Below are positions 1-64,000 of a DNA stretch of 64,000 bases, one piece after another. A program made the position numbers and the translations under genes. The notes under the pieces are model-generated. The model saw nothing but the letters and a program-made list of their open reading frames with translations, was not told the DNA's origin and did not search any database. Where the stretch lies: positions 2,944,001 through 3,008,000 of the forward strand of contig OZ219926.1 of NCBI GenBank assembly GCA_964291405.2, read 5' to 3'. This stretch comes from Thermodesulfobacteriota bacterium. Its GTDB lineage: Bacteria; Desulfobacterota; Binatia; Bin18. Numbering within the stretch: position 1 is the first letter of the stretch; the number at the start of each line of letters is the position of its first letter.

Positions 1-23
1 GAAGCATATACCCCACTGCTGGA

Positions 24-2327
24 ATGGCTGAATATCAACCGAAACAATCAGACGAGCGCGTGACCGCGACGCGGGCCGCCCTGCGTCGGCTCGCGCTCGG
101 CGTTGTCCTGCTGCTCGGGATCGTGGCGGTGCCGGCTATCGCTCAGGATTCCGCCCCTGCGGATCAAGTGGAGCCCGCCTCTGAAAGCGCTCCTATCGAA
201 GACGCCCTGCTGCTGGGAGATCTCGTTGTCACCGCTCAGAAACGCGAGCAGTCCATTCAGGACGTGCCGGTGGCGATAACGGCCCTGGACGCTGAGCAGT
301 TGGAAGCCGCCAGGGTGCGCGACCTGCGCGACCTGACCATCGGCATCCCCAATGTGGGTTTTGATGAAATCGGCACATCGCGCGGGACCGCAAACTTTTC
401 GATACGCGGCATGGGCGTCAACGGTTCCGTGCCGTCCATTGACCCGACCGTGGGTGTGATTGTCGATGGCATCTATATGGGGACGAATTCGGTGATGCTG
501 TACGATGCCTTCGACCTGGAGAGCATTGAGGTCTTGCGCGGACCGCAGGGCGTGCTGTTCGGTCGTAACGTGGTCGGCGGCGCGGTCCTGATTAACACTA
601 AGACCCCCACCGACCAGTTTGAAGCCACGCTCCGCAACACCGTGGAAGGCGGCGGCAAAGCGCCCAATTTTTTTACATCAGCCACCCTCAACGCGCCACT
701 GACCGATACGCTGGCCACGCGCTTCACCGTCTACTCCAACCAGGATCAGGGCTGGTTCAAGAACAAGCGTGATGGCAGGGCGTTCGGCGCACAGGATACG
801 CTGATGCTGCGCCCGGTCGTTCGCTGGCGACCCACCGACACGCTGGACCTGACGCTGCGCTATGAATACCAGAGTCTGGACGCCGACGGAGCAGCGTCAC
901 AGAATACGGCCATCTATGACCGACGCGACCATGACTTCTTTGTCGATGAGGACGGCTACCTCGATGCCGAGGTGCACTTCTTCAACGCCCGGTTGGACTG
1001 GGACGTGGCGTTCGGCAACGGCACGCTGACCGATATTTTCGGCTGGCGCGCCACGCAGAGCGACGCCATCAGCGATCTTGACGGCCTGCCGACGCACCAC
1101 CAAGCCGATTTCGCGCTGTCCAAATTCAACCTGGGTACCCAGCAGGAGTCGGAACAATTCAGCAATGAGTTGCGCTACACCGGGCGGTTTTTCAACCGGC
1201 TGCAATTGACCACCGGCGTCTATTATTTCACCAACGATCTCGACTATCACGAATGGCGCGAGTTTGAGGGAAGTGTCCCAGGCGCGACGCGAAACGAGTT
1301 TGGCGGCGGCTATTATGATGTGGACACGCTGGGTCTGTTCCTGAACATGGACTATGATCTGACCGACTGGCTGACCGTTACCGGCGGACTGCGCTATACC
1401 GATGAGGAAAAGGAGGCCGACGTCTCCTATATGCAGCGTAACAGCAAAACCGATCTGACCGATCCGGGCTGCAATATGGTGCGCGGCCCGACCTGCCCCA
1501 GCCATTTCAAGGATGACAAGAGTTGGACCAGTTTATCGCCCAAGATCGGCCTGACCCTTCGTCCCGCGGACGACCTACTGGTGTATTGGCACTGGACTCG
1601 GGGATTTCGGTCCGGCAACTATAATGTGCGCATCACAAAGGAGGGCACCGACCCCGGCCCGACCGACCAGGAGCAGGCCGACAATTTTGAACTCGGCTTC
1701 AAGAGCACCCTCGGCACGCGCGCGCGTCTTAACGGCGCGGTGTTTCTCAACATGATCCGGGACCTGCAACGTATCGTGCTGACAGGCGGAGCCGAAGGCG
1801 TGGTACAGGATTTTCTGAACACCGCGGATGTCGATATCTACGGCGTTGAACTGGACGGCTCTTTCGCGCTGCTGGACAATCTGGTGCTCCACGGGGCTGT
1901 GGGCTATCTCGACTCGAACCTGAACGAAGTCCGCTATGACCTCAGCGGTGACGGGGTGGTGGACGACAAAGACGAGAACCTTGACCTTATCCGCGCTCCC
2001 ACCTGGACGTATAGCTTCGGACTCCAGCACAGCCTCTCCATCGGCAACCGTCACCGCCTCGACTCGCGTATCAATTACACCTATCGGGACAAAGAATACC
2101 ATCAGGACGACAACAGCGGATTCCACCGGCAGCTCAAGAAGCTGGATGCCGGCATTGATTTGCATATGAATAACGGTCAGTGGGTGGTCGGCCTGTACGG
2201 TAAGAACCTGCTGCACGCGGTCTCCCACGGCATTCATTTCGTCAACCCCGGTTTCGGGAGTTTTTCGCCGCTCATGAAAGGCCGGACATATGGCCTGGAG
2301 CTGACCTATAATTATACAGGCGTCTGA
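24..2327 (+). CDS. TonB-dependent receptor (paralog 1)
   Basis: Signal peptide; TonB box/plug motifs LVVTAQKREQ and IEVLRGPQGVLFGRN; barrel C-terminus GRTYGLELTYNY. Confidence 0.93.
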   Translation: MAEYQPKQSDERVTATRAALRRLALGVVLLLGIVAVPAIAQDSAPADQVEPASESAPIEDALLLGDLVVTAQKREQSIQDVPVAITALDAEQLEAARVRDLRDLTIGIPNVGFDEIGTSRGTANFSIRGMGVNGSVPSIDPTVGVIVDGIYMGTNSVMLYDAFDLESIEVLRGPQGVLFGRNVVGGAVLINTKTPTDQFEATLRNTVEGGGKAPNFFTSATLNAPLTDTLATRFTVYSNQDQGWFKNKRDGRAFGAQDTLMLRPVVRWRPTDTLDLTLRYEYQSLDADGAASQNTAIYDRRDHDFFVDEDGYLDAEVHFFNARLDWDVAFGNGTLTDIFGWRATQSDAISDLDGLPTHHQADFALSKFNLGTQQESEQFSNELRYTGRFFNRLQLTTGVYYFTNDLDYHEWREFEGSVPGATRNEFGGGYYDVDTLGLFLNMDYDLTDWLTVTGGLRYTDEEKEADVSYMQRNSKTDLTDPGCNMVRGPTCPSHFKDDKSWTSLSPKIGLTLRPADDLLVYWHWTRGFRSGNYNVRITKEGTDPGPTDQEQADNFELGFKSTLGTRARLNGAVFLNMIRDLQRIVLTGGAEGVVQDFLNTADVDIYGVELDGSFALLDNLVLHGAVGYLDSNLNEVRYDLSGDGVVDDKDENLDLIRAPTWTYSFGLQHSLSIGNRHRLDSRINYTYRDKEYHQDDNSGFHRQLKKLDAGIDLHMNNGQWVVGLYGKNLLHAVSHGIHFVNPGFGSFSPLMKGRTYGLELTYNYTGV

Positions 2328-2394
2328 CATCGGCGTTTACAACCAGAAACCGGCACAGTAGAAGGGCTGATTTCCGTATGAGATCGGAGGATTT

Positions 2395-4722
2395 ATGAGC
2401 CTTACCAAAACATCCGCATTCCAACCGGCCAGCCTGTTCATCACCTTTATTCTGAGCGTTGGTTTTTCCCCACTCCCGGCTACAGCCCAGGAGACCGAGC
2501 CGGAAGAAGCGGCTTCCGCAAGCCCCATGCTCTTGGACGATATTGTTGTAACCGCCCAAAAGCGGGAGCAGCTGCTCCAGGATGTGCCGGTAGCGGTCAC
2601 GGCCTTCGACGCCGAACAGCTTGACGCCCTCAAGGTGCGCGACCTGACCAATCTGTCAATACGCATGCCGAACGTGTCTCTGGACGATGTCGGCACGGCA
2701 CGCGGGATTGCGAACTTCTCCATTCGCGGGTTGGGCATCAACAGTTCGATTCCGGGTATTGACCCGACGGTCGGCGTATTCATCGACGGCGTGTATATGG
2801 GCTCGAACGCGACGATGCTGTACGACACCTTCGACCTGGAGGCTGTCGAGGTGCTGCGTGGCCCGCAAGGTGTGTTGTTCGGCCGCAACGTCGTCGGTGG
2901 CGCGGTGCTGCTCAACACCAGAACGCCGACTGACCGCTACGAGGCTACGGTGCGCAGTGCAGTGGAAGGCGGGGGCAAGGCGCCCAACGTCTACGTCGCG
3001 GGTACGCTGAACGCCCCGCTGACCGAGACCCTGGGAGCACGCTTCACCGTGTATTCCAATCAGGATCAGGGTTGGTTCGAAAATGAACATACCGGTAAGG
3101 CGTTTGGCGTACAGGACACGTTGATGCTGCGGCCGGTCATCTCCTGGGAGCCTACGGACACCCTGCGTCTGACGCTCCGCTATGAATATCAGGACCTCGA
3201 CGGCGACGGACCCGCGGCCCAGAACCATACCGACGGTTCCGGCCGGGCCAACCCCTTTGCCAACTACGACCGCGACAGTCACGACTTCGCCATTGACGAA
3301 GAGGGCTTTCTCACATCGGAAATTCACTTTTTCAACACGCGTTTGGATTGGGATGTCCCGCTGGGTAACGGGACGGTCACCAATATCTTCGGCTGGCGAG
3401 ATGCGGGGGGGACCGCGCTCAGTGATATCGACGCGACACCCCTGCCGCTGTTTGCCGGCGGTGCCTTGCAACAATCGGAACAGTTCAGCAATGAGGTCCG
3501 GTATAGCGGCTTGTTTTTCAATCGGCTGTTCCTGACGACTGGCTTCTATTATTTCAATAATGACATCGGCTATCACGAGACTCGTTCCCTCGCCTTCGGA
3601 CAAGTCCGGCAAAGCGGTGGCGGCAACCTGGATGTCGAAACCTTCGGGTTGTTCATGAATGGGGACTACGACCTGACCGACTGGCTGACGCTGACTGCGG
3701 GGCTGCGCTATACCCACGAGGAAAAGGAAGCTGAAATCACCAATCTGACCCGAAACGGTGCAACGCCGTGCAACATCATTACCGGTCCGGACTGCCCCAG
3801 CCATTTCCGGGACAAAGAAACCTGGACCAATCTGTCGCCCAAGGTCGGGCTGAGCTATCGGCACGATGACGACACCTTGCTCTATGCCCACTGGACGCGC
3901 GGCTTCCGCTCTGGCGGCTATAATCTGCGCGACACGTTTTTCGGCCTGCCGGGCGACCCGCGTGACCTCGGCCCCGGTCCCTTTGACGAAGAGCAGATCG
4001 ACAACTTCGAGATCGGCTTCAAGAAAACCTTCGGGACCCGTGCTCGTCTCAACGCCGCGTTTTTCTATAATCTTATCGACGACCTGCAACGCGAACTGGT
4101 TTTCCCCGAAGAACTGCCGGTGCTCAATCCGGCGACCGGGGAACCGGTCATCGGCCCCGAAGGAAGACCCGTGACGCAGGGTAATATCGTACAGGTGATC
4201 CGCAATACGGCCGACGCGGACCTGTACGGCTTTGAGGTGGAGGGCAGTCTGGTCCTGACCCCCGGCCTGAGCCTGTTCGGTTCGGCCGGTTTTGTGGAGT
4301 CGGACTACACCACGGTCAAGTTTGACCTCAACAACGACGGCCGGGTGGACGGCAAGGATGAAGACCTGGACCCCCCCCGGGCCGCAAAGTGGACCTATAG
4401 CCTGGGCCTGCTGAACGACCTGCAACTCAGTCCCCGCATCCGGCTGGCCTCGCGGGTCATCTATGCCTACCGGGACAAATCATACTTAAACGATGACAAC
4501 CTCGGCTTCAACCGGCAACAGAAAAGGTTACAGGCCGGGGTGGACATTCACTTCAACGACAGTCAGTGGGTGGTCGGCCTGTACGGCAAGAACCTGCTGG
4601 GCTATAGCCTGTTCGGCGGTGATACGCAGTTACCGACGGCACTCGGCGGCGGCACCTTTTCTCCTTTGGCAAAGGGTCGTATCTTTGGCCTGGAGTTGAC
4701 GTATCATTTTACCGGCGTTTGA
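2395..4722 (+). CDS. TonB-dependent receptor (paralog 2)
   Basis: IVVTAQKREQ and VEVLRGPQGVLFGRN motifs; GGAGG RBS; highly similar to neighbours. Confidence 0.93.
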   Translation: MSLTKTSAFQPASLFITFILSVGFSPLPATAQETEPEEAASASPMLLDDIVVTAQKREQLLQDVPVAVTAFDAEQLDALKVRDLTNLSIRMPNVSLDDVGTARGIANFSIRGLGINSSIPGIDPTVGVFIDGVYMGSNATMLYDTFDLEAVEVLRGPQGVLFGRNVVGGAVLLNTRTPTDRYEATVRSAVEGGGKAPNVYVAGTLNAPLTETLGARFTVYSNQDQGWFENEHTGKAFGVQDTLMLRPVISWEPTDTLRLTLRYEYQDLDGDGPAAQNHTDGSGRANPFANYDRDSHDFAIDEEGFLTSEIHFFNTRLDWDVPLGNGTVTNIFGWRDAGGTALSDIDATPLPLFAGGALQQSEQFSNEVRYSGLFFNRLFLTTGFYYFNNDIGYHETRSLAFGQVRQSGGGNLDVETFGLFMNGDYDLTDWLTLTAGLRYTHEEKEAEITNLTRNGATPCNIITGPDCPSHFRDKETWTNLSPKVGLSYRHDDDTLLYAHWTRGFRSGGYNLRDTFFGLPGDPRDLGPGPFDEEQIDNFEIGFKKTFGTRARLNAAFFYNLIDDLQRELVFPEELPVLNPATGEPVIGPEGRPVTQGNIVQVIRNTADADLYGFEVEGSLVLTPGLSLFGSAGFVESDYTTVKFDLNNDGRVDGKDEDLDPPRAAKWTYSLGLLNDLQLSPRIRLASRVIYAYRDKSYLNDDNLGFNRQQKRLQAGVDIHFNDSQWVVGLYGKNLLGYSLFGGDTQLPTALGGGTFSPLAKGRIFGLELTYHFTGV

Positions 4723-4848
4723 GAAGCGTGGCAGCATTCGGGACGAGCCGCTCCGAACGCGGGACGGCCTGGATGAGAGTCGCGACGCTTTACAATCAGT
4801 CAGAAATCCTCTCCGATAAGGATTATGATGCCTGAGATCGGAGGGCGC

Positions 4849-7275
4849 ATGCGCTTTATCAATAAAACTCCCAGGTTCTGGACGGCAAACTGGTCTGCTG
4901 TCCGGAACCTGACGTTTGTTACGGTACTGAGTGCCGTCTTCCTCACCCTCCCGGCAGTGGCCCAGGATGCGCCGCCGGCCGCCGGCAAGACCGCCCCGCA
5001 AGCATCTGCCCCAGCGACAGAGGTTACGCCTCTGGAAGGGATGGTGGTCACCGCCCTCAAGCGGGAGGCGATGATCCAGGACGTGCCGGTGTCGATGACG
5101 GCCTTCGATTCCGAACAGATTGACACTCTCAAGCTCCACGACCTGGGCGATCTGACGATCACCATGCCCAATGTGGCCTTCGATGACATCGGCCTGGCGC
5201 GCGGTTTCGCGAACTTCTCCATTCGCGGCCTGGGTATCAACAGCTCGATTCCGTCCATCGATCCGACGGTCGGCGTCTTCGTTGACGGCATCTACCTGGG
5301 AACGAACGCGGGGGTGCTGTACGATGCCTTCGATCTGGACAGCATCGAGGTCCTCCGTGGCCCGCAAGGGGTTCTGTTCGGGCGCAACGTGGTGGGCGGA
5401 GCCGTCTTGGTCAACACCAAAACTCCTACCGACCGCTATGAGGCCAAGGTCCGTAGCGCAGTCGAAGGCGGCGGCAAAGCCCCGAATATGTACGTCTCGG
5501 CTACGCTCAACGCCCCGCTGACCGACACCCTGCGTGCTCGCTTCACGATCTATTCCAATCAGGATCAGGGCTGGTTTGAGAACAAGTACAACGGCAAGGC
5601 CTTCGGCGCGCGAGATACGCTGATGGTGCGGCCGGTCGTCACCTGGCAGCCCTGGGACACACTGCGCTTTACGCTCCGTTACGAATATCAGGATCTCGAC
5701 GAAGACGGGCCCGCGGCTCAGACGCATACCAACGGTGCCGGCCTGTCCCATCCCCAGTTCAATTTCAAGCGCGACAGCCACGACTTCGCCGTCAACGAAG
5801 AGGGCTTTCTGAAGACGTATATCAACTTCTTTAACGCCCAGGCGGATTGGGACATCCCATTCGGTAACGGGACCATTACCAATATCTTCGGCTGGCGCGA
5901 GGGGATGGGAGATGGTCTGAGCGATACCGACGCGACGCCGCTGACCTTTTTCCATGGAGGCGGCACACAAGCCGCGGAGCAGTTCAGCAACGAACTGCGC
6001 TACAGCGGGATATTCTTCGACCGGCTCTTCCTGACGACCGGCTTCTACTATTTTCAGAACGATCTCTACTACCACGAACAGCGGCTGTTCGGTGACCCTA
6101 GTGGCGACATCTTGGAATTCAACGGCGGCGGTATCTATAACGTCGAGACGTTCGGGTTGTTCGCGGCCGGGGACTACGACCTGACCGACAGGCTGACGCT
6201 GACTCTGGGGCTGCGCTACACTCATGAAGAGAAAGCGGCCGAGATCACAAATATCCTCCGAACGAGGGATATCCAGTGTCACACGGTGTATGGCCCCGAC
6301 TGCCCTATCCATTTCAAAGACCAGGCAAGCTGGAACAGTCTGTCGCCCAAGATCGGGCTGACCTATCGGCTCGACGCCGAGACGCTGCTCTACGCCCATT
6401 GGACGCGCGGCTTCCGGTCCGGCGGCTATAATCTGCGCGACTCGTTTTTCGATCTGACCCAGGGGCTGTCGGACGCGGAGATTGCCGGGCTGGAGGCGCT
6501 CGGCCTGGAGATCGCTCGCGATCTTGGGACCGAGGGGTTTGGCGAAGAGCAGATCGACAATTTCGAGATTGGCATCAAGAAGACCTTTGGCGACCGTGTC
6601 CGCCTGAACGCGTCGTTTTTCTACAACTTCGTCGCGGACCTGCAACGTGAGCTGGCTTTCGGTGAGGACCTCCCCGCCCCGGACCCGATCACGGGCCGCC
6701 CCGTCATCATCTTTGTGGATAGGAGGCCGACCATACAGACGGTGCAGAACATCGTGCAGGTGATTCGGAATACGGCCGACGCCGAATTCTGGGGCCTGGA
6801 AATGGAGGGGATGGTGGTCCTCTCACCCGGCCTGGTCTTACTCGGCTCGCTCGGCTACGTCGAGCCGGACTACACCAAGGTCAAGTTCGACCTCAACCGG
6901 GACGGCAGGCTGGACGATAAGGACGAAGACCTCGAACCGCCACGGGCCGCGCACTGGACCTATAACCTGAGCCTGCTCCACAATCTCCACGTCGGTACCC
7001 GCGTCCGTCTCGCCTCGCGTGTCACCTACGCCTACCGCGACAAAGAGTATGTCAACGACGACAACACCGGATTCAACCGGCAGCAGAAGATGTTACAGGC
7101 CGGAGTGGATGTCCATATCGACAACAGTCAGTGGGTGGTCGGCCTGTACGGCAAGAACCTGCTGGACTACGCGCGGTTCGGGACGGACATTCAACTGCCC
7201 ACCGGCACCCTCTCGCCGTTGATGAGAGGGCGGGTGTTCGGTCTGGAATTGACGTATCACTTCACCGATAGCTGA
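4849..7275 (+). CDS. TonB-dependent receptor (paralog 3)
   Basis: Same motifs; ATG at 4849 follows GGAGG (the ORF track starts at 4825). Confidence 0.92.
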   Translation: MRFINKTPRFWTANWSAVRNLTFVTVLSAVFLTLPAVAQDAPPAAGKTAPQASAPATEVTPLEGMVVTALKREAMIQDVPVSMTAFDSEQIDTLKLHDLGDLTITMPNVAFDDIGLARGFANFSIRGLGINSSIPSIDPTVGVFVDGIYLGTNAGVLYDAFDLDSIEVLRGPQGVLFGRNVVGGAVLVNTKTPTDRYEAKVRSAVEGGGKAPNMYVSATLNAPLTDTLRARFTIYSNQDQGWFENKYNGKAFGARDTLMVRPVVTWQPWDTLRFTLRYEYQDLDEDGPAAQTHTNGAGLSHPQFNFKRDSHDFAVNEEGFLKTYINFFNAQADWDIPFGNGTITNIFGWREGMGDGLSDTDATPLTFFHGGGTQAAEQFSNELRYSGIFFDRLFLTTGFYYFQNDLYYHEQRLFGDPSGDILEFNGGGIYNVETFGLFAAGDYDLTDRLTLTLGLRYTHEEKAAEITNILRTRDIQCHTVYGPDCPIHFKDQASWNSLSPKIGLTYRLDAETLLYAHWTRGFRSGGYNLRDSFFDLTQGLSDAEIAGLEALGLEIARDLGTEGFGEEQIDNFEIGIKKTFGDRVRLNASFFYNFVADLQRELAFGEDLPAPDPITGRPVIIFVDRRPTIQTVQNIVQVIRNTADAEFWGLEMEGMVVLSPGLVLLGSLGYVEPDYTKVKFDLNRDGRLDDKDEDLEPPRAAHWTYNLSLLHNLHVGTRVRLASRVTYAYRDKEYVNDDNTGFNRQQKMLQAGVDVHIDNSQWVVGLYGKNLLDYARFGTDIQLPTGTLSPLMRGRVFGLELTYHFTDS

Positions 7276-7299
7276 TTGCTGCGGACCGGCCGTTTTCGG

Positions 7300-7689
7300 C
7301 TAGGATTTGTCGGCCAGCTCTCGACCCTTGTCCGGCGTCGGGTCTTTGACGAGGCCGTAGATTTGACGGCCCTCGTGGTCTTCGGGCAGATGCTCGGTAA
7401 TCGGCGTACCCTCGGGTGTCACGAACAGCAGGCAGTGGCAGTATTTCCATTTCTTCATTTCGTCACAGGCACAGACCCACTCGCGGCTGCGTTCGACCTC
7501 GGCTTTTTTGTCGGGATAAAAATTACACGGGCAGAGCGGCCGGCCGACCTCATCGATATTATTGGCCAGACCCAGAATTACCGATTCGGTCACCTCGGAC
7601 TCCGGATGGCCTGAGGTCCCGGTTTTCTGCATATATTTCTCAACGTAGACGCGCATGCGCTTAATGCTTTTCTCGGAGGGCTGGTCCAT
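7300..7689 (-). CDS. Ferredoxin-thioredoxin reductase catalytic subunit family protein
   Basis: LCPC...WVCAC...YCHCLLF cysteine pattern; start chosen from a GAGGAG RBS. Confidence 0.85.
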   Translation of the reverse strand: MDQPSEKSIKRMRVYVEKYMQKTGTSGHPESEVTESVILGLANNIDEVGRPLCPCNFYPDKKAEVERSREWVCACDEMKKWKYCHCLLFVTPEGTPITEHLPEDHEGRQIYGLVKDPTPDKGRELADKS

Positions 7690-7800
7690 TGCTTGACTCC
7701 TCAACTCTTTATTCATGACGAATCGGCGCTTCACCCCTAGTCTAGTATTTCAAGCGAGCCTATGCCACCCTGTGTGCTTCCGCTAGACGAGAGCATATCC

Positions 7801-8781
7801 ATGGCTCAGGACCCACCAAAAATTTATGTCACTCGCCAGCTTCCCGAAGCAGCGCTGACCCCGTTACGGAACTGCGGTGCCCTGTCTGTCTGGGCGTCCG
7901 ACCAGGCCGTTTCGCGCGAGACCTTGCTGCACGAACTGCGCGATACCGTGGCCCTGCTGAGCATGGTCACGGAACGCATTGACGACGATCTGCTCGACCA
8001 TGCACCGCAGCTCAGGATCGTCGCCAATATGGCCGTCGGGTATGACAATGTGGATGTTCCGGCGTTGACCCGTCGCAACATCGTCCTGACCAACACGCCG
8101 GGTGTTCTGACCGAAACCACGGCCGACCTCACCTTCGCGCTCATGCTGGGTATCGCCCGCCGTATCGGCGAAGGCGAACGCCGCGTGCGTACCGGCCAGT
8201 GGCCGGTGTGGAGCCCGTTTGTCTTTCTCGGGACGGACGTTCATCATGCCACGCTGGGCATTATCGGTCTGGGTCGCATTGGAGCCGCAGTCGCCAGGCG
8301 CGCACACGGCTTCGATATGCGGGTGATCTACCATAATCGCGGTCGGAACAAAGAGGCCGAAGAGCAACTCGGATGTACCTGGGTCGATATGGACACGCTG
8401 CTGAGCGAGTCGGATTTTGTGGTCGTGCTGGTTCCGCTCGGTCCGCAAACGCATCAACTCATCTCGACACCTCAACTCAAAAAAATGAAGCCGACCGCTT
8501 TTTTGGTGAACGCCGCGCGGGGGCCGATTGTTGATGCGCAGGCCCTGTATGCAGCCTTGAGGGACAAGGTCATTGCCGGGGCTGCACTTGATGTGACCGA
8601 CCCGGAACCGCTGCCCGCGGACGACCCCTTGCTGACGCTCGACAACTGCCTGGTTGTCCCCCACGTCGGCAGCGCCAGTATTGCCACCCGGACGCGTATG
8701 GCCACCCTGGCGGCAGAAAACGTTGCCGCCTTTCTCGGCGGCCGGCGTCCGCCCACGCCGGTGAATATGGAGGTCCTGTAA
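7801..8781 (+). CDS. D-isomer 2-hydroxyacid dehydrogenase (glyoxylate reductase / D-glycerate dehydrogenase)
   Basis: AVGYDNVD, NTPGVLTETTAD, GLGRIG, NAARG, LDVTDPEP, PHVGSA. Confidence 0.9.
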   Translation: MAQDPPKIYVTRQLPEAALTPLRNCGALSVWASDQAVSRETLLHELRDTVALLSMVTERIDDDLLDHAPQLRIVANMAVGYDNVDVPALTRRNIVLTNTPGVLTETTADLTFALMLGIARRIGEGERRVRTGQWPVWSPFVFLGTDVHHATLGIIGLGRIGAAVARRAHGFDMRVIYHNRGRNKEAEEQLGCTWVDMDTLLSESDFVVVLVPLGPQTHQLISTPQLKKMKPTAFLVNAARGPIVDAQALYAALRDKVIAGAALDVTDPEPLPADDPLLTLDNCLVVPHVGSASIATRTRMATLAAENVAAFLGGRRPPTPVNMEVL

Positions 8782-8825
8782 GCTGGCGCGTTTCATTCCA
8801 GGCTGTAGCCCTGCCGTTGCGCTCG

Positions 8826-8902
8826 CGTCATGCCGGACGTGATCCGGCATCCAGAGGCGGGGGGACGGGAAGCCTGGATTCCGGCTTGCGCCGGAATGAC
8901 GG
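8826..8902. repeat. REP-like double hairpin (GTCATGCCGG...CCGGCATCCA / TGGATTCCGG...CCGGAATGAC)
   Basis: Inverted pair of hairpins between convergent genes; related copies at 15869-15898 and 51670-51863. Confidence 0.8.
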
Positions 8903-8949
8903 CAGGGATCGGCTGGCTATATGGAAGCGCCAAGCATTTTACGGCCACG

Positions 8950-10029
8950 TTATGACCGGAAATACGGGACCACATATTTCCCGAACAGGCGGATCGAATC
9001 CATGATGTTCTGGTGCGGAATACCGCCGAACTGCATAAAGCACAGCACCTGATCAACCCCGGCTGCCTCGTATTTCTTGAGCGTCCGAATGCAGCTGTCC
9101 GGATCGCCCATGCAGAACATCCCGCCTTCGATAAGCTCGTCCAACGACTTGCCCGAGCGCTCCCCGCGGACTGACTCCACTGCAAACTTGTACGAATCGG
9201 GCACTTTCGTCCCCTGTTCCTGCCAGGGCCGATAGAGTTGGAGCGTTTTATTGAGGAACCATTCGCCGGCCGGGCCTCCCACTTCTCGGGCCTGTTTGTC
9301 GCTCTCAGCACAGTGGACGATGCCGAGGGCGGCAACTTGGTCATTGACAAAGGCGCCAACAGGCTCGGCCTGCTCTATGCCTTCCCGGTAGAGTTGCACC
9401 CGGCGAGCGAGTTCCTCCGGTTGGCCGATATGAAAGCACAGCGCGCCAATACCTTTCTGACCGGCAGCGGTGAAGCTGGCGGGCTGAGCGCAGGCCACCC
9501 ACAGGGGAGGGTGGGGTTTCTGGACCGGCTTGGGAATGACCGAGCGGGGCGGAATCTTGAAGTACTGCCCTTCGTGCGAAAAAGGATCTTCGAGCCACAT
9601 TCGTGGGATAATCGAGACGGCTTCTTCCCACATGGGCTTGGTCTCTTCCGGATCAATACCGAAGCCTTCCATCTCGATCAGCGTGGTCGAGCGGCCCGTG
9701 CCGAGTTCGACCCGGCCGTCGCTCAACAGGTCGAGGACCGCCGCCCGCTCCGCTACACGGATCGGATGATTGTACTGGGGCGGCAGCAGCGCAACGGCAT
9801 GACCGATCCGGATGGTCTTGGTGCGCTGCGAGATCGCACCGTACAAGACCTCCGGAGCGGGACAGTAGGAAAACTCGGTGAGAAAATGATGCTCAACCGT
9901 CCAGAAATACTCAAATCCCATCTCCTCAGCCAGCATGACCTGGGCGATGACTTGTTTATAGGTGTCTTGCACAATATTGGGGGTGTGGGGCTCAGGGATC
10001 TGGATTTCATACATCATGCCGAACTTCAT
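8950..10029 (-). CDS. LLM-class flavin-dependent oxidoreductase
   Basis: WTVEHHF, HPIRVAERAAVLDLLSDGRVELGTGR, PKPVQKPHPPLW. Confidence 0.92.
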   Translation of the reverse strand: MKFGMMYEIQIPEPHTPNIVQDTYKQVIAQVMLAEEMGFEYFWTVEHHFLTEFSYCPAPEVLYGAISQRTKTIRIGHAVALLPPQYNHPIRVAERAAVLDLLSDGRVELGTGRSTTLIEMEGFGIDPEETKPMWEEAVSIIPRMWLEDPFSHEGQYFKIPPRSVIPKPVQKPHPPLWVACAQPASFTAAGQKGIGALCFHIGQPEELARRVQLYREGIEQAEPVGAFVNDQVAALGIVHCAESDKQAREVGGPAGEWFLNKTLQLYRPWQEQGTKVPDSYKFAVESVRGERSGKSLDELIEGGMFCMGDPDSCIRTLKKYEAAGVDQVLCFMQFGGIPHQNIMDSIRLFGKYVVPYFRS

Positions 10030-10169
10030 CTGGCAGCTCCCTTTTCTGTGTATGATCAGGACGCTTCGCGCTTCTGGAAAATGTCATAGTGCGGAAAAGT
10101 CTGCAACCTGGCACACTATGCACAACGTATTCCCTTGACAAAGAGACTATACATGATCCTGGTAAGACC

Positions 10170-10427
10170 ATGAAAAAGGTAATGGTGTCGGAGCTGAAGG
10201 CGAAGTTGAGTGCTTACCTGTCAGAGGTTCGCAAGGGAGAGACGGTGGTTGTTTATGATCGGAAAATGCCCATTGCTCGGCTGATTCCTTACGCGCAGGC
10301 TCCCGATGAACTCGGGATTGAAGAGCCCGTGATAACGGATCGCGGGCTCGCATGGCCGAAGCCGATCCGGCTTCGTAAAAAGGTCGATGTAGTGAAGCTG
10401 CTCAGAGAAGGCCGGGAGCAGCGTTGA
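10170..10427 (+). CDS. Phd/YefM-family antitoxin (no intact toxin downstream)
   Basis: MKKVMVSELKAKLSAYLSEVRKGETVVVYDRKMPIARLIP is a typical Phd N-terminus. Confidence 0.85.
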   Translation: MKKVMVSELKAKLSAYLSEVRKGETVVVYDRKMPIARLIPYAQAPDELGIEEPVITDRGLAWPKPIRLRKKVDVVKLLREGREQR

Positions 10428-10431
10428 CCCT

Positions 10432-10587
10432 CTATTTTTTCGGACGAGGTGGTGGGGGTGGGGGTGGGGTTTTTGGCGGAGACTGAGGTTGTGCTGGTTC
10501 AAAACTCTCACGATATCTGCGTGGTGAAGAAGAACCTTGAGCAGGTCTACTTGGGGCTGGTCTGACAGGCTGATTCGATTTACTCAT
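10432..10587 (-). CDS. Small proline-rich peptide
   Basis: MSKSNQPV...KTPPPPPPPRPKK; the ATG overlaps the stop of the upstream shifted frame (CATGAGTAA) and has an AG-rich RBS. Confidence 0.4.
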   Translation of the reverse strand: MSKSNQPVRPAPSRPAQGSSSPRRYRESFEPAQPQSPPKTPPPPPPPRPKK

Positions 10588-11210
10588 GACACCTCTCCCT
10601 CTCCACTCTCCTTTCGGTATCGAGGTCCGGGTCATATACAACCGCGATTGAATAGATTGATGAGGCCGTAATAAACAAGTCTTGGTAAGCGAGAGACACA
10701 GTTGCCGGTATTCTCATCATAAATGAGATCATATCTCTCTTGTTAGGTGGCGCGGCAGTATCTGCTAGTGCATGCTTCGCCGTTACGAAGCGAAACGATA
10801 ACCCAGTGGTCAGGAATATGTCTCCTCAGGAACGTATCCCATGCAAAGGGATGTGGAGAATTCCCGGACCATTCCGCTAGGTATCCGAGACAGGACGGAA
10901 TAATGAGACCAATAATCGTGGCTCCTATGAGATGTCCTAAAAACGGGAGAAGAAGGACAGAATCAACGGTGGATGGATCAACCTTCTTGAGCAATTCCGG
11001 GAAAATATATGTGGGCTGTGGTAAGCACAGCGGCGTTGCAATTAGCCAATATAAGACAAGGCCCCCGACACTAAAGCTTATAATACGAAGGACACTTCTC
11101 CACTCTTTCTCTGTAGGATTAACACCGATCCTGAGATAAAATATGTAGTCAGCGACAATACCAGGTACTAAAGCGAAGATAATGACGAATATGCTATCGA
11201 GGGTTGGCAT
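10580..11210 (-). pseudogene. DUF6338-like membrane protein, frameshifted
   Basis: Three TM helices followed by AWDTF...WVIVSLRNGEA and a stop at 10743; a protein-like continuation (YQDLFITASSIYSIAVVYDPD) lies in another frame; low GC. Confidence 0.55.
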
Positions 11211-11360
11211 CGTACACCCTTCTGAGTAATCTCACGGGTAAATCTTACAGTACCCAACAGCACCTCCACTGTCTATGGAACAATAGAGCTACAGACCATC
11301 TTCCAGAGGACAATGATATCTTAAATTATCTGGTTGATATTCTCTTCACAGAACCGCTGA

Positions 11361-12104
11361 CTACTCAACAAGGCGGGCGAGTTCCCCTTCCACGTCAGCC
11401 GTATCAAGTACCCAATGGCTCACGAGCGCAGCATCGACCTCTCCGAGCAGTGCCGCAGCTTCCTCGGGCGTGCTCAGTTCGTCCAGTGAGATGATGACTT
11501 TCTGTCGTGGAACCTGAGCGGCCAACGCTGAGACGTGGGCGACGTCGAGTTTCCCGTTTGGAGAAGCCAGACCGATGATGAAACTCTCGGTCGCCAGCGC
11601 CTGACGGAGTTCGTCGGATGTCCGGGCCATGACAACAGGGGACACGTGGATGGAACGGGCGGTGGTCATCAGACGCGCTAAGCTTGGCGCATCGACCGCG
11701 CCGGCCCACAGCAAAATCGCATCCGCCCCGCACAGCCGCGCCTGATGAATCTGACTGTCGTGCAGGACGAGGTCGAGGGCCAACAGCGGAGTGGTGACTC
11801 GCTCCGAAATCGCGCGCATATCGTCGCTCGACGTGCCGAACACGCTCGGTTCGGTATATACGCCAATGGCCCCGACTTCCGTATCGTCGCACGCTTGGGC
11901 GAGCGCCACGAGGTCCAGCTCGGGCCAGGCTTGACCCGTATCCGGGTCCACCCGTTTGAGCGCGGGGATAAGGCCGAGCTCTTGTTTCTGTGTCGTCACA
12001 AACTGCGCAAAATCACGAATGCTCGGTGTGACCTCGCTCAGCGGCGTAGCTGCACGTTGCTGAATATCGGTTTCTTTGGTCGCCCTCAGGGCTGTCCAGT
12101 CCAC
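11361..12104 (-). CDS. Indole-3-glycerol-phosphate synthase (TrpC)-like TIM-barrel protein, catalytic residues replaced
   Basis: AIGVYTEPSVFG and SQIHQARLCGADAILL match the TrpC scaffold; the catalytic motifs are altered. Confidence 0.75.
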   Translation of the reverse strand: MDWTALRATKETDIQQRAATPLSEVTPSIRDFAQFVTTQKQELGLIPALKRVDPDTGQAWPELDLVALAQACDDTEVGAIGVYTEPSVFGTSSDDMRAISERVTTPLLALDLVLHDSQIHQARLCGADAILLWAGAVDAPSLARLMTTARSIHVSPVVMARTSDELRQALATESFIIGLASPNGKLDVAHVSALAAQVPRQKVIISLDELSTPEEAAALLGEVDAALVSHWVLDTADVEGELARLVE

Positions 12105-12138
12105 ACGCGCTCCCTCGGCTTTCTTGACGCCTTCCTGG

Positions 12139-12936
12139 CTAGCTTTCGCGGATGCTCAGCATATTCGGCAGTCCGGTATGTGAGGTCACGCCGCCGTCCA
12201 CGGCGAGTGCCTGACCGGTGATGAAGGAGGCTTCATCGGACGCGAGAAACAGGACGGTATTGGCAATTTCTTCCGACTCTCCCATGCGTCCGAGTGGATG
12301 CGCCTCGCCTTGGAGACGGCGGAATTCGTCGGCCCGGTCGCCCCCCAGGAGTTGCGCCGCGCGCGTGTTAATCGCGCCGGGGCAGACGCAGTTCACCCGG
12401 ATATTATATTGGGCGTTCTCAATCGCCGCCGAGCGGCTGAGGTTGATGACGCCGGCCTTGGCCGCGTTATACGCCGACATGCCATAGTCGCCGCCCAGGC
12501 CGGACACGGACGCCGTGTTGACGATAGCGCCCTTGGCCTGCTCCCGCATAATGGGCAGGCAGTACTTCATGCCCAGAAAGGTCCCGGTCAGCGTGACGGC
12601 AAGCGTCCGATTCCAGCTTTCGAGGGAGGTGTCCTCAAGCCGGGCCAGCTCTCCGAGTCCGGCATTATTGAACATGACATCGAGACGGCCATAGGTATCG
12701 AGCGCGAGCTGAATCGTGGCCTGGATGCCGTCCGGGTCGGCCACATCCATTTTGATCATGGTCGCCTTTCCGCCCGTGTCATTGATCTGTGCCGTGACCG
12801 CCGCCGCCCGTTTCCCGCTCAAATCCGCGACAATGACCGCCGCCCCTTCCTGGGCAAAGCGGACGGCTGACGCCGCCCCGATCCCGGAGCCACCAGCAGT
12901 GACAATCGCCACCTGTCCGTCGAGTTTCCCCGCCAT
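12139..12936 (-). CDS. SDR family oxidoreductase
   Basis: TAGGSGIG, FNNAG, YNAAKAG, NCVCPG. Confidence 0.93.
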   Translation of the reverse strand: MAGKLDGQVAIVTAGGSGIGAASAVRFAQEGAAVIVADLSGKRAAAVTAQINDTGGKATMIKMDVADPDGIQATIQLALDTYGRLDVMFNNAGLGELARLEDTSLESWNRTLAVTLTGTFLGMKYCLPIMREQAKGAIVNTASVSGLGGDYGMSAYNAAKAGVINLSRSAAIENAQYNIRVNCVCPGAINTRAAQLLGGDRADEFRRLQGEAHPLGRMGESEEIANTVLFLASDEASFITGQALAVDGGVTSHTGLPNMLSIRES

Positions 12937-13054
12937 GACCGTTCTCCTCTCGTCTTTTTCTTTTGGATAGCACAGTACGAAAATGAGTAAATGTGTCCTC
13001 CAACAGAGCAGGGGTTGAGTCGTTTCCTCATCCTGGGCGAGGCGCCTCGTCCTT

Positions 13055-14002
13055 TCAGCGCGAGGAGCCTTGGGTCACAATGGGATCGAACGGCAGCTTC
13101 TCTTTGATTTGGCCACTGGTCTCGTAGGCGCTTCGGGCTGAAGAGAAGGGACCAATAAGAACCCGATGCCACTCTTGCTTCATTCTTGCCACCTCGGCAA
13201 TGGCGGGCGCATAGCCTTCCTGGTGCAAGAGCCGGGCCGCCCGTTGCGCCTTATCGTGCGAGCGAAAGGCCGCCACTTGAACCTGGTAGATTTGTGGTCG
13301 TCTTACAGGCCGAGCCGGTCGGGTCACGGCGGAGCCCTGTTTTTGAGAAGCCGTACTCGTGCTTGCACCAGTTTCGGGCAGGTCGGGCACGAGTGCGGCC
13401 AGATTGCGACTCAGGTCGTCGATGGCGCGCACAAATCGAATGTCGGTAAAGGTCCATAAATTTCGAACCATGCTGGCCACCAGGCCCACCGGGGAAAGCG
13501 GGAGTCCCATATCGTGTAAACGCGTCGTATAGGTCTCGTGGAGGAGAACATCACCGCTGGCTACCCCGACGACGCGGAGGGTCCCTATAAGCGCCAGTTG
13601 AGAATAGACACCGACATAGATATTGTCCGGTTTCGATACGAGGCCGTAGACGAGCACGTCACACTTGAGCTGGCGGCCGAGGTCTTGCGGCGTCAGTTTG
13701 TGCCAATTGTCTATGCCGGCCAGGCGTGCGTCTATTTCGTGCAGCTCAACGTCGGTAAAGCGCTTGACGCTCAGATGACCCGCGACACCCTGGCGCACCT
13801 TTTCATCCAGCCCGTCAATATGGCTGGTGTTTTCAAAGGGCAGGACGCACAGCTGTTTTCCGTGAGGAAGAGCCTGCTGGCTCCAGGTCATGAAATTCTG
13901 CGTTGGTGTTGGTGGCTTACGTGACGAGCAGGCCGGCAGTAGGAGACAGAGCATCACCCCACATATCCACATCCCTCTCCACATCCCCAGCTCCTTCCAC
14001 AC
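13055..14002 (-). CDS. Lipoprotein with DUF799/GNA1162-like N-domain and C-terminal SPOR domain
   Basis: Lipobox LLPAC; CVLPFEN; YQVQVAAF...WHRVLIGPF (SPOR). Confidence 0.75.
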   Translation of the reverse strand: MWKELGMWRGMWICGVMLCLLLPACSSRKPPTPTQNFMTWSQQALPHGKQLCVLPFENTSHIDGLDEKVRQGVAGHLSVKRFTDVELHEIDARLAGIDNWHKLTPQDLGRQLKCDVLVYGLVSKPDNIYVGVYSQLALIGTLRVVGVASGDVLLHETYTTRLHDMGLPLSPVGLVASMVRNLWTFTDIRFVRAIDDLSRNLAALVPDLPETGASTSTASQKQGSAVTRPARPVRRPQIYQVQVAAFRSHDKAQRAARLLHQEGYAPAIAEVARMKQEWHRVLIGPFSSARSAYETSGQIKEKLPFDPIVTQGSSR

Positions 14003-14180
14003 TCAGGCCCGATCAAACGGGCTGAGCAACGCTCCCGGCGTTGTCAGTATATTCCGTATAGCAAATTTCCGGGTAAAGGAAAGGCTTGTTGTGTTGCTGG
14101 TGGCCCGAATCCTTGTCGGTTCCCAGGAAAGCCGATACAGTCCGGGTGCGAGGGATCGCCCAGACAAGGAGGGAGAGGGC

Positions 14181-15866
14181 ATGCAGTATGACCTGCTGAT
14201 TAAAAATGGATTGCTGGTCGATGGCTCGGGCCAGCCCGGCTATTACGGAGATGTGGCGGTTGCCCAGGGCCATATTGCGGCCATGGGCAAGGTCGACGGC
14301 CCGGCAACGGAGGTCATTGACGCCACAGGGCTGGTCGTCTCCCCCGGATTTATCGATGTGCATACCCACTACGACGCCCAGCTTTTCTGGGACCCGCTGG
14401 CAACGCCAAGCTCCTGGCACGGTTTCACCAGCGTCTTCATGACTAACTGTGGCTTTGGCCTGGCACCGTGCAAGCCGGAAGACCGCGACTATATCACCCG
14501 TATGCTGGGTAAAGTCGAAGGTATGCCGCTGGGCAGCCTCAAGGCTGGGGTGCCCTGGACGTGGGAATCGTACGGCGAATATCTCGACGCCCTCGACCAC
14601 CAACTGGGGGTGAACGTCATGGCCTTAGCCCCGCACTCAACCATTCGCTACAACGTGATGGGCGATGACGCCCGCAAACGGCCGGCCACCCCAGACGAAG
14701 TTCTGGCCATGCAGGCGGTGGTGAAAGAGTGCGTCACGGCTGGCGCCTTCGGTTTCTCGTCGTCATACGGACCGGTCCATTTTGACGGGGACGGTATCCC
14801 CGTGCCCAGCCGCTTTGCCGAAGAAGACGAAACCGTTGCGCTCGCCGCTACTCTGAAAGATTTTCACCGTGGTACGGTGTGTGTCATTCCGCCGGGTATT
14901 CCAACAGTGGGTCCCAAGGACATGGACTATCTGGCCCGCTTGTCACGGGAGAGCGGACGCCCGGTGCTGTGGAATCTCTTGTCTCAGACCTGGTCCGCCC
15001 CCGACCATTGGAAACAGGTCCTGGACTGGACGGCAGACGCCTTTCGGGAGGGCGCTCGGGTCCATCCCCTGTCTTTGTGCGAACGGTTCGATCTCACTTT
15101 TTCCCTGCGGGGAGCCGTGTTTGAGGACCTGCCGGCCTGGAAGGCCGCCATTCGGGGCCGCCGGCCTGAAAAAATCGCCAACCTCTCGGACCCGGCCCAC
15201 CGGGCCGCCATGCAGCGCGACCTGGACGACCCCTCGCCAAAGGTGTTCTCAAAGCGCATGCAGGACATCCTGGTGGACAGCGTTCGCCAGGACGAGCATC
15301 GGTCCCTGGTGGGCAAAGACCTGGTCACGATTGGCCAGGAGCAGGGCAAAACGCCGCTTGAAGCCATGCTCGACCTGGCGGTTGCCGAAAACCTGGACAC
15401 CCAGTTTCTGATCAAGGGCTTTCAGAATGGTGACGAGGAGGCCGTGCGCAATCTGGCCACCAACCCCTACGTGCTGACAGGCGGCTCGGACGGCGGCGCC
15501 CATATCTCGTTTCTGTGCCAGGTCACCTATCCCAGCTTTCTGTTGAGCCACTGGGTCAGAGAGAAAAAGGTGCTCAGTCTGGAACAGGCGGTCAACCGGC
15601 TGACCTTTACGCCAGCCCAACTCCTTGGCATCCCCAAGCGGGGTCTCCTCAAGCAGGGCATGGCCGCGGACCTGACTATCTTTGATCCCGATACTGTCGA
15701 GGCCAAGCCCAAGGAATTCGTCCAGGACTTTCCGGGTGGAGCCTCACGTCTGGTCGCGCGCTCCGAAGGCTATCGCTATACCGTTGTCAACGGACAGGTC
15801 CTGTTGCGCGACGGCGAGCCGACCGACGCCCGACCCGGCCGCGTGCTGCGAAGCTATGAACACTGA
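14181..15866 (+). CDS. N-acyl-D-amino-acid deacylase family amidohydrolase
   Basis: YDLLIKNG, PGFIDVHTHYDAQ, GSDGGAH, ADLTIFDP; ATG follows an AGGAGG-type RBS. Confidence 0.9.
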   Translation: MQYDLLIKNGLLVDGSGQPGYYGDVAVAQGHIAAMGKVDGPATEVIDATGLVVSPGFIDVHTHYDAQLFWDPLATPSSWHGFTSVFMTNCGFGLAPCKPEDRDYITRMLGKVEGMPLGSLKAGVPWTWESYGEYLDALDHQLGVNVMALAPHSTIRYNVMGDDARKRPATPDEVLAMQAVVKECVTAGAFGFSSSYGPVHFDGDGIPVPSRFAEEDETVALAATLKDFHRGTVCVIPPGIPTVGPKDMDYLARLSRESGRPVLWNLLSQTWSAPDHWKQVLDWTADAFREGARVHPLSLCERFDLTFSLRGAVFEDLPAWKAAIRGRRPEKIANLSDPAHRAAMQRDLDDPSPKVFSKRMQDILVDSVRQDEHRSLVGKDLVTIGQEQGKTPLEAMLDLAVAENLDTQFLIKGFQNGDEEAVRNLATNPYVLTGGSDGGAHISFLCQVTYPSFLLSHWVREKKVLSLEQAVNRLTFTPAQLLGIPKRGLLKQGMAADLTIFDPDTVEAKPKEFVQDFPGGASRLVARSEGYRYTVVNGQVLLRDGEPTDARPGRVLRSYEH

Positions 15867-15868
15867 TT

Positions 15869-15898
15869 CTGGATGCCCGCCTGCGCGGGCATGACGGG
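15869..15898. repeat. REP-like hairpin
   Basis: CTGGATGCCCGC-CT-GCGCGGGCATGAC, same family as 8826-8902. Confidence 0.7.
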
Positions 15899-15900
15899 CC

Positions 15901-16755
15901 ATGCTGAAGCAGACCTTCCGCCACATCCAGGGGATTGGCGAGAAAACGGAGCGGCGGTTATGGAAGGCTGGGGCTACTTGCTGGGAATATCTTCTGGACC
16001 ACCCGACCCTCGGCTCCCTGCCTCCCGGACTCCGGGACGAATCGCGTTTCGAACTTGAACGCTCGTTGACCGCGCTCGAAAAACGAGACGCCCGGTATTT
16101 CATCACCAAACTGCCCCACCAGCTCCATTGGCGCCTGTATCCTGAGTTTTCCGAGCGGGTTGCCTATCTGGACATTGAAACCACCGGCCTCGGCACCGAG
16201 GAATCCATGCTGACCGTTATTGGCCTATATGACGGCGAGCGGTCTCAGGTTTATGTGCACGGCCGGAACCTGGAACAGTTTGTGACGGACATTGACGCTT
16301 TTACCCTCCTGGTGACGTATAACGGCAAGCAATTTGACCTGCCCTTTCTGCGCACCAAACTCGGCATTCCGCTCAACCAGGCCCATATTGACCTGCGCTA
16401 TCCCCTCGCCACGCTGGGGTATAAGGGCGGTCTGAAAAAAATTGAAAAGCGCCTGGGTCTTGAGCGACCGGGTCTGGTCTCCCAGCTCGATGGCTGGTGC
16501 GCGGTCGTCTTGTGGCGCTACTACGAACGGGGCGAGAGCGGAGCGCTGGAAACGCTCCTCCACTACAATCTGGAGGATGTTGTGCATCTTCCGGCCTTAT
16601 TGGCCAAGGTGTATAACACGTCGATTCAACAGCTCCCGTTTCCGGTCGAGCCGGTGACGCTGCCAGACCCACCTCCCATTCCGTTTCAGCCTGACGAATC
16701 CATCATGTTGCGCGTTCTTGCCGACACGGGCCGTTTGCCCGAGGTGGACGCATAA
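15901..16755 (+). CDS. YprB-like RNase H-fold (DEDD) exonuclease
   Basis: HIQGIG (HhH-like), YLDIETTGL, TYNGKQFDLPFL, YNLEDV. Confidence 0.88.
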   Translation: MLKQTFRHIQGIGEKTERRLWKAGATCWEYLLDHPTLGSLPPGLRDESRFELERSLTALEKRDARYFITKLPHQLHWRLYPEFSERVAYLDIETTGLGTEESMLTVIGLYDGERSQVYVHGRNLEQFVTDIDAFTLLVTYNGKQFDLPFLRTKLGIPLNQAHIDLRYPLATLGYKGGLKKIEKRLGLERPGLVSQLDGWCAVVLWRYYERGESGALETLLHYNLEDVVHLPALLAKVYNTSIQQLPFPVEPVTLPDPPPIPFQPDESIMLRVLADTGRLPEVDA

Positions 16756-16761
16756 ACACGG

Positions 16762-17697
16762 CTATCGTGAGGTCTGAGCGTCCGAGGGCGCGATTGGGCC
16801 AACCTCAATCCAGCCCTCGCCGACCAGGACACAGGCTCCACCGATCCAGGTGTCCGTGACAACGCCCTGGCGTTTCTCCGCCCGCGCCTCAAGCAGACTG
16901 GGGCGGCCCAGTTCTACCCCTTGGCGAATGCGCCAGTTGCTCATGCCCTGCGAGTGTGCGTAGTGGCTGAGCAGACCGGCCAGGGCGCAGTTTGCACTGC
17001 CCGTGGCCGGGTCTTCAGGTACACCAAACAGGGGAGCGAATACGCGAGCTCGGATATCCGAGGCGGCATCATCACTCCTAGTGTATGCGTGAACGAGGGG
17101 AGGGAGGTCATCGGCGACCAGTGTCTCCAACTTCTCCCTATTCACCCGTATCCGCCCTAGCCCGGCACGGTCCCGGACCTCAACGAAGAGGAACGGCAGG
17201 CCAACCGAGGCGACTTGCGGCAGATGGGTTCGGGTTACGATATCGTCCGCGGTCAGAGACAGCATCGCCGCCACCGTTCCTACATTGACGGTCTTGCCCA
17301 GCGACAGGCGTTCCGGAGCGGTCAGCTCACACCAGACTGACTGGTCCGGCCGCTTGCGGATCGTGATCGGCACCAGTCCTGCCCGCTCTTCAAACGTCAC
17401 GCTGAGAGCGGCGTCGATCGTGCCCAGGCGGCCCGTCGCCGCCAGAACAAACGCCGTGCCGATATTGGGATGCCCGGCAAAGGGCACCTCCGCCATCGGC
17501 GTGAAGATGCGTACCTTATTCGTATGCCCCGCTTCTTCCGGCGGGAGTACAAAGGTCGTCTCAGAGAAATTAAACTCGCGCGCAACCTGCTGCATGCGCT
17601 CACTCGACAGGCCCGCCGCCTGGGGTAAAACCGCTAACTGATTGCCACCGAAGCGCGTATCCGTAAAAACGTCACACAGGTAATAGCGATACCGCAT
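16762..17697 (-). CDS. PhzF family isomerase/epimerase
   Basis: DVFTDTRFGGNQLAV, NFSETTF, EVPFAGHP, EDPATGSA. Confidence 0.92.
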   Translation of the reverse strand: MRYRYYLCDVFTDTRFGGNQLAVLPQAAGLSSERMQQVAREFNFSETTFVLPPEEAGHTNKVRIFTPMAEVPFAGHPNIGTAFVLAATGRLGTIDAALSVTFEERAGLVPITIRKRPDQSVWCELTAPERLSLGKTVNVGTVAAMLSLTADDIVTRTHLPQVASVGLPFLFVEVRDRAGLGRIRVNREKLETLVADDLPPLVHAYTRSDDAASDIRARVFAPLFGVPEDPATGSANCALAGLLSHYAHSQGMSNWRIRQGVELGRPSLLEARAEKRQGVVTDTWIGGACVLVGEGWIEVGPIAPSDAQTSR

Positions 17698-17894
17698 AGC
17701 TGATCCTGCCCGCCCATCCCTGATAGGCAATCCAAAGCGATCTTTCAAGCGTCAGTCGTACTCCCGGCGTCCCGGACCCAGACAACAGATTGACAAGTTT
17801 CTCAGGAAGTTGACAATACAGTGGAAACCGGCGTCGCCTGTTTTCGCTTAGCGAGTCAAGGCGCCTGCCCGATCCGATATAAAGGAGGAAGAAT

Positions 17895-19337
17895 ATGCCA
17901 ACCCAAAAATTCGCACCCATGACCAAGGATTTCCCGACCTTTGACTGCGATGCGCATGTCACGGAGCCGCCCTGGATTTGGGAGCAGGCCAAGGACTGGC
18001 TGACCAGGGATGAGCTGGAAGCGCTCAAGACCACGATGTGGTTTGACCAGGAGACCAAACAGCTCATCGTCAACGGCCATGCCGGCGCGGGTCTGGGCTC
18101 ACAACGGATCGGTGGCACGCCCGGCGTTGTGAACATCCTCTCCCTGGCCGGACCGGGACTCAAGCATGACATCCAGCGCGCCATTAATGTCCGCAACCTG
18201 CACCCTGAGACGGCGATCTCTCAGGAGCAGGCCGCCTATCTGGACCACAAGGGCTCCTACGAGCCAACGGCCCGCCTGCGTGATATGGACGTGCAGGGCA
18301 TAGACCAGGTGATGATTATCCCGACCGATATCGACACCTATCCCTGGCTGCAAAACGCAGTTGGGGCCAAGGCCATGTGCAAAGCCTATAACGAATGGGC
18401 GCATGGGTATTGCCAAGCCGACCCCGAGCGGATCTTTTTTGCGGCCCTGCTGCCCCTGCAGGATCCGGTGTTTGCCACGGAAGAACTCTACCGGGTGGCG
18501 GACAAAGGCTGCCGGGTTGGCTTGGTTCGTCCGATTGACGCCATGGGCAACTATCCGCTCCAGCCCAAGTATGAGCCGCTGTGGCAGGCTATGGAGGAGA
18601 CCGGCGTGGTCTACGGCATGCACCCCTTCCCGGCCTTTGGCGCGCTGAAACCCCCAGGCTATACGGCCCAGTATTCCGGGGCGGAGTTGATCGCTCGCAC
18701 GGTCACCACCGCGGGCCTGCCCCACCAATTTTTGACCAACGTCCAAAACTTCCAGTCCGAGGCTGCGCTCTGGGTTGTCATGGTGCTCATGTCCGGCTTT
18801 TTTGAGAAATATCCCAAGCTCCGGGCTGCGGTATTTGAGGCCTCTTCGACCTGGCTGAGCTTCCTGCTGGACGAGTGCGACAAGATGTACAAGCTGTATC
18901 GCAACGAGCGCGAGTTGCCGCCGCTCAAGCGGCTGCCGAGCGAAACCTTTTTCAGCCATTGCGTGACCGGCTTTGAGGGCGATGAAGCCCCGCCGTCGCG
19001 CTTGCCGGACTTCTATGGCGATATTCTGGCTTGGTCGTCCGACGTCTACCACCATGATGGCGACGACGCCTGGCGGGCGATTGAAACGATGCGCGCGTGT
19101 AACCTGTCTGAGTCCCATCAGACACGGTTTCTCGGGGAAAACGCCCGCAAGCTGTACAATATAGAAGCCCCGAAGACCTTCATCCGTACACGGGTAACCG
19201 AGATCGAGCGGCCGGACTGGTGGCCGTCCGAGACGGAAATTCAACGCGCCCTGGAGCCCGAAGCCTCGCTGGTGCGTCCCTACGGCGAAGGCGCACACCG
19301 GGTCAACGGTCATGCGGTCGAAGGAGACCGGGCATGA
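17895..19337 (+). CDS. Amidohydrolase_2 family protein
   Basis: FDCDAHVTEP, ARLRDMDVQGID, AYNEW, WSSDVYHHD. Confidence 0.88.
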   Translation: MPTQKFAPMTKDFPTFDCDAHVTEPPWIWEQAKDWLTRDELEALKTTMWFDQETKQLIVNGHAGAGLGSQRIGGTPGVVNILSLAGPGLKHDIQRAINVRNLHPETAISQEQAAYLDHKGSYEPTARLRDMDVQGIDQVMIIPTDIDTYPWLQNAVGAKAMCKAYNEWAHGYCQADPERIFFAALLPLQDPVFATEELYRVADKGCRVGLVRPIDAMGNYPLQPKYEPLWQAMEETGVVYGMHPFPAFGALKPPGYTAQYSGAELIARTVTTAGLPHQFLTNVQNFQSEAALWVVMVLMSGFFEKYPKLRAAVFEASSTWLSFLLDECDKMYKLYRNERELPPLKRLPSETFFSHCVTGFEGDEAPPSRLPDFYGDILAWSSDVYHHDGDDAWRAIETMRACNLSESHQTRFLGENARKLYNIEAPKTFIRTRVTEIERPDWWPSETEIQRALEPEASLVRPYGEGAHRVNGHAVEGDRA

Positions 19338-20623
19338 CCAGGCCGTTTGCCGTTTTTGATAGCGACAGCCACGTCGTCGAGCCGCGGGCGGTCTGGGAGG
19401 AATATCTGGAGCCGGAGTTCCGCACGCTCGGCAAGACGGCCCTGTGGCGCGAGGAAGGCCAGTACGGATCGTATCTCAAGGTCAACGGCAAGATGTTCCG
19501 CGACCCCATGAATCCGAACATCCCGCGTCATGCCATCTGGAAGCCGGGCATGACCTGGGACCAGGTCGGCGACCTCGACCCCAATACCCCGCACGCCAAA
19601 AGCGCCGGCGCGTCAGACCCGCAGGCCCGGCTGGCCGACATGGACGCCATGGGCGTGGACCAGGCATTTCTCTACCCCACCTGGTTTGCCGAGGGCTTTC
19701 ATCTGGTCGAGGATCCGGATGTGGCGGCCGCCCTGGCCCGGGCCTATAACAACTGGCTGGCCGATTTCTGTCAGACGGCCCCAGCGCGGCTCTATGCCGC
19801 GGCCATGCTGCCGCTCCAAAACATGGACTTTGCCCTGGAAGAACTGCGACGGGTGGCCGCGCTGCCGCATTTCCGGGGCGCGTTCATTCGGCCCATGTTT
19901 ATTGAGGGGCATTATTTCACCCATCCGTACTACGATCCGCTCTGGGCCGAGTTGGAGCGCCTGGGCGTGACCGCGGTGGTCCACCCGACACCTGGGCTGT
20001 GGAATCCTGAGTGGACCTCGCACGGCCCGTTTATTGAAAAGATCAAAGATCGGCTGAATCAACAGACCCTGCTAAGCGAGGTCGGCGGGGGGCCCACTGC
20101 TGGTGGTGGCGATGGCCGGTCGAATTTTTCCTTTTTTGCCTCCCCGGCGGTCGGCCATCCGGTCTCTCCGATTCTCTCCGGTTGGCTCGATAACCATATG
20201 TTCGTGGCCTCGACCTTGATCGGCTTTGCGGTGATGCAGCGCTTTCCCGAGCTGAAAGTGGTGGTCGCGCACGGCAAGGCGTCGTGGATGGAAGAGGTGC
20301 TGGAAAAGATGGAGGCCTCGACCAAGACGATTCCGCTCCTCAACTACTATCCGGTGCGGACCGACCCCGAAGAACTGTGGGAAGAGGGCCGGGTGATGCT
20401 CGGCTTTGACGCGGAAGAGCGCATGATCCAGCGGTTACCCCACGCCTTTGCGGAAAAGGTCGTCTGGGGCTCGCGCTATCCCCATCACGATACCACCAGC
20501 GCCTGGGACGCGATCGAGGCCCTGACCCAGGCTGCCGTGGAAGAGCCGCTGATGGCCCGCATGTTGGGCGGCAACGCCGCAGCGCAGTTCGATATTCCGC
20601 TCACGCGGCACGTGAACGGGTAA
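19334..20623 (+). CDS. Amidohydrolase_2 family protein (second paralog)
   Basis: FDSDSHVVEP, ARLADMDAMGVD, AYNNW, WGSRYPHHD; ATGA overlap with the upstream gene. Confidence 0.88.
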   Translation: MTRPFAVFDSDSHVVEPRAVWEEYLEPEFRTLGKTALWREEGQYGSYLKVNGKMFRDPMNPNIPRHAIWKPGMTWDQVGDLDPNTPHAKSAGASDPQARLADMDAMGVDQAFLYPTWFAEGFHLVEDPDVAAALARAYNNWLADFCQTAPARLYAAAMLPLQNMDFALEELRRVAALPHFRGAFIRPMFIEGHYFTHPYYDPLWAELERLGVTAVVHPTPGLWNPEWTSHGPFIEKIKDRLNQQTLLSEVGGGPTAGGGDGRSNFSFFASPAVGHPVSPILSGWLDNHMFVASTLIGFAVMQRFPELKVVVAHGKASWMEEVLEKMEASTKTIPLLNYYPVRTDPEELWEEGRVMLGFDAEERMIQRLPHAFAEKVVWGSRYPHHDTTSAWDAIEALTQAAVEEPLMARMLGGNAAAQFDIPLTRHVNG

Positions 20624-20658
20624 ACGCGCCCTCCAATAGACAGGCGCGTTTGCTCGTT
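20615..20658. repeat. GAGTAAAC-family palindromic element / possible terminator
   Basis: AACGGGTAAACGCGCC-CTCCAATAGACA-GGCGCGTTTGCTCGTT; supplies the TAA stop of the amidohydrolase. Confidence 0.7.
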
Positions 20659-20663
20659 GAAGC

Positions 20664-21410
20664 CTACCCGCCGTTTATCACAGCTTGTTCGGATACCACC
20701 CACTCCGGCTCTTCCTCATCGGGCGGGTAGCGCCGGAGAATCTGATGCGGGCGATACTGCGCCTTGTAGGCCATGGAGGCGCTGCCCGCCACCCAATAGC
20801 CCAGATAGTGGTAACGCAGTCCCCGCTGCCGCGCGTAGGCGGCCTGACGCAAAATCGAAAAGACTCCGGGCGCGTGGGGCCGCCAGGCCGGGTCATGAAA
20901 GAAATAGATGCTCGATAGCGCCTCGTGTGTCACGTCCGCCAGACCCACCCCAACGAGACGCTCCTGGTCGTAGTACAGAAATTCTCGGGCAAAGCTCCAG
21001 TTTCCCAAGAGAAAGCTGCGGAAATACGCGCGTTCATGGGTTGTCTGGGAGGGCCAGCCGCGCTCGGCGTGCATATACGCATGGTAGGCGTTAAAGAGCC
21101 GAATGTGTTCAGAGGTCAGGGTCGGTTTTTGTACCACGACCCGAATCTCTACATTGCGACGCAGAGTGCGTTTCTGACTGCGAGACAGTCGAAAGTCGTC
21201 CAGCGGCAGACGGAGACTCCGGCACTGGACACACTGCGGGCAGGCGGGCCGAAAGAATTCACAGCCAAAGCGCCGCCAGCCGCGTCTGAGGAGTTCATTA
21301 TACTGTTGGGGTGTCAGGTCGCGGATAATGCGATAGGTCAGAGAGGCCGTTTCCGTCGGCAGATACAGACAGTGATAGGGAGGCGTGGAAAAGCGTTGCA
21401 GCTCGTCAAT
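20664..21410 (-). CDS. Arginyl/leucyl-tRNA-protein transferase (Ate/Bpt family)
   Basis: The frame stays open upstream of the track ORF: PYHCLYLP...GWRRFG...FRPACPQCVQCRSLR...LSRSQKR; C-terminal YLGYWV...MAYKAQYRP. The start appears to be ATT at 21410. Confidence 0.85.
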   Translation of the reverse strand: MDELQRFSTPPYHCLYLPTETASLTYRIIRDLTPQQYNELLRRGWRRFGCEFFRPACPQCVQCRSLRLPLDDFRLSRSQKRTLRRNVEIRVVVQKPTLTSEHIRLFNAYHAYMHAERGWPSQTTHERAYFRSFLLGNWSFAREFLYYDQERLVGVGLADVTHEALSSIYFFHDPAWRPHAPGVFSILRQAAYARQRGLRYHYLGYWVAGSASMAYKAQYRPHQILRRYPPDEEEPEWVVSEQAVINGG

Positions 21411-21470
21411 ACCGCGCGCCCAATGTGTAGGAGACGTTTTCAGCTTTCCTACCTGTAAGAATTTGCCGGC

Positions 21471-21803
21471 TTAATTCTCCAAGCGGGTGAAGCACTTCAC
21501 CCCGATCATTTCCATGATTTTACATTCAAGGACGCGGGTCTGGTTGCTGGGTGGGATCTGAATGACATAGGTTTCGCCCCCGGAGCACTCGGCATTCCAG
21601 TAGGCGGCCTGATTTTCTTTATCCGTACCTTGCAGAAACGAACGCGAGACCTCGGCGCACGGTTTGCCGCTCGTCTGCAAAATGCCCGCCAGCGTTGTGG
21701 CGCGTTCGGCCTTACTCTGGCTGAGTAAGAGTTGATGGCCTTCATTGGCAAAGGCGGGTACCGCAAGAACCAGACCGAGCAGGCATATCCATACTGTCTT
21801 CAT
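21471..21803 (-). CDS. Hypothetical secreted protein with 4 Cys in the mature part
   Basis: Signal peptide MKTVWICLLGLVLAVPAFA; GGAG RBS. Confidence 0.7.
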   Translation of the reverse strand: MKTVWICLLGLVLAVPAFANEGHQLLLSQSKAERATTLAGILQTSGKPCAEVSRSFLQGTDKENQAAYWNAECSGGETYVIQIPPSNQTRVLECKIMEMIGVKCFTRLEN

Positions 21804-21872
21804 GACTTCGACTCCAATCCTATTGATACCCTCTATATAAAAGATCGACACCTCAAAGAGGAAACGGGTCAA

Positions 21873-22196
21873 TTACGCTGTCCGGTCCTCTTGGTGCACA
21901 CTCTGATGTATTCTCACTTCCCGCTCAAGCCGTTTCGCTAGTTTATCGCTTGCTATATCCAGCTCATAATCAAGCTGGAGCCCGAGCCAAAACTGAGCGG
22001 ACATTCCAAAATACCGGGCGAGTCGAAGGGCAGTATCGGCAGTCACCCCACGTTTTCCAAGGACGATTTCGTTAATACGCCGGGCGGGAACGCCAATGTC
22101 TAAAGCTAATCGATTCTGGCTCAGGCCCATCGGCTTCAGAAACTCTTCCTGTAACACTTCCCCAGGGTGAGCAGGCTGCAATTTCCTCTTGCTCAT
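21873..22196 (-). CDS. higA: HigA-family antitoxin (orphan)
   Basis: HPGEVLQEEFLKPMGLSQ...RINEIV.GKRGVTADTALRLARYFG..AQFWLGLQ. Confidence 0.9.
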   Translation of the reverse strand: MSKRKLQPAHPGEVLQEEFLKPMGLSQNRLALDIGVPARRINEIVLGKRGVTADTALRLARYFGMSAQFWLGLQLDYELDIASDKLAKRLEREVRIHQSVHQEDRTA

Positions 22197-22364
22197 TGTC
22201 ATATGCTCCCTCGCGGCAAGCGTCATAATATATGCTCAGAAAACATGCAGAAAGGTCTCAACACAGACGAGAGGCGATATGTCCTGTCCGCTCATCCTTG
22301 CGGGTCAGGGGCACAAGGGCTAGGCTAGGCCGCGCAAGATACGACCCGATTGGGGTGAGAAGAC

Positions 22365-23210
22365 ATGAAAAATATAAGCACAACACTGACTCGACGCGAA
22401 TTTGTGGTGTCCACCTTAGCCACGGGCTTTGCCCTGGCCGTTCGTCCGGTTTCGGCCCAAACGATAACCACCGATACCAGTGGCCTGGAAGCCGCGGAGG
22501 TCCAGATACCGGTGGGCGATATCACTATTCCCGCCTACCAGGCGTACCCCCAAACCGGCGGGCCCTTCCCGGTCGTGCTGGTCGTTCAGGAAATCTTTGG
22601 TGTGCACGAGCATATCAAAGACATATGCCGCCGCTTCGCCAAGCAGGGCTATCTCGCGGTTGCGCCGGAACTCTACGCCAGGCAGGGCGATGTGTCGCAG
22701 ATGACGGATATCGGTGAGATTATTCGGACGGTGGTGGCCAAGGTTCCGGATGCGCAGGTCATGTCCGACCTGGATGCAACCGTAGCCTGGGTCAAGTCGT
22801 CCGGCACCGGCGACGTGGCCAGACTCGGTATCACCGGCTTTTGCTGGGGCGGGCGTATCGTGTGGATGTATGCCGCCCACAGTCCGCAGGTCAAAGCCGG
22901 AGCGGCCTGGTATGGGCGTCTGGTCGGGCAGGCATCCGACCTCACCCCAAGCCATCCGGTCGATATTGCCGCGCAGCTCCACGCTCCGGTGCTCGGTTTG
23001 TACGGCGCCGCCGATAGCGGTATTCCAAACGAAACGGTCGAACAGATGCGCGCCGCGTTACAGGCGGCGGAAAGCCCCTCCGAGATTATTCTGTATCCCG
23101 ATACGCCCCACGGTTTTCACGCCGACTATCGGGCCAGCTATCGTCAGGAAACGGCCCGGGACGGCTGGCAACGTCTCCTGGCCTGGTTCAAAAGCAACGG
23201 GGTAGCCTAA
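22365..23210 (+). CDS. Dienelactone hydrolase family protein with Tat signal
   Basis: TRREFV Tat motif; [22 protein letters not shown]. Confidence 0.92.
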
Positions 23211-23266
23211 GAGCATCCGAACACAGCGGAGGCGGCCGGGCAGAAGCGGAACGGGACGTGCCGGTT

Positions 23267-23795
23267 CTACCCGGCCTGTGGTTCTATCAGCTCAAGCACG
23301 GCCGGCCACAACTCGCGGTCGTGGACATTATAGCGGTACTCCGCGTCGAGCTTTTCCAAGAGTCGGACGACCTGGGGATATGCCTCACGGTCCCCGTTCC
23401 AGTCGCCGGCCTGTTCGATAATTGCTTCGAGAAAGCCGTGGAGAATCCCCAGAATCCCACCGTGTCCCTGCGTCAGCACCTTGAGGAAAAACGCATGATT
23501 GAGCACAAAGCCCGGCCCCTCAATGAGCCAGCCGATAAATCCGGGCTCCTCTTCTGAGGACTGCTGCCACCAGTGGAGCCAGGCGAACGCCAGCAGCACC
23601 TGTTCCGTATGAGGCAACATATAGAACGTCGCGGCCCAACTCGACGGCAACCCGTCCTCGTGCGACACCTGCGGCAGCCCCGGCTGCGCCTGAGGAGTCG
23701 TGCTCGGCCACCAATTGCCGCCAGTGCTGTCGGGCCTGCGCCAGTAAGGCGTCGGTCCGCGCATGATCGGTCAGACGGGTCAGGAGATAGTGCAT
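23267..23795 (-). pseudogene. Hypothetical protein split by a frameshift
   Basis: The protein-like N-terminus (MHYLLTRL...) and C-terminus (...SWAATFYMLPH...) are in overlapping different frames, switching near 23690. Confidence 0.5.
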
Positions 23796-23837
23796 GGCTC
23801 TTTCCCGACAGGGATGCCACGGTGGATGCCTTGCGTT

Positions 23838-25067
23838 CTAGGCCGAACCCAAAGCGTCCGAGACCCGCTGCAGGGCGGTCTCGACGTTCTCCCGGCTATT
23901 AAACGCGCTCAAGCGCACATAGCCCTCACCGCATTTCCCAAACCCGGCTCCTGGCGTGCAGACCACTCCGGCTTTTTGCAGCAAGCGGTCAAAGAACTCC
24001 CAGGAGTCCGTGTTGGTTTTAATCCACACATAGGGAGAATGCTCTCCGCCAACGCACGCATAACCCAAGCTCGTAATCGCCTCACGGATCAGGGCGGCAT
24101 TGCCGAGGTAGTAGTTGCTCAATTCTCGAATTTGTTTTTTGCCCTCAGGCGAGAAGGCGGCCTCGGCCGCACGCTGCACCGGATAGGAGACGCTGTTGAA
24201 TTTTGTTGACTGGCGCCGGTCCCAGAGCGCGTGGAGCGCATGAGCCGCGCCCTGGGAGTCGTACACCTGGCACTCTCTGGGCACGATGGTGTAGGCGCAG
24301 CGTGTTCCGGTAAAGCCGGCGGTCTTGGACAGACTCCGAAATTCGACCGCAACCTCTTTGGCTCCGTCGATCTCGTAAATGCTCTGCGGCAGGCTGTCGT
24401 CCCGGATAAACTCGACATAGGCCGCGTCATACAGAATGAGGGCTTTGTTCTCCCGCGCGTAGTCCACCCAAAGGCGCAACTGATCTGCGGTAATCATGCT
24501 GCCCGTGGGGTTATTGGGAAAACACAGATAAATGAGGTCAACCGCTTCCTGGGGGAGAGCCGGGATATACCGGTTGTCAGCCGTTGACTCCAGATAGACC
24601 AGCCCCTCATAGCGTCCGTCCCGCCAGGCCGTGGTTCGTCCGGCCATTACATTGGTATCGACATACACCGGGTAGACGGGGTCGGGTACGGCCACACGCG
24701 TGTCCAGGGAAAAAAGCTCCTGAAAATTGCCGGAGTCACACTTCGCGCCGTCACTCACAAAGACTTCGTCGGGCCTCAGCGTCACCCCGCGCGGCTGAAA
24801 ATCTCCGGCCACAATGGCTTCCTGCAAAAAATCATAGCCCAGTTCCGGGCCATAGCCCCGAAAGGTCGTGTCGTCCGCCATCTCATCTACGGCTCGATGA
24901 AAGGCGGTGACGCACGCATCGGGCAGCGCCCGCGTTACATCGCCAATTCCCAACCGAATAATGGCCTGACCCGGATTGTCGGCCTGATAGGCGTTGACCC
25001 GCTTGGCAATATCGGAAAACAGATATGAGGCCTGGAGCTTCAGGTAGTGTTCGTTCATCGTGATCAT
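23838..25067 (-). CDS. dapL: LL-diaminopimelate aminotransferase
   Basis: YLFSDIAKRV, LGIGDVT, VSDGAKCD, PNNPTG, SLSKTAGFTGTRC. Confidence 0.95.
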   Translation of the reverse strand: MITMNEHYLKLQASYLFSDIAKRVNAYQADNPGQAIIRLGIGDVTRALPDACVTAFHRAVDEMADDTTFRGYGPELGYDFLQEAIVAGDFQPRGVTLRPDEVFVSDGAKCDSGNFQELFSLDTRVAVPDPVYPVYVDTNVMAGRTTAWRDGRYEGLVYLESTADNRYIPALPQEAVDLIYLCFPNNPTGSMITADQLRLWVDYARENKALILYDAAYVEFIRDDSLPQSIYEIDGAKEVAVEFRSLSKTAGFTGTRCAYTIVPRECQVYDSQGAAHALHALWDRRQSTKFNSVSYPVQRAAEAAFSPEGKKQIRELSNYYLGNAALIREAITSLGYACVGGEHSPYVWIKTNTDSWEFFDRLLQKAGVVCTPGAGFGKCGEGYVRLSAFNSRENVETALQRVSDALGSA

Positions 25068-25089
25068 GGGGGCTGTCTCCTTCCGGTCC

Positions 25090-26013
25090 TTAGAGTGCGG
25101 GAATGATCTCTTTTGCGCACATCTCCAGATGTTCCATGTCATCAAAAGACGGGTTGAGTAAGAGGTGTTCGGCCCCGGCCCGGACGATCTCGCCGATCTT
25201 ATTGCGGCATTCGTCCAGACTGCCCCAAATGGCGACCTGCGAGGCCATATCCGCATTTTTATACCGGATGCCAAACCACTCCCGTAGCCGCCGTTCCGCG
25301 CGTGCCCGGTCGTTGTCCACCGCGATATAGACCCGCTTGGAGATCGTAAACGTGGCCGGGTCACGATCGGCTTCGTCCAGAAACTGACGGATCAAATTCG
25401 ACTGTCTGATGAAATCCTTGGTTGAGCTTGATCCGGCGCCCATCCAGCCGTCCCCGTGCCGGACGGCGCGGCGGAGCGGTCTTTCCTCGCGCGCGCCAAA
25501 CCAGATAGGCGGGTGAGGTTTTTGCACCGGCTTGGGCTCCATAGCCACATTCTCGAAGTTCCAGAACGTTCCGCTGACCGTGGCCTTGGGCTCTGTCCAC
25601 AGCGCCTTGATGGCTTGAATGCCCTCCACAAAACGCCGGGCACGGAGTTCGCTGGAATAGCCAAAGATGGTCTCCGGAACGTGTCCGCCAACACCCAGAC
25701 CGAAGATGAGCCGGCCCTGACTCATCTGATCCAGGCTCGACAAACTCTTGGCCAGTTGCACCGGGTTGCGCAGTACCGTCAGCAGAACCGAGGTCCCGAG
25801 CCGTGCTTTTGAGGTAATAGCGGCGATATAGTTGAGCAGGGCCACGGGTTCGAGAATGGCAAAGTCACTGACAATACTCTCCTGCACCCACAAGCTTTCG
25901 TAATCGAGGGCTTCGGCGCGCTGAACGAAATCCCGGACGAACGACATATCAACCGGGGTATCGAGAAACACCTGGGGAACGGCAATCCCACACGGAATAG
26001 AGCCTGTAGCCAT
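25090..26013 (-). CDS. LLM-class (flavin/F420) oxidoreductase
   Basis: RNPVQLAKSLSSLDQMSQGRLIFGLGVG, PKPVQKPHPPIWFG. Confidence 0.9.
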   Translation of the reverse strand: MATGSIPCGIAVPQVFLDTPVDMSFVRDFVQRAEALDYESLWVQESIVSDFAILEPVALLNYIAAITSKARLGTSVLLTVLRNPVQLAKSLSSLDQMSQGRLIFGLGVGGHVPETIFGYSSELRARRFVEGIQAIKALWTEPKATVSGTFWNFENVAMEPKPVQKPHPPIWFGAREERPLRRAVRHGDGWMGAGSSSTKDFIRQSNLIRQFLDEADRDPATFTISKRVYIAVDNDRARAERRLREWFGIRYKNADMASQVAIWGSLDECRNKIGEIVRAGAEHLLLNPSFDDMEHLEMCAKEIIPAL

Positions 26014-26032
26014 GTCTTGTCTCCTTACATGA

Positions 26033-26121
26033 GTGGTCGGTTGGGTCCATTGGGTCGGTTGAGTCTTTGGGAGTCTTTGGGACCCAAGAAACCCTATAGA
26101 CCCAAGAAACTCAATAGACTC
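26033..26121. repeat. Degenerate 9-nt (TTGRGTC-core) tandem/inverted repeat
   Basis: ttgggtcca ttgggtcgg ttgagtct... followed by the inverted arm gacccaag...actcaatagactc. Confidence 0.7.
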
Positions 26122-26123
26122 CC

Positions 26124-27236
26124 CTATTTCCCCGCGATTTCGGCACGTACGATCTGCGCGCCTTTGACCATGGCGCGCAGTTTATTATAGGCGCAGAAAC
26201 GGGGCAGGGCGCGCAGACCGCAATCCGTGGTCAGCGTCACCCGCTCCGGCTCGATGAACTGAAGCACCTTGCGGATGCGCTCCGCCACCTGCTCCGGCGT
26301 CTCGACCTGGAGATTGCGCACATCAATCACCCCAACCGCCACTTCCTTGTCTGCGGGCAGATCTTTCAGAATATGCGCGTCTTCCATCTCGCGGACGGCA
26401 AAGTCGAGCACGTACTGTTCGATCCCGGTGTCGTGCAGGTGGGGCAGGATGGAGCCATAGCCCGCCCCGGACGGGAACAGGCCCTGCGAGGCATTCCCCC
26501 AGGCGGCGCCAAAGCAGAAATGCCAGGCGAGCTTGGCCTCCACACTGTCTATGGTTTTGTTGATGACATCCACCACCCAGCCGAAGTCGTCCGGGTTGCC
26601 GCTGAACAGGGGCAGCCACGCCCCCAGGTCTTCCAGTTGGAGGAAGGAGGCCCCGCTTGCCACCATGTCTTTCATCTCGGCATTAAAAATAGGCGCGAGG
26701 GCGTAGGCCAGGTCTTTCTGGGTTTTGTAGTATTCGAGATGAACGTGATAGGTCAGGTTGATCGGTCCCGCGCCCACGCTACACCGCACCGGTTTTTTGG
26801 TATTGCGCTGGGCAATATGGTATAGATCGGCCAACCGCAGCGGCCCGCGTTTGACCTCGTCGGTCACCGCAGTCGCGCCCCAGTCGGTCAGCCAGGCCGC
26901 ATCATTGGATGAGGCATCTCCGCCTTCAACAATCGGGTGACTGTGTTTTGTTGGCACAAAGCCGTGAATGCGCTCATACCAGTACCAGACAAAAGACCCG
27001 ATGCAGCCGCCGTAGTCGTCGAACCACATCTGACCGTCCGTCAGAATATCCAGCCCGGCCTGCTCCTGGTCTTGCAGCACGGTGCGGGTCGCGTCCTCAA
27101 ACGCCTCGGCATGGTTGACGTCCTTGAACGCCTCCCAGATGTCCCGCCCGTGTAACTGATAGGTAAACCAGTGCGGGCGGGGATACGAACCGACCATGGT
27201 CGTGGGTAGGAGCGTATCGACTATGCTATTCAACAT
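26124..27236 (-). CDS. Cobalamin-independent methionine synthase C-terminal (core-MetE-like) protein
   Basis: TTMVGSYPRP, QEQAGLDILTDG, HFCFG, VGVIDV, TDCGL; single barrel of 370 aa. Confidence 0.88.
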   Translation of the reverse strand: MLNSIVDTLLPTTMVGSYPRPHWFTYQLHGRDIWEAFKDVNHAEAFEDATRTVLQDQEQAGLDILTDGQMWFDDYGGCIGSFVWYWYERIHGFVPTKHSHPIVEGGDASSNDAAWLTDWGATAVTDEVKRGPLRLADLYHIAQRNTKKPVRCSVGAGPINLTYHVHLEYYKTQKDLAYALAPIFNAEMKDMVASGASFLQLEDLGAWLPLFSGNPDDFGWVVDVINKTIDSVEAKLAWHFCFGAAWGNASQGLFPSGAGYGSILPHLHDTGIEQYVLDFAVREMEDAHILKDLPADKEVAVGVIDVRNLQVETPEQVAERIRKVLQFIEPERVTLTTDCGLRALPRFCAYNKLRAMVKGAQIVRAEIAGK

Positions 27237-27252
27237 GGCTGCCTTCTCCTTC

Positions 27253-29217
27253 TTATTCGAGTCTGTTGGGTCTCAAAGACCCAACAGACTCTATCCTCTC
27301 CCGCCCCTTTTCCGAGAGCGTCAGCGCCCGCTCCCACACGCCCCGACCGCGAATATAGCCGAGTTGATCGAGGCGGTTGACGATCACGCTCAGCGGCGAG
27401 GCCGCCATGCCGGTGGCCGTACTGAGATCGCGCAAGCTTTTGTCTCCTCCCGCAAGCTGCTCCAGAATCGAGCGGCTGTCCGCGTCCAGACCGGCAAAAC
27501 CGTTCAGAGCCGAAGGCGCGTCGGGCAGGTCTGCGAGTACGCGGTCTCCCTGCGGTGTGAGGCCAAACGTGAAATAATCGAGCCCGCTCCTGCCCCAGCG
27601 CTGGACGAGCCCGGCCCGTTCGAGTTCTTCGATGAGACGATGGCACTCGGCAGAATTGAGCAGGGTGAAATCGCTCAGCTCAACCATGGTCGTATAGCCG
27701 GTTCGAATCAGAACCAGCAGTCGTTCCTGCTCCGGGCTGAGGCGCAGCGTTTGAGGCTGATCCGCAGTAGCGTCGTCCGGCTGCGTCAGCAAAGACAGGC
27801 CGAGCACGGTCGGGAAGGTAATGATGGAGCCAACCACCACCGTATGCATGGTGCCCAGCGGAACGTCCATAAACTTCAGGACTTCGTAGACGAGCATCGA
27901 GACCGTCCCGGCCAACGTTCCCCAAAACGCCCCCGTAGCGGTAATAAAGGCCCAGCGGTGTCCGAGGAGGAGGACACAGGCCGCGGGGCCGAGCATGGCA
28001 CAGCTCACCGCTAGCAGATAATACGGTCCGCCCGGATAAAAGCTCAGCAGCCAGATGGCAAAACCGGTCAGCAGGGTGAGCAGGCGGCTCATCCGCAAGA
28101 CCGCCTCCGGGGAGGCCTCGGGCCGTATAAAGCGCTGGTAGATGTCGCGGGAAAGCGAGGAAGTAATGCCCATATGCGCATTGCTGGTGGTGGAGATGGT
28201 GGCGGCCAGGGCCGCCACCAGACCCAATAAGGCCATCGCCGCGGGGAAGTCTCGCATGAGCAGGCCGTAGGCGCCCATGGGGTTGGCCGGATTTACGGGG
28301 TCCAGAAAAGCGGCGCTGTGGACACTGCCGGCGTACAGACCGAGCACGCCCATGGAAGCGTGGATCACCAGGACGAGCAGGCCGCCAATAATGAACTGCC
28401 AGCGGGCAATCGGTTCGGTCCGTGCGGCCGCGGCGCGCAGCCAATAATAATTGCCGCCCCACTGAATAAAAAAGCCGATGACGAGTGAAACCGTCAGCAC
28501 GCTCGGATAACTCAGCCGAAACCAGGGAAAAGAGCCGAGCACACCGGCTGAGAGGGGTGTGGCGGTCACGAAGCTCGTCTCGATCAACTCCCAGCCGCCA
28601 TAGCTGACAAGACAGTAGACGGCCAGGGCCGGCAGGAAGAGGAAGCCCAACAGGACCTGCACGACGTCGGTCAGCGTCAGCGCCCACATCCCGCCCAGAA
28701 AAATAAACGTCAGGTGCCCGCCCAGGACAATGGTAATCATGAGCCACAGCGGCGCGCCCAGGAAACCCTGCATGATCAAGGCCATGGCCACCACATTCAT
28801 GGCCACCACGCCGGTGACACCCAGCAGGGTGGCAATGCTGACCACGATCCGGGTGCGCGTGTCAAAGCGCATCTCCAGCCACTCGGGGATGGTGTACGCG
28901 CCACAGCGCCGAATATACGGGCCGGCATAGACGCCATACGCAATATAGCCGATCACCAGGGGCAGGCTGCCGCCCAGGATCCAGCCGAGAAAACCGTACT
29001 GTATGGTCAGGCCGGGGACGATGCTGGTCATGCTGCCGGCGAACGCAATGCCGCAAATACTGGCAATCCCCGGAATGAGACTGACCTGCCGGCCGGCCAG
29101 CAAAAAGTCGCCGTCGGTGCGCACCCAGCGTTTGGCATACCAGCCCAGCGCCCAGAGCAGGATAATCAAGGCCAGAACGGAGGCGATAAAGATCGGCATG
29201 GCTCGGTTATTCCGCAA
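27253..29217 (-). CDS. Sodium:solute symporter family protein with two C-terminal winged-helix domains
   Basis: DFLLAGR, YTIPEWLEMRF, GGMWALTLTDVVQ, AATIST, RDIYQR; about 170-aa soluble tail with two wHTH-like repeats. Confidence 0.88.
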   Translation of the reverse strand: MRNNRAMPIFIASVLALIILLWALGWYAKRWVRTDGDFLLAGRQVSLIPGIASICGIAFAGSMTSIVPGLTIQYGFLGWILGGSLPLVIGYIAYGVYAGPYIRRCGAYTIPEWLEMRFDTRTRIVVSIATLLGVTGVVAMNVVAMALIMQGFLGAPLWLMITIVLGGHLTFIFLGGMWALTLTDVVQVLLGFLFLPALAVYCLVSYGGWELIETSFVTATPLSAGVLGSFPWFRLSYPSVLTVSLVIGFFIQWGGNYYWLRAAAARTEPIARWQFIIGGLLVLVIHASMGVLGLYAGSVHSAAFLDPVNPANPMGAYGLLMRDFPAAMALLGLVAALAATISTTSNAHMGITSSLSRDIYQRFIRPEASPEAVLRMSRLLTLLTGFAIWLLSFYPGGPYYLLAVSCAMLGPAACVLLLGHRWAFITATGAFWGTLAGTVSMLVYEVLKFMDVPLGTMHTVVVGSIITFPTVLGLSLLTQPDDATADQPQTLRLSPEQERLLVLIRTGYTTMVELSDFTLLNSAECHRLIEELERAGLVQRWGRSGLDYFTFGLTPQGDRVLADLPDAPSALNGFAGLDADSRSILEQLAGGDKSLRDLSTATGMAASPLSVIVNRLDQLGYIRGRGVWERALTLSEKGRERIESVGSLRPNRLE

Positions 29218-29707
29218 GACCGGGCGGGCGCTCGTAGCGTCCGAACACGAACAACCCCAGAATCTGGAGGGCGTGAATGAGGACCATCAGGCACATGATG
29301 AGGGTGACGAAATCGGACAGGGAGGCGTAGTGCATATAGAAGTAGGACTCAAAACCGGCCACACCCACCAGGCCGAGGGCGGTCGGCAGGTTTTTGGTGC
29401 GCCCCAGAAAGAGACTGAGCCCCAGGAGGATGAGACAATCGAAAAACGGACTGCCAATCCAGAAAAAGGCGGTGAAATTCTTCGTATGCAGGCGGCCGTC
29501 AAGCTCGACAAAACTCGGAATCGCCAAAAAGAACAGGGCGAAGCCGGCCACGATAATATAGGCGGCTATCATCCGCACCGTCCGCTCTATCATCCGGGCG
29601 GCTTTCTCGGGGTCGGTGAGTTCTTCGGTCGATATGCCGGCCAGGAGACGCAGGAGTTTCTCCCCAGGCGTACCGGCCGCGTTTCTCTGTTGTGGGTGCT
29701 CTGCCAT
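29207..29707 (-). CDS. Hypothetical 4-TM membrane protein
   Basis: Four hydrophobic segments; overlaps or abuts the symporter start. Confidence 0.7.
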   Translation of the reverse strand: MAEHPQQRNAAGTPGEKLLRLLAGISTEELTDPEKAARMIERTVRMIAAYIIVAGFALFFLAIPSFVELDGRLHTKNFTAFFWIGSPFFDCLILLGLSLFLGRTKNLPTALGLVGVAGFESYFYMHYASLSDFVTLIMCLMVLIHALQILGLFVFGRYERPPGLAE

Positions 29708-29809
29708 GGCAACAGATTATACGAATAAGATGCTGGCAAGCTTACGCGGTGTTGCGCCGCAAGGCAAATCCGATCCTCCCTTTCATCCTGGTCCGGAACC
29801 CATCACAAT

Positions 29810-29864
29810 AATGAGTAAACGTGCCCTCCAACAGACATGAGAATGCTGGGTACGTTTACTCATT
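29810..29864. repeat. GAGTAAAC-family palindromic element
   Basis: AATGAGTAAACGTGCCC...GGGTACGTTTACTCATT, 17-bp arms with one G-T pair. Confidence 0.8.
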
Positions 29865-29884
29865 CTACACAGGAGGCGCGCGAT

Positions 29885-30268
29885 ATGGTCCTACACTCGT
29901 ATCTGCTCTGGCTTGCTCTGAGTCTCATCCTCGGACTGGTGTTTTCGCCATACACGAGAGCCCAGAACGGTCCCTCCGCCATTCCGGAAGGAAGCGGCAG
30001 CATTATCCAGCCGGTCTCGTGGGAATTGACCAGCGAGAACGCCGCCGACCTGACCGAGCAGGTCCGCGCGGTCGTTCAGCAATTCGAGGGCGCCATCCTG
30101 GTCAAGGATGAGAAAGATATCCTCGTCCTTTCTCTGCCCTCGGAAAAACTCACCGACCTGCATCAAGAGCTGTCCACTCTTGGAACGCTGACGAGTCCGG
30201 AAGCCACCGATGAATACCAGGCACCGACCACCCTGCTTCGACTGAAGCTGGGCTCCGCCTCTGAGTAG
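29885..30268 (+). CDS. Hypothetical exported protein
   Basis: AGGAGG RBS and signal peptide. Confidence 0.65.
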   Translation: MVLHSYLLWLALSLILGLVFSPYTRAQNGPSAIPEGSGSIIQPVSWELTSENAADLTEQVRAVVQQFEGAILVKDEKDILVLSLPSEKLTDLHQELSTLGTLTSPEATDEYQAPTTLLRLKLGSASE

Positions 30269-30387
30269 ATTGGGTCTATGGGGTCTATGGGGTCCGACTC
30301 AACAGACCTTCCCCTTGTCGGGGGCGATGGACACGGCCGCACGGTCGTGGCTATACTCACGGCACTTTTCCGAACGAGGAGTGTACC

Positions 30388-31833
30388 ATGAGTCTGCGCA
30401 CACCGGAGCAATATAAAGAGAGTCTGAAAGACGGCCGGGAAGTCTATTATCGTGGCGAAAAGGTTGACGATGTCACCACCCACCCGGTTATCGGCAAGGC
30501 GGTCCAGCATGCCTGCATCGACTACCAGATGGCCGAAGACCCACGTTACCGCGACCTGGCAGTTGTCACCGACCCTCAGACCGGACAGGAGTATTCCCGG
30601 TATTATCACCTGCCCCAGAATGCCGAAGACCTGCTCCAGCGTAGCCGTCTGATTGCCGCCAGTACCCGCGAGGGAGCCACACTGGTTATTTTGATCAAAG
30701 AAATCGGCACGGACGCGCTCCTGGCGCTGCATGTTGTTGCCGAAGAAATGGCCAAGCACGGCGCGGGACAATATCGCGAGCGGGTCAAAAAGTATTATGA
30801 GCTGTGCCGGGATAATGATTACGCGGTGGCCGTGGCCCAGAGCGATGTCAAAGGGGACCGCAGCATGGGGCCTCAGGGCCAGGAACACCCGGATTATTAT
30901 GTGCGCATTGTTGACCGGCGTGACGACGGCATCGTCGTCCGCGGCGCCAAGATTCACACCTCGGTTTCCACCAATACGGACGAAGTTATTGTCCTGCCGA
31001 CCAGGGCGATGCGCGAGGGCGATGAAGACTACGCCGTGGCCTTCGCCCTGCCTGTGGCCACCAAAGGGCTGAAACTTCTGGCCAGTTCCTATGGCGGTTT
31101 CCAAAGAAACGATTTTGAGTACCCCATCAGTGCCAAACATAAAATGATGGAGACGCTGACCGTCTTTGAAGACGTGTTTGTTCCCTGGGAGCGAGTGTTC
31201 CTGGCCGGCGAGGTCGCCGCGGCGGGTTTGATGGCCCTGACCTTTGTGAAATTCCACCGCTTCACCGCGGTGTCGTACAAACTGCCCCTTCTGGAACTCA
31301 TGGCCGGTGCGTCCCAGGCCATTGCGGAATACAACGGTATTGAGCGGGCCGGCCATATTCGTGAGAAGCTGACCAAGCTGGCCAGCTATCATGCCACCGT
31401 CCAGGGGCTGATTCTGGCCGCTGCCCAGCAACACACCGTTGTCCCGCCGGGTATCGCCGTGCCCAACACGCTGATGACCAATGTGGCCAAATACCAGTTT
31501 GCCTCCAATTACCATCAGGCCGTCCAGATGGTACAGGACGTGAGCGGCGGGCTCTTGGTGACCGGGCCGAGCCTGGAGGACTGGCGCAGCGAAGCGACCG
31601 GCCCCTACGTCCAGAAATATTTAGGCGGCAAGAAAGGCACCTCGACCGAGCACCGACTGCGGCTGATGAACCTGATTTCGGACCTGACCGCGGGCGACTT
31701 TGGCGGTTATCAGGAAGTGTTGGCCGTGCACGCCGAGGGCTCCCTCGAAGCCGAAAAGCTCCAGACCTATCGCGAGTACGATTTTGCGGCCGCGGCGGAG
31801 TACGCCCGCGAGTTGGCGGGGATTGCCAAATAG
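30388..31833 (+). CDS. 4-hydroxyphenylacetate 3-hydroxylase / 4-hydroxybutyryl-CoA dehydratase family flavoprotein
   Basis: EQYKESLKDGREVY, SDVKGDRS, GIVVRGAKIH, FEDVFVPWERVFL. Confidence 0.9.
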   Translation: MSLRTPEQYKESLKDGREVYYRGEKVDDVTTHPVIGKAVQHACIDYQMAEDPRYRDLAVVTDPQTGQEYSRYYHLPQNAEDLLQRSRLIAASTREGATLVILIKEIGTDALLALHVVAEEMAKHGAGQYRERVKKYYELCRDNDYAVAVAQSDVKGDRSMGPQGQEHPDYYVRIVDRRDDGIVVRGAKIHTSVSTNTDEVIVLPTRAMREGDEDYAVAFALPVATKGLKLLASSYGGFQRNDFEYPISAKHKMMETLTVFEDVFVPWERVFLAGEVAAAGLMALTFVKFHRFTAVSYKLPLLELMAGASQAIAEYNGIERAGHIREKLTKLASYHATVQGLILAAAQQHTVVPPGIAVPNTLMTNVAKYQFASNYHQAVQMVQDVSGGLLVTGPSLEDWRSEATGPYVQKYLGGKKGTSTEHRLRLMNLISDLTAGDFGGYQEVLAVHAEGSLEAEKLQTYREYDFAAAAEYARELAGIAK

Positions 31834-32097
31834 TCACCGACCCCGGTCGATCAGTTGTCGATACTCGTCGTGGCGGCCGATCCAGAACCACACAACGTCG
31901 GAGCCGTTTTCTACGGCGAGGACGCGGTAATGGATGCCTACCCGGGCGGACCAGAATCGGCCGACCTTCTTGAAGTGCAGCGACGGGTGGGAGGGGTCCT
32001 GCCGGAGGAGCCGGAAGTTTTCATCGGCCAACTTCCGTATCTCGACTGGGAGTCCGTTGTAGAACGACCAGAATTTGTGGGTGACGCGATGTCTCAC
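31834..32097 (-). CDS. RelE/ParE-like toxin
   Basis: DPSHPSLHFKKV...WSARVGIHYRVL...WFWIGRHDEY; the GTG overlaps the antitoxin stop. Confidence 0.8.
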   Translation of the reverse strand: MRHRVTHKFWSFYNGLPVEIRKLADENFRLLRQDPSHPSLHFKKVGRFWSARVGIHYRVLAVENGSDVVWFWIGRHDEYRQLIDRGR

Positions 32098-32294
32098 AGG
32101 TCGGTACACTGGCCCTCGCGCAGGGCCTGCAACGCCTCCTCCGCCAATGCGTCAAGTCGCCCGGCAGCGACATCACGCTCAAGCTCACGGTCCCATATTT
32201 CGGCATCGAACTCCGCAAACCAAGCGCGGAATGCGGCGAGTTGTTGGGCCGACAATTGGCTCACGGCCGTCTGGATATCTTGAAGAGTGTCCAT
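32094..32294 (-). CDS. Putative antitoxin
   Basis: 66-aa acidic protein (WDRELERDVAAGRLDALAEEAL) coupled to the toxin. Confidence 0.75.
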   Translation of the reverse strand: MDTLQDIQTAVSQLSAQQLAAFRAWFAEFDAEIWDRELERDVAAGRLDALAEEALQALREGQCTDL

Positions 32295-32367
32295 GTCTGA
32301 AGGCTATCTCTGAAGTCTGCTGATGACAAGACACGAAAGAGGGGGCTGGGGGCTGGCCCCCACAGGG

Positions 32368-32760
32368 TTAATCTTTCTGTCCGAACGTCTGTTCGTAGCG
32401 CGCCTTGAACGTCTCAAACAGGGTGAGTTCCTGCGCGGTATACGTCCGGTAGGTCTGGCTGGCGTGGGGAAAATAAAAGCGCAAGACAGCATTCCCCTCT
32501 GCGTCATCAAGGCTGACAAACACGCTGACGGAGTCGCCGTGCCCCAGTGCTTCGGCAAAGCGTACCTTGGTAATGGTGTCGAGGTTGGCGTGAATATGCC
32601 AGCCGCGATACTCGACCGTTGCCCACGGGTCGGCAAAATCGACCTTTCGGACCTCCTCGTCCAGAAAAAGTTCGCTGACAACCCCGTCACGTCCGACCGT
32701 ACACACCAGCGCGGGCGTGCGCGCCAAGTCTTCGAGTAACTGTTTCACGCCGGGGATCAT
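32368..32760 (-). CDS. ChuX/HutX-like (heme-utilisation fold) protein
   Basis: DGVVSE...WATVE...WHIHANL...SVFVSLDDAEGNAVLRFYF pattern. Confidence 0.55.
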   Translation of the reverse strand: MIPGVKQLLEDLARTPALVCTVGRDGVVSELFLDEEVRKVDFADPWATVEYRGWHIHANLDTITKVRFAEALGHGDSVSVFVSLDDAEGNAVLRFYFPHASQTYRTYTAQELTLFETFKARYEQTFGQKD

Positions 32761-33269
32761 ACGTTCCTCTTGATTGTCTTTTCCTCTTTTTCATAACGGT
32801 CTAAGAGGAGCTTGAGAAGACGAGGAGAAGCGCGAAAATTCGTCTTCTGTAAACGCTCAATTGCCGAGGGAAAATTGAGAAGCCCGAGTCTGGCCGCCTC
32901 GCTCAAGAGGCCGAGCAGGCCGGTCACTTTGAAACCATATTCTTTTGCAACTTGACGAGCTGCCTTCTCATCCAAAATAATCAGGTCTGCCCCCAAGTGT
33001 CGTGCCAAGAGAATTGCGTCTCGTTCGCCTGCGTGCAATCGGTCAAGTGCGGGGTTTGTCTCGCTCAGCGTAAGGGCCCCGGTATGGATGTTCGCCCAAC
33101 TAGGGGGCTGGGCTATCCAGTCCTGAAGCCCGACTGGAGCCCCTTCAGCTTTTAGCTCATCACGTACTGATTTTGGGAGGGTGACTTGACCGAATAGTTT
33201 TGGAAACAGATCAAGACAGTTAATGAGATAGAGATAGCAGATAGGGGACGTATTGGAGATAGTAATCAC
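32757..33269 (-). CDS. DUF3368 PIN-domain toxin-like protein
   Basis: ISNTSPI, LHAGERDAI, ILDEKAARQVA, TGLLGLL. Confidence 0.85.
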   Translation of the reverse strand: MITISNTSPICYLYLINCLDLFPKLFGQVTLPKSVRDELKAEGAPVGLQDWIAQPPSWANIHTGALTLSETNPALDRLHAGERDAILLARHLGADLIILDEKAARQVAKEYGFKVTGLLGLLSEAARLGLLNFPSAIERLQKTNFRASPRLLKLLLDRYEKEEKTIKRNV

Positions 33270-33532
33270 GGGCGAGTGACTGCACGGAGCGCTTCAATAT
33301 CTCCTGCTAAGTCTTCTTCAGTATAGTCCAGATAGGCGTGTGCTTGCTTGAGCATCCTGTCGACCTCCCAACGTGAGGGGAGGCCAAGCATTTTTTGCAC
33401 TTGCGCTTCGGTCAAGACTCCTGCTCGATACGCTTCGATTGCGACTGCTTCAAGAGTCCGCCGGGAGAGGTTGCCCCAGTTTTGTGCGAGATGGAGGGCA
33501 ATATCTTCCGGGAGTTCAATGGCAACATTCAT
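33266..33532 (-). CDS. UPF0175-family antitoxin
   Basis: EAVAIEAYRAGVLT...LGLPSRWEV...YTEEDLAGDI. Confidence 0.85.
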   Translation of the reverse strand: MNVAIELPEDIALHLAQNWGNLSRRTLEAVAIEAYRAGVLTEAQVQKMLGLPSRWEVDRMLKQAHAYLDYTEEDLAGDIEALRAVTRP

Positions 33533-33602
33533 TCTATTATACTCAGAAACCAATAAATTCTCTTCACTTTACTTGAATATCTACCCTCCTGTCCATGCCG
33601 AA

Positions 33603-33809
33603 CTATTCAAAGAGAAGAGAGTCAGCAGCATAAGACAAGGCGGCCTGGATATCCGCCCGGACGAGACGCGGATATGCCTCTAATAAATCTGCTTCTGTCG
33701 CTCCTTCACCTAGCTTTCGGAGAATCACTTCAACTGGAATACGAGTACCACGGATCAAAGGCTTCCCGAGCATCACTGCCGGATTAATCTCAATGCGGTC
33801 GGTTGTCAT
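33603..33809 (-). CDS. DUF433 antitoxin-like protein
   Basis: RIEINPAVMLGKPLIRGTRIPV...YPRL...DIQAALSYAA. Confidence 0.9.
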   Translation of the reverse strand: MTTDRIEINPAVMLGKPLIRGTRIPVEVILRKLGEGATEADLLEAYPRLVRADIQAALSYAADSLLFE

Positions 33810-33832
33810 GGGGCTCTCCTTCGGGTTAGGCC

Positions 33833-35662
33833 CTACTCCACCGTCACGCTCTTGGCCAGGTTGCGCGGCTGGTCCACGTCGGTCCCGCGATACACGGCCA
33901 CATGATAGGCCAGGAGTTGGAGCGGGATGCTGAGCAGAATCGGCATGATCAGGTGGTTGGTGGTCGGAACCTGGATAATCTCCCAGGCGATTTCTTCGAG
34001 CTCGGGCGAGGGAGCGTCGGTCAGGGCGATAATACGGCCGCCGCGCGCCTCGACCTCTTTCATATTGCTGAGCGTTTTCTCGTATACCGGGTCTTTGGGG
34101 AGGAGGACGACAACGGGCATCTGCTCGTCGATCAGGGCAATCGGACCGTGCTTCATCTCCCCGGCCGGATAGCCCTCGGCGTGAATATAGGACAGTTCCT
34201 TGAGTTTGAGCGCGCCCTCAAGCGCAATCGGATAGTTGATGCCCCGTCCCAGATACAAGAAGTCGCTGGCATGACCGTATTTCTTGGCGATCTTTTCAAT
34301 CGCCCTGGTCTTCTTCAGCGTCGCCTGGACCAGGGCGGGCAGGGTGACGATGTCTTCGATGAGTTTCCGGCCGTGGTCGCGGTCGAGGACGCCGCGGCGT
34401 TGTCCGAGGTGCAGGGCAAGCAGATAGAGGGCGGTCAACTGCGTCGTAAACGCCTTGGTTGACGCCACACTGATCTCGGGTCCGGCATGGGTATAGACCA
34501 CCATGTCGGATTTGCGCGTAATGGACGAATCGACCACATTGCAGATAGCCAGCGTGCCGGCACCCTTGTTTTTGCCCCCTTCGAGCGCGGCCAGCGTATC
34601 CGCGGTCTCGCCCGACTGAGAAACCGCCAGAACCAGGCTGTCCGCATCGAGCCGTGTGGGACGATAGCGGAATTCACTGCCGTAATCGACCTCGGTTGGC
34701 AGTTCGGCCAGTTCCTCCAAAAGAAATTTGCCAACCAGACAGGCGTGCCAGGCCGTGCCGCACGCCACCAGGGTCGCCCGCTTGACCGCATCGAGCGCGG
34801 GTAGCTGGTCCGTGAGTTCGCCCAGCGCAATCTCGCCGGATTCCTCCAGGATACGGCTGCGCATGGTATCGATAATGGCCTGGGGCTGTTCATGGATTTC
34901 TTTCAGCAAAAAATGCTTATAGCCGCTCTTCTGGGCCGTAATCGGGTCCCAGGTAATATGGCGCGGTTCGCGCTCAATCGGCCGGCCGGAGAAGTCCGAG
35001 ATCGCGACACCTTGACGACTCACCTCGGCCATCTCGCCGTCATCCAGGAAGAGCACCCGGCGGGTATAATCGAGCAGGGCGGGAATATCGGAGGCCACAA
35101 AACTCTCCTCCTCCCCGAGTCCGATGACAATGGGTGTAGCGTTTTTGGCCGTCAGGAGTGTTTCCGGGTCTCGCTCGCTCAGGGCAACCAGGGCGAACGA
35201 ACCGGAAAGATGCCGCAGGGCGGCCCGGGTCGCTTCACGGAACGAGAGCCCCTCTTGCAGGTATTGGTCGATCAGGTGGGCAATGACTTCGGTATCCGTC
35301 TCGGAGCTGAATGTCCGCCCTTTGCCCATGAGTTCGTGGCGCAGCTCAAGATAGTTCTCGATAATGCCGTTGTGGATAACCACCACATCGCCGGCGCGGT
35401 GCGGATGGGCGTTCTCCTCGGACGGCGGCCCATGGGTCGCCCAGCGGGTATGACCGATACCGACCGAGCCGGGCAGGGGTTCGGCCTGTAAGAGTTGGTC
35501 AAGCTGGGCGAGCTTGCCGACCGCCCGCCGGATGGCAATACGGCCGTTTGTGAATGCGGCGATTCCCGCGGAGTCGTAGCCGCGGTACTCAAGCCGCTTG
35601 AGTCCCTGGAATAAGAGCGGGGCCGCCTCGCGGTGCCCAACATATCCCATAATGCCGCACAT
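33833..35662 (-). CDS. glmS: Glutamine--fructose-6-phosphate aminotransferase
   Basis: MCGIMG, LEYRGYDSAG, HTRWATHG, DQPRNLAKSVTVE. Confidence 0.98.
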   Translation of the reverse strand: MCGIMGYVGHREAAPLLFQGLKRLEYRGYDSAGIAAFTNGRIAIRRAVGKLAQLDQLLQAEPLPGSVGIGHTRWATHGPPSEENAHPHRAGDVVVIHNGIIENYLELRHELMGKGRTFSSETDTEVIAHLIDQYLQEGLSFREATRAALRHLSGSFALVALSERDPETLLTAKNATPIVIGLGEEESFVASDIPALLDYTRRVLFLDDGEMAEVSRQGVAISDFSGRPIEREPRHITWDPITAQKSGYKHFLLKEIHEQPQAIIDTMRSRILEESGEIALGELTDQLPALDAVKRATLVACGTAWHACLVGKFLLEELAELPTEVDYGSEFRYRPTRLDADSLVLAVSQSGETADTLAALEGGKNKGAGTLAICNVVDSSITRKSDMVVYTHAGPEISVASTKAFTTQLTALYLLALHLGQRRGVLDRDHGRKLIEDIVTLPALVQATLKKTRAIEKIAKKYGHASDFLYLGRGINYPIALEGALKLKELSYIHAEGYPAGEMKHGPIALIDEQMPVVVLLPKDPVYEKTLSNMKEVEARGGRIIALTDAPSPELEEIAWEIIQVPTTNHLIMPILLSIPLQLLAYHVAVYRGTDVDQPRNLAKSVTVE

Positions 35663-35783
35663 GGTTGAGTCCTTTGGGTTTGTTGGGTCTATGGAGTCCT
35701 TTGGGTCGGTTGCGTCCTCTGTAGGGGCAATTCATGAATTGCCCCTACGGGCTTGGGAGGGGTGGCCGAAGGCCGGGGTGGGT
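35663..35783. repeat. Stack of three repeat types in the glmU-glmS spacer
   Basis: TTGRGT 9-mers (35663-35715); perfect palindrome GTAGGGGCAATTCATGAATTGCCCCTAC (35721-35748); GGAGGGGTGGCCGAAGGCCGGGGTGGG (35756-35782). Confidence 0.8.
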
Positions 35784-35840
35784 TCCTTTTCGCATCACAC
35801 GTTCCAGGAGGGGAGCTTTTCACTTGTCACTCGCCCCTGT

Positions 35841-37253
35841 TCACTCTTCACTCTCTTTGGCCCGTTTGGCTGCGGTCCAGCCTTCCCGTATTTCTTCCTG
35901 ACGCCGATTAAAGACCAGGGCGCCCGCGGGCACATCCTGCCGGACCGTGGTGGCGGTGGCAATATACGCATCGTCGTTGACGGTCAGCGGGGCGACCAGG
36001 GTCGTATCCGAGCCGACCTGGACGCGGTCTCCGATCCTGGTCCGATGCTTGCGAAAGCCGTCATAGTTGCAGGTGATCGTGCCCGCGCCGATATTGGCCT
36101 CGCGGCCGATTTCCGCGTCGCCGATATACGCCAGATGTTTGGCCTTGGTACGCTCGCCGATGGTGGATTTTTTGACCTCAACGAAATTGCCGATCTCGGC
36201 GTGAGGGGCAAGCACGGCCCCGCCCCGCATATGTGAGAACGGCCCGGCCGAGGAGTTATCGCCGAGTTGGCTGTCACTCAGCACAACCGAGAAATAGATG
36301 CGGACATGATCGCCGATGGTGCAGTTCTCGATATAGGCGTTGCCGTCGATCCGACAGTGCGAGCCGATAGCGGTCTTGCCCTTGATATGGGTATTCGGAC
36401 CAATGACCGTGTCCGGTCCGATGGTCGCTTCCTCACTCAGATAGACCGTCTGCGCATCCTCAAAGGTGACACCGGCGTCCATCCACTGCTGGCGGAGTTG
36501 TTCCTGGCGTGTTGTTTCCATACGAGCAAGCTCCTGTCGGGAATTCACCCCTTCGACTTCGTGACAGTCGGGCGTGGGCACGGCCCGGGTCGGGAGTCCG
36601 GCCCGGACGGCCGCGGCCACAATATCGGTCAGATAGTATTCGCCCTGGGCGTTTGTGGGTTGGAGACGGTCGAGCGCGGAAAAGAGAAAGTCGGCCGCAA
36701 CGCAGTATATCCCGGTGTTGATCTCCCGGACACTGCGCTCCCGGGCCGAGGCGTCCCGCGCCTCCACAATGCGGATCACCTGTCCGTCGGAGCGGCGAAT
36801 CACCCGCCCGTACTGAGCGGGGTCCGCGGGCCGGGCGGTCAGGACCGACAGGGTCGCTTGGTGAGCGTGATGATCCGCGACAAAGCGCGCCAGCGTCCGG
36901 GACGTGAGCAGGGGCACGTCGCCGGAGACGATCAGAATATCCCCCCGAAAGCCGACAAGCTGCGCTTGTGCCGCGCGGACCGCGTCCCCGGTGCCGCGCT
37001 GTTCTTTTTGAAGCGCAAAGACCACCCCGTCTGCTTGGCATGCTGCTTGAACCGCGGCGGCCTGGTGGCCGACCACGACAACCAGACGGCTGGGATGGAG
37101 GCGTTGGCTGGTCTGAATGACCCGCGTCAGGAGCGGTTTCCCGGCCAGATGATGCAGCACTTTGGCCCGCTCGGAGCGCATGCGCGTCCCCTTGCCCGCA
37201 GCCAGAATGATAACGCCCAGGGGTTGCGCCTGGTGTTGATCCGGTACAGCCAC
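35841..37253 (-). CDS. glmU: Bifunctional UDP-GlcNAc pyrophosphorylase / glucosamine-1-P acetyltransferase
   Basis: LAAGKGTRMRS, NAQGEYYLTD, IGNFVEVKK, GAGTITCNYDG. Confidence 0.97.
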   Translation of the reverse strand: MAVPDQHQAQPLGVIILAAGKGTRMRSERAKVLHHLAGKPLLTRVIQTSQRLHPSRLVVVVGHQAAAVQAACQADGVVFALQKEQRGTGDAVRAAQAQLVGFRGDILIVSGDVPLLTSRTLARFVADHHAHQATLSVLTARPADPAQYGRVIRRSDGQVIRIVEARDASARERSVREINTGIYCVAADFLFSALDRLQPTNAQGEYYLTDIVAAAVRAGLPTRAVPTPDCHEVEGVNSRQELARMETTRQEQLRQQWMDAGVTFEDAQTVYLSEEATIGPDTVIGPNTHIKGKTAIGSHCRIDGNAYIENCTIGDHVRIYFSVVLSDSQLGDNSSAGPFSHMRGGAVLAPHAEIGNFVEVKKSTIGERTKAKHLAYIGDAEIGREANIGAGTITCNYDGFRKHRTRIGDRVQVGSDTTLVAPLTVNDDAYIATATTVRQDVPAGALVFNRRQEEIREGWTAAKRAKESEE

Positions 37254-37318
37254 GTCAGCCCGTCCAACCCGAAAGAGATCGCTGCATGTCCGTTCCCGCA
37301 GTCCAATAAGCGTTCCGC

Positions 37319-38419
37319 TTAATCCGCCGCGTGCAGCCGGTCCGGGAGTTGTTCAAACCAGGGCAGGACCAGGGTTTCGTTGATGGAATACGTATAGGCG
37401 TGCCCCCAGTCGGGCAGCTCGGTATAGTTGAGGTGGGTAAAGCCCTGGCCTTCTAAAAACTTCCGGGACATACGCGCCGAGGAGACCGGGAAAATAAAAT
37501 CCTTTGCGCCGTGGACGATAAAGATGGGTAGGGCTGTCGCCTGTTTATAATCGAGCCAGGGTGGTAGGACTCCGGCAATGGGAGCGATACCGGCAAAGAG
37601 CTTGGAGCAACTGATCCCGAGCGCGTACGAAAACGTCCCGCCGTCAGACAGGCCGCTGACCAGAATGCGGCTCGTATTCACCGCGTATTCATCCATGACC
37701 GTTTCAAGCATGGACAGAATGGAGCGCACATCGAGGCCGGGCTGCTGAATGGACCAGGTCTGGCCCAGGGATTTCGGCGAGAGCAGGATAAAGCCGCGAC
37801 TCTTGGCCGTCCTGAGCCAGGTCAGCAGATAGTCATCACCGCGCCCGTGGCCGCCGTGAAGGGTAATCACCAGGGGCCAGCGTGTGCCGGGGTCGTAGTT
37901 TTCGGGGACGTACAAGGAATACTCGGCGTGCTTCTTGGTCTGCTTGCGATGCATCACACCGGTCTGGGCGGTGTTGTTTGTGGCCGGAGTTTCAAGCTCG
38001 GTCCGACGCGGGAAATCATCCGGTAAAAACCAGTACGGCTGAAGCGGCGGCAACTCGGCGCGCAGGCCGTACAACAGATATTTGCCCAGCGAGAACGCCC
38101 GCCGGCTCTGCATATAGGCGACAATGAAGTTATGCGCCGAACCGGTCCGAAAGGACGTATAGGCGTCCTCAAGATGTTCGAGCGCTTCCAGCCATTGTGT
38201 ATGAAAGGCGGTCCGTTCCGGGGGGACTTCCAGGCCCTCGTTCTGGGTATTGAGGGAAGTGAACAAGTCCCCCACCTGTTCGACGAGTTCGGCCTGATGC
38301 TGGGGGATTTTTGCCAGGTGAATCTGCTCCTGGAGGGCCTCAAAGGTGCGCAGGAAGCCCAGAATCTGCTCGGCTTGGCGGGTCGTCGTTTCGTGATAGT
38401 TTTCCGCAGCGCTTTCCAT
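37319..38419 (-). CDS. Alpha/beta hydrolase (esterase/phospholipase-like) with helical N-domain
   Basis: LYVPENY...PLVITLHGG, SGLSDGG, HGAKDFIFP, WGH. Confidence 0.8.
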   Translation of the reverse strand: MESAAENYHETTTRQAEQILGFLRTFEALQEQIHLAKIPQHQAELVEQVGDLFTSLNTQNEGLEVPPERTAFHTQWLEALEHLEDAYTSFRTGSAHNFIVAYMQSRRAFSLGKYLLYGLRAELPPLQPYWFLPDDFPRRTELETPATNNTAQTGVMHRKQTKKHAEYSLYVPENYDPGTRWPLVITLHGGHGRGDDYLLTWLRTAKSRGFILLSPKSLGQTWSIQQPGLDVRSILSMLETVMDEYAVNTSRILVSGLSDGGTFSYALGISCSKLFAGIAPIAGVLPPWLDYKQATALPIFIVHGAKDFIFPVSSARMSRKFLEGQGFTHLNYTELPDWGHAYTYSINETLVLPWFEQLPDRLHAAD

Positions 38420-38560
38420 GGTCCGCCTCCCTTGAATATGCGAGGCTAGCAGTTCGGCTTTCGCAGTTGCAAGGGGGAAAGCCATGTGACAAAGAAGAGA
38501 TGTGTTCAACCGATTTGGAATCAATGAAGAACACGTTTCTTCTTCGGGCCGGGAGCGGGT

Positions 38561-39931
38561 ATGAAAAAGTCTCACCTTCTCCTGCGAGCGCTCCCATCCG
38601 TGGAAAAACTGCTGGCAGCGCCGGCGCTTCAGCCCATCCTGGCCCGCTATAACCGAACGTATATCACCGACCTGATTCGTCAGGTCTTGGAGACGCTGCG
38701 TCAGGACATTCTATCCGGCGCACATACCACACCGCTTGCCGAACACGACCTGATCGAGCGCATTACAACCCGACTCCACAGCGAGGACCAGTCCCCGCTG
38801 CGTTCGGTCATCAATGCCACCGGCACGGTGCTGCACACCAACCTGGGGCGCGCCCTGCTGGCCCAGGCGGCCATAGACGAAGTGGTCCGGGCGGCGTCCA
38901 CACCCGTGACGCTCGAATATGACGTGTCTCGGGCCGGTCGCGGCGACCGGGACGATCTGGTCGAGGCCGACCTGACCGCCCTGACCGGCGCGGAAGCGGC
39001 CACAGTGGCGAATAATAACGCGGCCGCGGTGTTATTGGCGCTGAACACGCTGGCGGAAGGGCGGGAAGGGATCGTTTCGCGCGGAGAGCTGATCGAGATC
39101 GGCGGCTCTTTCCGCATCCCCGAGGTCATGCGCAAGAGCGGCGTGGTGCTGCGCGAGGTCGGCACGACCAACCGGACCCATCCGCACGATTATGCCAGCG
39201 CCGTCTCGGATCGGACGGGGGTTCTGCTCAAGGTGCATACCAGCAATTACCGGGTCGTGGGTTTCACCGCCGAGGTTGGCCTGGAAGAACTGGTGGCCCT
39301 GGGTAAGGAGCGTGGTGTCCCGGTCATGGAGGATTTGGGAGCCGGGGCGCTGATCGACCTGGCGCAGTACGGACTGCCACAGGAACCGGTCGTGGCCGAG
39401 CGGGTCGCCAAAGGCGCGGACGTGGTCACCTTTAGCGGCGATAAACTCCTCGGCGGGCCGCAGGCCGGGCTCATTGTGGGCCGCAAAGCCTGGGTGGACC
39501 AGATCAAAAAGAACCCGCTCAAACGGGCGCTACGCCTCGACAAGCTGACGCTGGCGGCCCTGAGCGCGACCCTGCGCCTGTACCGTCGTTCACCCCAATT
39601 GCCCCGCGACCTGCCCACCCTGCGTTGGCTGACCCGGCCGGTGCATGAAATGGAAACTCTGGCGGCCCAGGCCGTTCCGCTTATCCAGCAGGCGCTCGGC
39701 AGCGCATTCTCGCTGAGCGTCGAGCAGGCAACCGCCCAGATCGGCAGTGGGGCGCTGCCGGAGGAGGAACTCCCCAGCACGATCATTGCCGTTCGGCACG
39801 GCGAACTGTCCGCGGAAAAAATCGCCCAGCGTTTCCGGCAGGCCGATACACCCATCCTGGGCCGGATTCACAACGACACGTTCTTGCTCGACCTGCGCGG
39901 TATTTTTGATCCGCAGGACCTTGTTCCGTGA
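38561..39931 (+). CDS. selA: L-seryl-tRNA(Sec) selenium transferase
   Basis: VINATGTVLHTNLGRA, SRGELIEIGGSFRIP, FSGDKLLGGPQAG. Confidence 0.97.
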   Translation: MKKSHLLLRALPSVEKLLAAPALQPILARYNRTYITDLIRQVLETLRQDILSGAHTTPLAEHDLIERITTRLHSEDQSPLRSVINATGTVLHTNLGRALLAQAAIDEVVRAASTPVTLEYDVSRAGRGDRDDLVEADLTALTGAEAATVANNNAAAVLLALNTLAEGREGIVSRGELIEIGGSFRIPEVMRKSGVVLREVGTTNRTHPHDYASAVSDRTGVLLKVHTSNYRVVGFTAEVGLEELVALGKERGVPVMEDLGAGALIDLAQYGLPQEPVVAERVAKGADVVTFSGDKLLGGPQAGLIVGRKAWVDQIKKNPLKRALRLDKLTLAALSATLRLYRRSPQLPRDLPTLRWLTRPVHEMETLAAQAVPLIQQALGSAFSLSVEQATAQIGSGALPEEELPSTIIAVRHGELSAEKIAQRFRQADTPILGRIHNDTFLLDLRGIFDPQDLVP

Positions 39932-39937
39932 GCGGGC

Positions 39938-40123
39938 TCAGTTGTCATCGTCGTACAGTTCCTTCCGGCTCAATGTCCCGTACACAGTCCCGTTTCGCAC
40001 GCCGAGTTGAATACGATTGTGGCCATTGGCCTTCGTGTCGGTCAGTTTCCGTGCTATCTCGGCGACCACCTCCAAACCGCGGGCGATCGGTTCGGGGATA
40101 TCTTTGACATCAATGGTTTCCAT
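39938..40123 (-). CDS. Small hypothetical protein (antitoxin-like)
   Basis: 61 aa ending GTLSRKELYDD, resembling antitoxin tails; no partner gene. Confidence 0.5.
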   Translation of the reverse strand: METIDVKDIPEPIARGLEVVAEIARKLTDTKANGHNRIQLGVRNGTVYGTLSRKELYDDDN

Positions 40124-40150
40124 ATTCTAACCAAGACGGTCACGAGGATT

Positions 40151-40245
40151 TGGCGGAGAAGGGATGGAGTCGAACCATCCGCGCAACTTACGCCACGCAA
40201 CTCGGTTTTGAAGACCGGTACGGCCACCGGGCCATATCCTTCCCC
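40151..40245 (-). tRNA. selC: tRNA-Sec (UCA)
   Basis: 8-bp acceptor GGGGAAGG/CCTTCTCC, 6-bp D stem, CTTCAAA anticodon loop, long variable arm, 5-bp T stem with TTCGACT loop, GCCA end; 95 nt; next to selA. Confidence 0.95.
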
Positions 40246-40335
40246 CCGCCAGCCTCAGCGCTTACCACGGCAGAAGATGTGAGTCCAGCAATGGCAAGCG
40301 CTAGCAGATGCTGACTATGCAGGGGCCCTGCTCTT

Positions 40336-40537
40336 CTATCCTCTCTCGGGACGTGTGATGCATATCGAGGCGTGAGCCTCCCAGGGACCGGTCCGGCGGT
40401 TCCCACCTTGGGCCGCTCGCCCGCCCGCTGCCTGGGAGCGCGGCCCTCCTGGCCCCCGGTCGCAGACCGGCACGGCGCAGGGGAGCCGGAGGCCGCCGAG
40501 TAATGTAAGTTGCACCATACGTCTGAGGAGGAGAGCT
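40336..40537 (-). ncRNA. ssrS: Probable 6S RNA
   Basis: About 200 nt with complementary ends (CTCAGACGTATGGTGCA / TGCATCACACGTCCCGAG); motifs TTACTCGGCGGCCTC, CAAGGTGG, ACCGGTC and CACGTCCCGAGAGAG recall cyanobacterial-type 6S (from memory, not searched). Confidence 0.6.
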
Positions 40538-40543
40538 TTTTTA

Positions 40544-40583
40544 TCCCCTCCTCGGAGGGGTGGCCCGCAGGGCCGGGGTGGGT
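40544..40583. repeat. REP-like element CCCCTCCTCGGAGGGGTGGCCCGCAGGGCCGGGGTGGG
   Basis: Double hairpin; related copy at 35756-35782. Confidence 0.65.
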
Positions 40584-40642
40584 CGGGTCCGGTCGACTCA
40601 GCCTCCGTTCTCAAGAGGAGGAAGACAGGGCAGAGTCCGAAA

Positions 40643-40671
40643 TTGACAGACTCACCGGAAGATTTTATAGC
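40643..40671 (+). promoter_or_regulatory. Sigma70-like promoter
   Basis: TTGACA-17-TATAGC. Confidence 0.55.
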
Positions 40672-40696
40672 GGAGGACTGAAGGGAGAGGGGCGGT

Positions 40697-40984
40697 ATGG
40701 CCGGCCAACCAAATATCCATAAGAAGATGGATAAAATTCTGCAAAAGCTGACGACGCTGGAAGCGAACGACAAGGGACTGGCCAAGCAGACCAACTACCT
40801 GGCGCAACTGGTCGTGCTGGCAAAGCAAGACTCTGCCCGCCAACATTAGGAGTCCCAGACGATTTTGCAGGAGTCCCAGACGATGTTACGGGACATGGGG
40901 CAAATACTCCTGGAAGTCAGAAAAATCTCGGCTCGAACCGAGGAGCGGGTCGCGGAGATACTTGCGGAAACGCGCTGGCACTGA
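40697..40984 (+). pseudogene. Coiled-coil small protein, nonsense-interrupted copy
   Basis: In-frame TAG at 40847 where the paralog has CAG; the frame continues to TGA at 40982. Confidence 0.8.
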
Positions 40985-41056
40985 GCCATGATGGATACTC
41001 GTTTGTGAGAAGTGACGGTGAAGGAAATATGAGAGAATTAAGTGGAGAAACAAAAG

Positions 41057-41290
41057 TTACGAGTCTTCTTGTTCACCACCAGAAACGGCATTAGGTCCGC
41101 TAGAGGTTTCAACTTCAATCTTACCTCTTTCGCCCCAATGGAAGATAAATCGGAAATTCTTGTTTTTGAGAACCACGGCGTAGAGAAGTATTCCTACCAC
41201 CGTCCCAATAAAAAAACTGATGAGATCAAATGTGAAACCCGTGGGGAGCAGGCTCTCAAACATCCTATTAGGCAGCCTGCTCTTCCACAA
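41057..41290 (-). CDS. Small single-TM hypothetical protein
   Basis: Hydrophobic FDLISFFIGTVVGILLYAVVL; overlaps the RHH gene. Confidence 0.5.
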   Translation of the reverse strand: MWKSRLPNRMFESLLPTGFTFDLISFFIGTVVGILLYAVVLKNKNFRFIFHWGERGKIEVETSSGPNAVSGGEQEDS

Positions 41291-41504
41291 GCGATTCTAG
41301 TTGAGGAAACACCACTTCTACTTGCGAGGAATCATCTCTCTCAAGTATGATTTTGCTCTTCTTTTCGTATTTTTCGTTTGCAAGCCACCGGAGAACACCA
41401 AGAGCGTGGTTGACGACTTCACCCCTAGACTTTGCGTTGAGAATTTCTTTCAACGAGTCTAGCTCTTTCACGGCTGCATCAGAAAATTCAAATTGGATTC
41501 GCAT
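41268..41504 (-). CDS. Ribbon-helix-helix (CopG-like) protein
   Basis: MRIQFEFS beta-strand followed by the helices ELDSLKE...SRGEVVNHAL. Confidence 0.7.
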   Translation of the reverse strand: MRIQFEFSDAAVKELDSLKEILNAKSRGEVVNHALGVLRWLANEKYEKKSKIILERDDSSQVEVVFPQLESLVEEQAA

Positions 41505-41727
41505 AATTCATATTTCAATCAGAGTCGGCGATAGAGCCAACCCTTGTTTCTTGTTCAATTTTCTCCAAAGGCAGAGTTTCCTTCGGGGCGCGCGGTTTCT
41601 CCTCAATCTCTAGCCGCGTTCCATCAACTTGCCCCCCATCTTCCACATGGTTTTCTTGTTCCACTACATAACCTCCCCGTTATTCTGCCATACATTGTGT
41701 GTCCCTCCTTTCGCTGAGTACTTCTGA

Positions 41728-41791
41728 ATAGTACTAATAAGAGAGTTTATTGTCAATTAAGCACAATATTTATTCTCATAAAACTCTCTTA
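41728..41791 (-). promoter_or_regulatory. Sigma70 promoter with flanking inverted repeat
   Basis: Minus strand TTGACA (41756-51), 17-nt spacer, TACTAT (41733-28); inverted repeat TAAGAGAGTTT (41738-48) / AAACTCTCTTA (41781-91). Confidence 0.7.
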
Positions 41792-41871
41792 ATACTCCCC
41801 CTCAGGCAGACATAACAGTTCAGCGGGTTGGAACAGCGGCCTATCACAGGAAGACGGGGCGGTGTCCGAAA

Positions 41872-41900
41872 TTGACAGACTCACCGGAAGATTTTATAGC
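41872..41900 (+). promoter_or_regulatory. Sigma70-like promoter (copy 2), upstream of the small gene and the dnd operon
   Basis: TTGACA-17-TATAGC. Confidence 0.55.
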
Positions 41901-41925
41901 GGAGGACTGAAGGGAGAGGGGCGGT

Positions 41926-42246
41926 ATGGCCGGCCAACCAAATATCCATAAGAAGATGGATAAAATTCTGCAAAAGCTGACGACGCTGGAAGCGAACGAC
42001 AAGGGACTGGCCAAGCAGACCAACTACCTGGCGCAACTGGTCGTGCTAGCCAAGCAGGACTCTGCCCGCCAACATCAGGAGTCCCAGACGCTGTTGCACG
42101 ACATGGGGCAAATGCTCTTGGAAGTCAGAAAATCCTCGGTCCAGACTGAGTCGATGGTACACGATGTGGGGCAAATGCTCTTGGAAGTCAGAAAAATCTC
42201 ATCTCGAACCGAGGGGAGATACTCGCGGAAACGCGCAGGGGTGTAG
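41926..42246 (+). CDS. Small coiled-coil protein (direct repeat A copy 2)
   Basis: Internal 21-aa repeat HD[MV]GQMLLEVRK; the tail is shifted by a 10-nt deletion relative to copy 1. Confidence 0.6.
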   Translation: MAGQPNIHKKMDKILQKLTTLEANDKGLAKQTNYLAQLVVLAKQDSARQHQESQTLLHDMGQMLLEVRKSSVQTESMVHDVGQMLLEVRKISSRTEGRYSRKRAGV

Positions 42247-42328
42247 CTTAATAAATACCGCGTTGGTAGAAAAATCTTGTTAAGAAAATCCGTCAGTCCG
42301 AAAAGGTGAGGGGAACTATTTTAGGACA

Positions 42329-43621
42329 ATGGACATGAACACATACGAAGATATTAAGAGCGCGTTACGACAGCTCTACCTAGAGGACGACCGGCCTTGG
42401 CTTGTGGGGTTTAGTGGAGGGAAGGACAGCACCATGCTCGCCTCGCTCATCTTCGAGACTGTCCTTTCGTTTCCAATAGAAAGACGAACAAAACCCATCT
42501 CCGTCCTTTGCACAGATACCCGAGTCGAAATCCCTGCCATTGTTGAAATGGTCGAAGGAACCCTGGAGAAGATGCGCAAGTGTTCGGAAAAGAACAACAT
42601 GCGTATAGATGTCAATCTCCTTCGCCCTCCCGCTGACCAGTCATTTTGGGTCAACATTATTGGGCGTGGGTATCCTCCGCCGAATCGTGTCTTTCGCTGG
42701 TGCACACAGCGCATGAAGATTGATCCGGTTACTACCTTTGTTCAGCAACGTCTCGGTCATTGGGGCGAGGCAATTCTCCACCTTGGTGCACGACGTGCCG
42801 AGAGTAGCAGCCGGGCGCAGACAATGGCGGGCCGTGAATCACGAAACGGACTTCATCGTCACCCGAACTTGCCTCGGGTGTGGGTGTCCAATCCAATCGA
42901 GTTTCTGAGTACGGACGAGGTATGGACCTATTTATTGCAAAATCCGAATCCATGGGGGACAAACAATCGCTCTTTGTTTGCGCTCTATGCACGAAGCGGC
43001 GACTGTCCGATCCAAATTGACACGAGTACCCCGAGCTGCGGCAAGAGCCGGTTCGGCTGTTGGACCTGTACGGTTGTCGAGCGTGATAAGGCAAGCGAAG
43101 GCTTACTTGCGAGTGGTGACGAACGTATGGAAGACCTGATCGAATTCAGGGAGACGCTTATACGCTATCGTGACCCGGAGAACGGAAAGCGAGACATGAA
43201 GCGGATGAACGGAAGCGATGGCCCTGGTCCGCTTACTATGACTGCTCGTCGTGAATTGTTGACCCAACTCCTCAAATTACAGGAGCAGACCGGCCTGAAA
43301 GTTATCAGCGAGGATGAATTGTTTCTTATTCAAAAGCATTGGAAAGCCGCCCGTCAACCCGATGATGGCGGTGGTGTAGGACGCATTGTCACTCGTCAGA
43401 GAGGAATCATCATGAAGGACTGGAAGGAAGTAAACCAGTTGCGGGACCTGGAGGAGGAGGTCGTAGCTGAGAAAGGCATCCGTGCAGATACCTTACGGCG
43501 TCTGCTTGCAAAAGTTGAAGAATACAGCGAGCGCCATCGTGCCTATGGCTTACCGGATGATATGCTGAACATCCTGAAAGACGATATGGAGCACGAAAAG
43601 GAAGCGCTCGAAGATGCCTGA
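42329..43621 (+). CDS. dndC: DNA phosphorothioation sulfurtransferase DndC
   Basis: PWLVGFSGGKDST, FWVNIIGRGYP, FRWCTQRMKI, SCGKSRFGCWTCTVV. Confidence 0.95.
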   Translation: MDMNTYEDIKSALRQLYLEDDRPWLVGFSGGKDSTMLASLIFETVLSFPIERRTKPISVLCTDTRVEIPAIVEMVEGTLEKMRKCSEKNNMRIDVNLLRPPADQSFWVNIIGRGYPPPNRVFRWCTQRMKIDPVTTFVQQRLGHWGEAILHLGARRAESSSRAQTMAGRESRNGLHRHPNLPRVWVSNPIEFLSTDEVWTYLLQNPNPWGTNNRSLFALYARSGDCPIQIDTSTPSCGKSRFGCWTCTVVERDKASEGLLASGDERMEDLIEFRETLIRYRDPENGKRDMKRMNGSDGPGPLTMTARRELLTQLLKLQEQTGLKVISEDELFLIQKHWKAARQPDDGGGVGRIVTRQRGIIMKDWKEVNQLRDLEEEVVAEKGIRADTLRRLLAKVEEYSERHRAYGLPDDMLNILKDDMEHEKEALEDA

Positions 43622-45677
43622 CGTCTATATTGACGAACTCACGCTGGAGAATTTCGGCCCTTATTATGGTGAGCACACTTTCAATTTCGGCACAGTAGAG
43701 GACCGTTGTGGCATTCTTATCGGTGGTAAGAATGGCGCAGGAAAAACGCACTTACTCCGGGCGCTGTATCTCGCAGTCGTCGGAGAAGCTGGCGTTGGGG
43801 ATCTCAAAAAAGTAGAGCCGGCCTCCGAAGCGACACGGTTTATATTTGAGAGGTCGCTGAACCGGCGGGCTCAAGCAGAAGGTAAAGATACCGTTCGGCT
43901 TCAAGTCAAGATTTCCCAAATCGGTGAGACAGGCGGTGGGAGTCGAAAGGCCGTACTGGTTAGGGAGATTCGTCACCGACCATCCGGACCAAAATGGTCC
44001 TCCTATGCAGACCGCATGGACGGGTCTGGGCGAATTGAAGAGGAAAAGCACTTATCCAAACTCCGAGATACACTCCTTCCTCGGCATTTGGCTCGATTTT
44101 TTTTCTTCGACGCGGAGCGGGGTCAAAATTTCAACCTGGGGCAACAGGAAATCGTTGAAGGTATTAGCCGCATATTGGGGCTATGGTCTTACGACGAACT
44201 TGAAACCGACTTGCGCAATCTGATTCAGAATAAAATTCCGCGTGTGTTCAATGCTTCCGGGGAATATGAAGCGGCACAGAAACTTGCCGATATATCTGGA
44301 CAGATCGTCACGACAGAGAAGAAGCTCATCGCCCTGAAGGACGAGTTAAAAAGCACTGAACTTGAGCTGTCTGAAAACCAAACGGAACTCGATGAAGTGG
44401 AGGAGCAGCTCAAGAGCATTGGAGCTGTTGACCCTCAAGAATTAAATCGAGCACAGGCAGCTCGAACGGAGTTGGCGGAAACCAAGGCTAAGCTCGAAAC
44501 CGAGCTAACATCGGCATGGGAACAAGCCATGCCAGTAGCCCTGATGGGGGGCTACCGTAATGAACTGCACAATGACCTTATTCGAGAAGAGAAACGTAGA
44601 GAATGGGAGAGTAGTCGGGCGACAGTTGAGCCAAAGATTCCTCAGGTAAAGCAAGATGTTTTTGAGAAAGTGCCATCTGAGTACCGATTAGCGGACGATG
44701 TTTGCGCCTTCTATGCTGATCGTTTAGAGCACGCCCTCCATCGTTTATTTCACCCACCACCTGAAGGAATGGCAGAAAGCATCTTTATAACAGACCGCAA
44801 TGACCGGAGTGCTCAGATTCGAGACCGGTTGAAGACTGGAACAAATTCTTTACCGGGTGTCACAGAGCTATGTGAACAAGTGGAATCTATTGACGCGGAT
44901 CTACGGGAAATTGATGGAAGAATCAGACAACTTAAGCAAGACACCGGAACGATGGAACTTGGGGCAGAGCTTCATAAGCGGCGCGGAGAGTTGACAACAC
45001 AGTACGGTCATTTGGAGAACAAAAAGAAAGAGATAGAACAACGGATCGTGACACTTGAAGGCGATCTTCAGGAGCAGAAACGTGAGGAGACAAACCTGAC
45101 GAACTTGGCGACAAAAGCACGGCAGGGTAAAAACCTGACTGCATTAGCGGCGTCTTATCGTGAGGCGACAAAAGAGATCCGCGTTCGTGCCGCTGAACAG
45201 CTTCGGCGGAGAATTTCCGAGTATGTTGGAGAATTGTGGACAGAAATCACGGAACGCCAGCGAGAATTCTTGGGAATGGAATTTGATAAGAACTGGAACT
45301 GCTTGCTGCTCGGCCGCAACGGCGAAAAGTTGTCCTGGGAAGGAGCGAATACATCAGCCGGTCAGCGACAGGTACGTATGTTAGCCTTTTACGAGGCACT
45401 TCGCCGCCTGGCGAAGGTCGCACCGCCATTAGTCGTTGATACTCCCCTGGGCCGCCTCGATAAGGAAGTCAAAGATAGTGTGCTTGATAGACTGTATTTA
45501 ACAGGACACCAGACTATCTTTCTGACTACGAATTCAGAAGTTGATCCTAGTGGGCCTTTGTTTGAAAGGCTTCGAGGCAGATTTGGACGCATGTATACCT
45601 TGCACCCATACGGTCAAGAGGACAGCGATAACTATGAAGTACGCGTAACTAACGACTACTTCGGGAGTAGGCCATGA
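43614..45677 (+). CDS. dndD: DNA sulfur modification ATPase DndD (SMC-like)
   Basis: ENFGPYYG, GKNGAGKT, FFFFDAE, coiled coil, SAGQRQ, VVDTPLGRLD. Confidence 0.92.
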   Translation: MPDVYIDELTLENFGPYYGEHTFNFGTVEDRCGILIGGKNGAGKTHLLRALYLAVVGEAGVGDLKKVEPASEATRFIFERSLNRRAQAEGKDTVRLQVKISQIGETGGGSRKAVLVREIRHRPSGPKWSSYADRMDGSGRIEEEKHLSKLRDTLLPRHLARFFFFDAERGQNFNLGQQEIVEGISRILGLWSYDELETDLRNLIQNKIPRVFNASGEYEAAQKLADISGQIVTTEKKLIALKDELKSTELELSENQTELDEVEEQLKSIGAVDPQELNRAQAARTELAETKAKLETELTSAWEQAMPVALMGGYRNELHNDLIREEKRREWESSRATVEPKIPQVKQDVFEKVPSEYRLADDVCAFYADRLEHALHRLFHPPPEGMAESIFITDRNDRSAQIRDRLKTGTNSLPGVTELCEQVESIDADLREIDGRIRQLKQDTGTMELGAELHKRRGELTTQYGHLENKKKEIEQRIVTLEGDLQEQKREETNLTNLATKARQGKNLTALAASYREATKEIRVRAAEQLRRRISEYVGELWTEITERQREFLGMEFDKNWNCLLLGRNGEKLSWEGANTSAGQRQVRMLAFYEALRRLAKVAPPLVVDTPLGRLDKEVKDSVLDRLYLTGHQTIFLTTNSEVDPSGPLFERLRGRFGRMYTLHPYGQEDSDNYEVRVTNDYFGSRP

Positions 45678-47230
45678 GGTTTAAGCCGAGCCTTGCTACT
45701 GAGGAATTTATAGAAAAAGTTCACCAACAAGTTGGAGCACGCAACAAAGCCGTTTTAGGCCGTTCGGCTCTTTTTCTGGCTCTTGGGGAGGGCGTTCGGC
45801 CTGGTTTTAAGCCTGAGAATTCTCAAGGAAAAGACCTTGATGATGAAATCGTGATTAACGATGAACTGCGCGATGTTGTGCGGGCAGCACTCAATCATCG
45901 TGCAGGAAAAACATTGAGCGAGAGTGAGTATCGCAGATCATTCCGGAAACATTTTGAATATGGCTGTCAACGATTAAAAGAAATCTGGGAGGAGTCGAGA
46001 AACGATCAGACACGCTTTGTCGCCGCTCTACTCAAAATTACCAGCCCTGACTTTGGTGAGAGTCGGAAAACTCACGTTACACCCACACCCGTAGTAGAGC
46101 AAATAGTAGAGCAAGAGGTTAAACTAAAGGTATTGGCTGAGACTCCTGAATGGAGCATCAATGGTCCAGGTACGAAGAACGGGCTTCTCGTCATTTCCGG
46201 TGAACCAGGTTCAGGCAAGAGCCAACTTGCTCTTGATCTCCTCGCCCAGTTGTCCAGTCAGGGGGTGCGTTTTGTTTTCTTCGACCTTAAAGGCGAATTA
46301 GAAGACGACCCGAATAATCCTCAGCAGCGCAAGAATCGGACACAATTCTTACAACAGACCGGAGCACACCACATACGGCTCATTCAGCAAAGCTTACCCA
46401 TCAATCCACTCTACCGCTCCCCAGACCCGACTCGAAACGCTCAGATTGCCTATGAGATTGCCGGTTTAATTCGCTGCTTCGCGCGCCAACTCGGTGCGAA
46501 ACAAGAGCGGAGTATTAGCGATACATATCAGCAACTTCCGACTCCTGACTTCTCATCTCTCGCCCTCCAACTTGAGCAAAATGGTTCAGAGGGCGTAGAT
46601 TTAGCCATCATACAAAAGATCAATCGACTCAACATATTTGCCAATGCCTCAAGTTCGCTTGGTCTTGAGGAAGGACTCAATAATTCAGCCGTTAGAAACT
46701 TACTCAACCAGGAAAAGACGACCATCAGTCTGGAGGAGTGGCTCAACAGTTCAATAGTGATTGACTTCAAAGACATGGGGAACGATAGCGAAACCAAGGC
46801 ATTGATTGTCGCACTTATCTTGAATTTCCTAATGAAGCATCTGAATCAGAATCTTGCCGTGAAGAATAACATCCAACCTATCAAAATGGTGCTTTTTGTG
46901 GACGAGGCTCATCTTTTGCTGCCAAAAGAAGGCAGGGCAGGTTTACTCGGTTCCCTTGCGCGTCAGGGTCGTTCATGGGGATTCCCGGTGTGGCTCGCCT
47001 CTCAGGACGCCGATGCTTTTGTGACAACGGGCGATCACGCGACCAACTTTGCTGAGCTTGCGGAGTGCGGAGTACACTTTTCGCCGCATACGCTAAGTGA
47101 TGCACAGCAGAGGAAAGTGCTTGGGGGAGTCATTCGTCGCGAATTGAAAAAGGCTGAAGCTGCTTTACGTTTGCAAGGCAACCTTACAGTGGCGTCGGCG
47201 AGGCAGTTTTGGAAGGATCAAGGCAGTTAG
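45674..47230 (+). CDS. dndE: DndE-like domain fused to a HerA/FtsK-type ATPase (DndEi-like)
   Basis: The N-terminal ~120 aa follow the DndE pattern (VLGRSALFLAL...FRKHFEYG); Walker A GEPGSGKS, FFDLKGE, Walker B LFVDEAH, RQGRSWG...ASQ; ATGA coupling to dndD. Confidence 0.78.
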   Translation: MRFKPSLATEEFIEKVHQQVGARNKAVLGRSALFLALGEGVRPGFKPENSQGKDLDDEIVINDELRDVVRAALNHRAGKTLSESEYRRSFRKHFEYGCQRLKEIWEESRNDQTRFVAALLKITSPDFGESRKTHVTPTPVVEQIVEQEVKLKVLAETPEWSINGPGTKNGLLVISGEPGSGKSQLALDLLAQLSSQGVRFVFFDLKGELEDDPNNPQQRKNRTQFLQQTGAHHIRLIQQSLPINPLYRSPDPTRNAQIAYEIAGLIRCFARQLGAKQERSISDTYQQLPTPDFSSLALQLEQNGSEGVDLAIIQKINRLNIFANASSSLGLEEGLNNSAVRNLLNQEKTTISLEEWLNSSIVIDFKDMGNDSETKALIVALILNFLMKHLNQNLAVKNNIQPIKMVLFVDEAHLLLPKEGRAGLLGSLARQGRSWGFPVWLASQDADAFVTTGDHATNFAELAECGVHFSPHTLSDAQQRKVLGGVIRRELKKAEAALRLQGNLTVASARQFWKDQGS

Positions 47231-47232
47231 CT

Positions 47233-48303
47233 ATGGCTAAGAAACCTCAATCAGAGAAATTTTTAGATTCCATACCCGCCCTTGAGGTCTTACAGGGTGA
47301 GACGACTTTCTACTTATTTGCAATTTCAGCAAAGAAACTTCTTCGAATAGCTTACACTTCCGAGAGGACCCAGTATAACCGAGAAGGAATTCAGCGTGGC
47401 CTACGTCCCGACCGCCTTAGAGATATTGGTAAATTTCTCACTGCAAACGGCTCAAATCCACCGCTCCTGCCCAACGCCATAATCATCAGCCTTAGTTCAA
47501 AGAGTTATTACAAAGATGGTCGCCTTCATATTCGCGAATGTCCTTCCGGGGAAGCGTTCGTCATTGATGGCCAACATCGTCTCTGGGCGTTCGATCCACA
47601 ATATTCAGGAGAAGCCGACCTTGATGTCGTCGTAACCGCCTTCATAGATCTTGACGACTCCGGTAAGGCATCCATCTTTCGGTCTATCAACGGGAATCAG
47701 AGAAAAATCAATCCTTCGCTAGTCTATGATCTCATTCCGATGTTGCGCAACCAGGAAACGGTAGCCTTCGAAGACAGGAGATGCCGAGACCTCGTTGCGC
47801 TTCTTAATGAAGAGACTCCTGACTCTCCATGGAAGAATCGTATTAGTATGGTGGGTGGTGGGAACCGCATAATAAGTCAGTCGTCGTTTATTTCCGCGCT
47901 CAAAAAACTCTTTAAGAAAGATCACCTTTTCGCCAGTAAAAACTCAGACTTCTTTGAGCAACGTATTCAGCATGACCTCTTACTTGAATATTTCAAAGCA
48001 ATTCAAAGTTCATATTCTGTTCAATGGGACAATAAGGCATTCTTTCTGTGCAAATATGTTGGAGTATCTGCGTTACTGAATCTCCTTGAACGTATTATTG
48101 CGGATCTCAAAGAAAATGGCATACCTGTTAGCGATAAGAACGGACTCTGCATAGACAAAATGACCTTCGCACCATACGTAAAAAAACTGAAACAATTCTC
48201 TTTCAGTACCGCTGAGGAGAAGGAAAAAGGTATCACTTACGTAGGCGAGGGTGGAATTCGTGAACTAACTAAGCGGGTGATTTCTCTCGTATTTCCCTCC
48301 TGA
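47233..48303 (+). CDS. DGQHR-domain protein (DndB-like)
   Basis: GIQR, LLPNAIII, VIDGQHRL, IFRSINGNQRKI. Confidence 0.88.
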   Translation: MAKKPQSEKFLDSIPALEVLQGETTFYLFAISAKKLLRIAYTSERTQYNREGIQRGLRPDRLRDIGKFLTANGSNPPLLPNAIIISLSSKSYYKDGRLHIRECPSGEAFVIDGQHRLWAFDPQYSGEADLDVVVTAFIDLDDSGKASIFRSINGNQRKINPSLVYDLIPMLRNQETVAFEDRRCRDLVALLNEETPDSPWKNRISMVGGGNRIISQSSFISALKKLFKKDHLFASKNSDFFEQRIQHDLLLEYFKAIQSSYSVQWDNKAFFLCKYVGVSALLNLLERIIADLKENGIPVSDKNGLCIDKMTFAPYVKKLKQFSFSTAEEKEKGITYVGEGGIRELTKRVISLVFPS

Positions 48304-48304
48304 T

Positions 48305-49291
48305 ATGACCACAGTAATTGCTTCTCATTCACCTGATACTAAATCTATGCTGAGTCACACTTGGCTTCTGGACGACCAGAAGGTGGCTCTCGTATCTGCA
48401 CCATTCGCAGCAAATAGGACATCCGTCTCTGCTCATCTTAGTGGTTGGCTAGTAGAGAATAATTACCAGGATGACGTGAAGAAGAGTGGCCTCTATATTG
48501 AAGACCCCCAAATTACTGTCTGCCTCATGAATCAAGCGTTGGAGTTTCTTCAGAGAGCCATGGGGAACACCGTGGCCCATTATGTGCTCGCAAAGAAGGG
48601 CCTAGAAACATGGGCGCGCGTCACGAATTACTATGCGGGCTATTTCTCTGTTTGTGGCTTGCTTTGTCTTCAGGGGCGAACGATTACAAGGCTATCGCTA
48701 GATAAATCGCCAGATAAAAAGACTACAGTTCAGGTAGTGCCTGTTAATTTACACGGTCATATTTTTGGCATAACGCCCTTTGTGCCGAAGAAGTCCCAAC
48801 ACGAAGTCCCATGGAATCGATTCTATGATATCTATGACCGCTACGCAGTCTCGCACCAAGCTTACGAGATTGTCGCGAGGAGGGCGCATACTACTGAGCC
48901 AGCCGATGAGTCCATCGAAAGGAACTCGATTAACTACACACCATTTGTTGGCTTTAACGAGATCCAGGACTTAAATCGCCGTCAAGGGTTCACAAACCTT
49001 TTCGAAGAATACCTATCCACCCTAGAAGGAAAGACTACCCTAGAAGCATTTCTAGTTGATCTTCAAGGCTACGCGACAGACACAGACTGCAAATATTTTG
49101 CCAGAACCTTACTGAGGTTAGCGCTCGCTGGAGATATTCTATTGGCACTCCGGGAAGTTAGTAATGCTTTAGAAGGAGCGTGGGCTTCCATGACGAGAAA
49201 ATGGGAGAGCTTCTTAAGTACGATATTCGCTGAAATAGATAATTGCTACTTGCTACGCTTCGTTCCCCTTATTGGGACTAGCCCGAACTGA
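48305..49291 (+). CDS. Hypothetical protein, HEPN-like
   Basis: WARVTNYYAGYFSVCGLLCLQG, SQHEVPW and ERNSINY resemble the HEPN YY, H and Rx4[HY] motifs; starts about 1-2 nt after the DGQHR stop. Confidence 0.55.
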   Translation: MTTVIASHSPDTKSMLSHTWLLDDQKVALVSAPFAANRTSVSAHLSGWLVENNYQDDVKKSGLYIEDPQITVCLMNQALEFLQRAMGNTVAHYVLAKKGLETWARVTNYYAGYFSVCGLLCLQGRTITRLSLDKSPDKKTTVQVVPVNLHGHIFGITPFVPKKSQHEVPWNRFYDIYDRYAVSHQAYEIVARRAHTTEPADESIERNSINYTPFVGFNEIQDLNRRQGFTNLFEEYLSTLEGKTTLEAFLVDLQGYATDTDCKYFARTLLRLALAGDILLALREVSNALEGAWASMTRKWESFLSTIFAEIDNCYLLRFVPLIGTSPN

Positions 49292-49412
49292 GTCCTGCCA
49301 CTAGTGAACCTGATGAAGCTTCCTCGGGTCACAGGTCTCAAACCTTTCTATCTCTAATCGGACATTATTGATCCCGCTTGGGTAATATTCTTGGTGACAG
49401 AGGGAAGTTAGG

Positions 49413-49694
49413 ATGAAGCTCGATGTCGTTGACGCCTGTTTTATCGGGGTAGCAGCCCGGTCACATGGAAAAATCCAAGCCGGAGAGGGGTTGGTGAGCA
49501 AAATGCTCGTGGAATGTGATGAGCAGGGCGTAGCACTCCCCGACCCGGAGGAAAAAGCGCTGTACCGGATTTGTAGAGATGGAGAGGACGCCTCTCCACT
49601 GACAGAAGCGATGACGCTCGAAGCGCATCAGGCACTCATCAACCTTTTGCTGAGAGGTCGGGAAGGGATAGGGGGGAAGTTGGCTGAGCTATGA
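49413..49694 (+). CDS. Small hypothetical protein (direct repeat B copy 1)
   Basis: Paralog of 51148-51411. Confidence 0.55.
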   Translation: MKLDVVDACFIGVAARSHGKIQAGEGLVSKMLVECDEQGVALPDPEEKALYRICRDGEDASPLTEAMTLEAHQALINLLLRGREGIGGKLAEL

Positions 49695-49710
49695 AAATCG
49701 GTAAATCCGG

Positions 49711-50919
49711 TCATGCTTTCAGCCAGTCCCCAACGGGTTTCAACAGGAATGCCTCAAGGTCGATGCCGTCGCCCCCGACGAGCAGCTTACGCGTGGGTCG
49801 AAACGCCTCGGAAAAGGCCGCCATGCCCGCCAGCGTATCAACCGCGCGCCCGCTCTTGACCTCAATAGCAACCAGGCTGTTGCCGGCACGGACGACGAAA
49901 TCCACCTCACGGTTACGCTCACGCCAGTAATAGGCTTGGCACTCACCTACGGCCGCGGCGTTGGCCAGATGCGCGCCAACCGCGGACTCGACCAGGCGTC
50001 CCCAAAAGGCAGGGTCTTGGCGGGCCTGCCTGAGTGTCATGCCGGCCTGGGCCGTGATCAGAGCAGTGTTGAAGACCTGGAGCTTGGGGCTCGACGCCCG
50101 CCGCCGCGCTACGCCTCCGGCGTATTTTTGCAGGCCGGTGACCAGACCCGCACCGGACAAGAGGTCGAGGTAATGGGCCAAGGTGGTCGCGTTGCCGGCA
50201 TCTTGGAGCTGGCCGAGCATCTTGGTGTAGGACAGAATCTGTCCGGAGTAGGCGCAGCTCAGTTCAAGCAGTCTGCGTAGCAAAGCCGGCTTGTCGACGC
50301 GAGAGAGGAGCAGCACGTCGCGGGAGATGACAGGTTCAATAAGCGCGTCGCGGACGTAGCGCGCCCAGCGGACCGGCTGTCGGATGAGCGGGGCCGCGCC
50401 GGGATACGCACCGTAGAAGAGGTAGTGCTCCAGAGACCAGCCAAATGTCTGTTGCATTTCGGCAAGGCTCCAGTGCGGCAGACGCACCATCTCGAAACGT
50501 CCGGCCAGGCTCTCGCTCAGGCCGCGCTCGACCAGGAGTGGCGCCGAGCCGAGCAAAACGACCTTGAGCGGACGGCCTATGCGAGTGTCAGCATCCCACA
50601 GGTGCTTCACCGTCTCCGACCAGCCCGTGACCTTCTGCACCTCGTCGAGAACCAGGAGCGCCCCGTCCGTATCTGCCGCATCGGTGAGACTCCGCGCGGC
50701 CTCCCACTGCTGTTCAATCCACTGGACGCCGCGTAAAGTCGGCTCGTCCGCACTGGCATAGCGGGTCGGCAGGCCGGACTGCCTTGCGGCCTGCCCCGCC
50801 AGCGTCGTCTTGCCGACCTGCCGGGCACCGGCAACGACCTGGATAAAACGACGCGGCTCCAGCAGCCGGCTGGTCAACTCTTTGGCCTGGAGACGAGTAT
50901 AGCCGGACAATTTGCTCAT
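49711..50919 (-). CDS. AAA+ ATPase with DUF4143 / PD-(D/E)xK C-terminus
   Basis: GARQVGKTT, LDEVQK, ESLAGRF, YWRERNREVDFV...AIEVKSG. Confidence 0.92.
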   Translation of the reverse strand: MSKLSGYTRLQAKELTSRLLEPRRFIQVVAGARQVGKTTLAGQAARQSGLPTRYASADEPTLRGVQWIEQQWEAARSLTDAADTDGALLVLDEVQKVTGWSETVKHLWDADTRIGRPLKVVLLGSAPLLVERGLSESLAGRFEMVRLPHWSLAEMQQTFGWSLEHYLFYGAYPGAAPLIRQPVRWARYVRDALIEPVISRDVLLLSRVDKPALLRRLLELSCAYSGQILSYTKMLGQLQDAGNATTLAHYLDLLSGAGLVTGLQKYAGGVARRRASSPKLQVFNTALITAQAGMTLRQARQDPAFWGRLVESAVGAHLANAAAVGECQAYYWRERNREVDFVVRAGNSLVAIEVKSGRAVDTLAGMAAFSEAFRPTRKLLVGGDGIDLEAFLLKPVGDWLKA

Positions 50920-51147
50920 GATACTGAGTAATTTTACTCAAGAGAATGAGTAGGTCAAGGCTGTCGAAAGTACCAGGGAATCAATGAGCGGTTTGACGGT
51001 TTCGCCGGTCTGCTGGATAATCTCTTGATTCCTGTCCAGAAATACAGCGTTAGACAATATCCAGGAAGCAATCGCTGCCTGTCTGGAGAGCTTACGAGAT
51101 GAAGGATCACCTCTTCCGGCAGACGTGATAGAATAGGGGGAGGTAGG

Positions 51148-51411
51148 ATGAAGCTTGAGGCCTGTTTTATCGGGATAGCTACCCGGTCACACGGAAAAGT
51201 CCAAGCCGGAGAGGAGTTGGTGAGCGAAATGCTCGTGGAATGTGATGAGCATGGCGGAACACTCCCCGCTCCAGAGGAAACAGTGTTATACCGTATTTGC
51301 AGAGATGATGGGGAGGACGCCTCTCCACTTACGGAAGTGATGACACTTGAAGCGCACCGAGCACTTATCAGGCTTTTGCTGAGAGAAAAGGAAGGCCAAA
51401 ACTGCAAATAA
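51148..51411 (+). CDS. Small hypothetical protein (direct repeat B copy 2)
   Basis: GGAGG RBS; ACFIG..RSHGK.QAGE.LVS.MLVECDE shared with copy 1. Confidence 0.6.
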   Translation: MKLEACFIGIATRSHGKVQAGEELVSEMLVECDEHGGTLPAPEETVLYRICRDDGEDASPLTEVMTLEAHRALIRLLLREKEGQNCK

Positions 51412-51669
51412 AGCACCCCGATGGTTCAATAAGTTATTGATTTTATTGAATTCAGGTCTGAGACCCCCCCCTATATAGTTTTTCTTTGTTTGTTAGAGAG
51501 TAACGGTGTTTTATATATGAATATCCTTCCATCAGCCCCTCAGCTTGGATAAATCTCCCTCACTCTGTTGATTAACGCCCGGAAGTATCCGGTAGTGTCC
51601 GGTGAATTACCGGATATTGCCGGACACTAGAGCGTTCCACGATAAGTTGTAGCCACGCTATTCCGCGCT

Positions 51670-51863
51670 CGTCATGTCGGACCCCGGATCATGTCCGTGG
51701 CAGGCTTTGATCCGGCATCCATGCTTCGACTCCGCCCTTCCGGGCTATGCCCTTCGACGGGGCTCAGGATAGACTCAGCACAAACGGCCTTGCGTTCGCC
51801 CTGAGCGGAGCGAAGTCGAAGGGCCTATCCGGTGGCGGCGAGCCTGCCTGCGCAGGAATGACG
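51670..51863. repeat. Composite nested REP-like cluster
   Basis: A GTCAT...GGAATGAC frame encloses CCCTTCGAC...CTCAG / CTGAGC...GTCGAAGGG units. Confidence 0.75.
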
Positions 51864-52092
51864 GAGGGCTGCACAGCATTGTGATTTGCCCTAGGGCGTA
51901 AAACGCTCTCGCCTCGGGATCACACAAACCCTTGTCCGCCCACATGAAACACGGTAGAACTCAGGCCAGGAGCGGCTCGAAGGGAGAGTGTGGAGAGACG
52001 GAGGTTCCTTTTTACGGGGGAAGTATCCCCCGAGTCCCCTCCTCCGTTTTTCTTTTGGGGATAGCGCCGCTCCGGGCAGTGCGAGGCAAGAC

Positions 52093-52827
52093 ATGCGGGT
52101 GACAGTGCTTGGCGCGGGCGATGCGTTCTGTAGCGGGGGGCGGCGCCATAGCGGCTATCTGGTTGAAGCCCCCGGTGCCTGCTTTCTGCTCGATTGCGGC
52201 ACGACCACGCTGCTCGCCCTCAAATCGCTCGGTATTTCAGCGGACCGCATAGACTTTGTGGCCATCAGCCATCTGCACGGCGATCATTTTGGCGGCCTGC
52301 CGTTTCTCTTTCTCGAATATATCTATGAAAAACAGCGCTCCCGGCCCCTCACCATCGTCGGGCCGCCGGGGACCGAAGAGCGGGTGCGCACTCTCCACGC
52401 CACTATGTACCGCGAGTTGTCGCAACGGCCGTGCTGCTTTGATATGCGCTTCCGGGAACTGATGCCGGGCCAGCAGACGGCCCTCTTCGGCGTGCAGTTG
52501 TTTCCCTTCCGTGTGCCGCACCAGGAGCGGGATATTTCGTTTGGCTATCGGGCCGAAACCGCCGGTCGGGCGCTGTTGTATTCGGGCGACTGCGGCTGGA
52601 ACGAGGATTTGATCCGGTATTCGCGCGGGACCGACCTGTTTATCTGTGAGTGTTGCTATTTTCAGACCGAGACCTCATTCCATATCAGCTATCCCAGGAT
52701 CGCCCAGGAGCAGCATCGCCTGGGCTGTAAACGCCTGCTGCTCAGCCATATTGGCCGGGAAGTCCTTGAACGGCAGGGCGAGGTCTCGCTGGAATGCGCC
52801 CATGACGGGATGGTGATCGAGGTCTAG
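52093..52827 (+). CDS. MBL-fold metallo-hydrolase (RNase Z/BN-like)
   Basis: VLGAGDAF, LLDCG, SHLHGDHFGG, YSGD. Confidence 0.9.
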   Translation: MRVTVLGAGDAFCSGGRRHSGYLVEAPGACFLLDCGTTTLLALKSLGISADRIDFVAISHLHGDHFGGLPFLFLEYIYEKQRSRPLTIVGPPGTEERVRTLHATMYRELSQRPCCFDMRFRELMPGQQTALFGVQLFPFRVPHQERDISFGYRAETAGRALLYSGDCGWNEDLIRYSRGTDLFICECCYFQTETSFHISYPRIAQEQHRLGCKRLLLSHIGREVLERQGEVSLECAHDGMVIEV

Positions 52828-52845
52828 TCAGACCTGATTTCTTTT

Positions 52846-52903
52846 CCTGGGAGGGCGGCCATCCTGGCCGCCATGCAGGCTGGAAGCCCGCACTCCTCAA
52901 GGA
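52846..52903. repeat. REP-like element GGGAGGGCGGCCATCCTGGCCGC...GCAGGCTGGAAGCCCGCACTCC
   Basis: Two short hairpins inside an outer inverted repeat. Confidence 0.6.
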
Positions 52904-52946
52904 GGAGAGAGACGCGCTCCACAGCCGCGTGATTTGCCCTAATACC

Positions 52947-52975
52947 TTGACGCTATTACTGTTTGCCCCTACACT
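52947..52975 (+). promoter_or_regulatory. Sigma70 promoter of the aroQ-accBC operon
   Basis: TTGACG-17-TACACT, 12 nt before the ATG. Confidence 0.65.
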
Positions 52976-52987
52976 TTCCCCTTCCTT

Positions 52988-53428
52988 ATGTCGATACGCA
53001 TCCTTGTCTTACACGGCCCGAACCTGAATATGCTGGGTCTGCGTGAGCCCGACATTTACGGGACAACGACCTTGGCCGACGTGAATGACCGGATTGCGGC
53101 CCTGGCTCAGGAGCTTGGCGTCGAGGTCGATACCTTTCAGTCGAATCACGAGGGCCAGTTGGTCGATAAAATCCAGGCCGCCCGCGGCCAGTACACGGCG
53201 CTCATCATCAACGCCGGCGCCTATACCCATACGAGTGTTGCCCTGCTGGACGCGATTTTATCGGCCGAACTCCCGACTATCGAGGTCCACCTCTCGAATC
53301 TGTATAAACGCGAATCATTTCGCCATCACTCCTATATCGCGAGCGCGGCGGTCGGGCAGATCTGCGGCTTTGGCGCGGACAGCTATCTGCTGGGGTTACG
53401 CGCGGCGGTTGCCCTCGCCCGGAGTTGA
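52988..53428 (+). CDS. aroQ: Type II 3-dehydroquinate dehydratase
   Basis: [31 protein letters not shown]. Confidence 0.97.
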
Positions 53429-53519
53429 GCCTTCTCTGGGATTTGTCAAAACGATGTCAGGGTAGTGCAGAGCGTGCTATAAAGAGAGTCGTTGGTATGG
53501 CATCGAGTGAAGGACACGT

Positions 53520-53972
53520 ATGGAGATTGACGAAATCCGGAAGCTCATTGAGCTGATGGAAGAAAAAGGGGTCAGCGAGCTGGAGCTCAAACATCGTGCG
53601 GGCGAGGTTCGCCTGGTGCGCGGGGAACCGGCTTCCGTGCCCGCGACCGTCCAGCCGCAGCCGGCCCCACCCCCGGTTTCGCCTCCGGCGGAGGCCGCCA
53701 CCGCGGCCCAGGAACAGGACGGCCTTGACCCCGGCTTGACCATCACCTCGCCTATGGTCGGCACCTTTTATGGTGCGCCCAACCCCGACGCCTCGCCCTT
53801 TGTGGCGGTCGGCGGGATGGTGGAAACCGGCGATGTGGTGTGCATCATCGAAGCCATGAAAATGATGAATGAGATCGAGGCGGAGATTCGCGGGCGGGTG
53901 CGCCGGGTTTTGGTCGAGAACGGCCAGCCGGTCGAATATGGCCAAGCCCTGTTTCTCCTTGAGCCCGTGTAG
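53520..53972 (+). CDS. accB: Acetyl-CoA carboxylase biotin carboxyl carrier protein
   Basis: SPMVGTFY, EAMKMMNEI. Confidence 0.97.
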   Translation: MEIDEIRKLIELMEEKGVSELELKHRAGEVRLVRGEPASVPATVQPQPAPPPVSPPAEAATAAQEQDGLDPGLTITSPMVGTFYGAPNPDASPFVAVGGMVETGDVVCIIEAMKMMNEIEAEIRGRVRRVLVENGQPVEYGQALFLLEPV

Positions 53973-54033
53973 GTGGGTCGTTGAGTCTATTGGGTCTTCA
54001 TGAAAATCCTGCATAATCACAGAAATCCTGGTC

Positions 54034-55422
54034 GTGTTTAAGAAAGTCCTCATTGCCAATCGGGGCGAGATTGCGGTTCGTATCCTGCGGGCCTGCCGGG
54101 CCATGGAGATTGCCACCGTGGCCGTGTACTCGACGGCCGACCGTGACGCCCTGCACGTCCGCCTGGCCGATGAGAGCGTGTGTATCGGGCCGCCGAATCC
54201 GCTCGAAAGCTATCTCAATATTCCCGCGATTGTCAGCGCCGCGCTGGCCTTTGGCGCGGATGCCGTTCATCCCGGCTATGGGTTTCTGTCCGAGAACGGC
54301 GATTTTGCCGAGGCGTGTCAGCGCTCGGGCCTGACCTTTATCGGTCCCCGCGTCCGCAACATCCGTCTGATGGGGGATAAACCGCGCGCGCGGCGGATCA
54401 TGGAGCGTGCCGGCGTGCCGGTTTTATCCGGAACCTCGTCCGGGACCACGGATGTCAAAGAAGCCCAGGCCGTGGCGGCCCAGATCGGCTTTCCCATTCT
54501 GATAAAAGCCGCGGGCGGCGGCGGCGGGCGCGGCCTGCGGGTCGTCCAGAATCCCCACGAACTCTCGACCCTGTTTGCCGTTGCCCGGGAAGAGGGCGAA
54601 AACGCGTTTGGGAACGGGACGCTGTACGTCGAGAAATATCTGGAACGCGCCCGGCATATCGAATTTCAAATCGTGGGCGACCAACACCGCAACGTCATTC
54701 ACCTTGGGGAGCGTGAGTGTTCGATCCAGCGCCGCTATCAGAAACTCATTGAGGAAGCACCCTCGCCGGCCCTGACCAAACGCCTGCGCGAACGGATGGG
54801 CGCCATGGCCGTCAAGGCGGCCCAAGCGGTCGGCTATACCAATGTCGGGACGATTGAATTTTTGCTCGACCCTCAGGGCCACTTCTACTTTATTGAAATG
54901 AATACCCGAGTCCAGGTGGAACACCCGGTGACCGAGATGATGACGGGCATAGACGTGGTTCAGGCCGGCATCCGCTCGGCCGGGGGTGAGCCCTTGCCCT
55001 GGCGTCAGAAGGATATCCGTTTTTCAGGCCACGCCATCGAGTGCCGGGTGGTGGCCGAAGACCCCATCACCATGCTGCCTTCTCCTGGGACGATTCGGAC
55101 CTATCATCCCCCGGGCGGAATGGGTGTCCGGGTGGAAGCCGGCGTGATGGAGAACAGCACGGTTCCCGTTTACTATGACTCTCTGGTGGCAAAAGTCATT
55201 GTGAGCGCCCAGACGCGCGCCGAGGCCGTCCAACGGATGCGCGCCGCCCTGTCGGAATATCGGATTGACGGTATTAAAACGAATATCCCGCTGCACCAAA
55301 GAATTCTGCGCGACCGGGATTTTTTAGCCGGCAAGGTGCACACACGGTATCTGGATACATTTTTGGCCCGCTCGAATAATGGTGCGGCTCGCCCGTCCCA
55401 ACGCACCACCAAGGAGGTGTAG
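54034..55422 (+). CDS. accC: Biotin carboxylase
   Basis: LIANRGEIA, HPGYGFLSEN, GGGGRG, EMNTRVQVEHPVTE. Confidence 0.97.
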   Translation: MFKKVLIANRGEIAVRILRACRAMEIATVAVYSTADRDALHVRLADESVCIGPPNPLESYLNIPAIVSAALAFGADAVHPGYGFLSENGDFAEACQRSGLTFIGPRVRNIRLMGDKPRARRIMERAGVPVLSGTSSGTTDVKEAQAVAAQIGFPILIKAAGGGGGRGLRVVQNPHELSTLFAVAREEGENAFGNGTLYVEKYLERARHIEFQIVGDQHRNVIHLGERECSIQRRYQKLIEEAPSPALTKRLRERMGAMAVKAAQAVGYTNVGTIEFLLDPQGHFYFIEMNTRVQVEHPVTEMMTGIDVVQAGIRSAGGEPLPWRQKDIRFSGHAIECRVVAEDPITMLPSPGTIRTYHPPGGMGVRVEAGVMENSTVPVYYDSLVAKVIVSAQTRAEAVQRMRAALSEYRIDGIKTNIPLHQRILRDRDFLAGKVHTRYLDTFLARSNNGAARPSQRTTKEV

Positions 55423-55424
55423 CC

Positions 55425-56501
55425 ATGCGTTTCGGGACTTCTGCCGCCCTTGTGTTGACTGTTTTCTTCTCTCTTGCCTGTCTCGATGTCGTCCCAGGAG
55501 CGCGCGCCGAGTCTGAGACGCCTCCGAGCGGCGGCACAACCCCCGATACGGTGGCCTTTATCGGTCCTCGGATGCAGGTTGCCGAGCCCGTGTTCGATTT
55601 TGGACAGGTCGAACAGGGGGAACAGGTGACGCATGATTTTCGATTCACCAATCAGGGCAACCGGGATTTGCGGGTGCAGTCCGTCAAAACCTCGTGCGGC
55701 TGTACCGCCGCGGTGATTGCCGCGGATACCATCCCGCCCGGCACGGAGGGCACTATTCAGGCCACGTTTGACACCAAGCGGTTTGCCGGCCAGAAGGCCA
55801 AAGACATCCGCGTCCATACCAACGATCCCCTCAGCCCGGTCACGACCCTGACGCTCCGGGGAGAGATTACCACCGAGATGCAGGTGCAGCCGGCCCAGCT
55901 GTATCTCGGACGGCTCCAGCGCGGCGTCCCGACCACACGCACGGTCACGGTTCTGTACGATGAAAACAAATCCCTGGAAATCACGGACATCACCAATGGC
56001 AATCCCGCCATCAACGTCCGGGCAGAAGATGCCCAGGTCGAGGGCAAAAAGGGTAAGGCGCTTCAGGTGAGTGTTTCCAAAACCGCCCGGCGCGGCCCGC
56101 TCAACGACACCATTACGGTTACCACGACGAGCACGAAAAAGCCGACCATTAGCATTCCGGTTGTGGGGAGTATCGAAGGCGATATCAGTGTCTCGCCGTC
56201 CCAGGTCTCGTTTGGGGTCGTCCGCCAAGGAGTCGGAGAGACCCGGACGGTGCGTATCAAGAACCGCTCCGCTCAGCCCCTCAGCATTGGACAGGTACAG
56301 AGTTCGCTCGCCAGCGTTGTCCCCGAGCTGACCGAGGTCACGCCGGGCAAAGAGTTTGAGCTGCGCTTACATATCACGGGCGACACGGAGCCGGGTCGGA
56401 TACGCGGCAGCATTGAGATCATGACCGACCATCCCGAAGAAACACAGCTCACGATTCCCCTGTTCGGTATTGTCGCTGCCGCGCAGCAGGCCAGCCGCTA
56501 A
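55425..56501 (+). CDS. DUF1573 / Ig-like exported protein
   Basis: FDFG...FTNQG...KTSCGCT...IPPG; three Ig-like repeats. Confidence 0.85.
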   Translation: MRFGTSAALVLTVFFSLACLDVVPGARAESETPPSGGTTPDTVAFIGPRMQVAEPVFDFGQVEQGEQVTHDFRFTNQGNRDLRVQSVKTSCGCTAAVIAADTIPPGTEGTIQATFDTKRFAGQKAKDIRVHTNDPLSPVTTLTLRGEITTEMQVQPAQLYLGRLQRGVPTTRTVTVLYDENKSLEITDITNGNPAINVRAEDAQVEGKKGKALQVSVSKTARRGPLNDTITVTTTSTKKPTISIPVVGSIEGDISVSPSQVSFGVVRQGVGETRTVRIKNRSAQPLSIGQVQSSLASVVPELTEVTPGKEFELRLHITGDTEPGRIRGSIEIMTDHPEETQLTIPLFGIVAAAQQASR

Positions 56502-56511
56502 CACGTCGTCT

Positions 56512-59500
56512 ATGGATGTAGGTCCGTCGTTCGCTGCCCCCCTCTCGGTTGCCCTTGAGACAACAGCGCGGCTCAGTGCTGCTGCGCCTGCACCCAATGT
56601 CATCCGTCTGGCCGGACTCAAGGGCGCGGCGCCGGCGTTTTTCATAGCCCGTCATCTGCAACACACTCCGCAGCCAACGCTGTGTGTGCTGCCGTCGGAT
56701 AAACAGGCCGAGACCTTCGCCGCCGACCTGCGCTTCTTTATCGGGCAGGACCTTGCCCCGCGGGTCCGTTACTACCCGGCCTGGGACGTGTCGGTGGCCG
56801 ACGGCCTGTCTCCCAACAGTGAGGTCGTCGCCGCACAGATTGAGGGGCTGTACGATGCGCTCTCAGTCGCCACCCCTATTCTCGTCACCTCGGCCCAGGC
56901 CCTGCTGCAAAGGCTCCTGCCCCAGGAAGAGTTCATCACCGCGACCTTCCGGCTGCGCACCGGCGATGAACTCCCGCTGTCCGCGTTCGTTGATTACTGC
57001 CTGCAGTGGGGCTACCGGCGGGTCCCGCTGGTTGAAGAAAAAGGCGAAATCAGTGTCCGCGGGGGGATTGTTGACCTCTTCCCGCCGCTCGCCCGGTACC
57101 CGCTGCGGGTCGAGTTCCTTGGAGACTGCATCGAGACCATGCGCTCGTTTGATCCGGCCTCGCAGCGTTCGCTCGATACCTGCGAGGAGCTCATGGTTTT
57201 ACCCATGCGCTTCTTTTCGGTCGCGCGTCTCCAGGCCGCCTGGCGCACGATTGAAGAGGCGCTGGATGCCGGAGACATTTCTCATCGGGAACAGCAGCGG
57301 ATTATCGAAAATCTCAAGAGCGGGTTGCCTTTCCCTGGGGTCGAGTTCTTCCTGCCGTATCTCTACCCCGATTTAGAGCACGTGTGGGAGTATCTGCCCC
57401 GCGGAACGGTCGTGTGGGCCCTGGACCCGGTTGAACAGGAAAGAGCGGCTGAGACATTTTGGGAACAGCTTGAATCACGAGTGGCCACGGCCCGCGAGGC
57501 TGGCCGGTTTGTCCCGCCTCCCGAGCACTACTACCTGTCGGCGAAACGGGAGTTGGACGGGCGCGCAGCCTTCTTAACCGTCGAGGTGCGTGGCCTGGAG
57601 ACCGTCGGGGCTGACTGTACCGTCACCTCGATGCTGCATCTTGGCCTGAAACCCGGTGCGTCTCCTCCAGGCGCCGAAAAAAGCCTGGCACCCCTTGTCG
57701 CGCGTATCCGGCAGTGGCAGGACGAGCAGCAGCAAATCTATCTGACCGTTTCGAGTCAACGCCAGGCCGACCACCTCCAACATCTCTTGCTTGGCCATGA
57801 GTTGGAACTCCCCATCGAGCCGGCGCGGGTGTGGGACGCGCAGGGAAGAAAGAGTAAACGTCCCCTCCAATCAGACAAAAAAGCTGGGGCGTTTACTCTT
57901 TTAGAGCGCCAGCACCCGCGGACCGCGATTGTGGTGGGGCATTTGTCGCAGGGTTTTACGCTGCCCGCAGACGGGCTGGTCTTCCTGGCTGAAGAAGAGA
58001 TTTTTGGCGAGCGCCGCCACAGACGGCGTTCCCGTCCGCGTCCGGTGGCCGACTATCTGACCGGACTCAGCCAACTGGCTGCCGGCGACTATGTGGTCCA
58101 CACCGACCACGGCATTGCCCGCTATCACGGGCTCCAGCACCTGAGCGTGGCCGATACCACGGGCGACTATCTCTACCTCGAATATGTCGGTGGCGACAAA
58201 CTCTACGTGCCGGTTGAGCGCATCAATCTGGTCCAGAAGTATGCGGGTGCGGATGGAAAAGAACCCAGCCTGGACCGCTTGGGCGGCCAGACCTGGGAGC
58301 GCGTCAAGCGCAAAACCCGGGAAGCCATTCAGGCCATGGCCCGCGAGCTGCTCGAAATTCATGCGGTTCGGGAAAGCGTCGCGCGGCCCGCTCTGGCCAC
58401 CTTCACCGACGACTACGAGGAGTTTGTGGCTCGTTTTCCGTTTGAAGAAACCCGCGGCCAGCGGACCGCCATAGAAGACGTGGAAGCCGATCTGCAAAGC
58501 CCCAAACCCATGGACCGTCTGGTCTGTGGCGATGTGGGCTACGGCAAGACTGAGGTCGCGCTCCGGGCGGCCTATCTGGCGGTTGAAAATGGCAAACAGG
58601 TCGCCGTCCTGGTGCCCACAACGGTGCTCGCCCAACAGCACGCCGAGACCTTCAGCCGCCGCTTCGCCGACTATCCCATCCGGGTCGAGCTGCTCAATCG
58701 ATTCCGCTCGGTCCAGGAAGCCAAGGCCGTGGTCCGCGGCCTGGCCGCCGGAACGGTGGATATCGTCATCGGTACCCACCGTCTCTTACAGCGCGACATT
58801 GTGTTCAGGGAACTCGGCCTGGTCGTCATCGACGAAGAGCATCGGTTCGGGGTGACGCATAAAGAAAAGATCAAACGCCTGCGCCACGAGGTTGATGTCT
58901 TGACGCTGTCGGCTACACCCATCCCGCGTTCGCTCAATATGGGTATGATGGGCCTGCGCGACCTGAGCGTGATTGAAACCCCGCCCGTGGACCGCCAGGC
59001 CATCCGGACCTATGTGGCCCGCTTTGATGAAGACCTCATCCGCTCGGCGGTTCTGCAAGAACTCGCCCGGGGAGGACAGGTCTTTTTTGTCCATAATCGG
59101 GTCGAGAGCATCGAAAAAATGGCCGACCAGTTACGAGCGCTCGTGCCCGAGGCGATCCTGGCGGTTGCCCACGGCCAGATGGGGGAACGCGAGCTGGAAA
59201 TGGTCATGCTGGACTTCATGCACCACCGGGTGAACGTGCTATGCTGCTCAGCTATTATTGAGTCCGGGCTCGATATCCCGACCGCGAACACGATTATTAT
59301 TAACCGGGCGGACCATTTTGGCCTGGCGCAACTGTATCAGCTGCGCGGTCGGGTCGGACGGTCCGCGATGCGCGCCTATGCCTATTTGCTCATCCCGGGG
59401 GAGCACGCCCTGACCCGGGACGCTCAGCGGCGTTTGGAGGTCCTCCAGGAGCTGGACGACCTGGGCGGGGGGTTTCGTTTGGCGGCCCATGATCTGGAGA

Positions 59501-60066
59501 TTCGCGGGGCGGGCAATCTTCTGGGCAAAGAACAGTCCGGCCGCGTCGCGGCGGTCGGCTACGAACTCTACGCCAATATGCTGGAAGAGACGGTCCGCGA
59601 ACTGCGCGGGGGCGAGATTGAGGTGGCGATTGAGCCCGAAATTCATATTGGCCTGCCCGCCTATTTGCCCGAAGTCTACATCCCGGATGTCAATCAGCGT
59701 CTGGTCTTCTACAAAAAACTGGCCAATGTGAAAGCGCGCAGCGACCTGGAAGACTTGGCCTATGAAATGGAAGACCGTTTCGGACCCCTGCCCGAGTTGG
59801 TCCTGGATTTTATCGAAGTCATGGACCTGCGCCGGGTCCTGCGTCACTATCTCGTCACCGCCGTCTACCGCAAGGGCGAACGCGTCACCCTGCACTTCCA
59901 TCCTGACTCGCCCATACAAGGCGAGCGGCTGGTGGCCTTTGTTCAGCACAATGACCGGGGTGCCCAACTCAGCCCGGACTTTCGGGTCTCGTTTTCGCTT
60001 GCGCCCCAGGAAGACGTGATGGAGGCGGTCAAGACTCTCTTGCACGACCTCGACGAATCATGTTAG
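56512..60066 (+). CDS. mfd: Transcription-repair coupling factor
   Basis: GDYVVHTDHGIARY, CGDVGYGKTEVA, IDEEHRFG, QLRGRVGRS, DLEIRGAGNLLG. Confidence 0.97.
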   Translation: MDVGPSFAAPLSVALETTARLSAAAPAPNVIRLAGLKGAAPAFFIARHLQHTPQPTLCVLPSDKQAETFAADLRFFIGQDLAPRVRYYPAWDVSVADGLSPNSEVVAAQIEGLYDALSVATPILVTSAQALLQRLLPQEEFITATFRLRTGDELPLSAFVDYCLQWGYRRVPLVEEKGEISVRGGIVDLFPPLARYPLRVEFLGDCIETMRSFDPASQRSLDTCEELMVLPMRFFSVARLQAAWRTIEEALDAGDISHREQQRIIENLKSGLPFPGVEFFLPYLYPDLEHVWEYLPRGTVVWALDPVEQERAAETFWEQLESRVATAREAGRFVPPPEHYYLSAKRELDGRAAFLTVEVRGLETVGADCTVTSMLHLGLKPGASPPGAEKSLAPLVARIRQWQDEQQQIYLTVSSQRQADHLQHLLLGHELELPIEPARVWDAQGRKSKRPLQSDKKAGAFTLLERQHPRTAIVVGHLSQGFTLPADGLVFLAEEEIFGERRHRRRSRPRPVADYLTGLSQLAAGDYVVHTDHGIARYHGLQHLSVADTTGDYLYLEYVGGDKLYVPVERINLVQKYAGADGKEPSLDRLGGQTWERVKRKTREAIQAMARELLEIHAVRESVARPALATFTDDYEEFVARFPFEETRGQRTAIEDVEADLQSPKPMDRLVCGDVGYGKTEVALRAAYLAVENGKQVAVLVPTTVLAQQHAETFSRRFADYPIRVELLNRFRSVQEAKAVVRGLAAGTVDIVIGTHRLLQRDIVFRELGLVVIDEEHRFGVTHKEKIKRLRHEVDVLTLSATPIPRSLNMGMMGLRDLSVIETPPVDRQAIRTYVARFDEDLIRSAVLQELARGGQVFFVHNRVESIEKMADQLRALVPEAILAVAHGQMGERELEMVMLDFMHHRVNVLCCSAIIESGLDIPTANTIIINRADHFGLAQLYQLRGRVGRSAMRAYAYLLIPGEHALTRDAQRRLEVLQELDDLGGGFRLAAHDLEIRGAGNLLGKEQSGRVAAVGYELYANMLEETVRELRGGEIEVAIEPEIHIGLPAYLPEVYIPDVNQRLVFYKKLANVKARSDLEDLAYEMEDRFGPLPELVLDFIEVMDLRRVLRHYLVTAVYRKGERVTLHFHPDSPIQGERLVAFVQHNDRGAQLSPDFRVSFSLAPQEDVMEAVKTLLHDLDESC
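57849..57901. repeat. GAGTAAAC-family palindromic element inside mfd
   Basis: AAAGAGTAAACGTCCC-CTCCAATCAGAC...-GGGGCGTTTACTCTTT. Confidence 0.8.
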
Positions 60067-60076
60067 CCGGTGAAGC

Positions 60077-61171
60077 GTGATGAAAAGAATGCAAATCCTG
60101 ATCGGTATGCTGGTCTGTGCCGTGTGGCTGGGGCCGGCCGCAAGCCAGGCTGAGGTCATTAACCGTATTGTGGCGACCGTCGATGGAGCGCCGATTACCT
60201 CATACGAGATGCAGGGCTTCCGGGAAGTGGCGGGCGCGAGTCCGATGGCACCCGCCGGCGGAGCGGCGGGAATGTCGGACGGCGATGTCCTGGACGCGCT
60301 CATCATGCAGAAATTGATCAGAAAAGAAGTGGAAAAGCAGGGCATGAAAGCCAAAAAGGCCGATATTGACGGCTATATTGCGCGCATCCAGGCGCAGAGC
60401 AATCTCAACGATGAAGAATTTGAAGCTGCCCTGGTTGAGCAGGGCATGACCATGGAGGCATACCGCGAACGGGTTGCGACTGAGGTGGAACAGGCGATGT
60501 TAATGAGTCGTGAGATCGGTTCCAGGGTGAATGTCACGCCCGAGGACGTCCAGCGCTACTATGATGAGCATATCGACGAGTACACCCAGCCCGCGCAGGT
60601 GCGTGTCCGTCATATTTTCCGTCCGTTAGCGCCCTCCGCGAGCGAGTCAGAGGAACAGGGAACAGTTGCGCTTGTGCATCAAGTCCGTCAGCGCGCGCTG
60701 GGCGGCGAAAATTTCGGCAATCTGGCAAGTGAGTACTCTCTGGGTCCGGGCGCTGACAGCGGAGGGGACCTCGGCTATTTTGAGCGCGGACAGATGCCCG
60801 AAGGCATCGAACAGGTCGCCTTTTCCCTGGAAAACGGCGATATCAGCCAGCCTTTCCGGACCAATTCCGGGATGCATCTGCTCAAGATCGAGGACAAACG
60901 GAACGCCGGTCTGCAACCCCTGGAGACCGTCTCCGAGGAGATTAAAAACAAGCTGTATAACGAGGCGCTGCGCGATCGCTATGCGCGCTGGTTTAATGAG
61001 GATCTCCGCTTCCGCCACCACGTCGACAACTTCCTCGAAGCGCCGGAAGATTTTGGCTCGGGTATCACGGAGACGAGTGGCGTTTTAGATACCGCGGTGG
61101 AAGAGGTGGCTCCGGACCGTCTGGAGATCGGAAAGAAAAAGGGCCTCCTCGGCTGGATCTGGCCGTTCTAA
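60077..61171 (+). CDS. surA: SurA-like parvulin peptidyl-prolyl isomerase
   Basis: NRIVATVDG..IT, VRVRHIF, GGDLGYF, ISQPFRTNSGMHL; located between mfd and pdxA. Confidence 0.85.
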   Translation: MMKRMQILIGMLVCAVWLGPAASQAEVINRIVATVDGAPITSYEMQGFREVAGASPMAPAGGAAGMSDGDVLDALIMQKLIRKEVEKQGMKAKKADIDGYIARIQAQSNLNDEEFEAALVEQGMTMEAYRERVATEVEQAMLMSREIGSRVNVTPEDVQRYYDEHIDEYTQPAQVRVRHIFRPLAPSASESEEQGTVALVHQVRQRALGGENFGNLASEYSLGPGADSGGDLGYFERGQMPEGIEQVAFSLENGDISQPFRTNSGMHLLKIEDKRNAGLQPLETVSEEIKNKLYNEALRDRYARWFNEDLRFRHHVDNFLEAPEDFGSGITETSGVLDTAVEEVAPDRLEIGKKKGLLGWIWPF

Positions 61172-61188
61172 AAAACGCCGTAGTGCTC

Positions 61189-62277
61189 ATGCCTATCAAG
61201 CCTGTGCTCGGGGTGACCATGGGCGACCCCACAGGGGTCGGGCCGGAGGTCATACTGAAGGCTCTCCAGTCACCGCTGCATGGCTGTCGGGTTATTATCC
61301 TTGGAGATCTTGCGGTGCTACAGGAGACGGCGACCCGTCTGGCGTCTTCCCTCCGCCCGTATCAGTGGCAGGTTGGCGACGCCTTGCCCACCGACGCGCA
61401 GTGTCTACCCGTCCTGGCGCTTTCCCAACTCACTCCAGCCGAACGTATACCCGGCCATCCCACTCATGCCGGGGGAGATGCCTCCTATTGCTATGTCGAA
61501 AACGGTGTGCGTTTCACCTTGGACGGGACTTTGGACGGACTGGTCACCGCGCCGATCAGCAAAGCCATGTGGCAGGCGAGCGGCCATCCCTACCCCGGCC
61601 ATACCGAACTCCTGGCCGCGCTGACGGATGCGGCCGAGGTGCGGATGATGCTGGACGGGTCGCCCCCCCCTTTTTTGGGGGGCCGCCCTGAGCCTGTCGA
61701 AGGGCGAGGGGGCAAAAAGCAGTTGCGGGTGATTCTGGTGACCACCCATATGCCCCTGGCCCAGGTTCCGGGTGCCCTGTCGTGTGAACGAATTGAGAAA
61801 ACCATCACGGTTGCCGCGACGCATTTGCGCCGTTTTTACGGTCTGCCACGGTCCCGTCTGGCCGTCGCCGGACTCAATCCCCACGCCGGAGAAGCGGGTG
61901 CGTTCGGCGATGAAGAACAACGGCTGATTCAACCGGCCGTCGAGCAGGCCCGCGGCGCGGGCTGCAATGTTGTCGGGCCGCTGCCCGCGGATACGGTGTT
62001 TGTGCGGGCGGTGCGAGGCGAATTCGATGCTGTGATCTGCCAGTATCACGATCAAGCCCTCATTCCGCTCAAACTGTTGTCCTGGGAGGACGGAGTCAAC
62101 GTCACGCTGGGTCTGCCGATCATTCGTACCTCACCCGACCACGGCACGGCGTTTGACATTGCCGGCCATAACAAAGCCAGTCCGCGCAGCATGCAGGCGG
62201 CCCTCAGGCTGGCAGCGGAAATGACGCAACGGGCTCGGACGGCCCCCGGTAGGCTCAGCCGCGACGCTCAGGAGTGA
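61189..62277 (+). CDS. pdxA: 4-hydroxythreonine-4-phosphate dehydrogenase
   Basis: TMGDPTGVGPE, GHTE, GLNPHAGE, YHDQ, RTSPDHGTAFDIAG. Confidence 0.95.
   Translation: MPIKPVLGVTMGDPTGVGPEVILKALQSPLHGCRVIILGDLAVLQETATRLASSLRPYQWQVGDALPTDAQCLPVLALSQLTPAERIPGHPTHAGGDASYCYVENGVRFTLDGTLDGLVTAPISKAMWQASGHPYPGHTELLAALTDAAEVRMMLDGSPPPFLGGRPEPVEGRGGKKQLRVILVTTHMPLAQVPGALSCERIEKTITVAATHLRRFYGLPRSRLAVAGLNPHAGEAGAFGDEEQRLIQPAVEQARGAGCNVVGPLPADTVFVRAVRGEFDAVICQYHDQALIPLKLLSWEDGVNVTLGLPIIRTSPDHGTAFDIAGHNKASPRSMQAALRLAAEMTQRARTAPGRLSRDAQE
61663..61713. repeat. Nested REP-like element inside pdxA
   Basis: C8-T6-G6 hairpin plus CGCCCTGAGCCTGTCGAAGGGCG; the latter matches units at 51749-51823. Confidence 0.8.
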
Positions 62278-62285
62278 TCGGGAAT

Positions 62286-64000
62286 ATGACCACACTCGCA
62301 CGGATCGGTGAGCGGCTGAGACAGGACTACGGGGAGCCGGGGCGGCACGCCCATGAACGCCTCCGGAGCTGGCTGGCGGGTGAAGTGCCGTACGCTTATC
62401 CCGAGGTGCTTGCCCGGCATCTCGATGCAGACCATCTGGCCCTGGTGTTTGACGCCTTCTGGCAGGTTCTGCCGTTTGGGACGGGCGGCCGCCGCGGACG
62501 GGTCGGCTACGGGCCGAACCGCATGAATCCGACAACAGTAGCCATGACCGTCCAGGGGCATTGTCAATACCTTGCGTCAGTGTTTCCGAACCGGAGCGAT
62601 CTGGCGGTGGTTGTGGCCAACGATGTCCGGGTGTTTCATGACTTGGCCGGGGTGTACGGCTTTCTGGGCAACACCCACCCCCTCCTGGGCGTGTCGTCCC
62701 GCTCGCTGGGCAAACTGGCGTGTGCGATTTACGCCGGGAACGGCATTGTCGCCTATTTCGCCGAGCCGGAAAACGACATGGCCGTGCTGACCACGCCGGA
62801 GCTGTCCTATCTGATTGGTCAACTGGGCGCGGTTGGGGGCATTAATCTGTCGGCCTCGCATAATCCGCCCGACGATAACGGCATCAAGGTGTATGACCAG
62901 TATGGCAGCCAACCGGTGGCCCCGGACGACCAGCGGCTGGTGGATATCATGGCTCAGGCCACGGACATTCGCTCCATCCCCTTTGCACAGGCCCTGGGCC
63001 GGGACCTGATTCGCCCCATTCCACGTCGGTTGCACGAGGACTATCTCCGGACCTATGTGCGGCTCTACGATCAGCTTTATACTCCGTTGCCGGCCTATCC
63101 GGTTGTGTTTACCCCCCTGAACGGCTGTGGGCTGACGACGGTTGGCGCGCTGCTGGAGCGAGTCGGGTTTCCGATACAGACCCCGCCCGACCAGGGCCCG
63201 GACGGGACTTTTGCGGCCATTCCTTTTCGCGTGCCCAACCCCGAAGTCCCCCAGGCGACCGAGCCGGCAAAAGCCTTTGCCGATACGCGCGGGATCGGCC
63301 TGGTCCTCTCCAGTGACCCGGATGCGGACAGGGTCGGTCTTGAGGCCAGACTGTCCGATGGGAGCTGGTATCATTTTGACGGCAACCAGCTTGCGGCCAT
63401 GCTGTGCTATTTCCTGATGCTGGACCCCAGAGGTCCGCAGCGCAGAGGGCTGGTCATTGAGACCCTGGTGACAACCCGGCTACTGGGTAGGATCGTGGCT
63501 CAGGCGGGCGATTCCTGGATCGTGGACGACCTGCTCGTCGGCTTCAAATATGTGGCGGCGGTCCTGAAAGCCCTGGACCAGACCGGAACCTATCGCGACG
63601 TGCGGTGTACGTCCGAGCAACTGGTCCTGGCGGTCGAAGAAAGCCACGGCGGTATGCTCATCCCCCACCTCAAAGATAAAGATGCCGCGCCGGCCTGCCT
63701 CTATTTCGCCACCCTCTACCAGCAGCTCCGCCAAGAGGGAAAGACGCTGCTCGACTACTATATTCACATCCTGGAAGAGTTGGGCGGGTATGCGGATGTG
63801 AATCGCTCCATCATGATGAGCGGGGCGGAGGGAGTATTGCGCCGAGACCGGCTTATGCACTCCCTGCGCGAAGCACCGCCCCGGCAGCTTGGCGGGTTTG
63901 CCGTTACGGATATGATTGATTACTGGGACGAGGCGCGCTTCGGACCCTTTGTGAGCGAAACCGATAAGCTCCCCCGGAATGTCTTGCAAATCGTGACAGA
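62286..64000 (+). CDS. Phosphoglucomutase/phosphomannomutase family (runs off the window)
   Basis: Manual translation: LPFGTGGRRG...GPNRMN, LSASHNPPDDNGIKVY, SDPDADRVG; absent from the ORF track because there is no stop in the window. Confidence 0.92.
   Translation, partial: MTTLARIGERLRQDYGEPGRHAHERLRSWLAGEVPYAYPEVLARHLDADHLALVFDAFWQVLPFGTGGRRGRVGYGPNRMNPTTVAMTVQGHCQYLASVFPNRSDLAVVVANDVRVFHDLAGVYGFLGNTHPLLGVSSRSLGKLACAIYAGNGIVAYFAEPENDMAVLTTPELSYLIGQLGAVGGINLSASHNPPDDNGIKVYDQYGSQPVAPDDQRLVDIMAQATDIRSIPFAQALGRDLIRPIPRRLHEDYLRTYVRLYDQLYTPLPAYPVVFTPLNGCGLTTVGALLERVGFPIQTPPDQGPDGTFAAIPFRVPNPEVPQATEPAKAFADTRGIGLVLSSDPDADRVGLEARLSDGSWYHFDGNQLAAMLCYFLMLDPRGPQRRGLVIETLVTTRLLGRIVAQAGDSWIVDDLLVGFKYVAAVLKALDQTGTYRDVRCTSEQLVLAVEESHGGMLIPHLKDKDAAPACLYFATLYQQLRQEGKTLLDYYIHILEELGGYADVNRSIMMSGAEGVLRRDRLMHSLREAPPRQLGGFAVTDMIDYWDEARFGPFVSETDKLPRNVLQIVT

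What the first reader, a model, noticed from the sequence alone, without database searches (positions are those of the whole stretch)
27253..29707. Sodium:solute symporter fused to tandem winged-helix domains (candidate transporter-regulator)
Seen: after the last TM helix, a ~170-aa tail holds two MarR/ArsR-like repeats (LSPEQERLL...TMVELSD...CHRLIEELERAGLVQR...FGLTPQG and LDADSRSIL...SLRDLS...LSVIVNRLDQLGYIR...LTLSEKG). A 4-TM protein is coupled upstream. Known: SLC5 domains are fused to kinases and cyclases (CbrA/CrbS), but I do not recall a direct SLC5-wHTH fusion being characterised. Inference: a one-component membrane transceptor that could bind DNA depending on transport state and may regulate the co-oriented MetE-like, LLM and dapL genes.
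Basis: partly seen in the sequence, partly recalled or inferred. Interest (0 to 1): 0.75.

Follow-up and report, generated by a model that had tools for sequence, protein, structure and literature searches.

The report
Sodium symporter with twin winged-helix tail
This gene belongs to a widespread, apparently undescribed family of nutrient importers that carry two regulator-like domains on their inner end; these domains more likely control the transporter itself than switch genes.

Summary
The fusion is real. Window 27253-29199 (-) encodes a 648-aa, 13-helix SSS/SLC5 symporter followed in frame by two MarR-like winged helices. The tail sits in an ORF with symporter sequence in 80 of 80 genome loci fetched (Binatia, Bacillota, spirochaetes) and in relatives down to about 22% identity. 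It is under purifying selection, and AlphaFold places it confidently against the transporter (pTM 0.92). The transport sites look intact.

The 'DNA-binding transceptor' reading is weakened, not excluded. The first helix-turn-helix is never net positive (87 of 87), and the MarR wing-tip arginine is replaced in both wings. Outside Binatia, 25 of 26 loci carry their own regulator (TrmB, sigma-54 activator or MalT-like), and operator or promoter motifs follow the TrmB and sigma-54 regulators while the tail stays constant. The MetE-like/LLM/dapL neighbours and the upstream membrane protein belong to one Binatia paralogue only.

Best reading: a Na+ importer, in Bacillota probably of a cyclic 1,3-dicarbonyl compound, with a docked cytoplasmic cap that acts on the transporter (about 0.5). 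DNA binding: about 0.2. I found no description of the family in print.

The parts
27253..29199 (-). SSS/SLC5 symporter fused to tandem winged helices, 648 aa
   Evidence: full-length homologues
27787..29199 (-). Symporter domain, residues 1-471, 13 predicted membrane helices, LeuT fold
   Evidence: Pfam SSF; DSSP of the model; Z 38.3 to CHT1 (rmsd 3.3, 437 aligned) and Z 36.6 to SiaT (rmsd 3.2, 441 aligned)
28189..28203 (-). Na2-site motif A333-x-x-S336-T337
   Evidence: S336 invariant; A333 and T337 in at least 90% of 88 diverse sequences. Lies on the vSGLT core-TM8 serine pair, with a one-residue shift in the pairwise alignment
27532..27741 (-). Winged helix 1 (residues 487-556): acidic HTH with near-invariant D510; wing G-x-x-F-Y-T-F in place of the MarR D-x-R
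27274..27489 (-). Winged helix 2 (residues 571-642): variable HTH, short wing G-(L/I)-W-R-R
29207..29707 (-). 166-aa membrane protein of no known family, linked to this Binatia paralogue only
   Evidence: 19 homologues, 58-99% identical, among 208 candidates; 26 of 81 loci, window included
26124..27236 (-). MetE-like (Meth_synt_2) protein, 16 nt downstream; neighbour specific to this paralogue
   Evidence: (below the methionine synthase cut-offs)
25090..26013 (-). LLM-class oxidoreductase (TIGR03619 above cut-off)
23838..25067 (-). dapL, LL-diaminopimelate aminotransferase (housekeeping)
   Evidence: TIGR03542 565 bits against cut-off 364.7

Best explanation
A working Na+-coupled SSS importer whose subfamily acquired a duplicated MarR-type winged helix early on. 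The tandem pair no longer reads an operator. It folds back onto the cytoplasmic face of the transporter as a cap, where it most likely tunes inner-gate opening, turnover or assembly state. SHOWN here (by computation): the fusion and its conservation; purifying selection on the tail; intact Na2 residues; the wHTH fold; loss of the MarR wing-tip Arg and an acidic first HTH; dedicated regulators, with matching cis-motifs for the TrmB and sigma-54 types, in non-Binatia operons. PREDICTED: a fixed tail-to-transporter pose. INFERRED: that the tail is cytoplasmic (13 helices, SSS N-out topology, established knowledge); that the cap regulates transport; and that in Bacillota the substrate is a cyclic 1,3-dicarbonyl or ring compound opened by the cyclase-family hydrolase and then cleaved by BKACE or FAH. 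In Binatia the substrate is probably an aromatic or heterocyclic compound (LLM, amidohydrolase and HpaB neighbours).
For: The full-length AlphaFold model has pLDDT 92.9 and pTM 0.92. By my reasoning, a freely tethered quarter of the chain would hold pTM near 0.75. Rigid superpositions of that model on other LeuT-fold transporters run into residues 541-546 and 611-624, the two wing regions, an indirect sign that the wings lie next to the transporter body. Net charge of HTH1 (504-530) is 0 or below in 87 of 87 sequences, weighted mean -2.9. The neighbouring TrmB HTHs, used as a control, score 0 to +3 in 9 of 9. The wing-tip Arg is 'absolutely conserved' in MarR (PMC11602129, passages). By the alignments it maps to position 541 (K/R 12%), and by my count from the L-T motif to position 622 (K/R 0%, W/F/L 82%). 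25 of 26 non-Binatia loci carry a TrmB (11), sigma-54 activator (9) or MalT-like (5) gene. A 16-bp palindrome occurs in 8 of 11 TrmB loci and 0 of 70 others; a strict sigma-54 promoter occurs in 6 of 9 activator loci and 0 of 72 others. 16 apparently complete tail-less proteins fall inside the same clade. dN/dS is 0.07-0.18 for wH1 (12 of 13 pairs; one saturated) and 0.12-0.55 for wH2 (13 pairs) (all pairs share the window sequence).
Against: No contact list or PAE was available, so the docking surface is not seen. wH2 keeps basic wing residues (623 K/R 83%, 624 R 80%) and a positive net charge in about 81% of weight. wH1 keeps R534 (96%), the equivalent of the MarR backbone-contact Arg. Several of the acidic positions are also common in true MarRs (alignments; partly recalled), and other wHTH families bind DNA without a wing D-x-R (recalled). 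No metabolic regulator was found within 5 kb of the Binatia loci. The TrmB palindrome was derived from the same loci, and its count (6) did not exceed the shuffled maximum (4-6). No transporter residue robustly separates tailed from tail-less members. Some tail-less proteins may be truncated records; this was not checked.
Confidence: 0.5

Rival explanations
1. One-component transceptor: the tandem wHTH acts as a single-chain MarR-like pair, undocks in a transport-dependent way and binds a promoter from the membrane, perhaps at distant genes or only in Binatia.
For: MarR-like fold at Z 12-13.6; 49 of 52 tails match MarR_2 at E up to 0.01; basic wing in wH2 and conserved R534; no local regulator in Binatia; purifying selection; SSS domains are known signalling inputs (PMC7918813, passages).
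Against: Acidic HTH1 and lost wing-tip Arg. No position in the N-terminal part of the wH2 recognition helix (599-609) exceeds 50% conservation. Cis-motifs change with the dedicated regulator, and no dyad is shared across regulator types beyond A/T runs. The downstream genes are not conserved.
Confidence: 0.2
2. Trigger transporter: the tail is a docking site that sequesters or activates a separate protein (the operon regulator, a catabolic enzyme or a global factor) or an RNA, depending on transport state.
For: A regulator gene lies in 25 of 26 non-Binatia loci, directly after the transporter in the 5 MalT-like cases. HTH1 has a conserved exposed acidic face. Tandem wHTH hits include ScpB and SelB, though with poor overall superposition, rmsd 8-12. 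MalK-MalT and PtsG-Mlc are precedents (recalled).
Against: The three regulators are unrelated families, and no neighbour is shared by Bacillota and Binatia loci, yet the tail motifs are the same.
Confidence: 0.18
3. Purely structural appendage for folding, stability or oligomerisation, with no regulatory role.
For: Rigid predicted pose; mostly hydrophobic-core and glycine conservation in wH2; apparent repeated loss in the clade.
Against: Near-invariant polar surface residues D510, R534, E507 and D515. Close tail-less relatives apparently fold without it.
Confidence: 0.11
4. Accidental fusion (lost stop codon or assembly error).
For: None found.
Against: 119 of the 120 listed homologues are 631-679 aa and cover at least 94% of the query; 80 of 80 loci are fused, including isolate genomes. 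The search for short stand-alone tails gave 8 hits among 2272 candidates. The six whose sequences I read look like pieces of fused genes; the other two are 124-162 aa and 66-92% identical to the window's tail.
Confidence: 0.01

Closest known systems
SSS/SLC5 symporters (PutP, vSGLT, SiaT, CHT1)
   Same: LeuT fold, 13 helices, Na2 motif, SSF match above cut-off.
   Different: Only 15-21% identical to solved members and below the cut-offs of all five NCBIfam SSS models hit. It has a 160-residue tandem wHTH tail; no solved chain matched both parts.
SSS-STAC sensor kinases CbrA and CrbS/MxtR
   Same: 13-helix SSS domain fused to cytoplasmic C-terminal domains (PMC7918813, passages and section 14).
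   Different: No STAC, PAS, kinase or receiver domain detected. The Na2 residues are kept here, whereas they are not conserved in CbrA according to the review.
MarR-family regulators (BpsR, PecS/UrtR)
   Same: Each repeat superposes on the MarR wHTH core; the beta-1 Arg is kept in wH1.
   Different: No dimerisation helices, tandem in one chain, wing-tip D-x-R replaced by Gly plus aromatic residues, acidic HTH1.
Transmembrane transcription regulators (ToxR, CadC, BcrR)
   Same: HTH-type domain tied to the membrane.
   Different: The membrane part is a full transporter. In the census of PMC10269533, SSF occurs in one entry only, with another architecture (HTH_1, LysR_substrate, SSF), although three genomes of species that carry this family were in it.
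FeoC of the Feo iron transporter
   Same: A winged helix tied to a transporter and predicted to be a repressor, with DNA binding not demonstrated (PMC7762939, passages); an NFeoB/FeoC complex structure is cited there by title only.
   Different: FeoC is a separate single-domain protein on an unrelated transporter. This is an analogy, not homology.
Phloroglucinol cluster of Clostridium scatologenes (DPGC, TAL)
   Same: Cyclase-family ring hydrolase plus BKACE plus thiolase plus transporter and regulator (PMC10470551, passages and section 7). The Bacillota loci have cyclase in 20, BKACE in 11 and thiolase in 2 of 26.
   Different: No conserved reductase or 3-hydroxyacyl-CoA dehydrogenase among the recurrent neighbours scanned. 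FAH replaces BKACE in 7 loci. Orthology to DPGC was not tested.

Membership tests
SSS/SLC5 (TC 2.A.21) | SSF profile match above curated cut-off | tested here: met
   Pfam 93 bits against 22.8; the NCBIfam superfamily model TIGR00813 gives 106.9, below its 184 cut-off
SSS/SLC5 (TC 2.A.21) | LeuT-fold core with 13-14 membrane helices | tested here: met
   13 helices in the model; Z 38.3, rmsd 3.3, 437 aligned to CHT1
SSS/SLC5 (TC 2.A.21) | Na2 site: two hydroxyl residues in core TM8 | tested here: met
   S336 invariant, T337 at least 90%; the pairwise register to vSGLT is off by one but still gives two hydroxyls
SSS/SLC5 (TC 2.A.21) | Measured cation-coupled transport | not testable with these tools
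   needs an uptake assay
MarR transcription regulators | Winged helix-turn-helix fold | tested here: met
MarR transcription regulators | Wing-tip Arg (PecS R121) for the minor groove | tested here: not met
   K/R in 12% at 541 and 0% at 622 (register); wH2 has basic residues one and two places later, so its register is less certain
MarR transcription regulators | N- and C-terminal dimerisation helices | tested here: not met
   each repeat has only the core helices, the wing and one following helix; feature defined in PMC11602129
Transmembrane one-component regulators | Membrane segments plus a DNA-binding-type domain in one chain | tested here: met
Transmembrane one-component regulators | A cognate operator that travels with the protein | tested here: inconclusive
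   motifs follow the TrmB or sigma-54 genes; none is shared across groups in the upstream stretches searched; distant targets were not searched
Transmembrane one-component regulators | Demonstrated DNA binding | not testable with these tools
   needs EMSA, DAP-seq or ChIP
SSS-STAC sensor kinases (CbrA/CrbS) | STAC and kinase or other signalling enzyme domains after the SSS domain | tested here: not met
   the tail is fully taken up by two winged helices

The most novel reading that the evidence does not exclude
A Na+-coupled transporter that is itself a transcription factor: substrate flux releases a single-chain winged-helix pair from the cytoplasmic face so that it binds DNA, most plausibly through the basic wing of the second repeat and at distant genes or in Binatia, where no local regulator was found. 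It would be the smallest possible transport-to-transcription circuit, with no kinase or second protein.
Probability: 0.2. Interest if true: 0.88.

Novelty: new variant of a known kind. Interest (0 to 1): 0.58.

Why it matters
It adds a new cytoplasmic partner domain to SLC5 transporters, beside the STAC-linked signalling enzymes. The family is spread over several phyla, and in a published census of membrane regulators SSF appears only once, in another architecture. If the cap regulates the transporter, it is a clean case of a DNA-binding fold reused to control a LeuT-fold carrier, a family with few known built-in regulatory domains in prokaryotes (own knowledge). If it binds DNA, it is a true one-protein transceptor. 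Either outcome can be tested in cultured soil and saline Bacillota (Virgibacillus, Brevibacillus, Geomicrobium). Their operons also point to an uncharacterised ring-opening pathway with interchangeable BKACE/FAH enzymes, and so to the substrate.

Tried and rejected
Literature searches that found no description of the family: 0 papers; 9; 13; 0; 1; 1. I saw listings and abstract starts only, except for the five papers read in passages. Subscription journals are mostly absent, the STAC paper (Korycinski 2015) was not read, and bioRxiv supplements could not be seen.

The ESM Atlas holds automatically named SSS clusters with this architecture ('SSF/TrmB', 80 members; SSF with HTH_27 on 14% of 72 members), so the architecture is visible in databases but not characterised. 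The Atlas search with the tail alone gave no usable hit.

My covariation script (227 sequences, effective number about 75) gave only noise and no tail-transporter contacts. The tailed versus tail-less comparison (32 vs 16) gave no convincing interface residue; R111 (29 of 32 vs 6 of 16) is an uncorrected, phylogenetically confounded lead. Foldseek hits to tandem wHTH proteins (AlkX, SelB, ScpB) have rmsd 8-15 and show no shared arrangement.

The promoter scan of 23000-30500 gave 3 sites against 2.3 expected, and Rfam found no riboswitch. The inverted repeat at about 29810-29865 was rejected as an operator because it is missing in close relatives. The upstream membrane protein was rejected as a family-wide subunit.

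The docking surface and the taxonomy of the most distant members (P0194, P0196, P0201, guessed to be archaeal from sequence style only) therefore stay open. Viral and metagenome contig collections were not searched, and 33 of 113 genome hits were not seen.

Full report
Observation. The minus strand carries a 166-aa membrane protein (29707-29207), then after 7 nt a 648-aa ORF (29199-27253), then after 16 nt a MetE-like gene, an LLM oxidoreductase and dapL. The long ORF matches SSF (E 2.4e-26) and two HTH stretches above Pfam cut-offs. The two repeats are homologous to each other. AlphaFold on an 88-sequence alignment gives 13 membrane helices and two winged helices, with pLDDT 92.9 and pTM 0.92. 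The membrane part superposes on CHT1 and SiaT (Z 38.3 and 36.6). The tail folded alone (pLDDT 87.5, pTM 0.79) matches MarR cores (best Z 13.6, rmsd 1.6, 76 residues).

The fusion is a family. Of the 120 best homologues listed (162 passed E 1e-10 among 8000 candidates scored), 119 are 631-679 aa and cover at least 94% of the query, from 98% down to 34% identity. The exhaustive profile library added full-length members down to about 22% identity. A genome scan used two motifs from the membrane domain, confirmed 113 relatives and returned the best 80: 54 Binatia-type and 26 others (23 Bacillota, 3 spirochaetes). All 80 have the tail in an ORF that also holds symporter sequence; L052 is frameshifted further upstream, and L046 and L071 are cut by contig ends. 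Ranking by full-length score favours tailed genes, and the 33 weaker hits were not seen. Many Binatia genomes hold two paralogues. In a midpoint-rooted FastTree of 124 symporter domains, all 45 tips labelled as tailed fall in one clade (support 0.99). That clade also has 21 tips labelled tail-less: five are fragments (three of them do reach the tail) and 16 look complete. This suggests one early gain and several losses, but no formal clade test was run and truncation was not checked. dN/dS against the window is 0.06-0.14 for the membrane domain and 0.07-0.18 for wH1 (12 of 13 pairs each), and 0.12-0.55 for wH2 (13 pairs).

It is probably a working transporter. The Na2 motif A333-x-x-S336-T337 and D178 are conserved and lie on the vSGLT sodium-site helix, with a one-residue ambiguity in the pairwise alignment. 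CbrA, by contrast, lacks the Na2 residues according to the review PMC7918813 (passages). With 13 helices and the N-out topology of the family (established knowledge), the tail is cytoplasmic.

Does the tail bind DNA? In 87 diverse sequences (P0247 dropped because its tail is different), HTH1 never has a positive net charge; D510 is D/E in all, and E507, D515 and E524 in 86-88%. The neighbouring TrmB HTHs score 0 to +3 (9 of the 11 could be scored). In MarR proteins a wing-tip Arg held by an Asp enters the minor groove and is called absolutely conserved (PMC11602129, passages). Two solved MarRs align this D-K-R on G539-x-541, where K/R occurs in 12%; the matching place in wH2 is W/F/L. The dimerisation helices are absent. 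Against this, R534 is kept (96%), wH2 has basic residues at 623-624 and a mostly positive charge, and some acidic positions are ordinary for MarR. So wH1 looks repurposed and wH2 is ambiguous.

Context. In the 26 non-Binatia loci the gene sits with a cyclase-family hydrolase (20), BKACE (11) or FAH (7, never both), a lactonase-like protein (4) and thiolase (2). One of three unrelated regulators is present: TrmB (11), sigma-54 activator (9) or MalT-like (5), 25 of 26 in all; the exception lies at a contig end. A 16-bp palindrome lies just before the operon in 8 of 11 TrmB loci and 0 of 70 others, and a strict sigma-54 promoter in 6 of 9 activator loci and 0 of 72 others. A relaxed sigma-54 pattern hit 7 activator loci, 2 TrmB loci and the unassigned locus. 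The palindrome was first seen in these same loci, at a count no higher than shuffles reach, so its force lies in its restriction to TrmB loci. Regulator and cis-element are swapped together while the tail stays, which is hard to square with the tail being the operon's regulator. No MalT-type motif was searched for. In Binatia the next gene is MetE-like in 20, hisS in 19, LLM in 12 and other in 4 of 55 loci; the upstream membrane protein is in 26. Among 74 further ORFs around these loci (one per cluster, plus two longer ones), the only DNA-binding hits were an HTH_3 protein and a CopG antitoxin, which leaves room for a regulatory role there.

Substrate. The cyclase's closest solved relative is isatin hydrolase (E 9e-11). 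Cyclase plus BKACE plus thiolase is the enzyme logic of anaerobic phloroglucinol breakdown, where a cyclase opens a cyclic 1,3-dione and BKACE cleaves triacetate (PMC10470551, passages and section 7). The reductase and dehydrogenase of that pathway are not among the recurrent neighbours here, so I infer a related ring compound, not phloroglucinol itself. This is a lead only.

Mechanism. I favour a docked cap acting on the transporter (0.5). The high whole-chain pTM implies a fixed pose, and superpositions on other carriers reach into both wing regions. The wings are glycine- and aromatic-tipped, and the acidic HTH1 could pair with the basic inner loops (inference). No contact map was available, and my covariation test was uninformative. 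Rivals are a DNA-binding transceptor (0.2), a partner-docking trigger transporter (0.18), a purely structural domain (0.11) and an artefact (0.01).

Novelty. Searches found no description. The parts of the SSS review I read list kinase, GAF and phosphatase fusions only. The census of transmembrane regulators lists SSF once, in a LysR architecture (PMC10269533, passages and two searches of nine supplementary files). Databases show the architecture under automatic names. FeoC is the nearest analogy for a transporter-linked winged helix without shown DNA binding (PMC7762939, passages). Verdict: a new variant of SLC5 fusion, real and widespread; interest 0.58.

Noticed in passing
L055-L080, upstream of the operons: A candidate TrmB operator (16-bp palindrome, TACTAC-N4-GTAGTA) in 8 of 11 TrmB loci and sigma-54 promoters in 6 of 9 activator loci: the same catabolic operon is run by interchangeable regulators.
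   Followed up: yes
L055-L080: Uncharacterised cyclase + (BKACE or FAH, mutually exclusive) + lactonase/thiolase pathway in Bacillota, resembling the phloroglucinol ring-opening logic without its reductase.
   Followed up: partly
window 29810-29865: An inverted repeat between the divergent genes, present in the window and about seven relatives but cleanly absent from several closely related loci.
   Followed up: partly
P0191; P0242 and P0247; P0150, P0151, P0173, P0180, P0195: Other SSS proteins with unusual tails: by eye, P0191 has a single winged-helix-like segment plus an extra membrane helix; P0242 and P0247 share a different tail of about 140 aa; five have 60-100 aa extensions. Pfam finds only SSF in all.
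   Followed up: no
L052:8001-9916: The symporter gene is split by a frameshift in the membrane domain (ORFs of 307 and 413 aa): an assembly error or a pseudogene.
   Followed up: no
L017, L019, L021, L042, L046, L054: Records titled 'uncultured Enterobacteriaceae' carry Binatia-like sequence and, in most, Binatia-like gene order; the titles are probably wrong.
   Followed up: no
L065, L070, L071, L074, L075: In spirochaetes and Halanaerobiaceae the gene is followed at once by a MalT-like regulator and, in four of the five, preceded by divergent RND or ABC export genes with a LolA-like protein.
   Followed up: no
window 38561-39931 (+) and 40155-40246 (-): A selA-like ORF (recognised by eye, not scanned) lies next to tRNA-Sec (Rfam).
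   Followed up: no
window 40000-50000: G+C drops to 0.48-0.52 against about 0.60 elsewhere, starting next to tRNA-Sec; possibly an integrated element.
   Followed up: no

Follow-up and report, generated by a model that had tools for sequence, protein, structure and literature searches.

Our analysis of the operon in the second half of the window (the whole stretch of 64,000 nucleotides that was analysed) suggests that its last two genes, encoding a DGQHR protein and a 328-residue protein called X here, probably form an effector pair that senses DNA modification, acts in restriction or abortive infection and replaces DndFGH. The locus would be a horizontally acquired defence island in two halves. 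In the first, dndC-dndD-dndEi would constitute the phosphorothioate (PT) DNA-modification module and presumably produce PT. In the second, DGQHR and X, co-transcribed with and translationally coupled to the first, would act as an obligate two-protein module on the restriction or effector side. No description of a DGQHR–HEPN pair was found in the literature. A preliminary description had suggested that the locus may be a PT-linked abortive-infection or guard module in which a nucleotide-sensing DGQHR protein gates a HEPN-like RNase, and is partly supported: the HEPN core of X, the linkage to DGQHR and dnd genes and the fact that no dndFGH were found agree with it, but related pairs also occur outside PT systems.

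Table 1. Genes of the operon, with positions in the window
Gene and product	Position	Strand	Models and matches
dndC, PAPS-reductase/PP-loop sulfurtransferase for PT modification	42329..43621	+	TIGR03183, PADLOC
dndD, ABC/SMC-like ATPase	43614..45677	+	PADLOC DndD
dndEi, DndE domain + HerA/FtsK-type ATPase fusion	45674..47230	+	PF08870, mad8, DndH C-terminal region
DGQHR protein, DndB family	47233..48303, alternative TTG start 47209	+	TIGR03187, PF14072, DpdB
X328 (X), divergent HEPN-domain protein, 328 aa	48305..49291	+	structural matches, hhalign

ORF coordinates and a check of the junctions confirmed the earlier picture of five tightly coupled forward-strand genes at 42329-49291. dndC and dndD overlap by 8 nt and dndD and dndEi by 4 nt; dndEi and the DGQHR gene are either separated by 2 nt (ATG at 47233) or overlap by 22 nt (TTG at 47209), and a gap of 1 nt precedes X. 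None of the five frames contains a stop, and SGGKDS (the PP-loop), both Walker A motifs and DGQHR are intact. DndC scores 369.6 bits against TIGR03183 (cut-off 290.4) and E 1.1e-122 against the PADLOC DndC model, with SGGKDS at residues 29-34 and cysteines at 226, 237, 244 and 247. DndD matches the PADLOC model over its full length (residues 6-683, E 4.6e-66), has a Walker A motif GKNGAGKT at residue 38 and reaches 190 bits against TIGR03185, under the cut-off of 245.85. In DndEi, PF08870 (DndE) spans residues 2-103 (31.7 bits, cut-off 25) and the P-loop ATPase part, with Walker A GEPGSGKS at residue 176, matches PADLOC mad8 (E 1.2e-19) and the DndH C-terminal region (E 4.6e-16); this fusion has already been described (PMC6435447; PMC10853773, section 22). 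Most relatives of the operon have a convergent dndA just downstream. Here, as noted previously, dndA is missing beside the operon, and the 15 PF00266 matches of the genome all lie away from it. The sulphur must therefore come from a cysteine desulfurase encoded elsewhere.

The island has a GC content of 0.48-0.52 versus about 0.60 and adjoins tRNA-SeC. Its distribution is patchy and island-like, X occurring in 2 of the 24 congeners searched, one of them with a 62-aa fragment only. Another defence gene, PDC-S01, adjoins the operon. Across the whole genome, which is 97.5% complete, the dndFGH models TIGR03236/7/8 found nothing, although the same models are silent in control genomes too, and there was no match to DUF262 (PF03235, the sensor domain of DndI and SspE) and no full-length pbeA. 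Thus the possibility, raised at the outset, that dndFGH elsewhere in the genome account for restriction found no support. Within the window, the 47 other ORFs gave no match to DndF, DndG, DndH, Pbe or Ssp at E<=1e-8 except one helicase fragment against PbeA, so that the statement that the window lacks dndFGH, pbe and ssp genes holds apart from this fragment.

The DGQHR protein is predicted from sequence and a structure model to be a full-length DndB-family NTPase of the ParB/Srx fold. It scores 129 bits against TIGR03187, 43 bits against PF14072 and E 2.6e-28 against PADLOC DpdB, while its 97 bits against NCBIfam NF041060 (DpdB) are far under the 300-bit cut-off. The Pfam PF14072 model matches it directly at profile positions 1-160 of 338 only; alignment with 14 other PF14072 proteins by hhalign gave 100% (E 1.2e-44, 332 columns). 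The structure model has a ParB-N/sulfiredoxin fold in the N-terminal half. The database form of the protein (P0080) begins at M9, corresponding to the ATG at 47233, and the gene is the sole PF14072 gene of the genome.

At E<=0.01, X matches no model of Pfam, NCBIfam or PADLOC, and at E<=1 Pfam gave nothing except one chance row; its 77 homologues are all unnamed. It carries the motifs YYAGYF (residues 109-114), H166 and RNSINY (206-211). In a superfamily alignment of 31 sequences, 16-58% identical to the window protein, only Y109, H166, R206 and Y211 do not vary at all, and Y110, G124, W170 and E219 are conserved in at least 90%. The motifs singled out in the preliminary description are thus real and not due to chance, and an invariant Y/H/R/Y set across such divergence would be more typical of catalysis. 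In the AF2 model of X (pLDDT 90.5) the core is extended at the N-terminus, interrupted after helix 2 by an insert (strands 126-158) and followed by C-terminal helices. Its best structural matches (VIA) are HEPN proteins, whose four-helix core agrees, at Z 8.7-7.2, where according to the tool's warning common helical arrangements can produce matches; Foldseek returned nothing at E<=0.001. In hhalign the superfamily profile matched a 'YY-type' HEPN subgroup of PF05168 at 94.5% probability (E 7.4e-8), the target being six HEPN proteins picked after the same profile had matched four and hence not an independent set, and YY109-110, H166 and R206-x4-Y211 align column for column. When 13 mixed PF05168 proteins served as the target the profile reached 19%, and the shallower alignment A3 gave 15.6%. 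Judged by profile and model, X is a divergent HEPN domain, in accordance with the fold first proposed for it. It lacks the canonical HEPN R-x4-6-H and has R-x4-Y instead. No DNase motif was recognisable in X or the DGQHR protein.

DGQHR and X are an obligate pair. Among 48 related loci, drawn from MAG and metagenome contigs of which many are short and some closely related, so that the counts are not independent events, 45 have the DGQHR gene upstream of X; the other three have no upstream sequence. It directly precedes X, in the same orientation, in 11 of 13 genome loci, the exceptions being L011, with a 544-aa ORF in between, and L001, where upstream sequence is missing. Among metagenome loci it is directly upstream in 33 of 35, L056 and L077 having no room. 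Two distant X-like genes (G198 and G312) likewise follow a DGQHR gene. The expected linkage of X homologues to DGQHR was therefore found and, in the clade of the window, so was that to dnd genes.

A modification module, either PT or methyltransferase, stands beside the pair in every locus with enough sequence. The DGQHR tree has two clades, each with 100% SH-aLRT, and the split follows modification type. One comprises 26 rows linked to dnd or pbe genes, within which the 22 rows with dndCDEi group together (99%); the sister clade holds 16 rows, 14 with an adjacent DNA methyltransferase and two on contigs that are too short. A PF01555 or PF02086 methyltransferase is adjacent in 16/16 loci of the methylase clade with room for it; Pfam confirmed it in 11 of them and tblastn in the others. 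In these compact operons the three genes overlap or are spaced by a few nt, and some of the operons lie between housekeeping genes or beside integrases. The pair is thus PT-linked, as originally described, in the clade of the window but not throughout. Since it travels with two chemically unrelated DNA-marking systems, the simplest view is that it provides their reader or restriction function, and the methyltransferase-coupled sister clade is the strongest argument for such an R-like role. In three loci the pair is transcribed apart from dnd genes, with an HNH gene directly upstream (L061), an adjoining PbeA-like helicase (L073), or after pbeA (E 1.8e-231), pbeC (E 1e-189) and an AIPR/AbiU gene (L011).

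These data lead us to propose that the DGQHR NTPase senses whether DNA is modified. If it behaves like the DUF262 domains of DndI and SspE, NTP hydrolysis and release would be stimulated by modified self DNA, while unmodified invader DNA would make the NTPase license the HEPN protein, to which it may bind, for cleavage of nucleic acid. Going by the fold, RNA would be the likelier substrate, leading to growth arrest or abortive infection, and DNA could also be cleaved. Several observations were counted against this effector role. DndI and SspE are of the DUF262 branch, whereas the DGQHR protein falls in that of DndB and DpdB (PF14072); in the clade of the window the pair is downstream of and co-transcribed with the modification genes, which suits an accessory factor too; neither protein has a DNase motif; and X has R-x4-Y, while some HEPN domains of the PF05168 type bind nucleotides and are non-catalytic. 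The characterised members of the PF14072 branch are DpdB, a modification-side ATPase, and DndB. DndB is a transcriptional regulator (PMC6435447).

It is conceivable, if rather unlikely, that the pair is instead an elaborated DndB, an accessory or regulator of modification without restriction, and that the locus is a solitary R-minus M-plus PT system. The DGQHR NTPase and a nucleotide-binding HEPN would then adjust how strongly the linked modification enzyme is expressed, its level or its targeting. PF01555 and PF02086 methyltransferases typically act alone, yet the same pair is operonic with them, and there is little reason for a lone methylase on a three-gene island flanked by an integrase to need a two-protein regulator of ~700 aa. 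The invariant residues of X and the three pairs transcribed apart from dnd with HNH, PbeA or AIPR genes also argue against a regulator. In its favour are the full-length homology to PF14072 proteins, the lack of a second PF14072 gene, which makes this one the only candidate for the DndB role, the translational coupling to dndEi and the name of PF05168 as a nucleotide-binding domain. Moreover, DndB represses dndBCDE and limits PT level, and dndFGH are absent from 615 of 1349 dnd clusters in a survey quoted in PMC6435447.

We consider it improbable that the two genes are an independent toxin-antitoxin or abortive-infection module riding in defence islands and blind to DNA modification, in which X would be a HEPN toxin and the DGQHR protein its antitoxin or a sensor of phage. 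By sequence, X is closest to small PF05168 HEPN proteins, of the kind found in MNT-HEPN modules, and defence genes do cluster, PDC-S01 being adjacent. HEPN and PIN RNases border dnd neighbourhoods and have been read as backup suicide effectors (PMC10853773, section 17). However, chance co-location would not yield the clean split of the DGQHR tree, nor is it easily reconciled with a modification module at every sufficiently long locus and tight operons in all 16 methylase loci. Little credence is also due to a classical DNA-restricting R-M system, not RNase-based, in which the DGQHR protein is the DNA nuclease or nickase and X a specificity or regulatory subunit. The ParB superfamily includes nucleases, DndB was suggested as one (PMC3632139, PMC10853773), and X lacks the canonical HEPN catalytic His. 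Nevertheless, DGQHR is the NTPase motif in DndI (PMC11662687), the literature passages on the PF14072 branch report no nuclease activity, and the strongest invariant polar set sits in X.

Compared with known proteins, X resembles the small (~126 aa) PF05168 HEPNs of the 'YY...KHS...R-x4-DY' type in its aligned motifs and four-helix core, but is 328 aa long, has no Pfam match and is partnered by DGQHR instead of a nucleotidyltransferase. The PrrC and RloC anticodon nucleases are likewise HEPN-type RNases tied genetically to a DNA restriction-modification system, in their case type I R-M, for which they act as a suicide back-up. They guard an existing restriction enzyme, whereas no other was found here and the HEPN pair itself would be the R side. 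DpdB, of the 7-deazaguanine Dpd DNA modification, is the best-scoring named model for the DGQHR protein, but dpdA and other dpd genes are lacking here. With DndB the protein shares the family over its full length, the DGQHR motif and the dnd association; the DndB gene, however, is upstream of dndC, while the gene here follows dndEi near the 3' end of the operon, invariably has a HEPN gene behind it and has a methylase-linked sister clade without dnd genes. DndI and SspE, which provide the precedent for our preferred effector pair, join a PT-sensing DUF262 DGQQR NTPase of the ParB superfamily to a DUF1524 HNH nickase, are coupled to PT genes as stand-ins for DndFGH and restrict in the IscS-DndBCDE-DndI and SspABCD-SspE systems (PMC11662687). 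The present candidate pair differs in consisting of two separate proteins, with PF14072 not DUF262 and HEPN not HNH, and in serving methyltransferases as well. It has no sequence relationship to DndFGH or PbeABCD, and in L011 it adjoins pbeA and pbeC without replacing them. Like DndFGH and PbeABCD, it would nonetheless be a variable module attached to dndCDE(A), occupying the same slot in the logic of the system.

The interval 42329-49291 of the window holds five ORFs, all on the forward strand; neighbours overlap or lie apart by only a few bases. All five reading frames are intact, and the PP-loop motif SGGKDS, two Walker A motifs and the DGQHR motif are all present. ORFs and family scans agree with the preliminary description, which had listed five tightly coupled genes, namely dndC, dndD, a gene for a DndE-ATPase, a DGQHR gene and the gene for a 328-aa protein, called X below (DGQHR and X together are referred to as the pair). 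DndD matches its PADLOC model over the full length and is classed as a divergent DndD because its NCBIfam score falls short of the cut-off. The DndE-ATPase fusion is already known as DndEi, described as a helicase/ATPase needed for phosphorothioate (PT) modification in Riemerella (PMC6435447), and the same fusion appears as a “clade-3” HerA/FtsK domain fused to DndE in PMC10853773. By gene identity dndC, dndD and dndEi would make up a Dnd PT modification module. No cysteine desulfurase (DndA) adjoins the operon in the window, in line with the absence of dndA reported before, and 15 PF00266 matches are found elsewhere in the genome. A promoter and terminator scan of 41500-50000 gave counts not above those of shuffled sequences.

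Features of the operon and its surroundings (positions within the window)
Feature	Position	Strand	Evidence
170-aa ORF	32757-33269	-	PADLOC candidate PDC-S70, E 3.8e-46; lower G+C stretch (0.54)
selA, then tRNA-SeC gene	38561-40245		selA: PF03841, E 2.5e-157
tRNA-SeC gene	40151-40245	-	
Unnamed ORFs of 102, 88 and 106 aa, upstream of operon	41042-42246		
dndC	42329-43621	+	TIGR03183 369.6 bits (cut-off 290.4); PADLOC E 1.1e-122; SGGKDS and Cys cluster
dndD	43614-45677	+	PADLOC DndD E 4.6e-66, full length; NCBIfam TIGR03185 190 bits, below cut-off 245.85
dndEi	45674-47230	+	DndE domain PF08870 31.7 bits (cut-off 25), residues 2-103, fused to HerA/FtsK-type P-loop ATPase
DGQHR gene	47233-48303	+	PF14072 43 bits (cut-off 29.1); TIGR03187 129 bits (cut-off 58.85); best named model DpdB
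X gene	48305-49291	+	
93-aa ORF (orf93), downstream of operon	49413-49694		
AAA_14 + DUF4143 ATPase	49711-50919	-	PADLOC candidate defence family PDC-S01, E 2e-172
Metallo-beta-lactamase-fold protein	51988-52827	+	sub-threshold anti-Pycsar Apyc1 match, 33 bits (cut-off 50)

The 47 other window ORFs of at least 110 aa were scanned with DndF, DndG, DndH, Pbe and Ssp models at E<=1e-8, and the sole match was a PbeA-like helicase fragment. The PADLOC DndF and DndG models had no match in the window, and the matches of the DndH models were confined to the HerA/FtsK ATPase region of DndEi. Apart from the one fragment, the statement that the window lacks dndFGH, pbe and ssp genes thus holds; dndFGH elsewhere in the genome, which the preliminary description had allowed for, were not found either, since TIGR03236, TIGR03237 and TIGR03238 had no match in the whole genome (97.5% complete, 3 contigs), a search without positive control as the control genomes were also negative. 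DUF262 (PF03235), the sensor domain of DndI/SspE, was not found in the genome (control positive in 7 of 14 genomes), and the PbeA model met generic helicase pieces only (control positive in 14 of 14). The DGQHR protein has no PF03235 match and neither protein of the pair has an HNH domain. About half of dnd clusters are described as having no known restriction partner (PMC6435447; PMC10853773).

The probable start of the DGQHR gene is the ATG at 47233, where the database form begins, which leaves a 2-nt gap after dndEi. In the 356-aa form the motif lies at residue 112. When its subfamily alignment (A4) was compared with 14 other PF14072 proteins (about 375 aa), the two matched at 100% (E 1.2e-44) over 332 columns and the full length, and this alignment marks the DGQHR protein as a complete member of the DndB family. 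In its structural model (pLDDT 83) the N-terminal half adopts a ParB-N/sulfiredoxin fold (Foldseek 5k5d_B, E 9.6e-4; VIA Z about 6); the helical C-terminal half had no clear structural match in structure searches, which found no HEPN chain. DndB is the first gene of dndBCDE, upstream of dndC, whereas the DGQHR gene of the window follows dndEi. Upstream of the window dndC there are small unnamed ORFs only, and no second PF14072 gene was found in the window's genome. DndB has been described as a ParB-like domain fused to HEPN (PMC3632139). A “split DndB”, with X as the detached HEPN half, was considered and rejected: the DGQHR protein aligns at full length, and X and a set of HEPN proteins reach 0.1% each against PF14072 proteins, so that X is no detached piece of DndB.

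X has 77 homologues in a large protein collection, none functionally named and the annotated ones labelled hypothetical protein. A profile search collected 117 cluster representatives (56 at E<=1e-10), stand-alone proteins of 61-339 aa with many fragments among them, and no fusion to another domain was seen in the 117. X matched nothing in Pfam, NCBIfam or PADLOC; Pfam at E<=1 returned only single chance rows for X and two relatives, the PDB sequence-profile search with the X alignment A1 chance rows only (E >= 0.26), and tblastn of X and the query P0204 against plasmid and phage collections no match. In a protein atlas the clusters nearest X are unnamed and the nearest one with a Pfam family is HEPN_AbiV (0.78), which we take as a lead only.

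The AlphaFold model of X, built from 25 sequences (pLDDT 90.5, pTM 0.91), consists mainly of helices, with a small sheet at 126-158. When it was compared with 48,161 chains by VIA-align, HEPN proteins ranked first, with 2hsb_A at a Z score of 8.7 (rmsd 3.3, 123 of 126 residues aligned), followed by 4nqf_B (8.2), 1ufb_A (7.5), 1wol_A (7.5) and the sacsin HEPN domain 3o10_A (7.2), moderate values of a kind that can stem from common helical arrangements. Lower ranks went to Csm6, a HEPN toxin, HepS and AbiV, and all these matches run across model residues of about 70-285, where VIA-align places a four-helix up-and-down HEPN core. Foldseek against the PDB gave nothing at E<=0.001, and its highest-probability row was again the sacsin HEPN domain (0.33).

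Profile comparisons point the same way. Sub-threshold PF05168 matches occur in 4 of 71 distant X relatives, on the first two helices, and the other 67 have no HEPN match. A genome search with the superfamily-wide alignment A2 as profile matched small ORFs, and all four that were examined are PF05168 HEPN proteins above cut-off (51-69 bits); two more matches, with internal stops, lay outside these four. By hhalign, A2 matched six “YY-type” PF05168 HEPN proteins, selected after the same profile had found four of them, at 94.5% (E 7.4e-8) over 135 columns, which is the whole small domain; the shallower alignment A3 reached 15.6% against this set, and against 13 mixed PF05168 proteins A1 reached 0.4% and A2 19%. 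The A2 alignment places YY109-110 on YY, H166 on the histidine of KHS and R206-x4-Y211 on R-x4-Y. Y109, H166, R206 and Y211 are the sole invariant columns of a 31-sequence superfamily alignment, in which Y110, G124, W170 and E219 are conserved at 90% or above. The canonical HEPN motif R-x4-6-H is absent from X, which has R206-N-S-I-N-Y211 with an invariant Tyr in the place of the His; R-x4-Y is also found in the aligned PF05168 subgroup, and the invariant H166 of X lies elsewhere. On the profile alignment, R206 and Y211 would sit in the classical HEPN catalytic site. Judged by profile and model together, X is a divergent HEPN-domain protein, as the preliminary description had supposed, and the three motifs it had picked out (YY, H and RNSINY) are in these alignments a signature of the X family and of one HEPN subgroup.

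In tblastn searches of species genomes a DGQHR gene stood directly upstream of X in 11 of 13 loci, the exceptions being L011, with a 544-aa ORF between the two, and L001, which has no upstream sequence. Among metagenome loci the count was 33 of 35, and the other two (L056, L077) leave no room for it. Two distant X-like genes from a 401-genome phylum sample (G198, G312) both have a PF14072 gene directly upstream. DGQHR and X are an obligate pair, and the anticipated recurrence of the last gene's family with DGQHR and dnd genes is borne out. A complex prediction for DGQHR (A4) and X (A1), run without controls, scored 0.28, below the mark of 0.32, and speaks neither for nor against a complex. In L011 (7405-10969 of a MAG labelled Rokubacteria) the DGQHR protein has only 316 aa, and the 544-aa ORF before X has no family. 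The last ~64 residues of this ORF match the C-terminal tail (residues 299-362) of the window DGQHR protein. The DGQHR gene seems to have been interrupted by an insertion of about 1.5 kb; the C-terminal tail may matter for the partner.

Every locus with enough flank carries either dnd/pbe genes or a PF01555/PF02086 methyltransferase beside the pair. The order dndC-dndD-dndEi-DGQHR-X recurs in MAGs labelled Binatia, Nitrospirales, Terriglobia, Acidobacteriota, Chromatiales, Syntrophaceae and Deltaproteobacteria. In 14 related loci X is followed by a convergent class-V aminotransferase gene (PF00266, DndA-like). The window and the two loci most closely related to it, L010 and L070, lack this gene. 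The pair is coupled to classical dndC/D(E) in L013, L061 and L073, with an HNH gene directly upstream in L061 and a PbeA-like helicase adjacent in L073. The order in L011 is pbeA (E 1.8e-231), pbeC (E 1e-189), a 136-aa ORF, AIPR/AbiU, DGQHR, the 544-aa ORF and X. In two loci (L001 1790-3393, L002 11119-12774) the stretch from X to the convergent dndA holds a small SAM-methyltransferase-fold gene (Methyltransf_25; PADLOC mad2, E 2e-14) and an unnamed gene of 319-334 aa.

A second clade of 19 loci, with DGQHR proteins about 47-53% identical, has no dnd genes. Here a DNA methyltransferase gene is adjacent in all 16 loci with room for one (PF01555 in 12, PF02086 in 4; 11 loci confirmed by Pfam and the rest by tblastn), and 3 further contigs are too short. 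The usual form is a tight DGQHR-X-methyltransferase operon, and some of these triads lie between housekeeping genes or adjoin integrases. Among the methylase-linked loci, two have neighbours of archaeal type (in L049 a match to an archaeal phage integrase family, in L055 the C-terminal domain of an archaeal A24 peptidase), and the pair probably also occurs in archaea. A maximum-likelihood tree of 42 DGQHR sequences, from which seven loci with short or missing DGQHR matches (L001, L048, L056, L060, L068, L072, L077) were left out, separates 16 methylase-linked from 26 PT-linked proteins with 100% SH-aLRT on each side; the 22 dndCDEi-linked rows form one clade with 99% support. Two loci without an X relative (L123 838-3366 in G012, a genome of the same genus; L124 57-3531 in G188) encode a DndEi 74-75% identical to that of the window, then a small unnamed ORF and a longer, different PF14072 protein (414-430 aa, about 28% identical), and in L123 a convergent dndA comes next. 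The gene content at the 3' end of dndCDEi operons seems to vary, with a DGQHR protein always encoded there.

The operon lies inside a stretch at about 40-50 kb whose G+C content, 0.48-0.52, is below that of its surroundings (about 0.60). A search of 24 other genomes of the genus found X in 2, in one of them as a 62-aa fragment only, and 16 more distant relatives gave no match. The tRNA-SeC gene behind selA lies at the left edge of the low-GC stretch, G+C falling there from about 0.62 to 0.52, and the dnd island may have been inserted beside this selenocysteine tRNA gene; no integrase was seen. In L070 the small flanking ORFs accompany the operon (58-92% identity), and one of them, the 93-aa ORF, is also present in L010; the 106-aa ORF has an internal repeat and occurs in two copies in L070. 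Downstream, the PDC-S01-like ATPase has no tblastn match in the closest relative, L010, which about 330 nt after its match to the 93-aa ORF has a 279-aa ORF equal in length to the metallo-beta-lactamase-fold ORF of the window. On this comparison the ATPase looks like a separate insertion. Three loci carry apparently decayed copies, which could reflect real decay or MAG assembly errors: L006 has dndC and then DGQHR-X without dndD or dndEi, the C-terminus of X being changed; L012 keeps only a 90-residue piece of dndD, in a MAG labelled Klebsiella pneumoniae (all other hosts are environmental); and in L013 DGQHR and X are each split over two frames.

Taken together, we somewhat favour the view that the pair would supply reading and restriction in a restriction-modification-like system, since the pair is never split, X has enzyme-like invariant residues and the operons include two chemically unrelated DNA-marking systems. 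The DGQHR NTPase, of the DndB branch, would read the DNA mark and the separate HEPN protein would be the effector. HEPN domains are typically metal-independent RNases, and for this reason the pair may arrest growth instead of cutting DNA, which would agree with the abortive-infection idea of the preliminary description. Binding between the two proteins, the sensed signal and any nuclease activity are all points that we infer. The PT-coupled module of DGQHR and a HEPN-like protein proposed there is supported in part, in its gene content, HEPN core and linkage, and is extended by the methylase-linked sister clade.

The main rival, which we consider rather unlikely, would make the pair an elaborated DndB that regulates or assists modification; the role of DndB itself is treated as unsettled in PMC10853773. 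A wider form of the restriction reading can be offered tentatively: the pair would be a new, widespread class of restriction component in bacteria and probably archaea that reads the mark of its own cell (PT or base methylation, according to clade) and on unmarked DNA sets off a HEPN RNase instead of DNA cutting, so that the restriction arm is abortive infection.

Outside the supplementary neighbourhood tables of PMC10853773, which may list it, we found no description in the literature of a DndB-family and HEPN pair as partner of dnd or methyltransferase genes. HEPN and PIN RNases are described at the borders of dnd neighbourhoods, possibly as backup suicide effectors (PMC10853773), and dndC adjoining MNT-HEPN genes has been noted (PMC12914056). 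The locus offers a concrete and testable candidate partner for one group of dnd clusters without a known restriction partner, and the DndB branch of the ParB superfamily gains a possible effector-side role. The pair also accompanies ordinary DNA methyltransferases and may for that reason represent a general and so far undescribed kind of modification-dependent immunity, made up of a ParB-fold NTPase and a HEPN domain. The methylase versions, with just three genes, are of a size that allows direct tests.

The likeness to DndI/SspE is that of a ParB-superfamily NTPase plus an effector. There, a DGQxR NTPase is reported to sense PT, PT-stimulated NTP hydrolysis frees the protein from self DNA, and the nicking of unmodified DNA falls to a fused HNH domain (PMC11662687). 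DndI/SspE joins a DUF262 NTPase to a DUF1524 HNH domain in one chain, whereas the pair of the window would combine an NTPase of the DndB branch with a separate HEPN protein.
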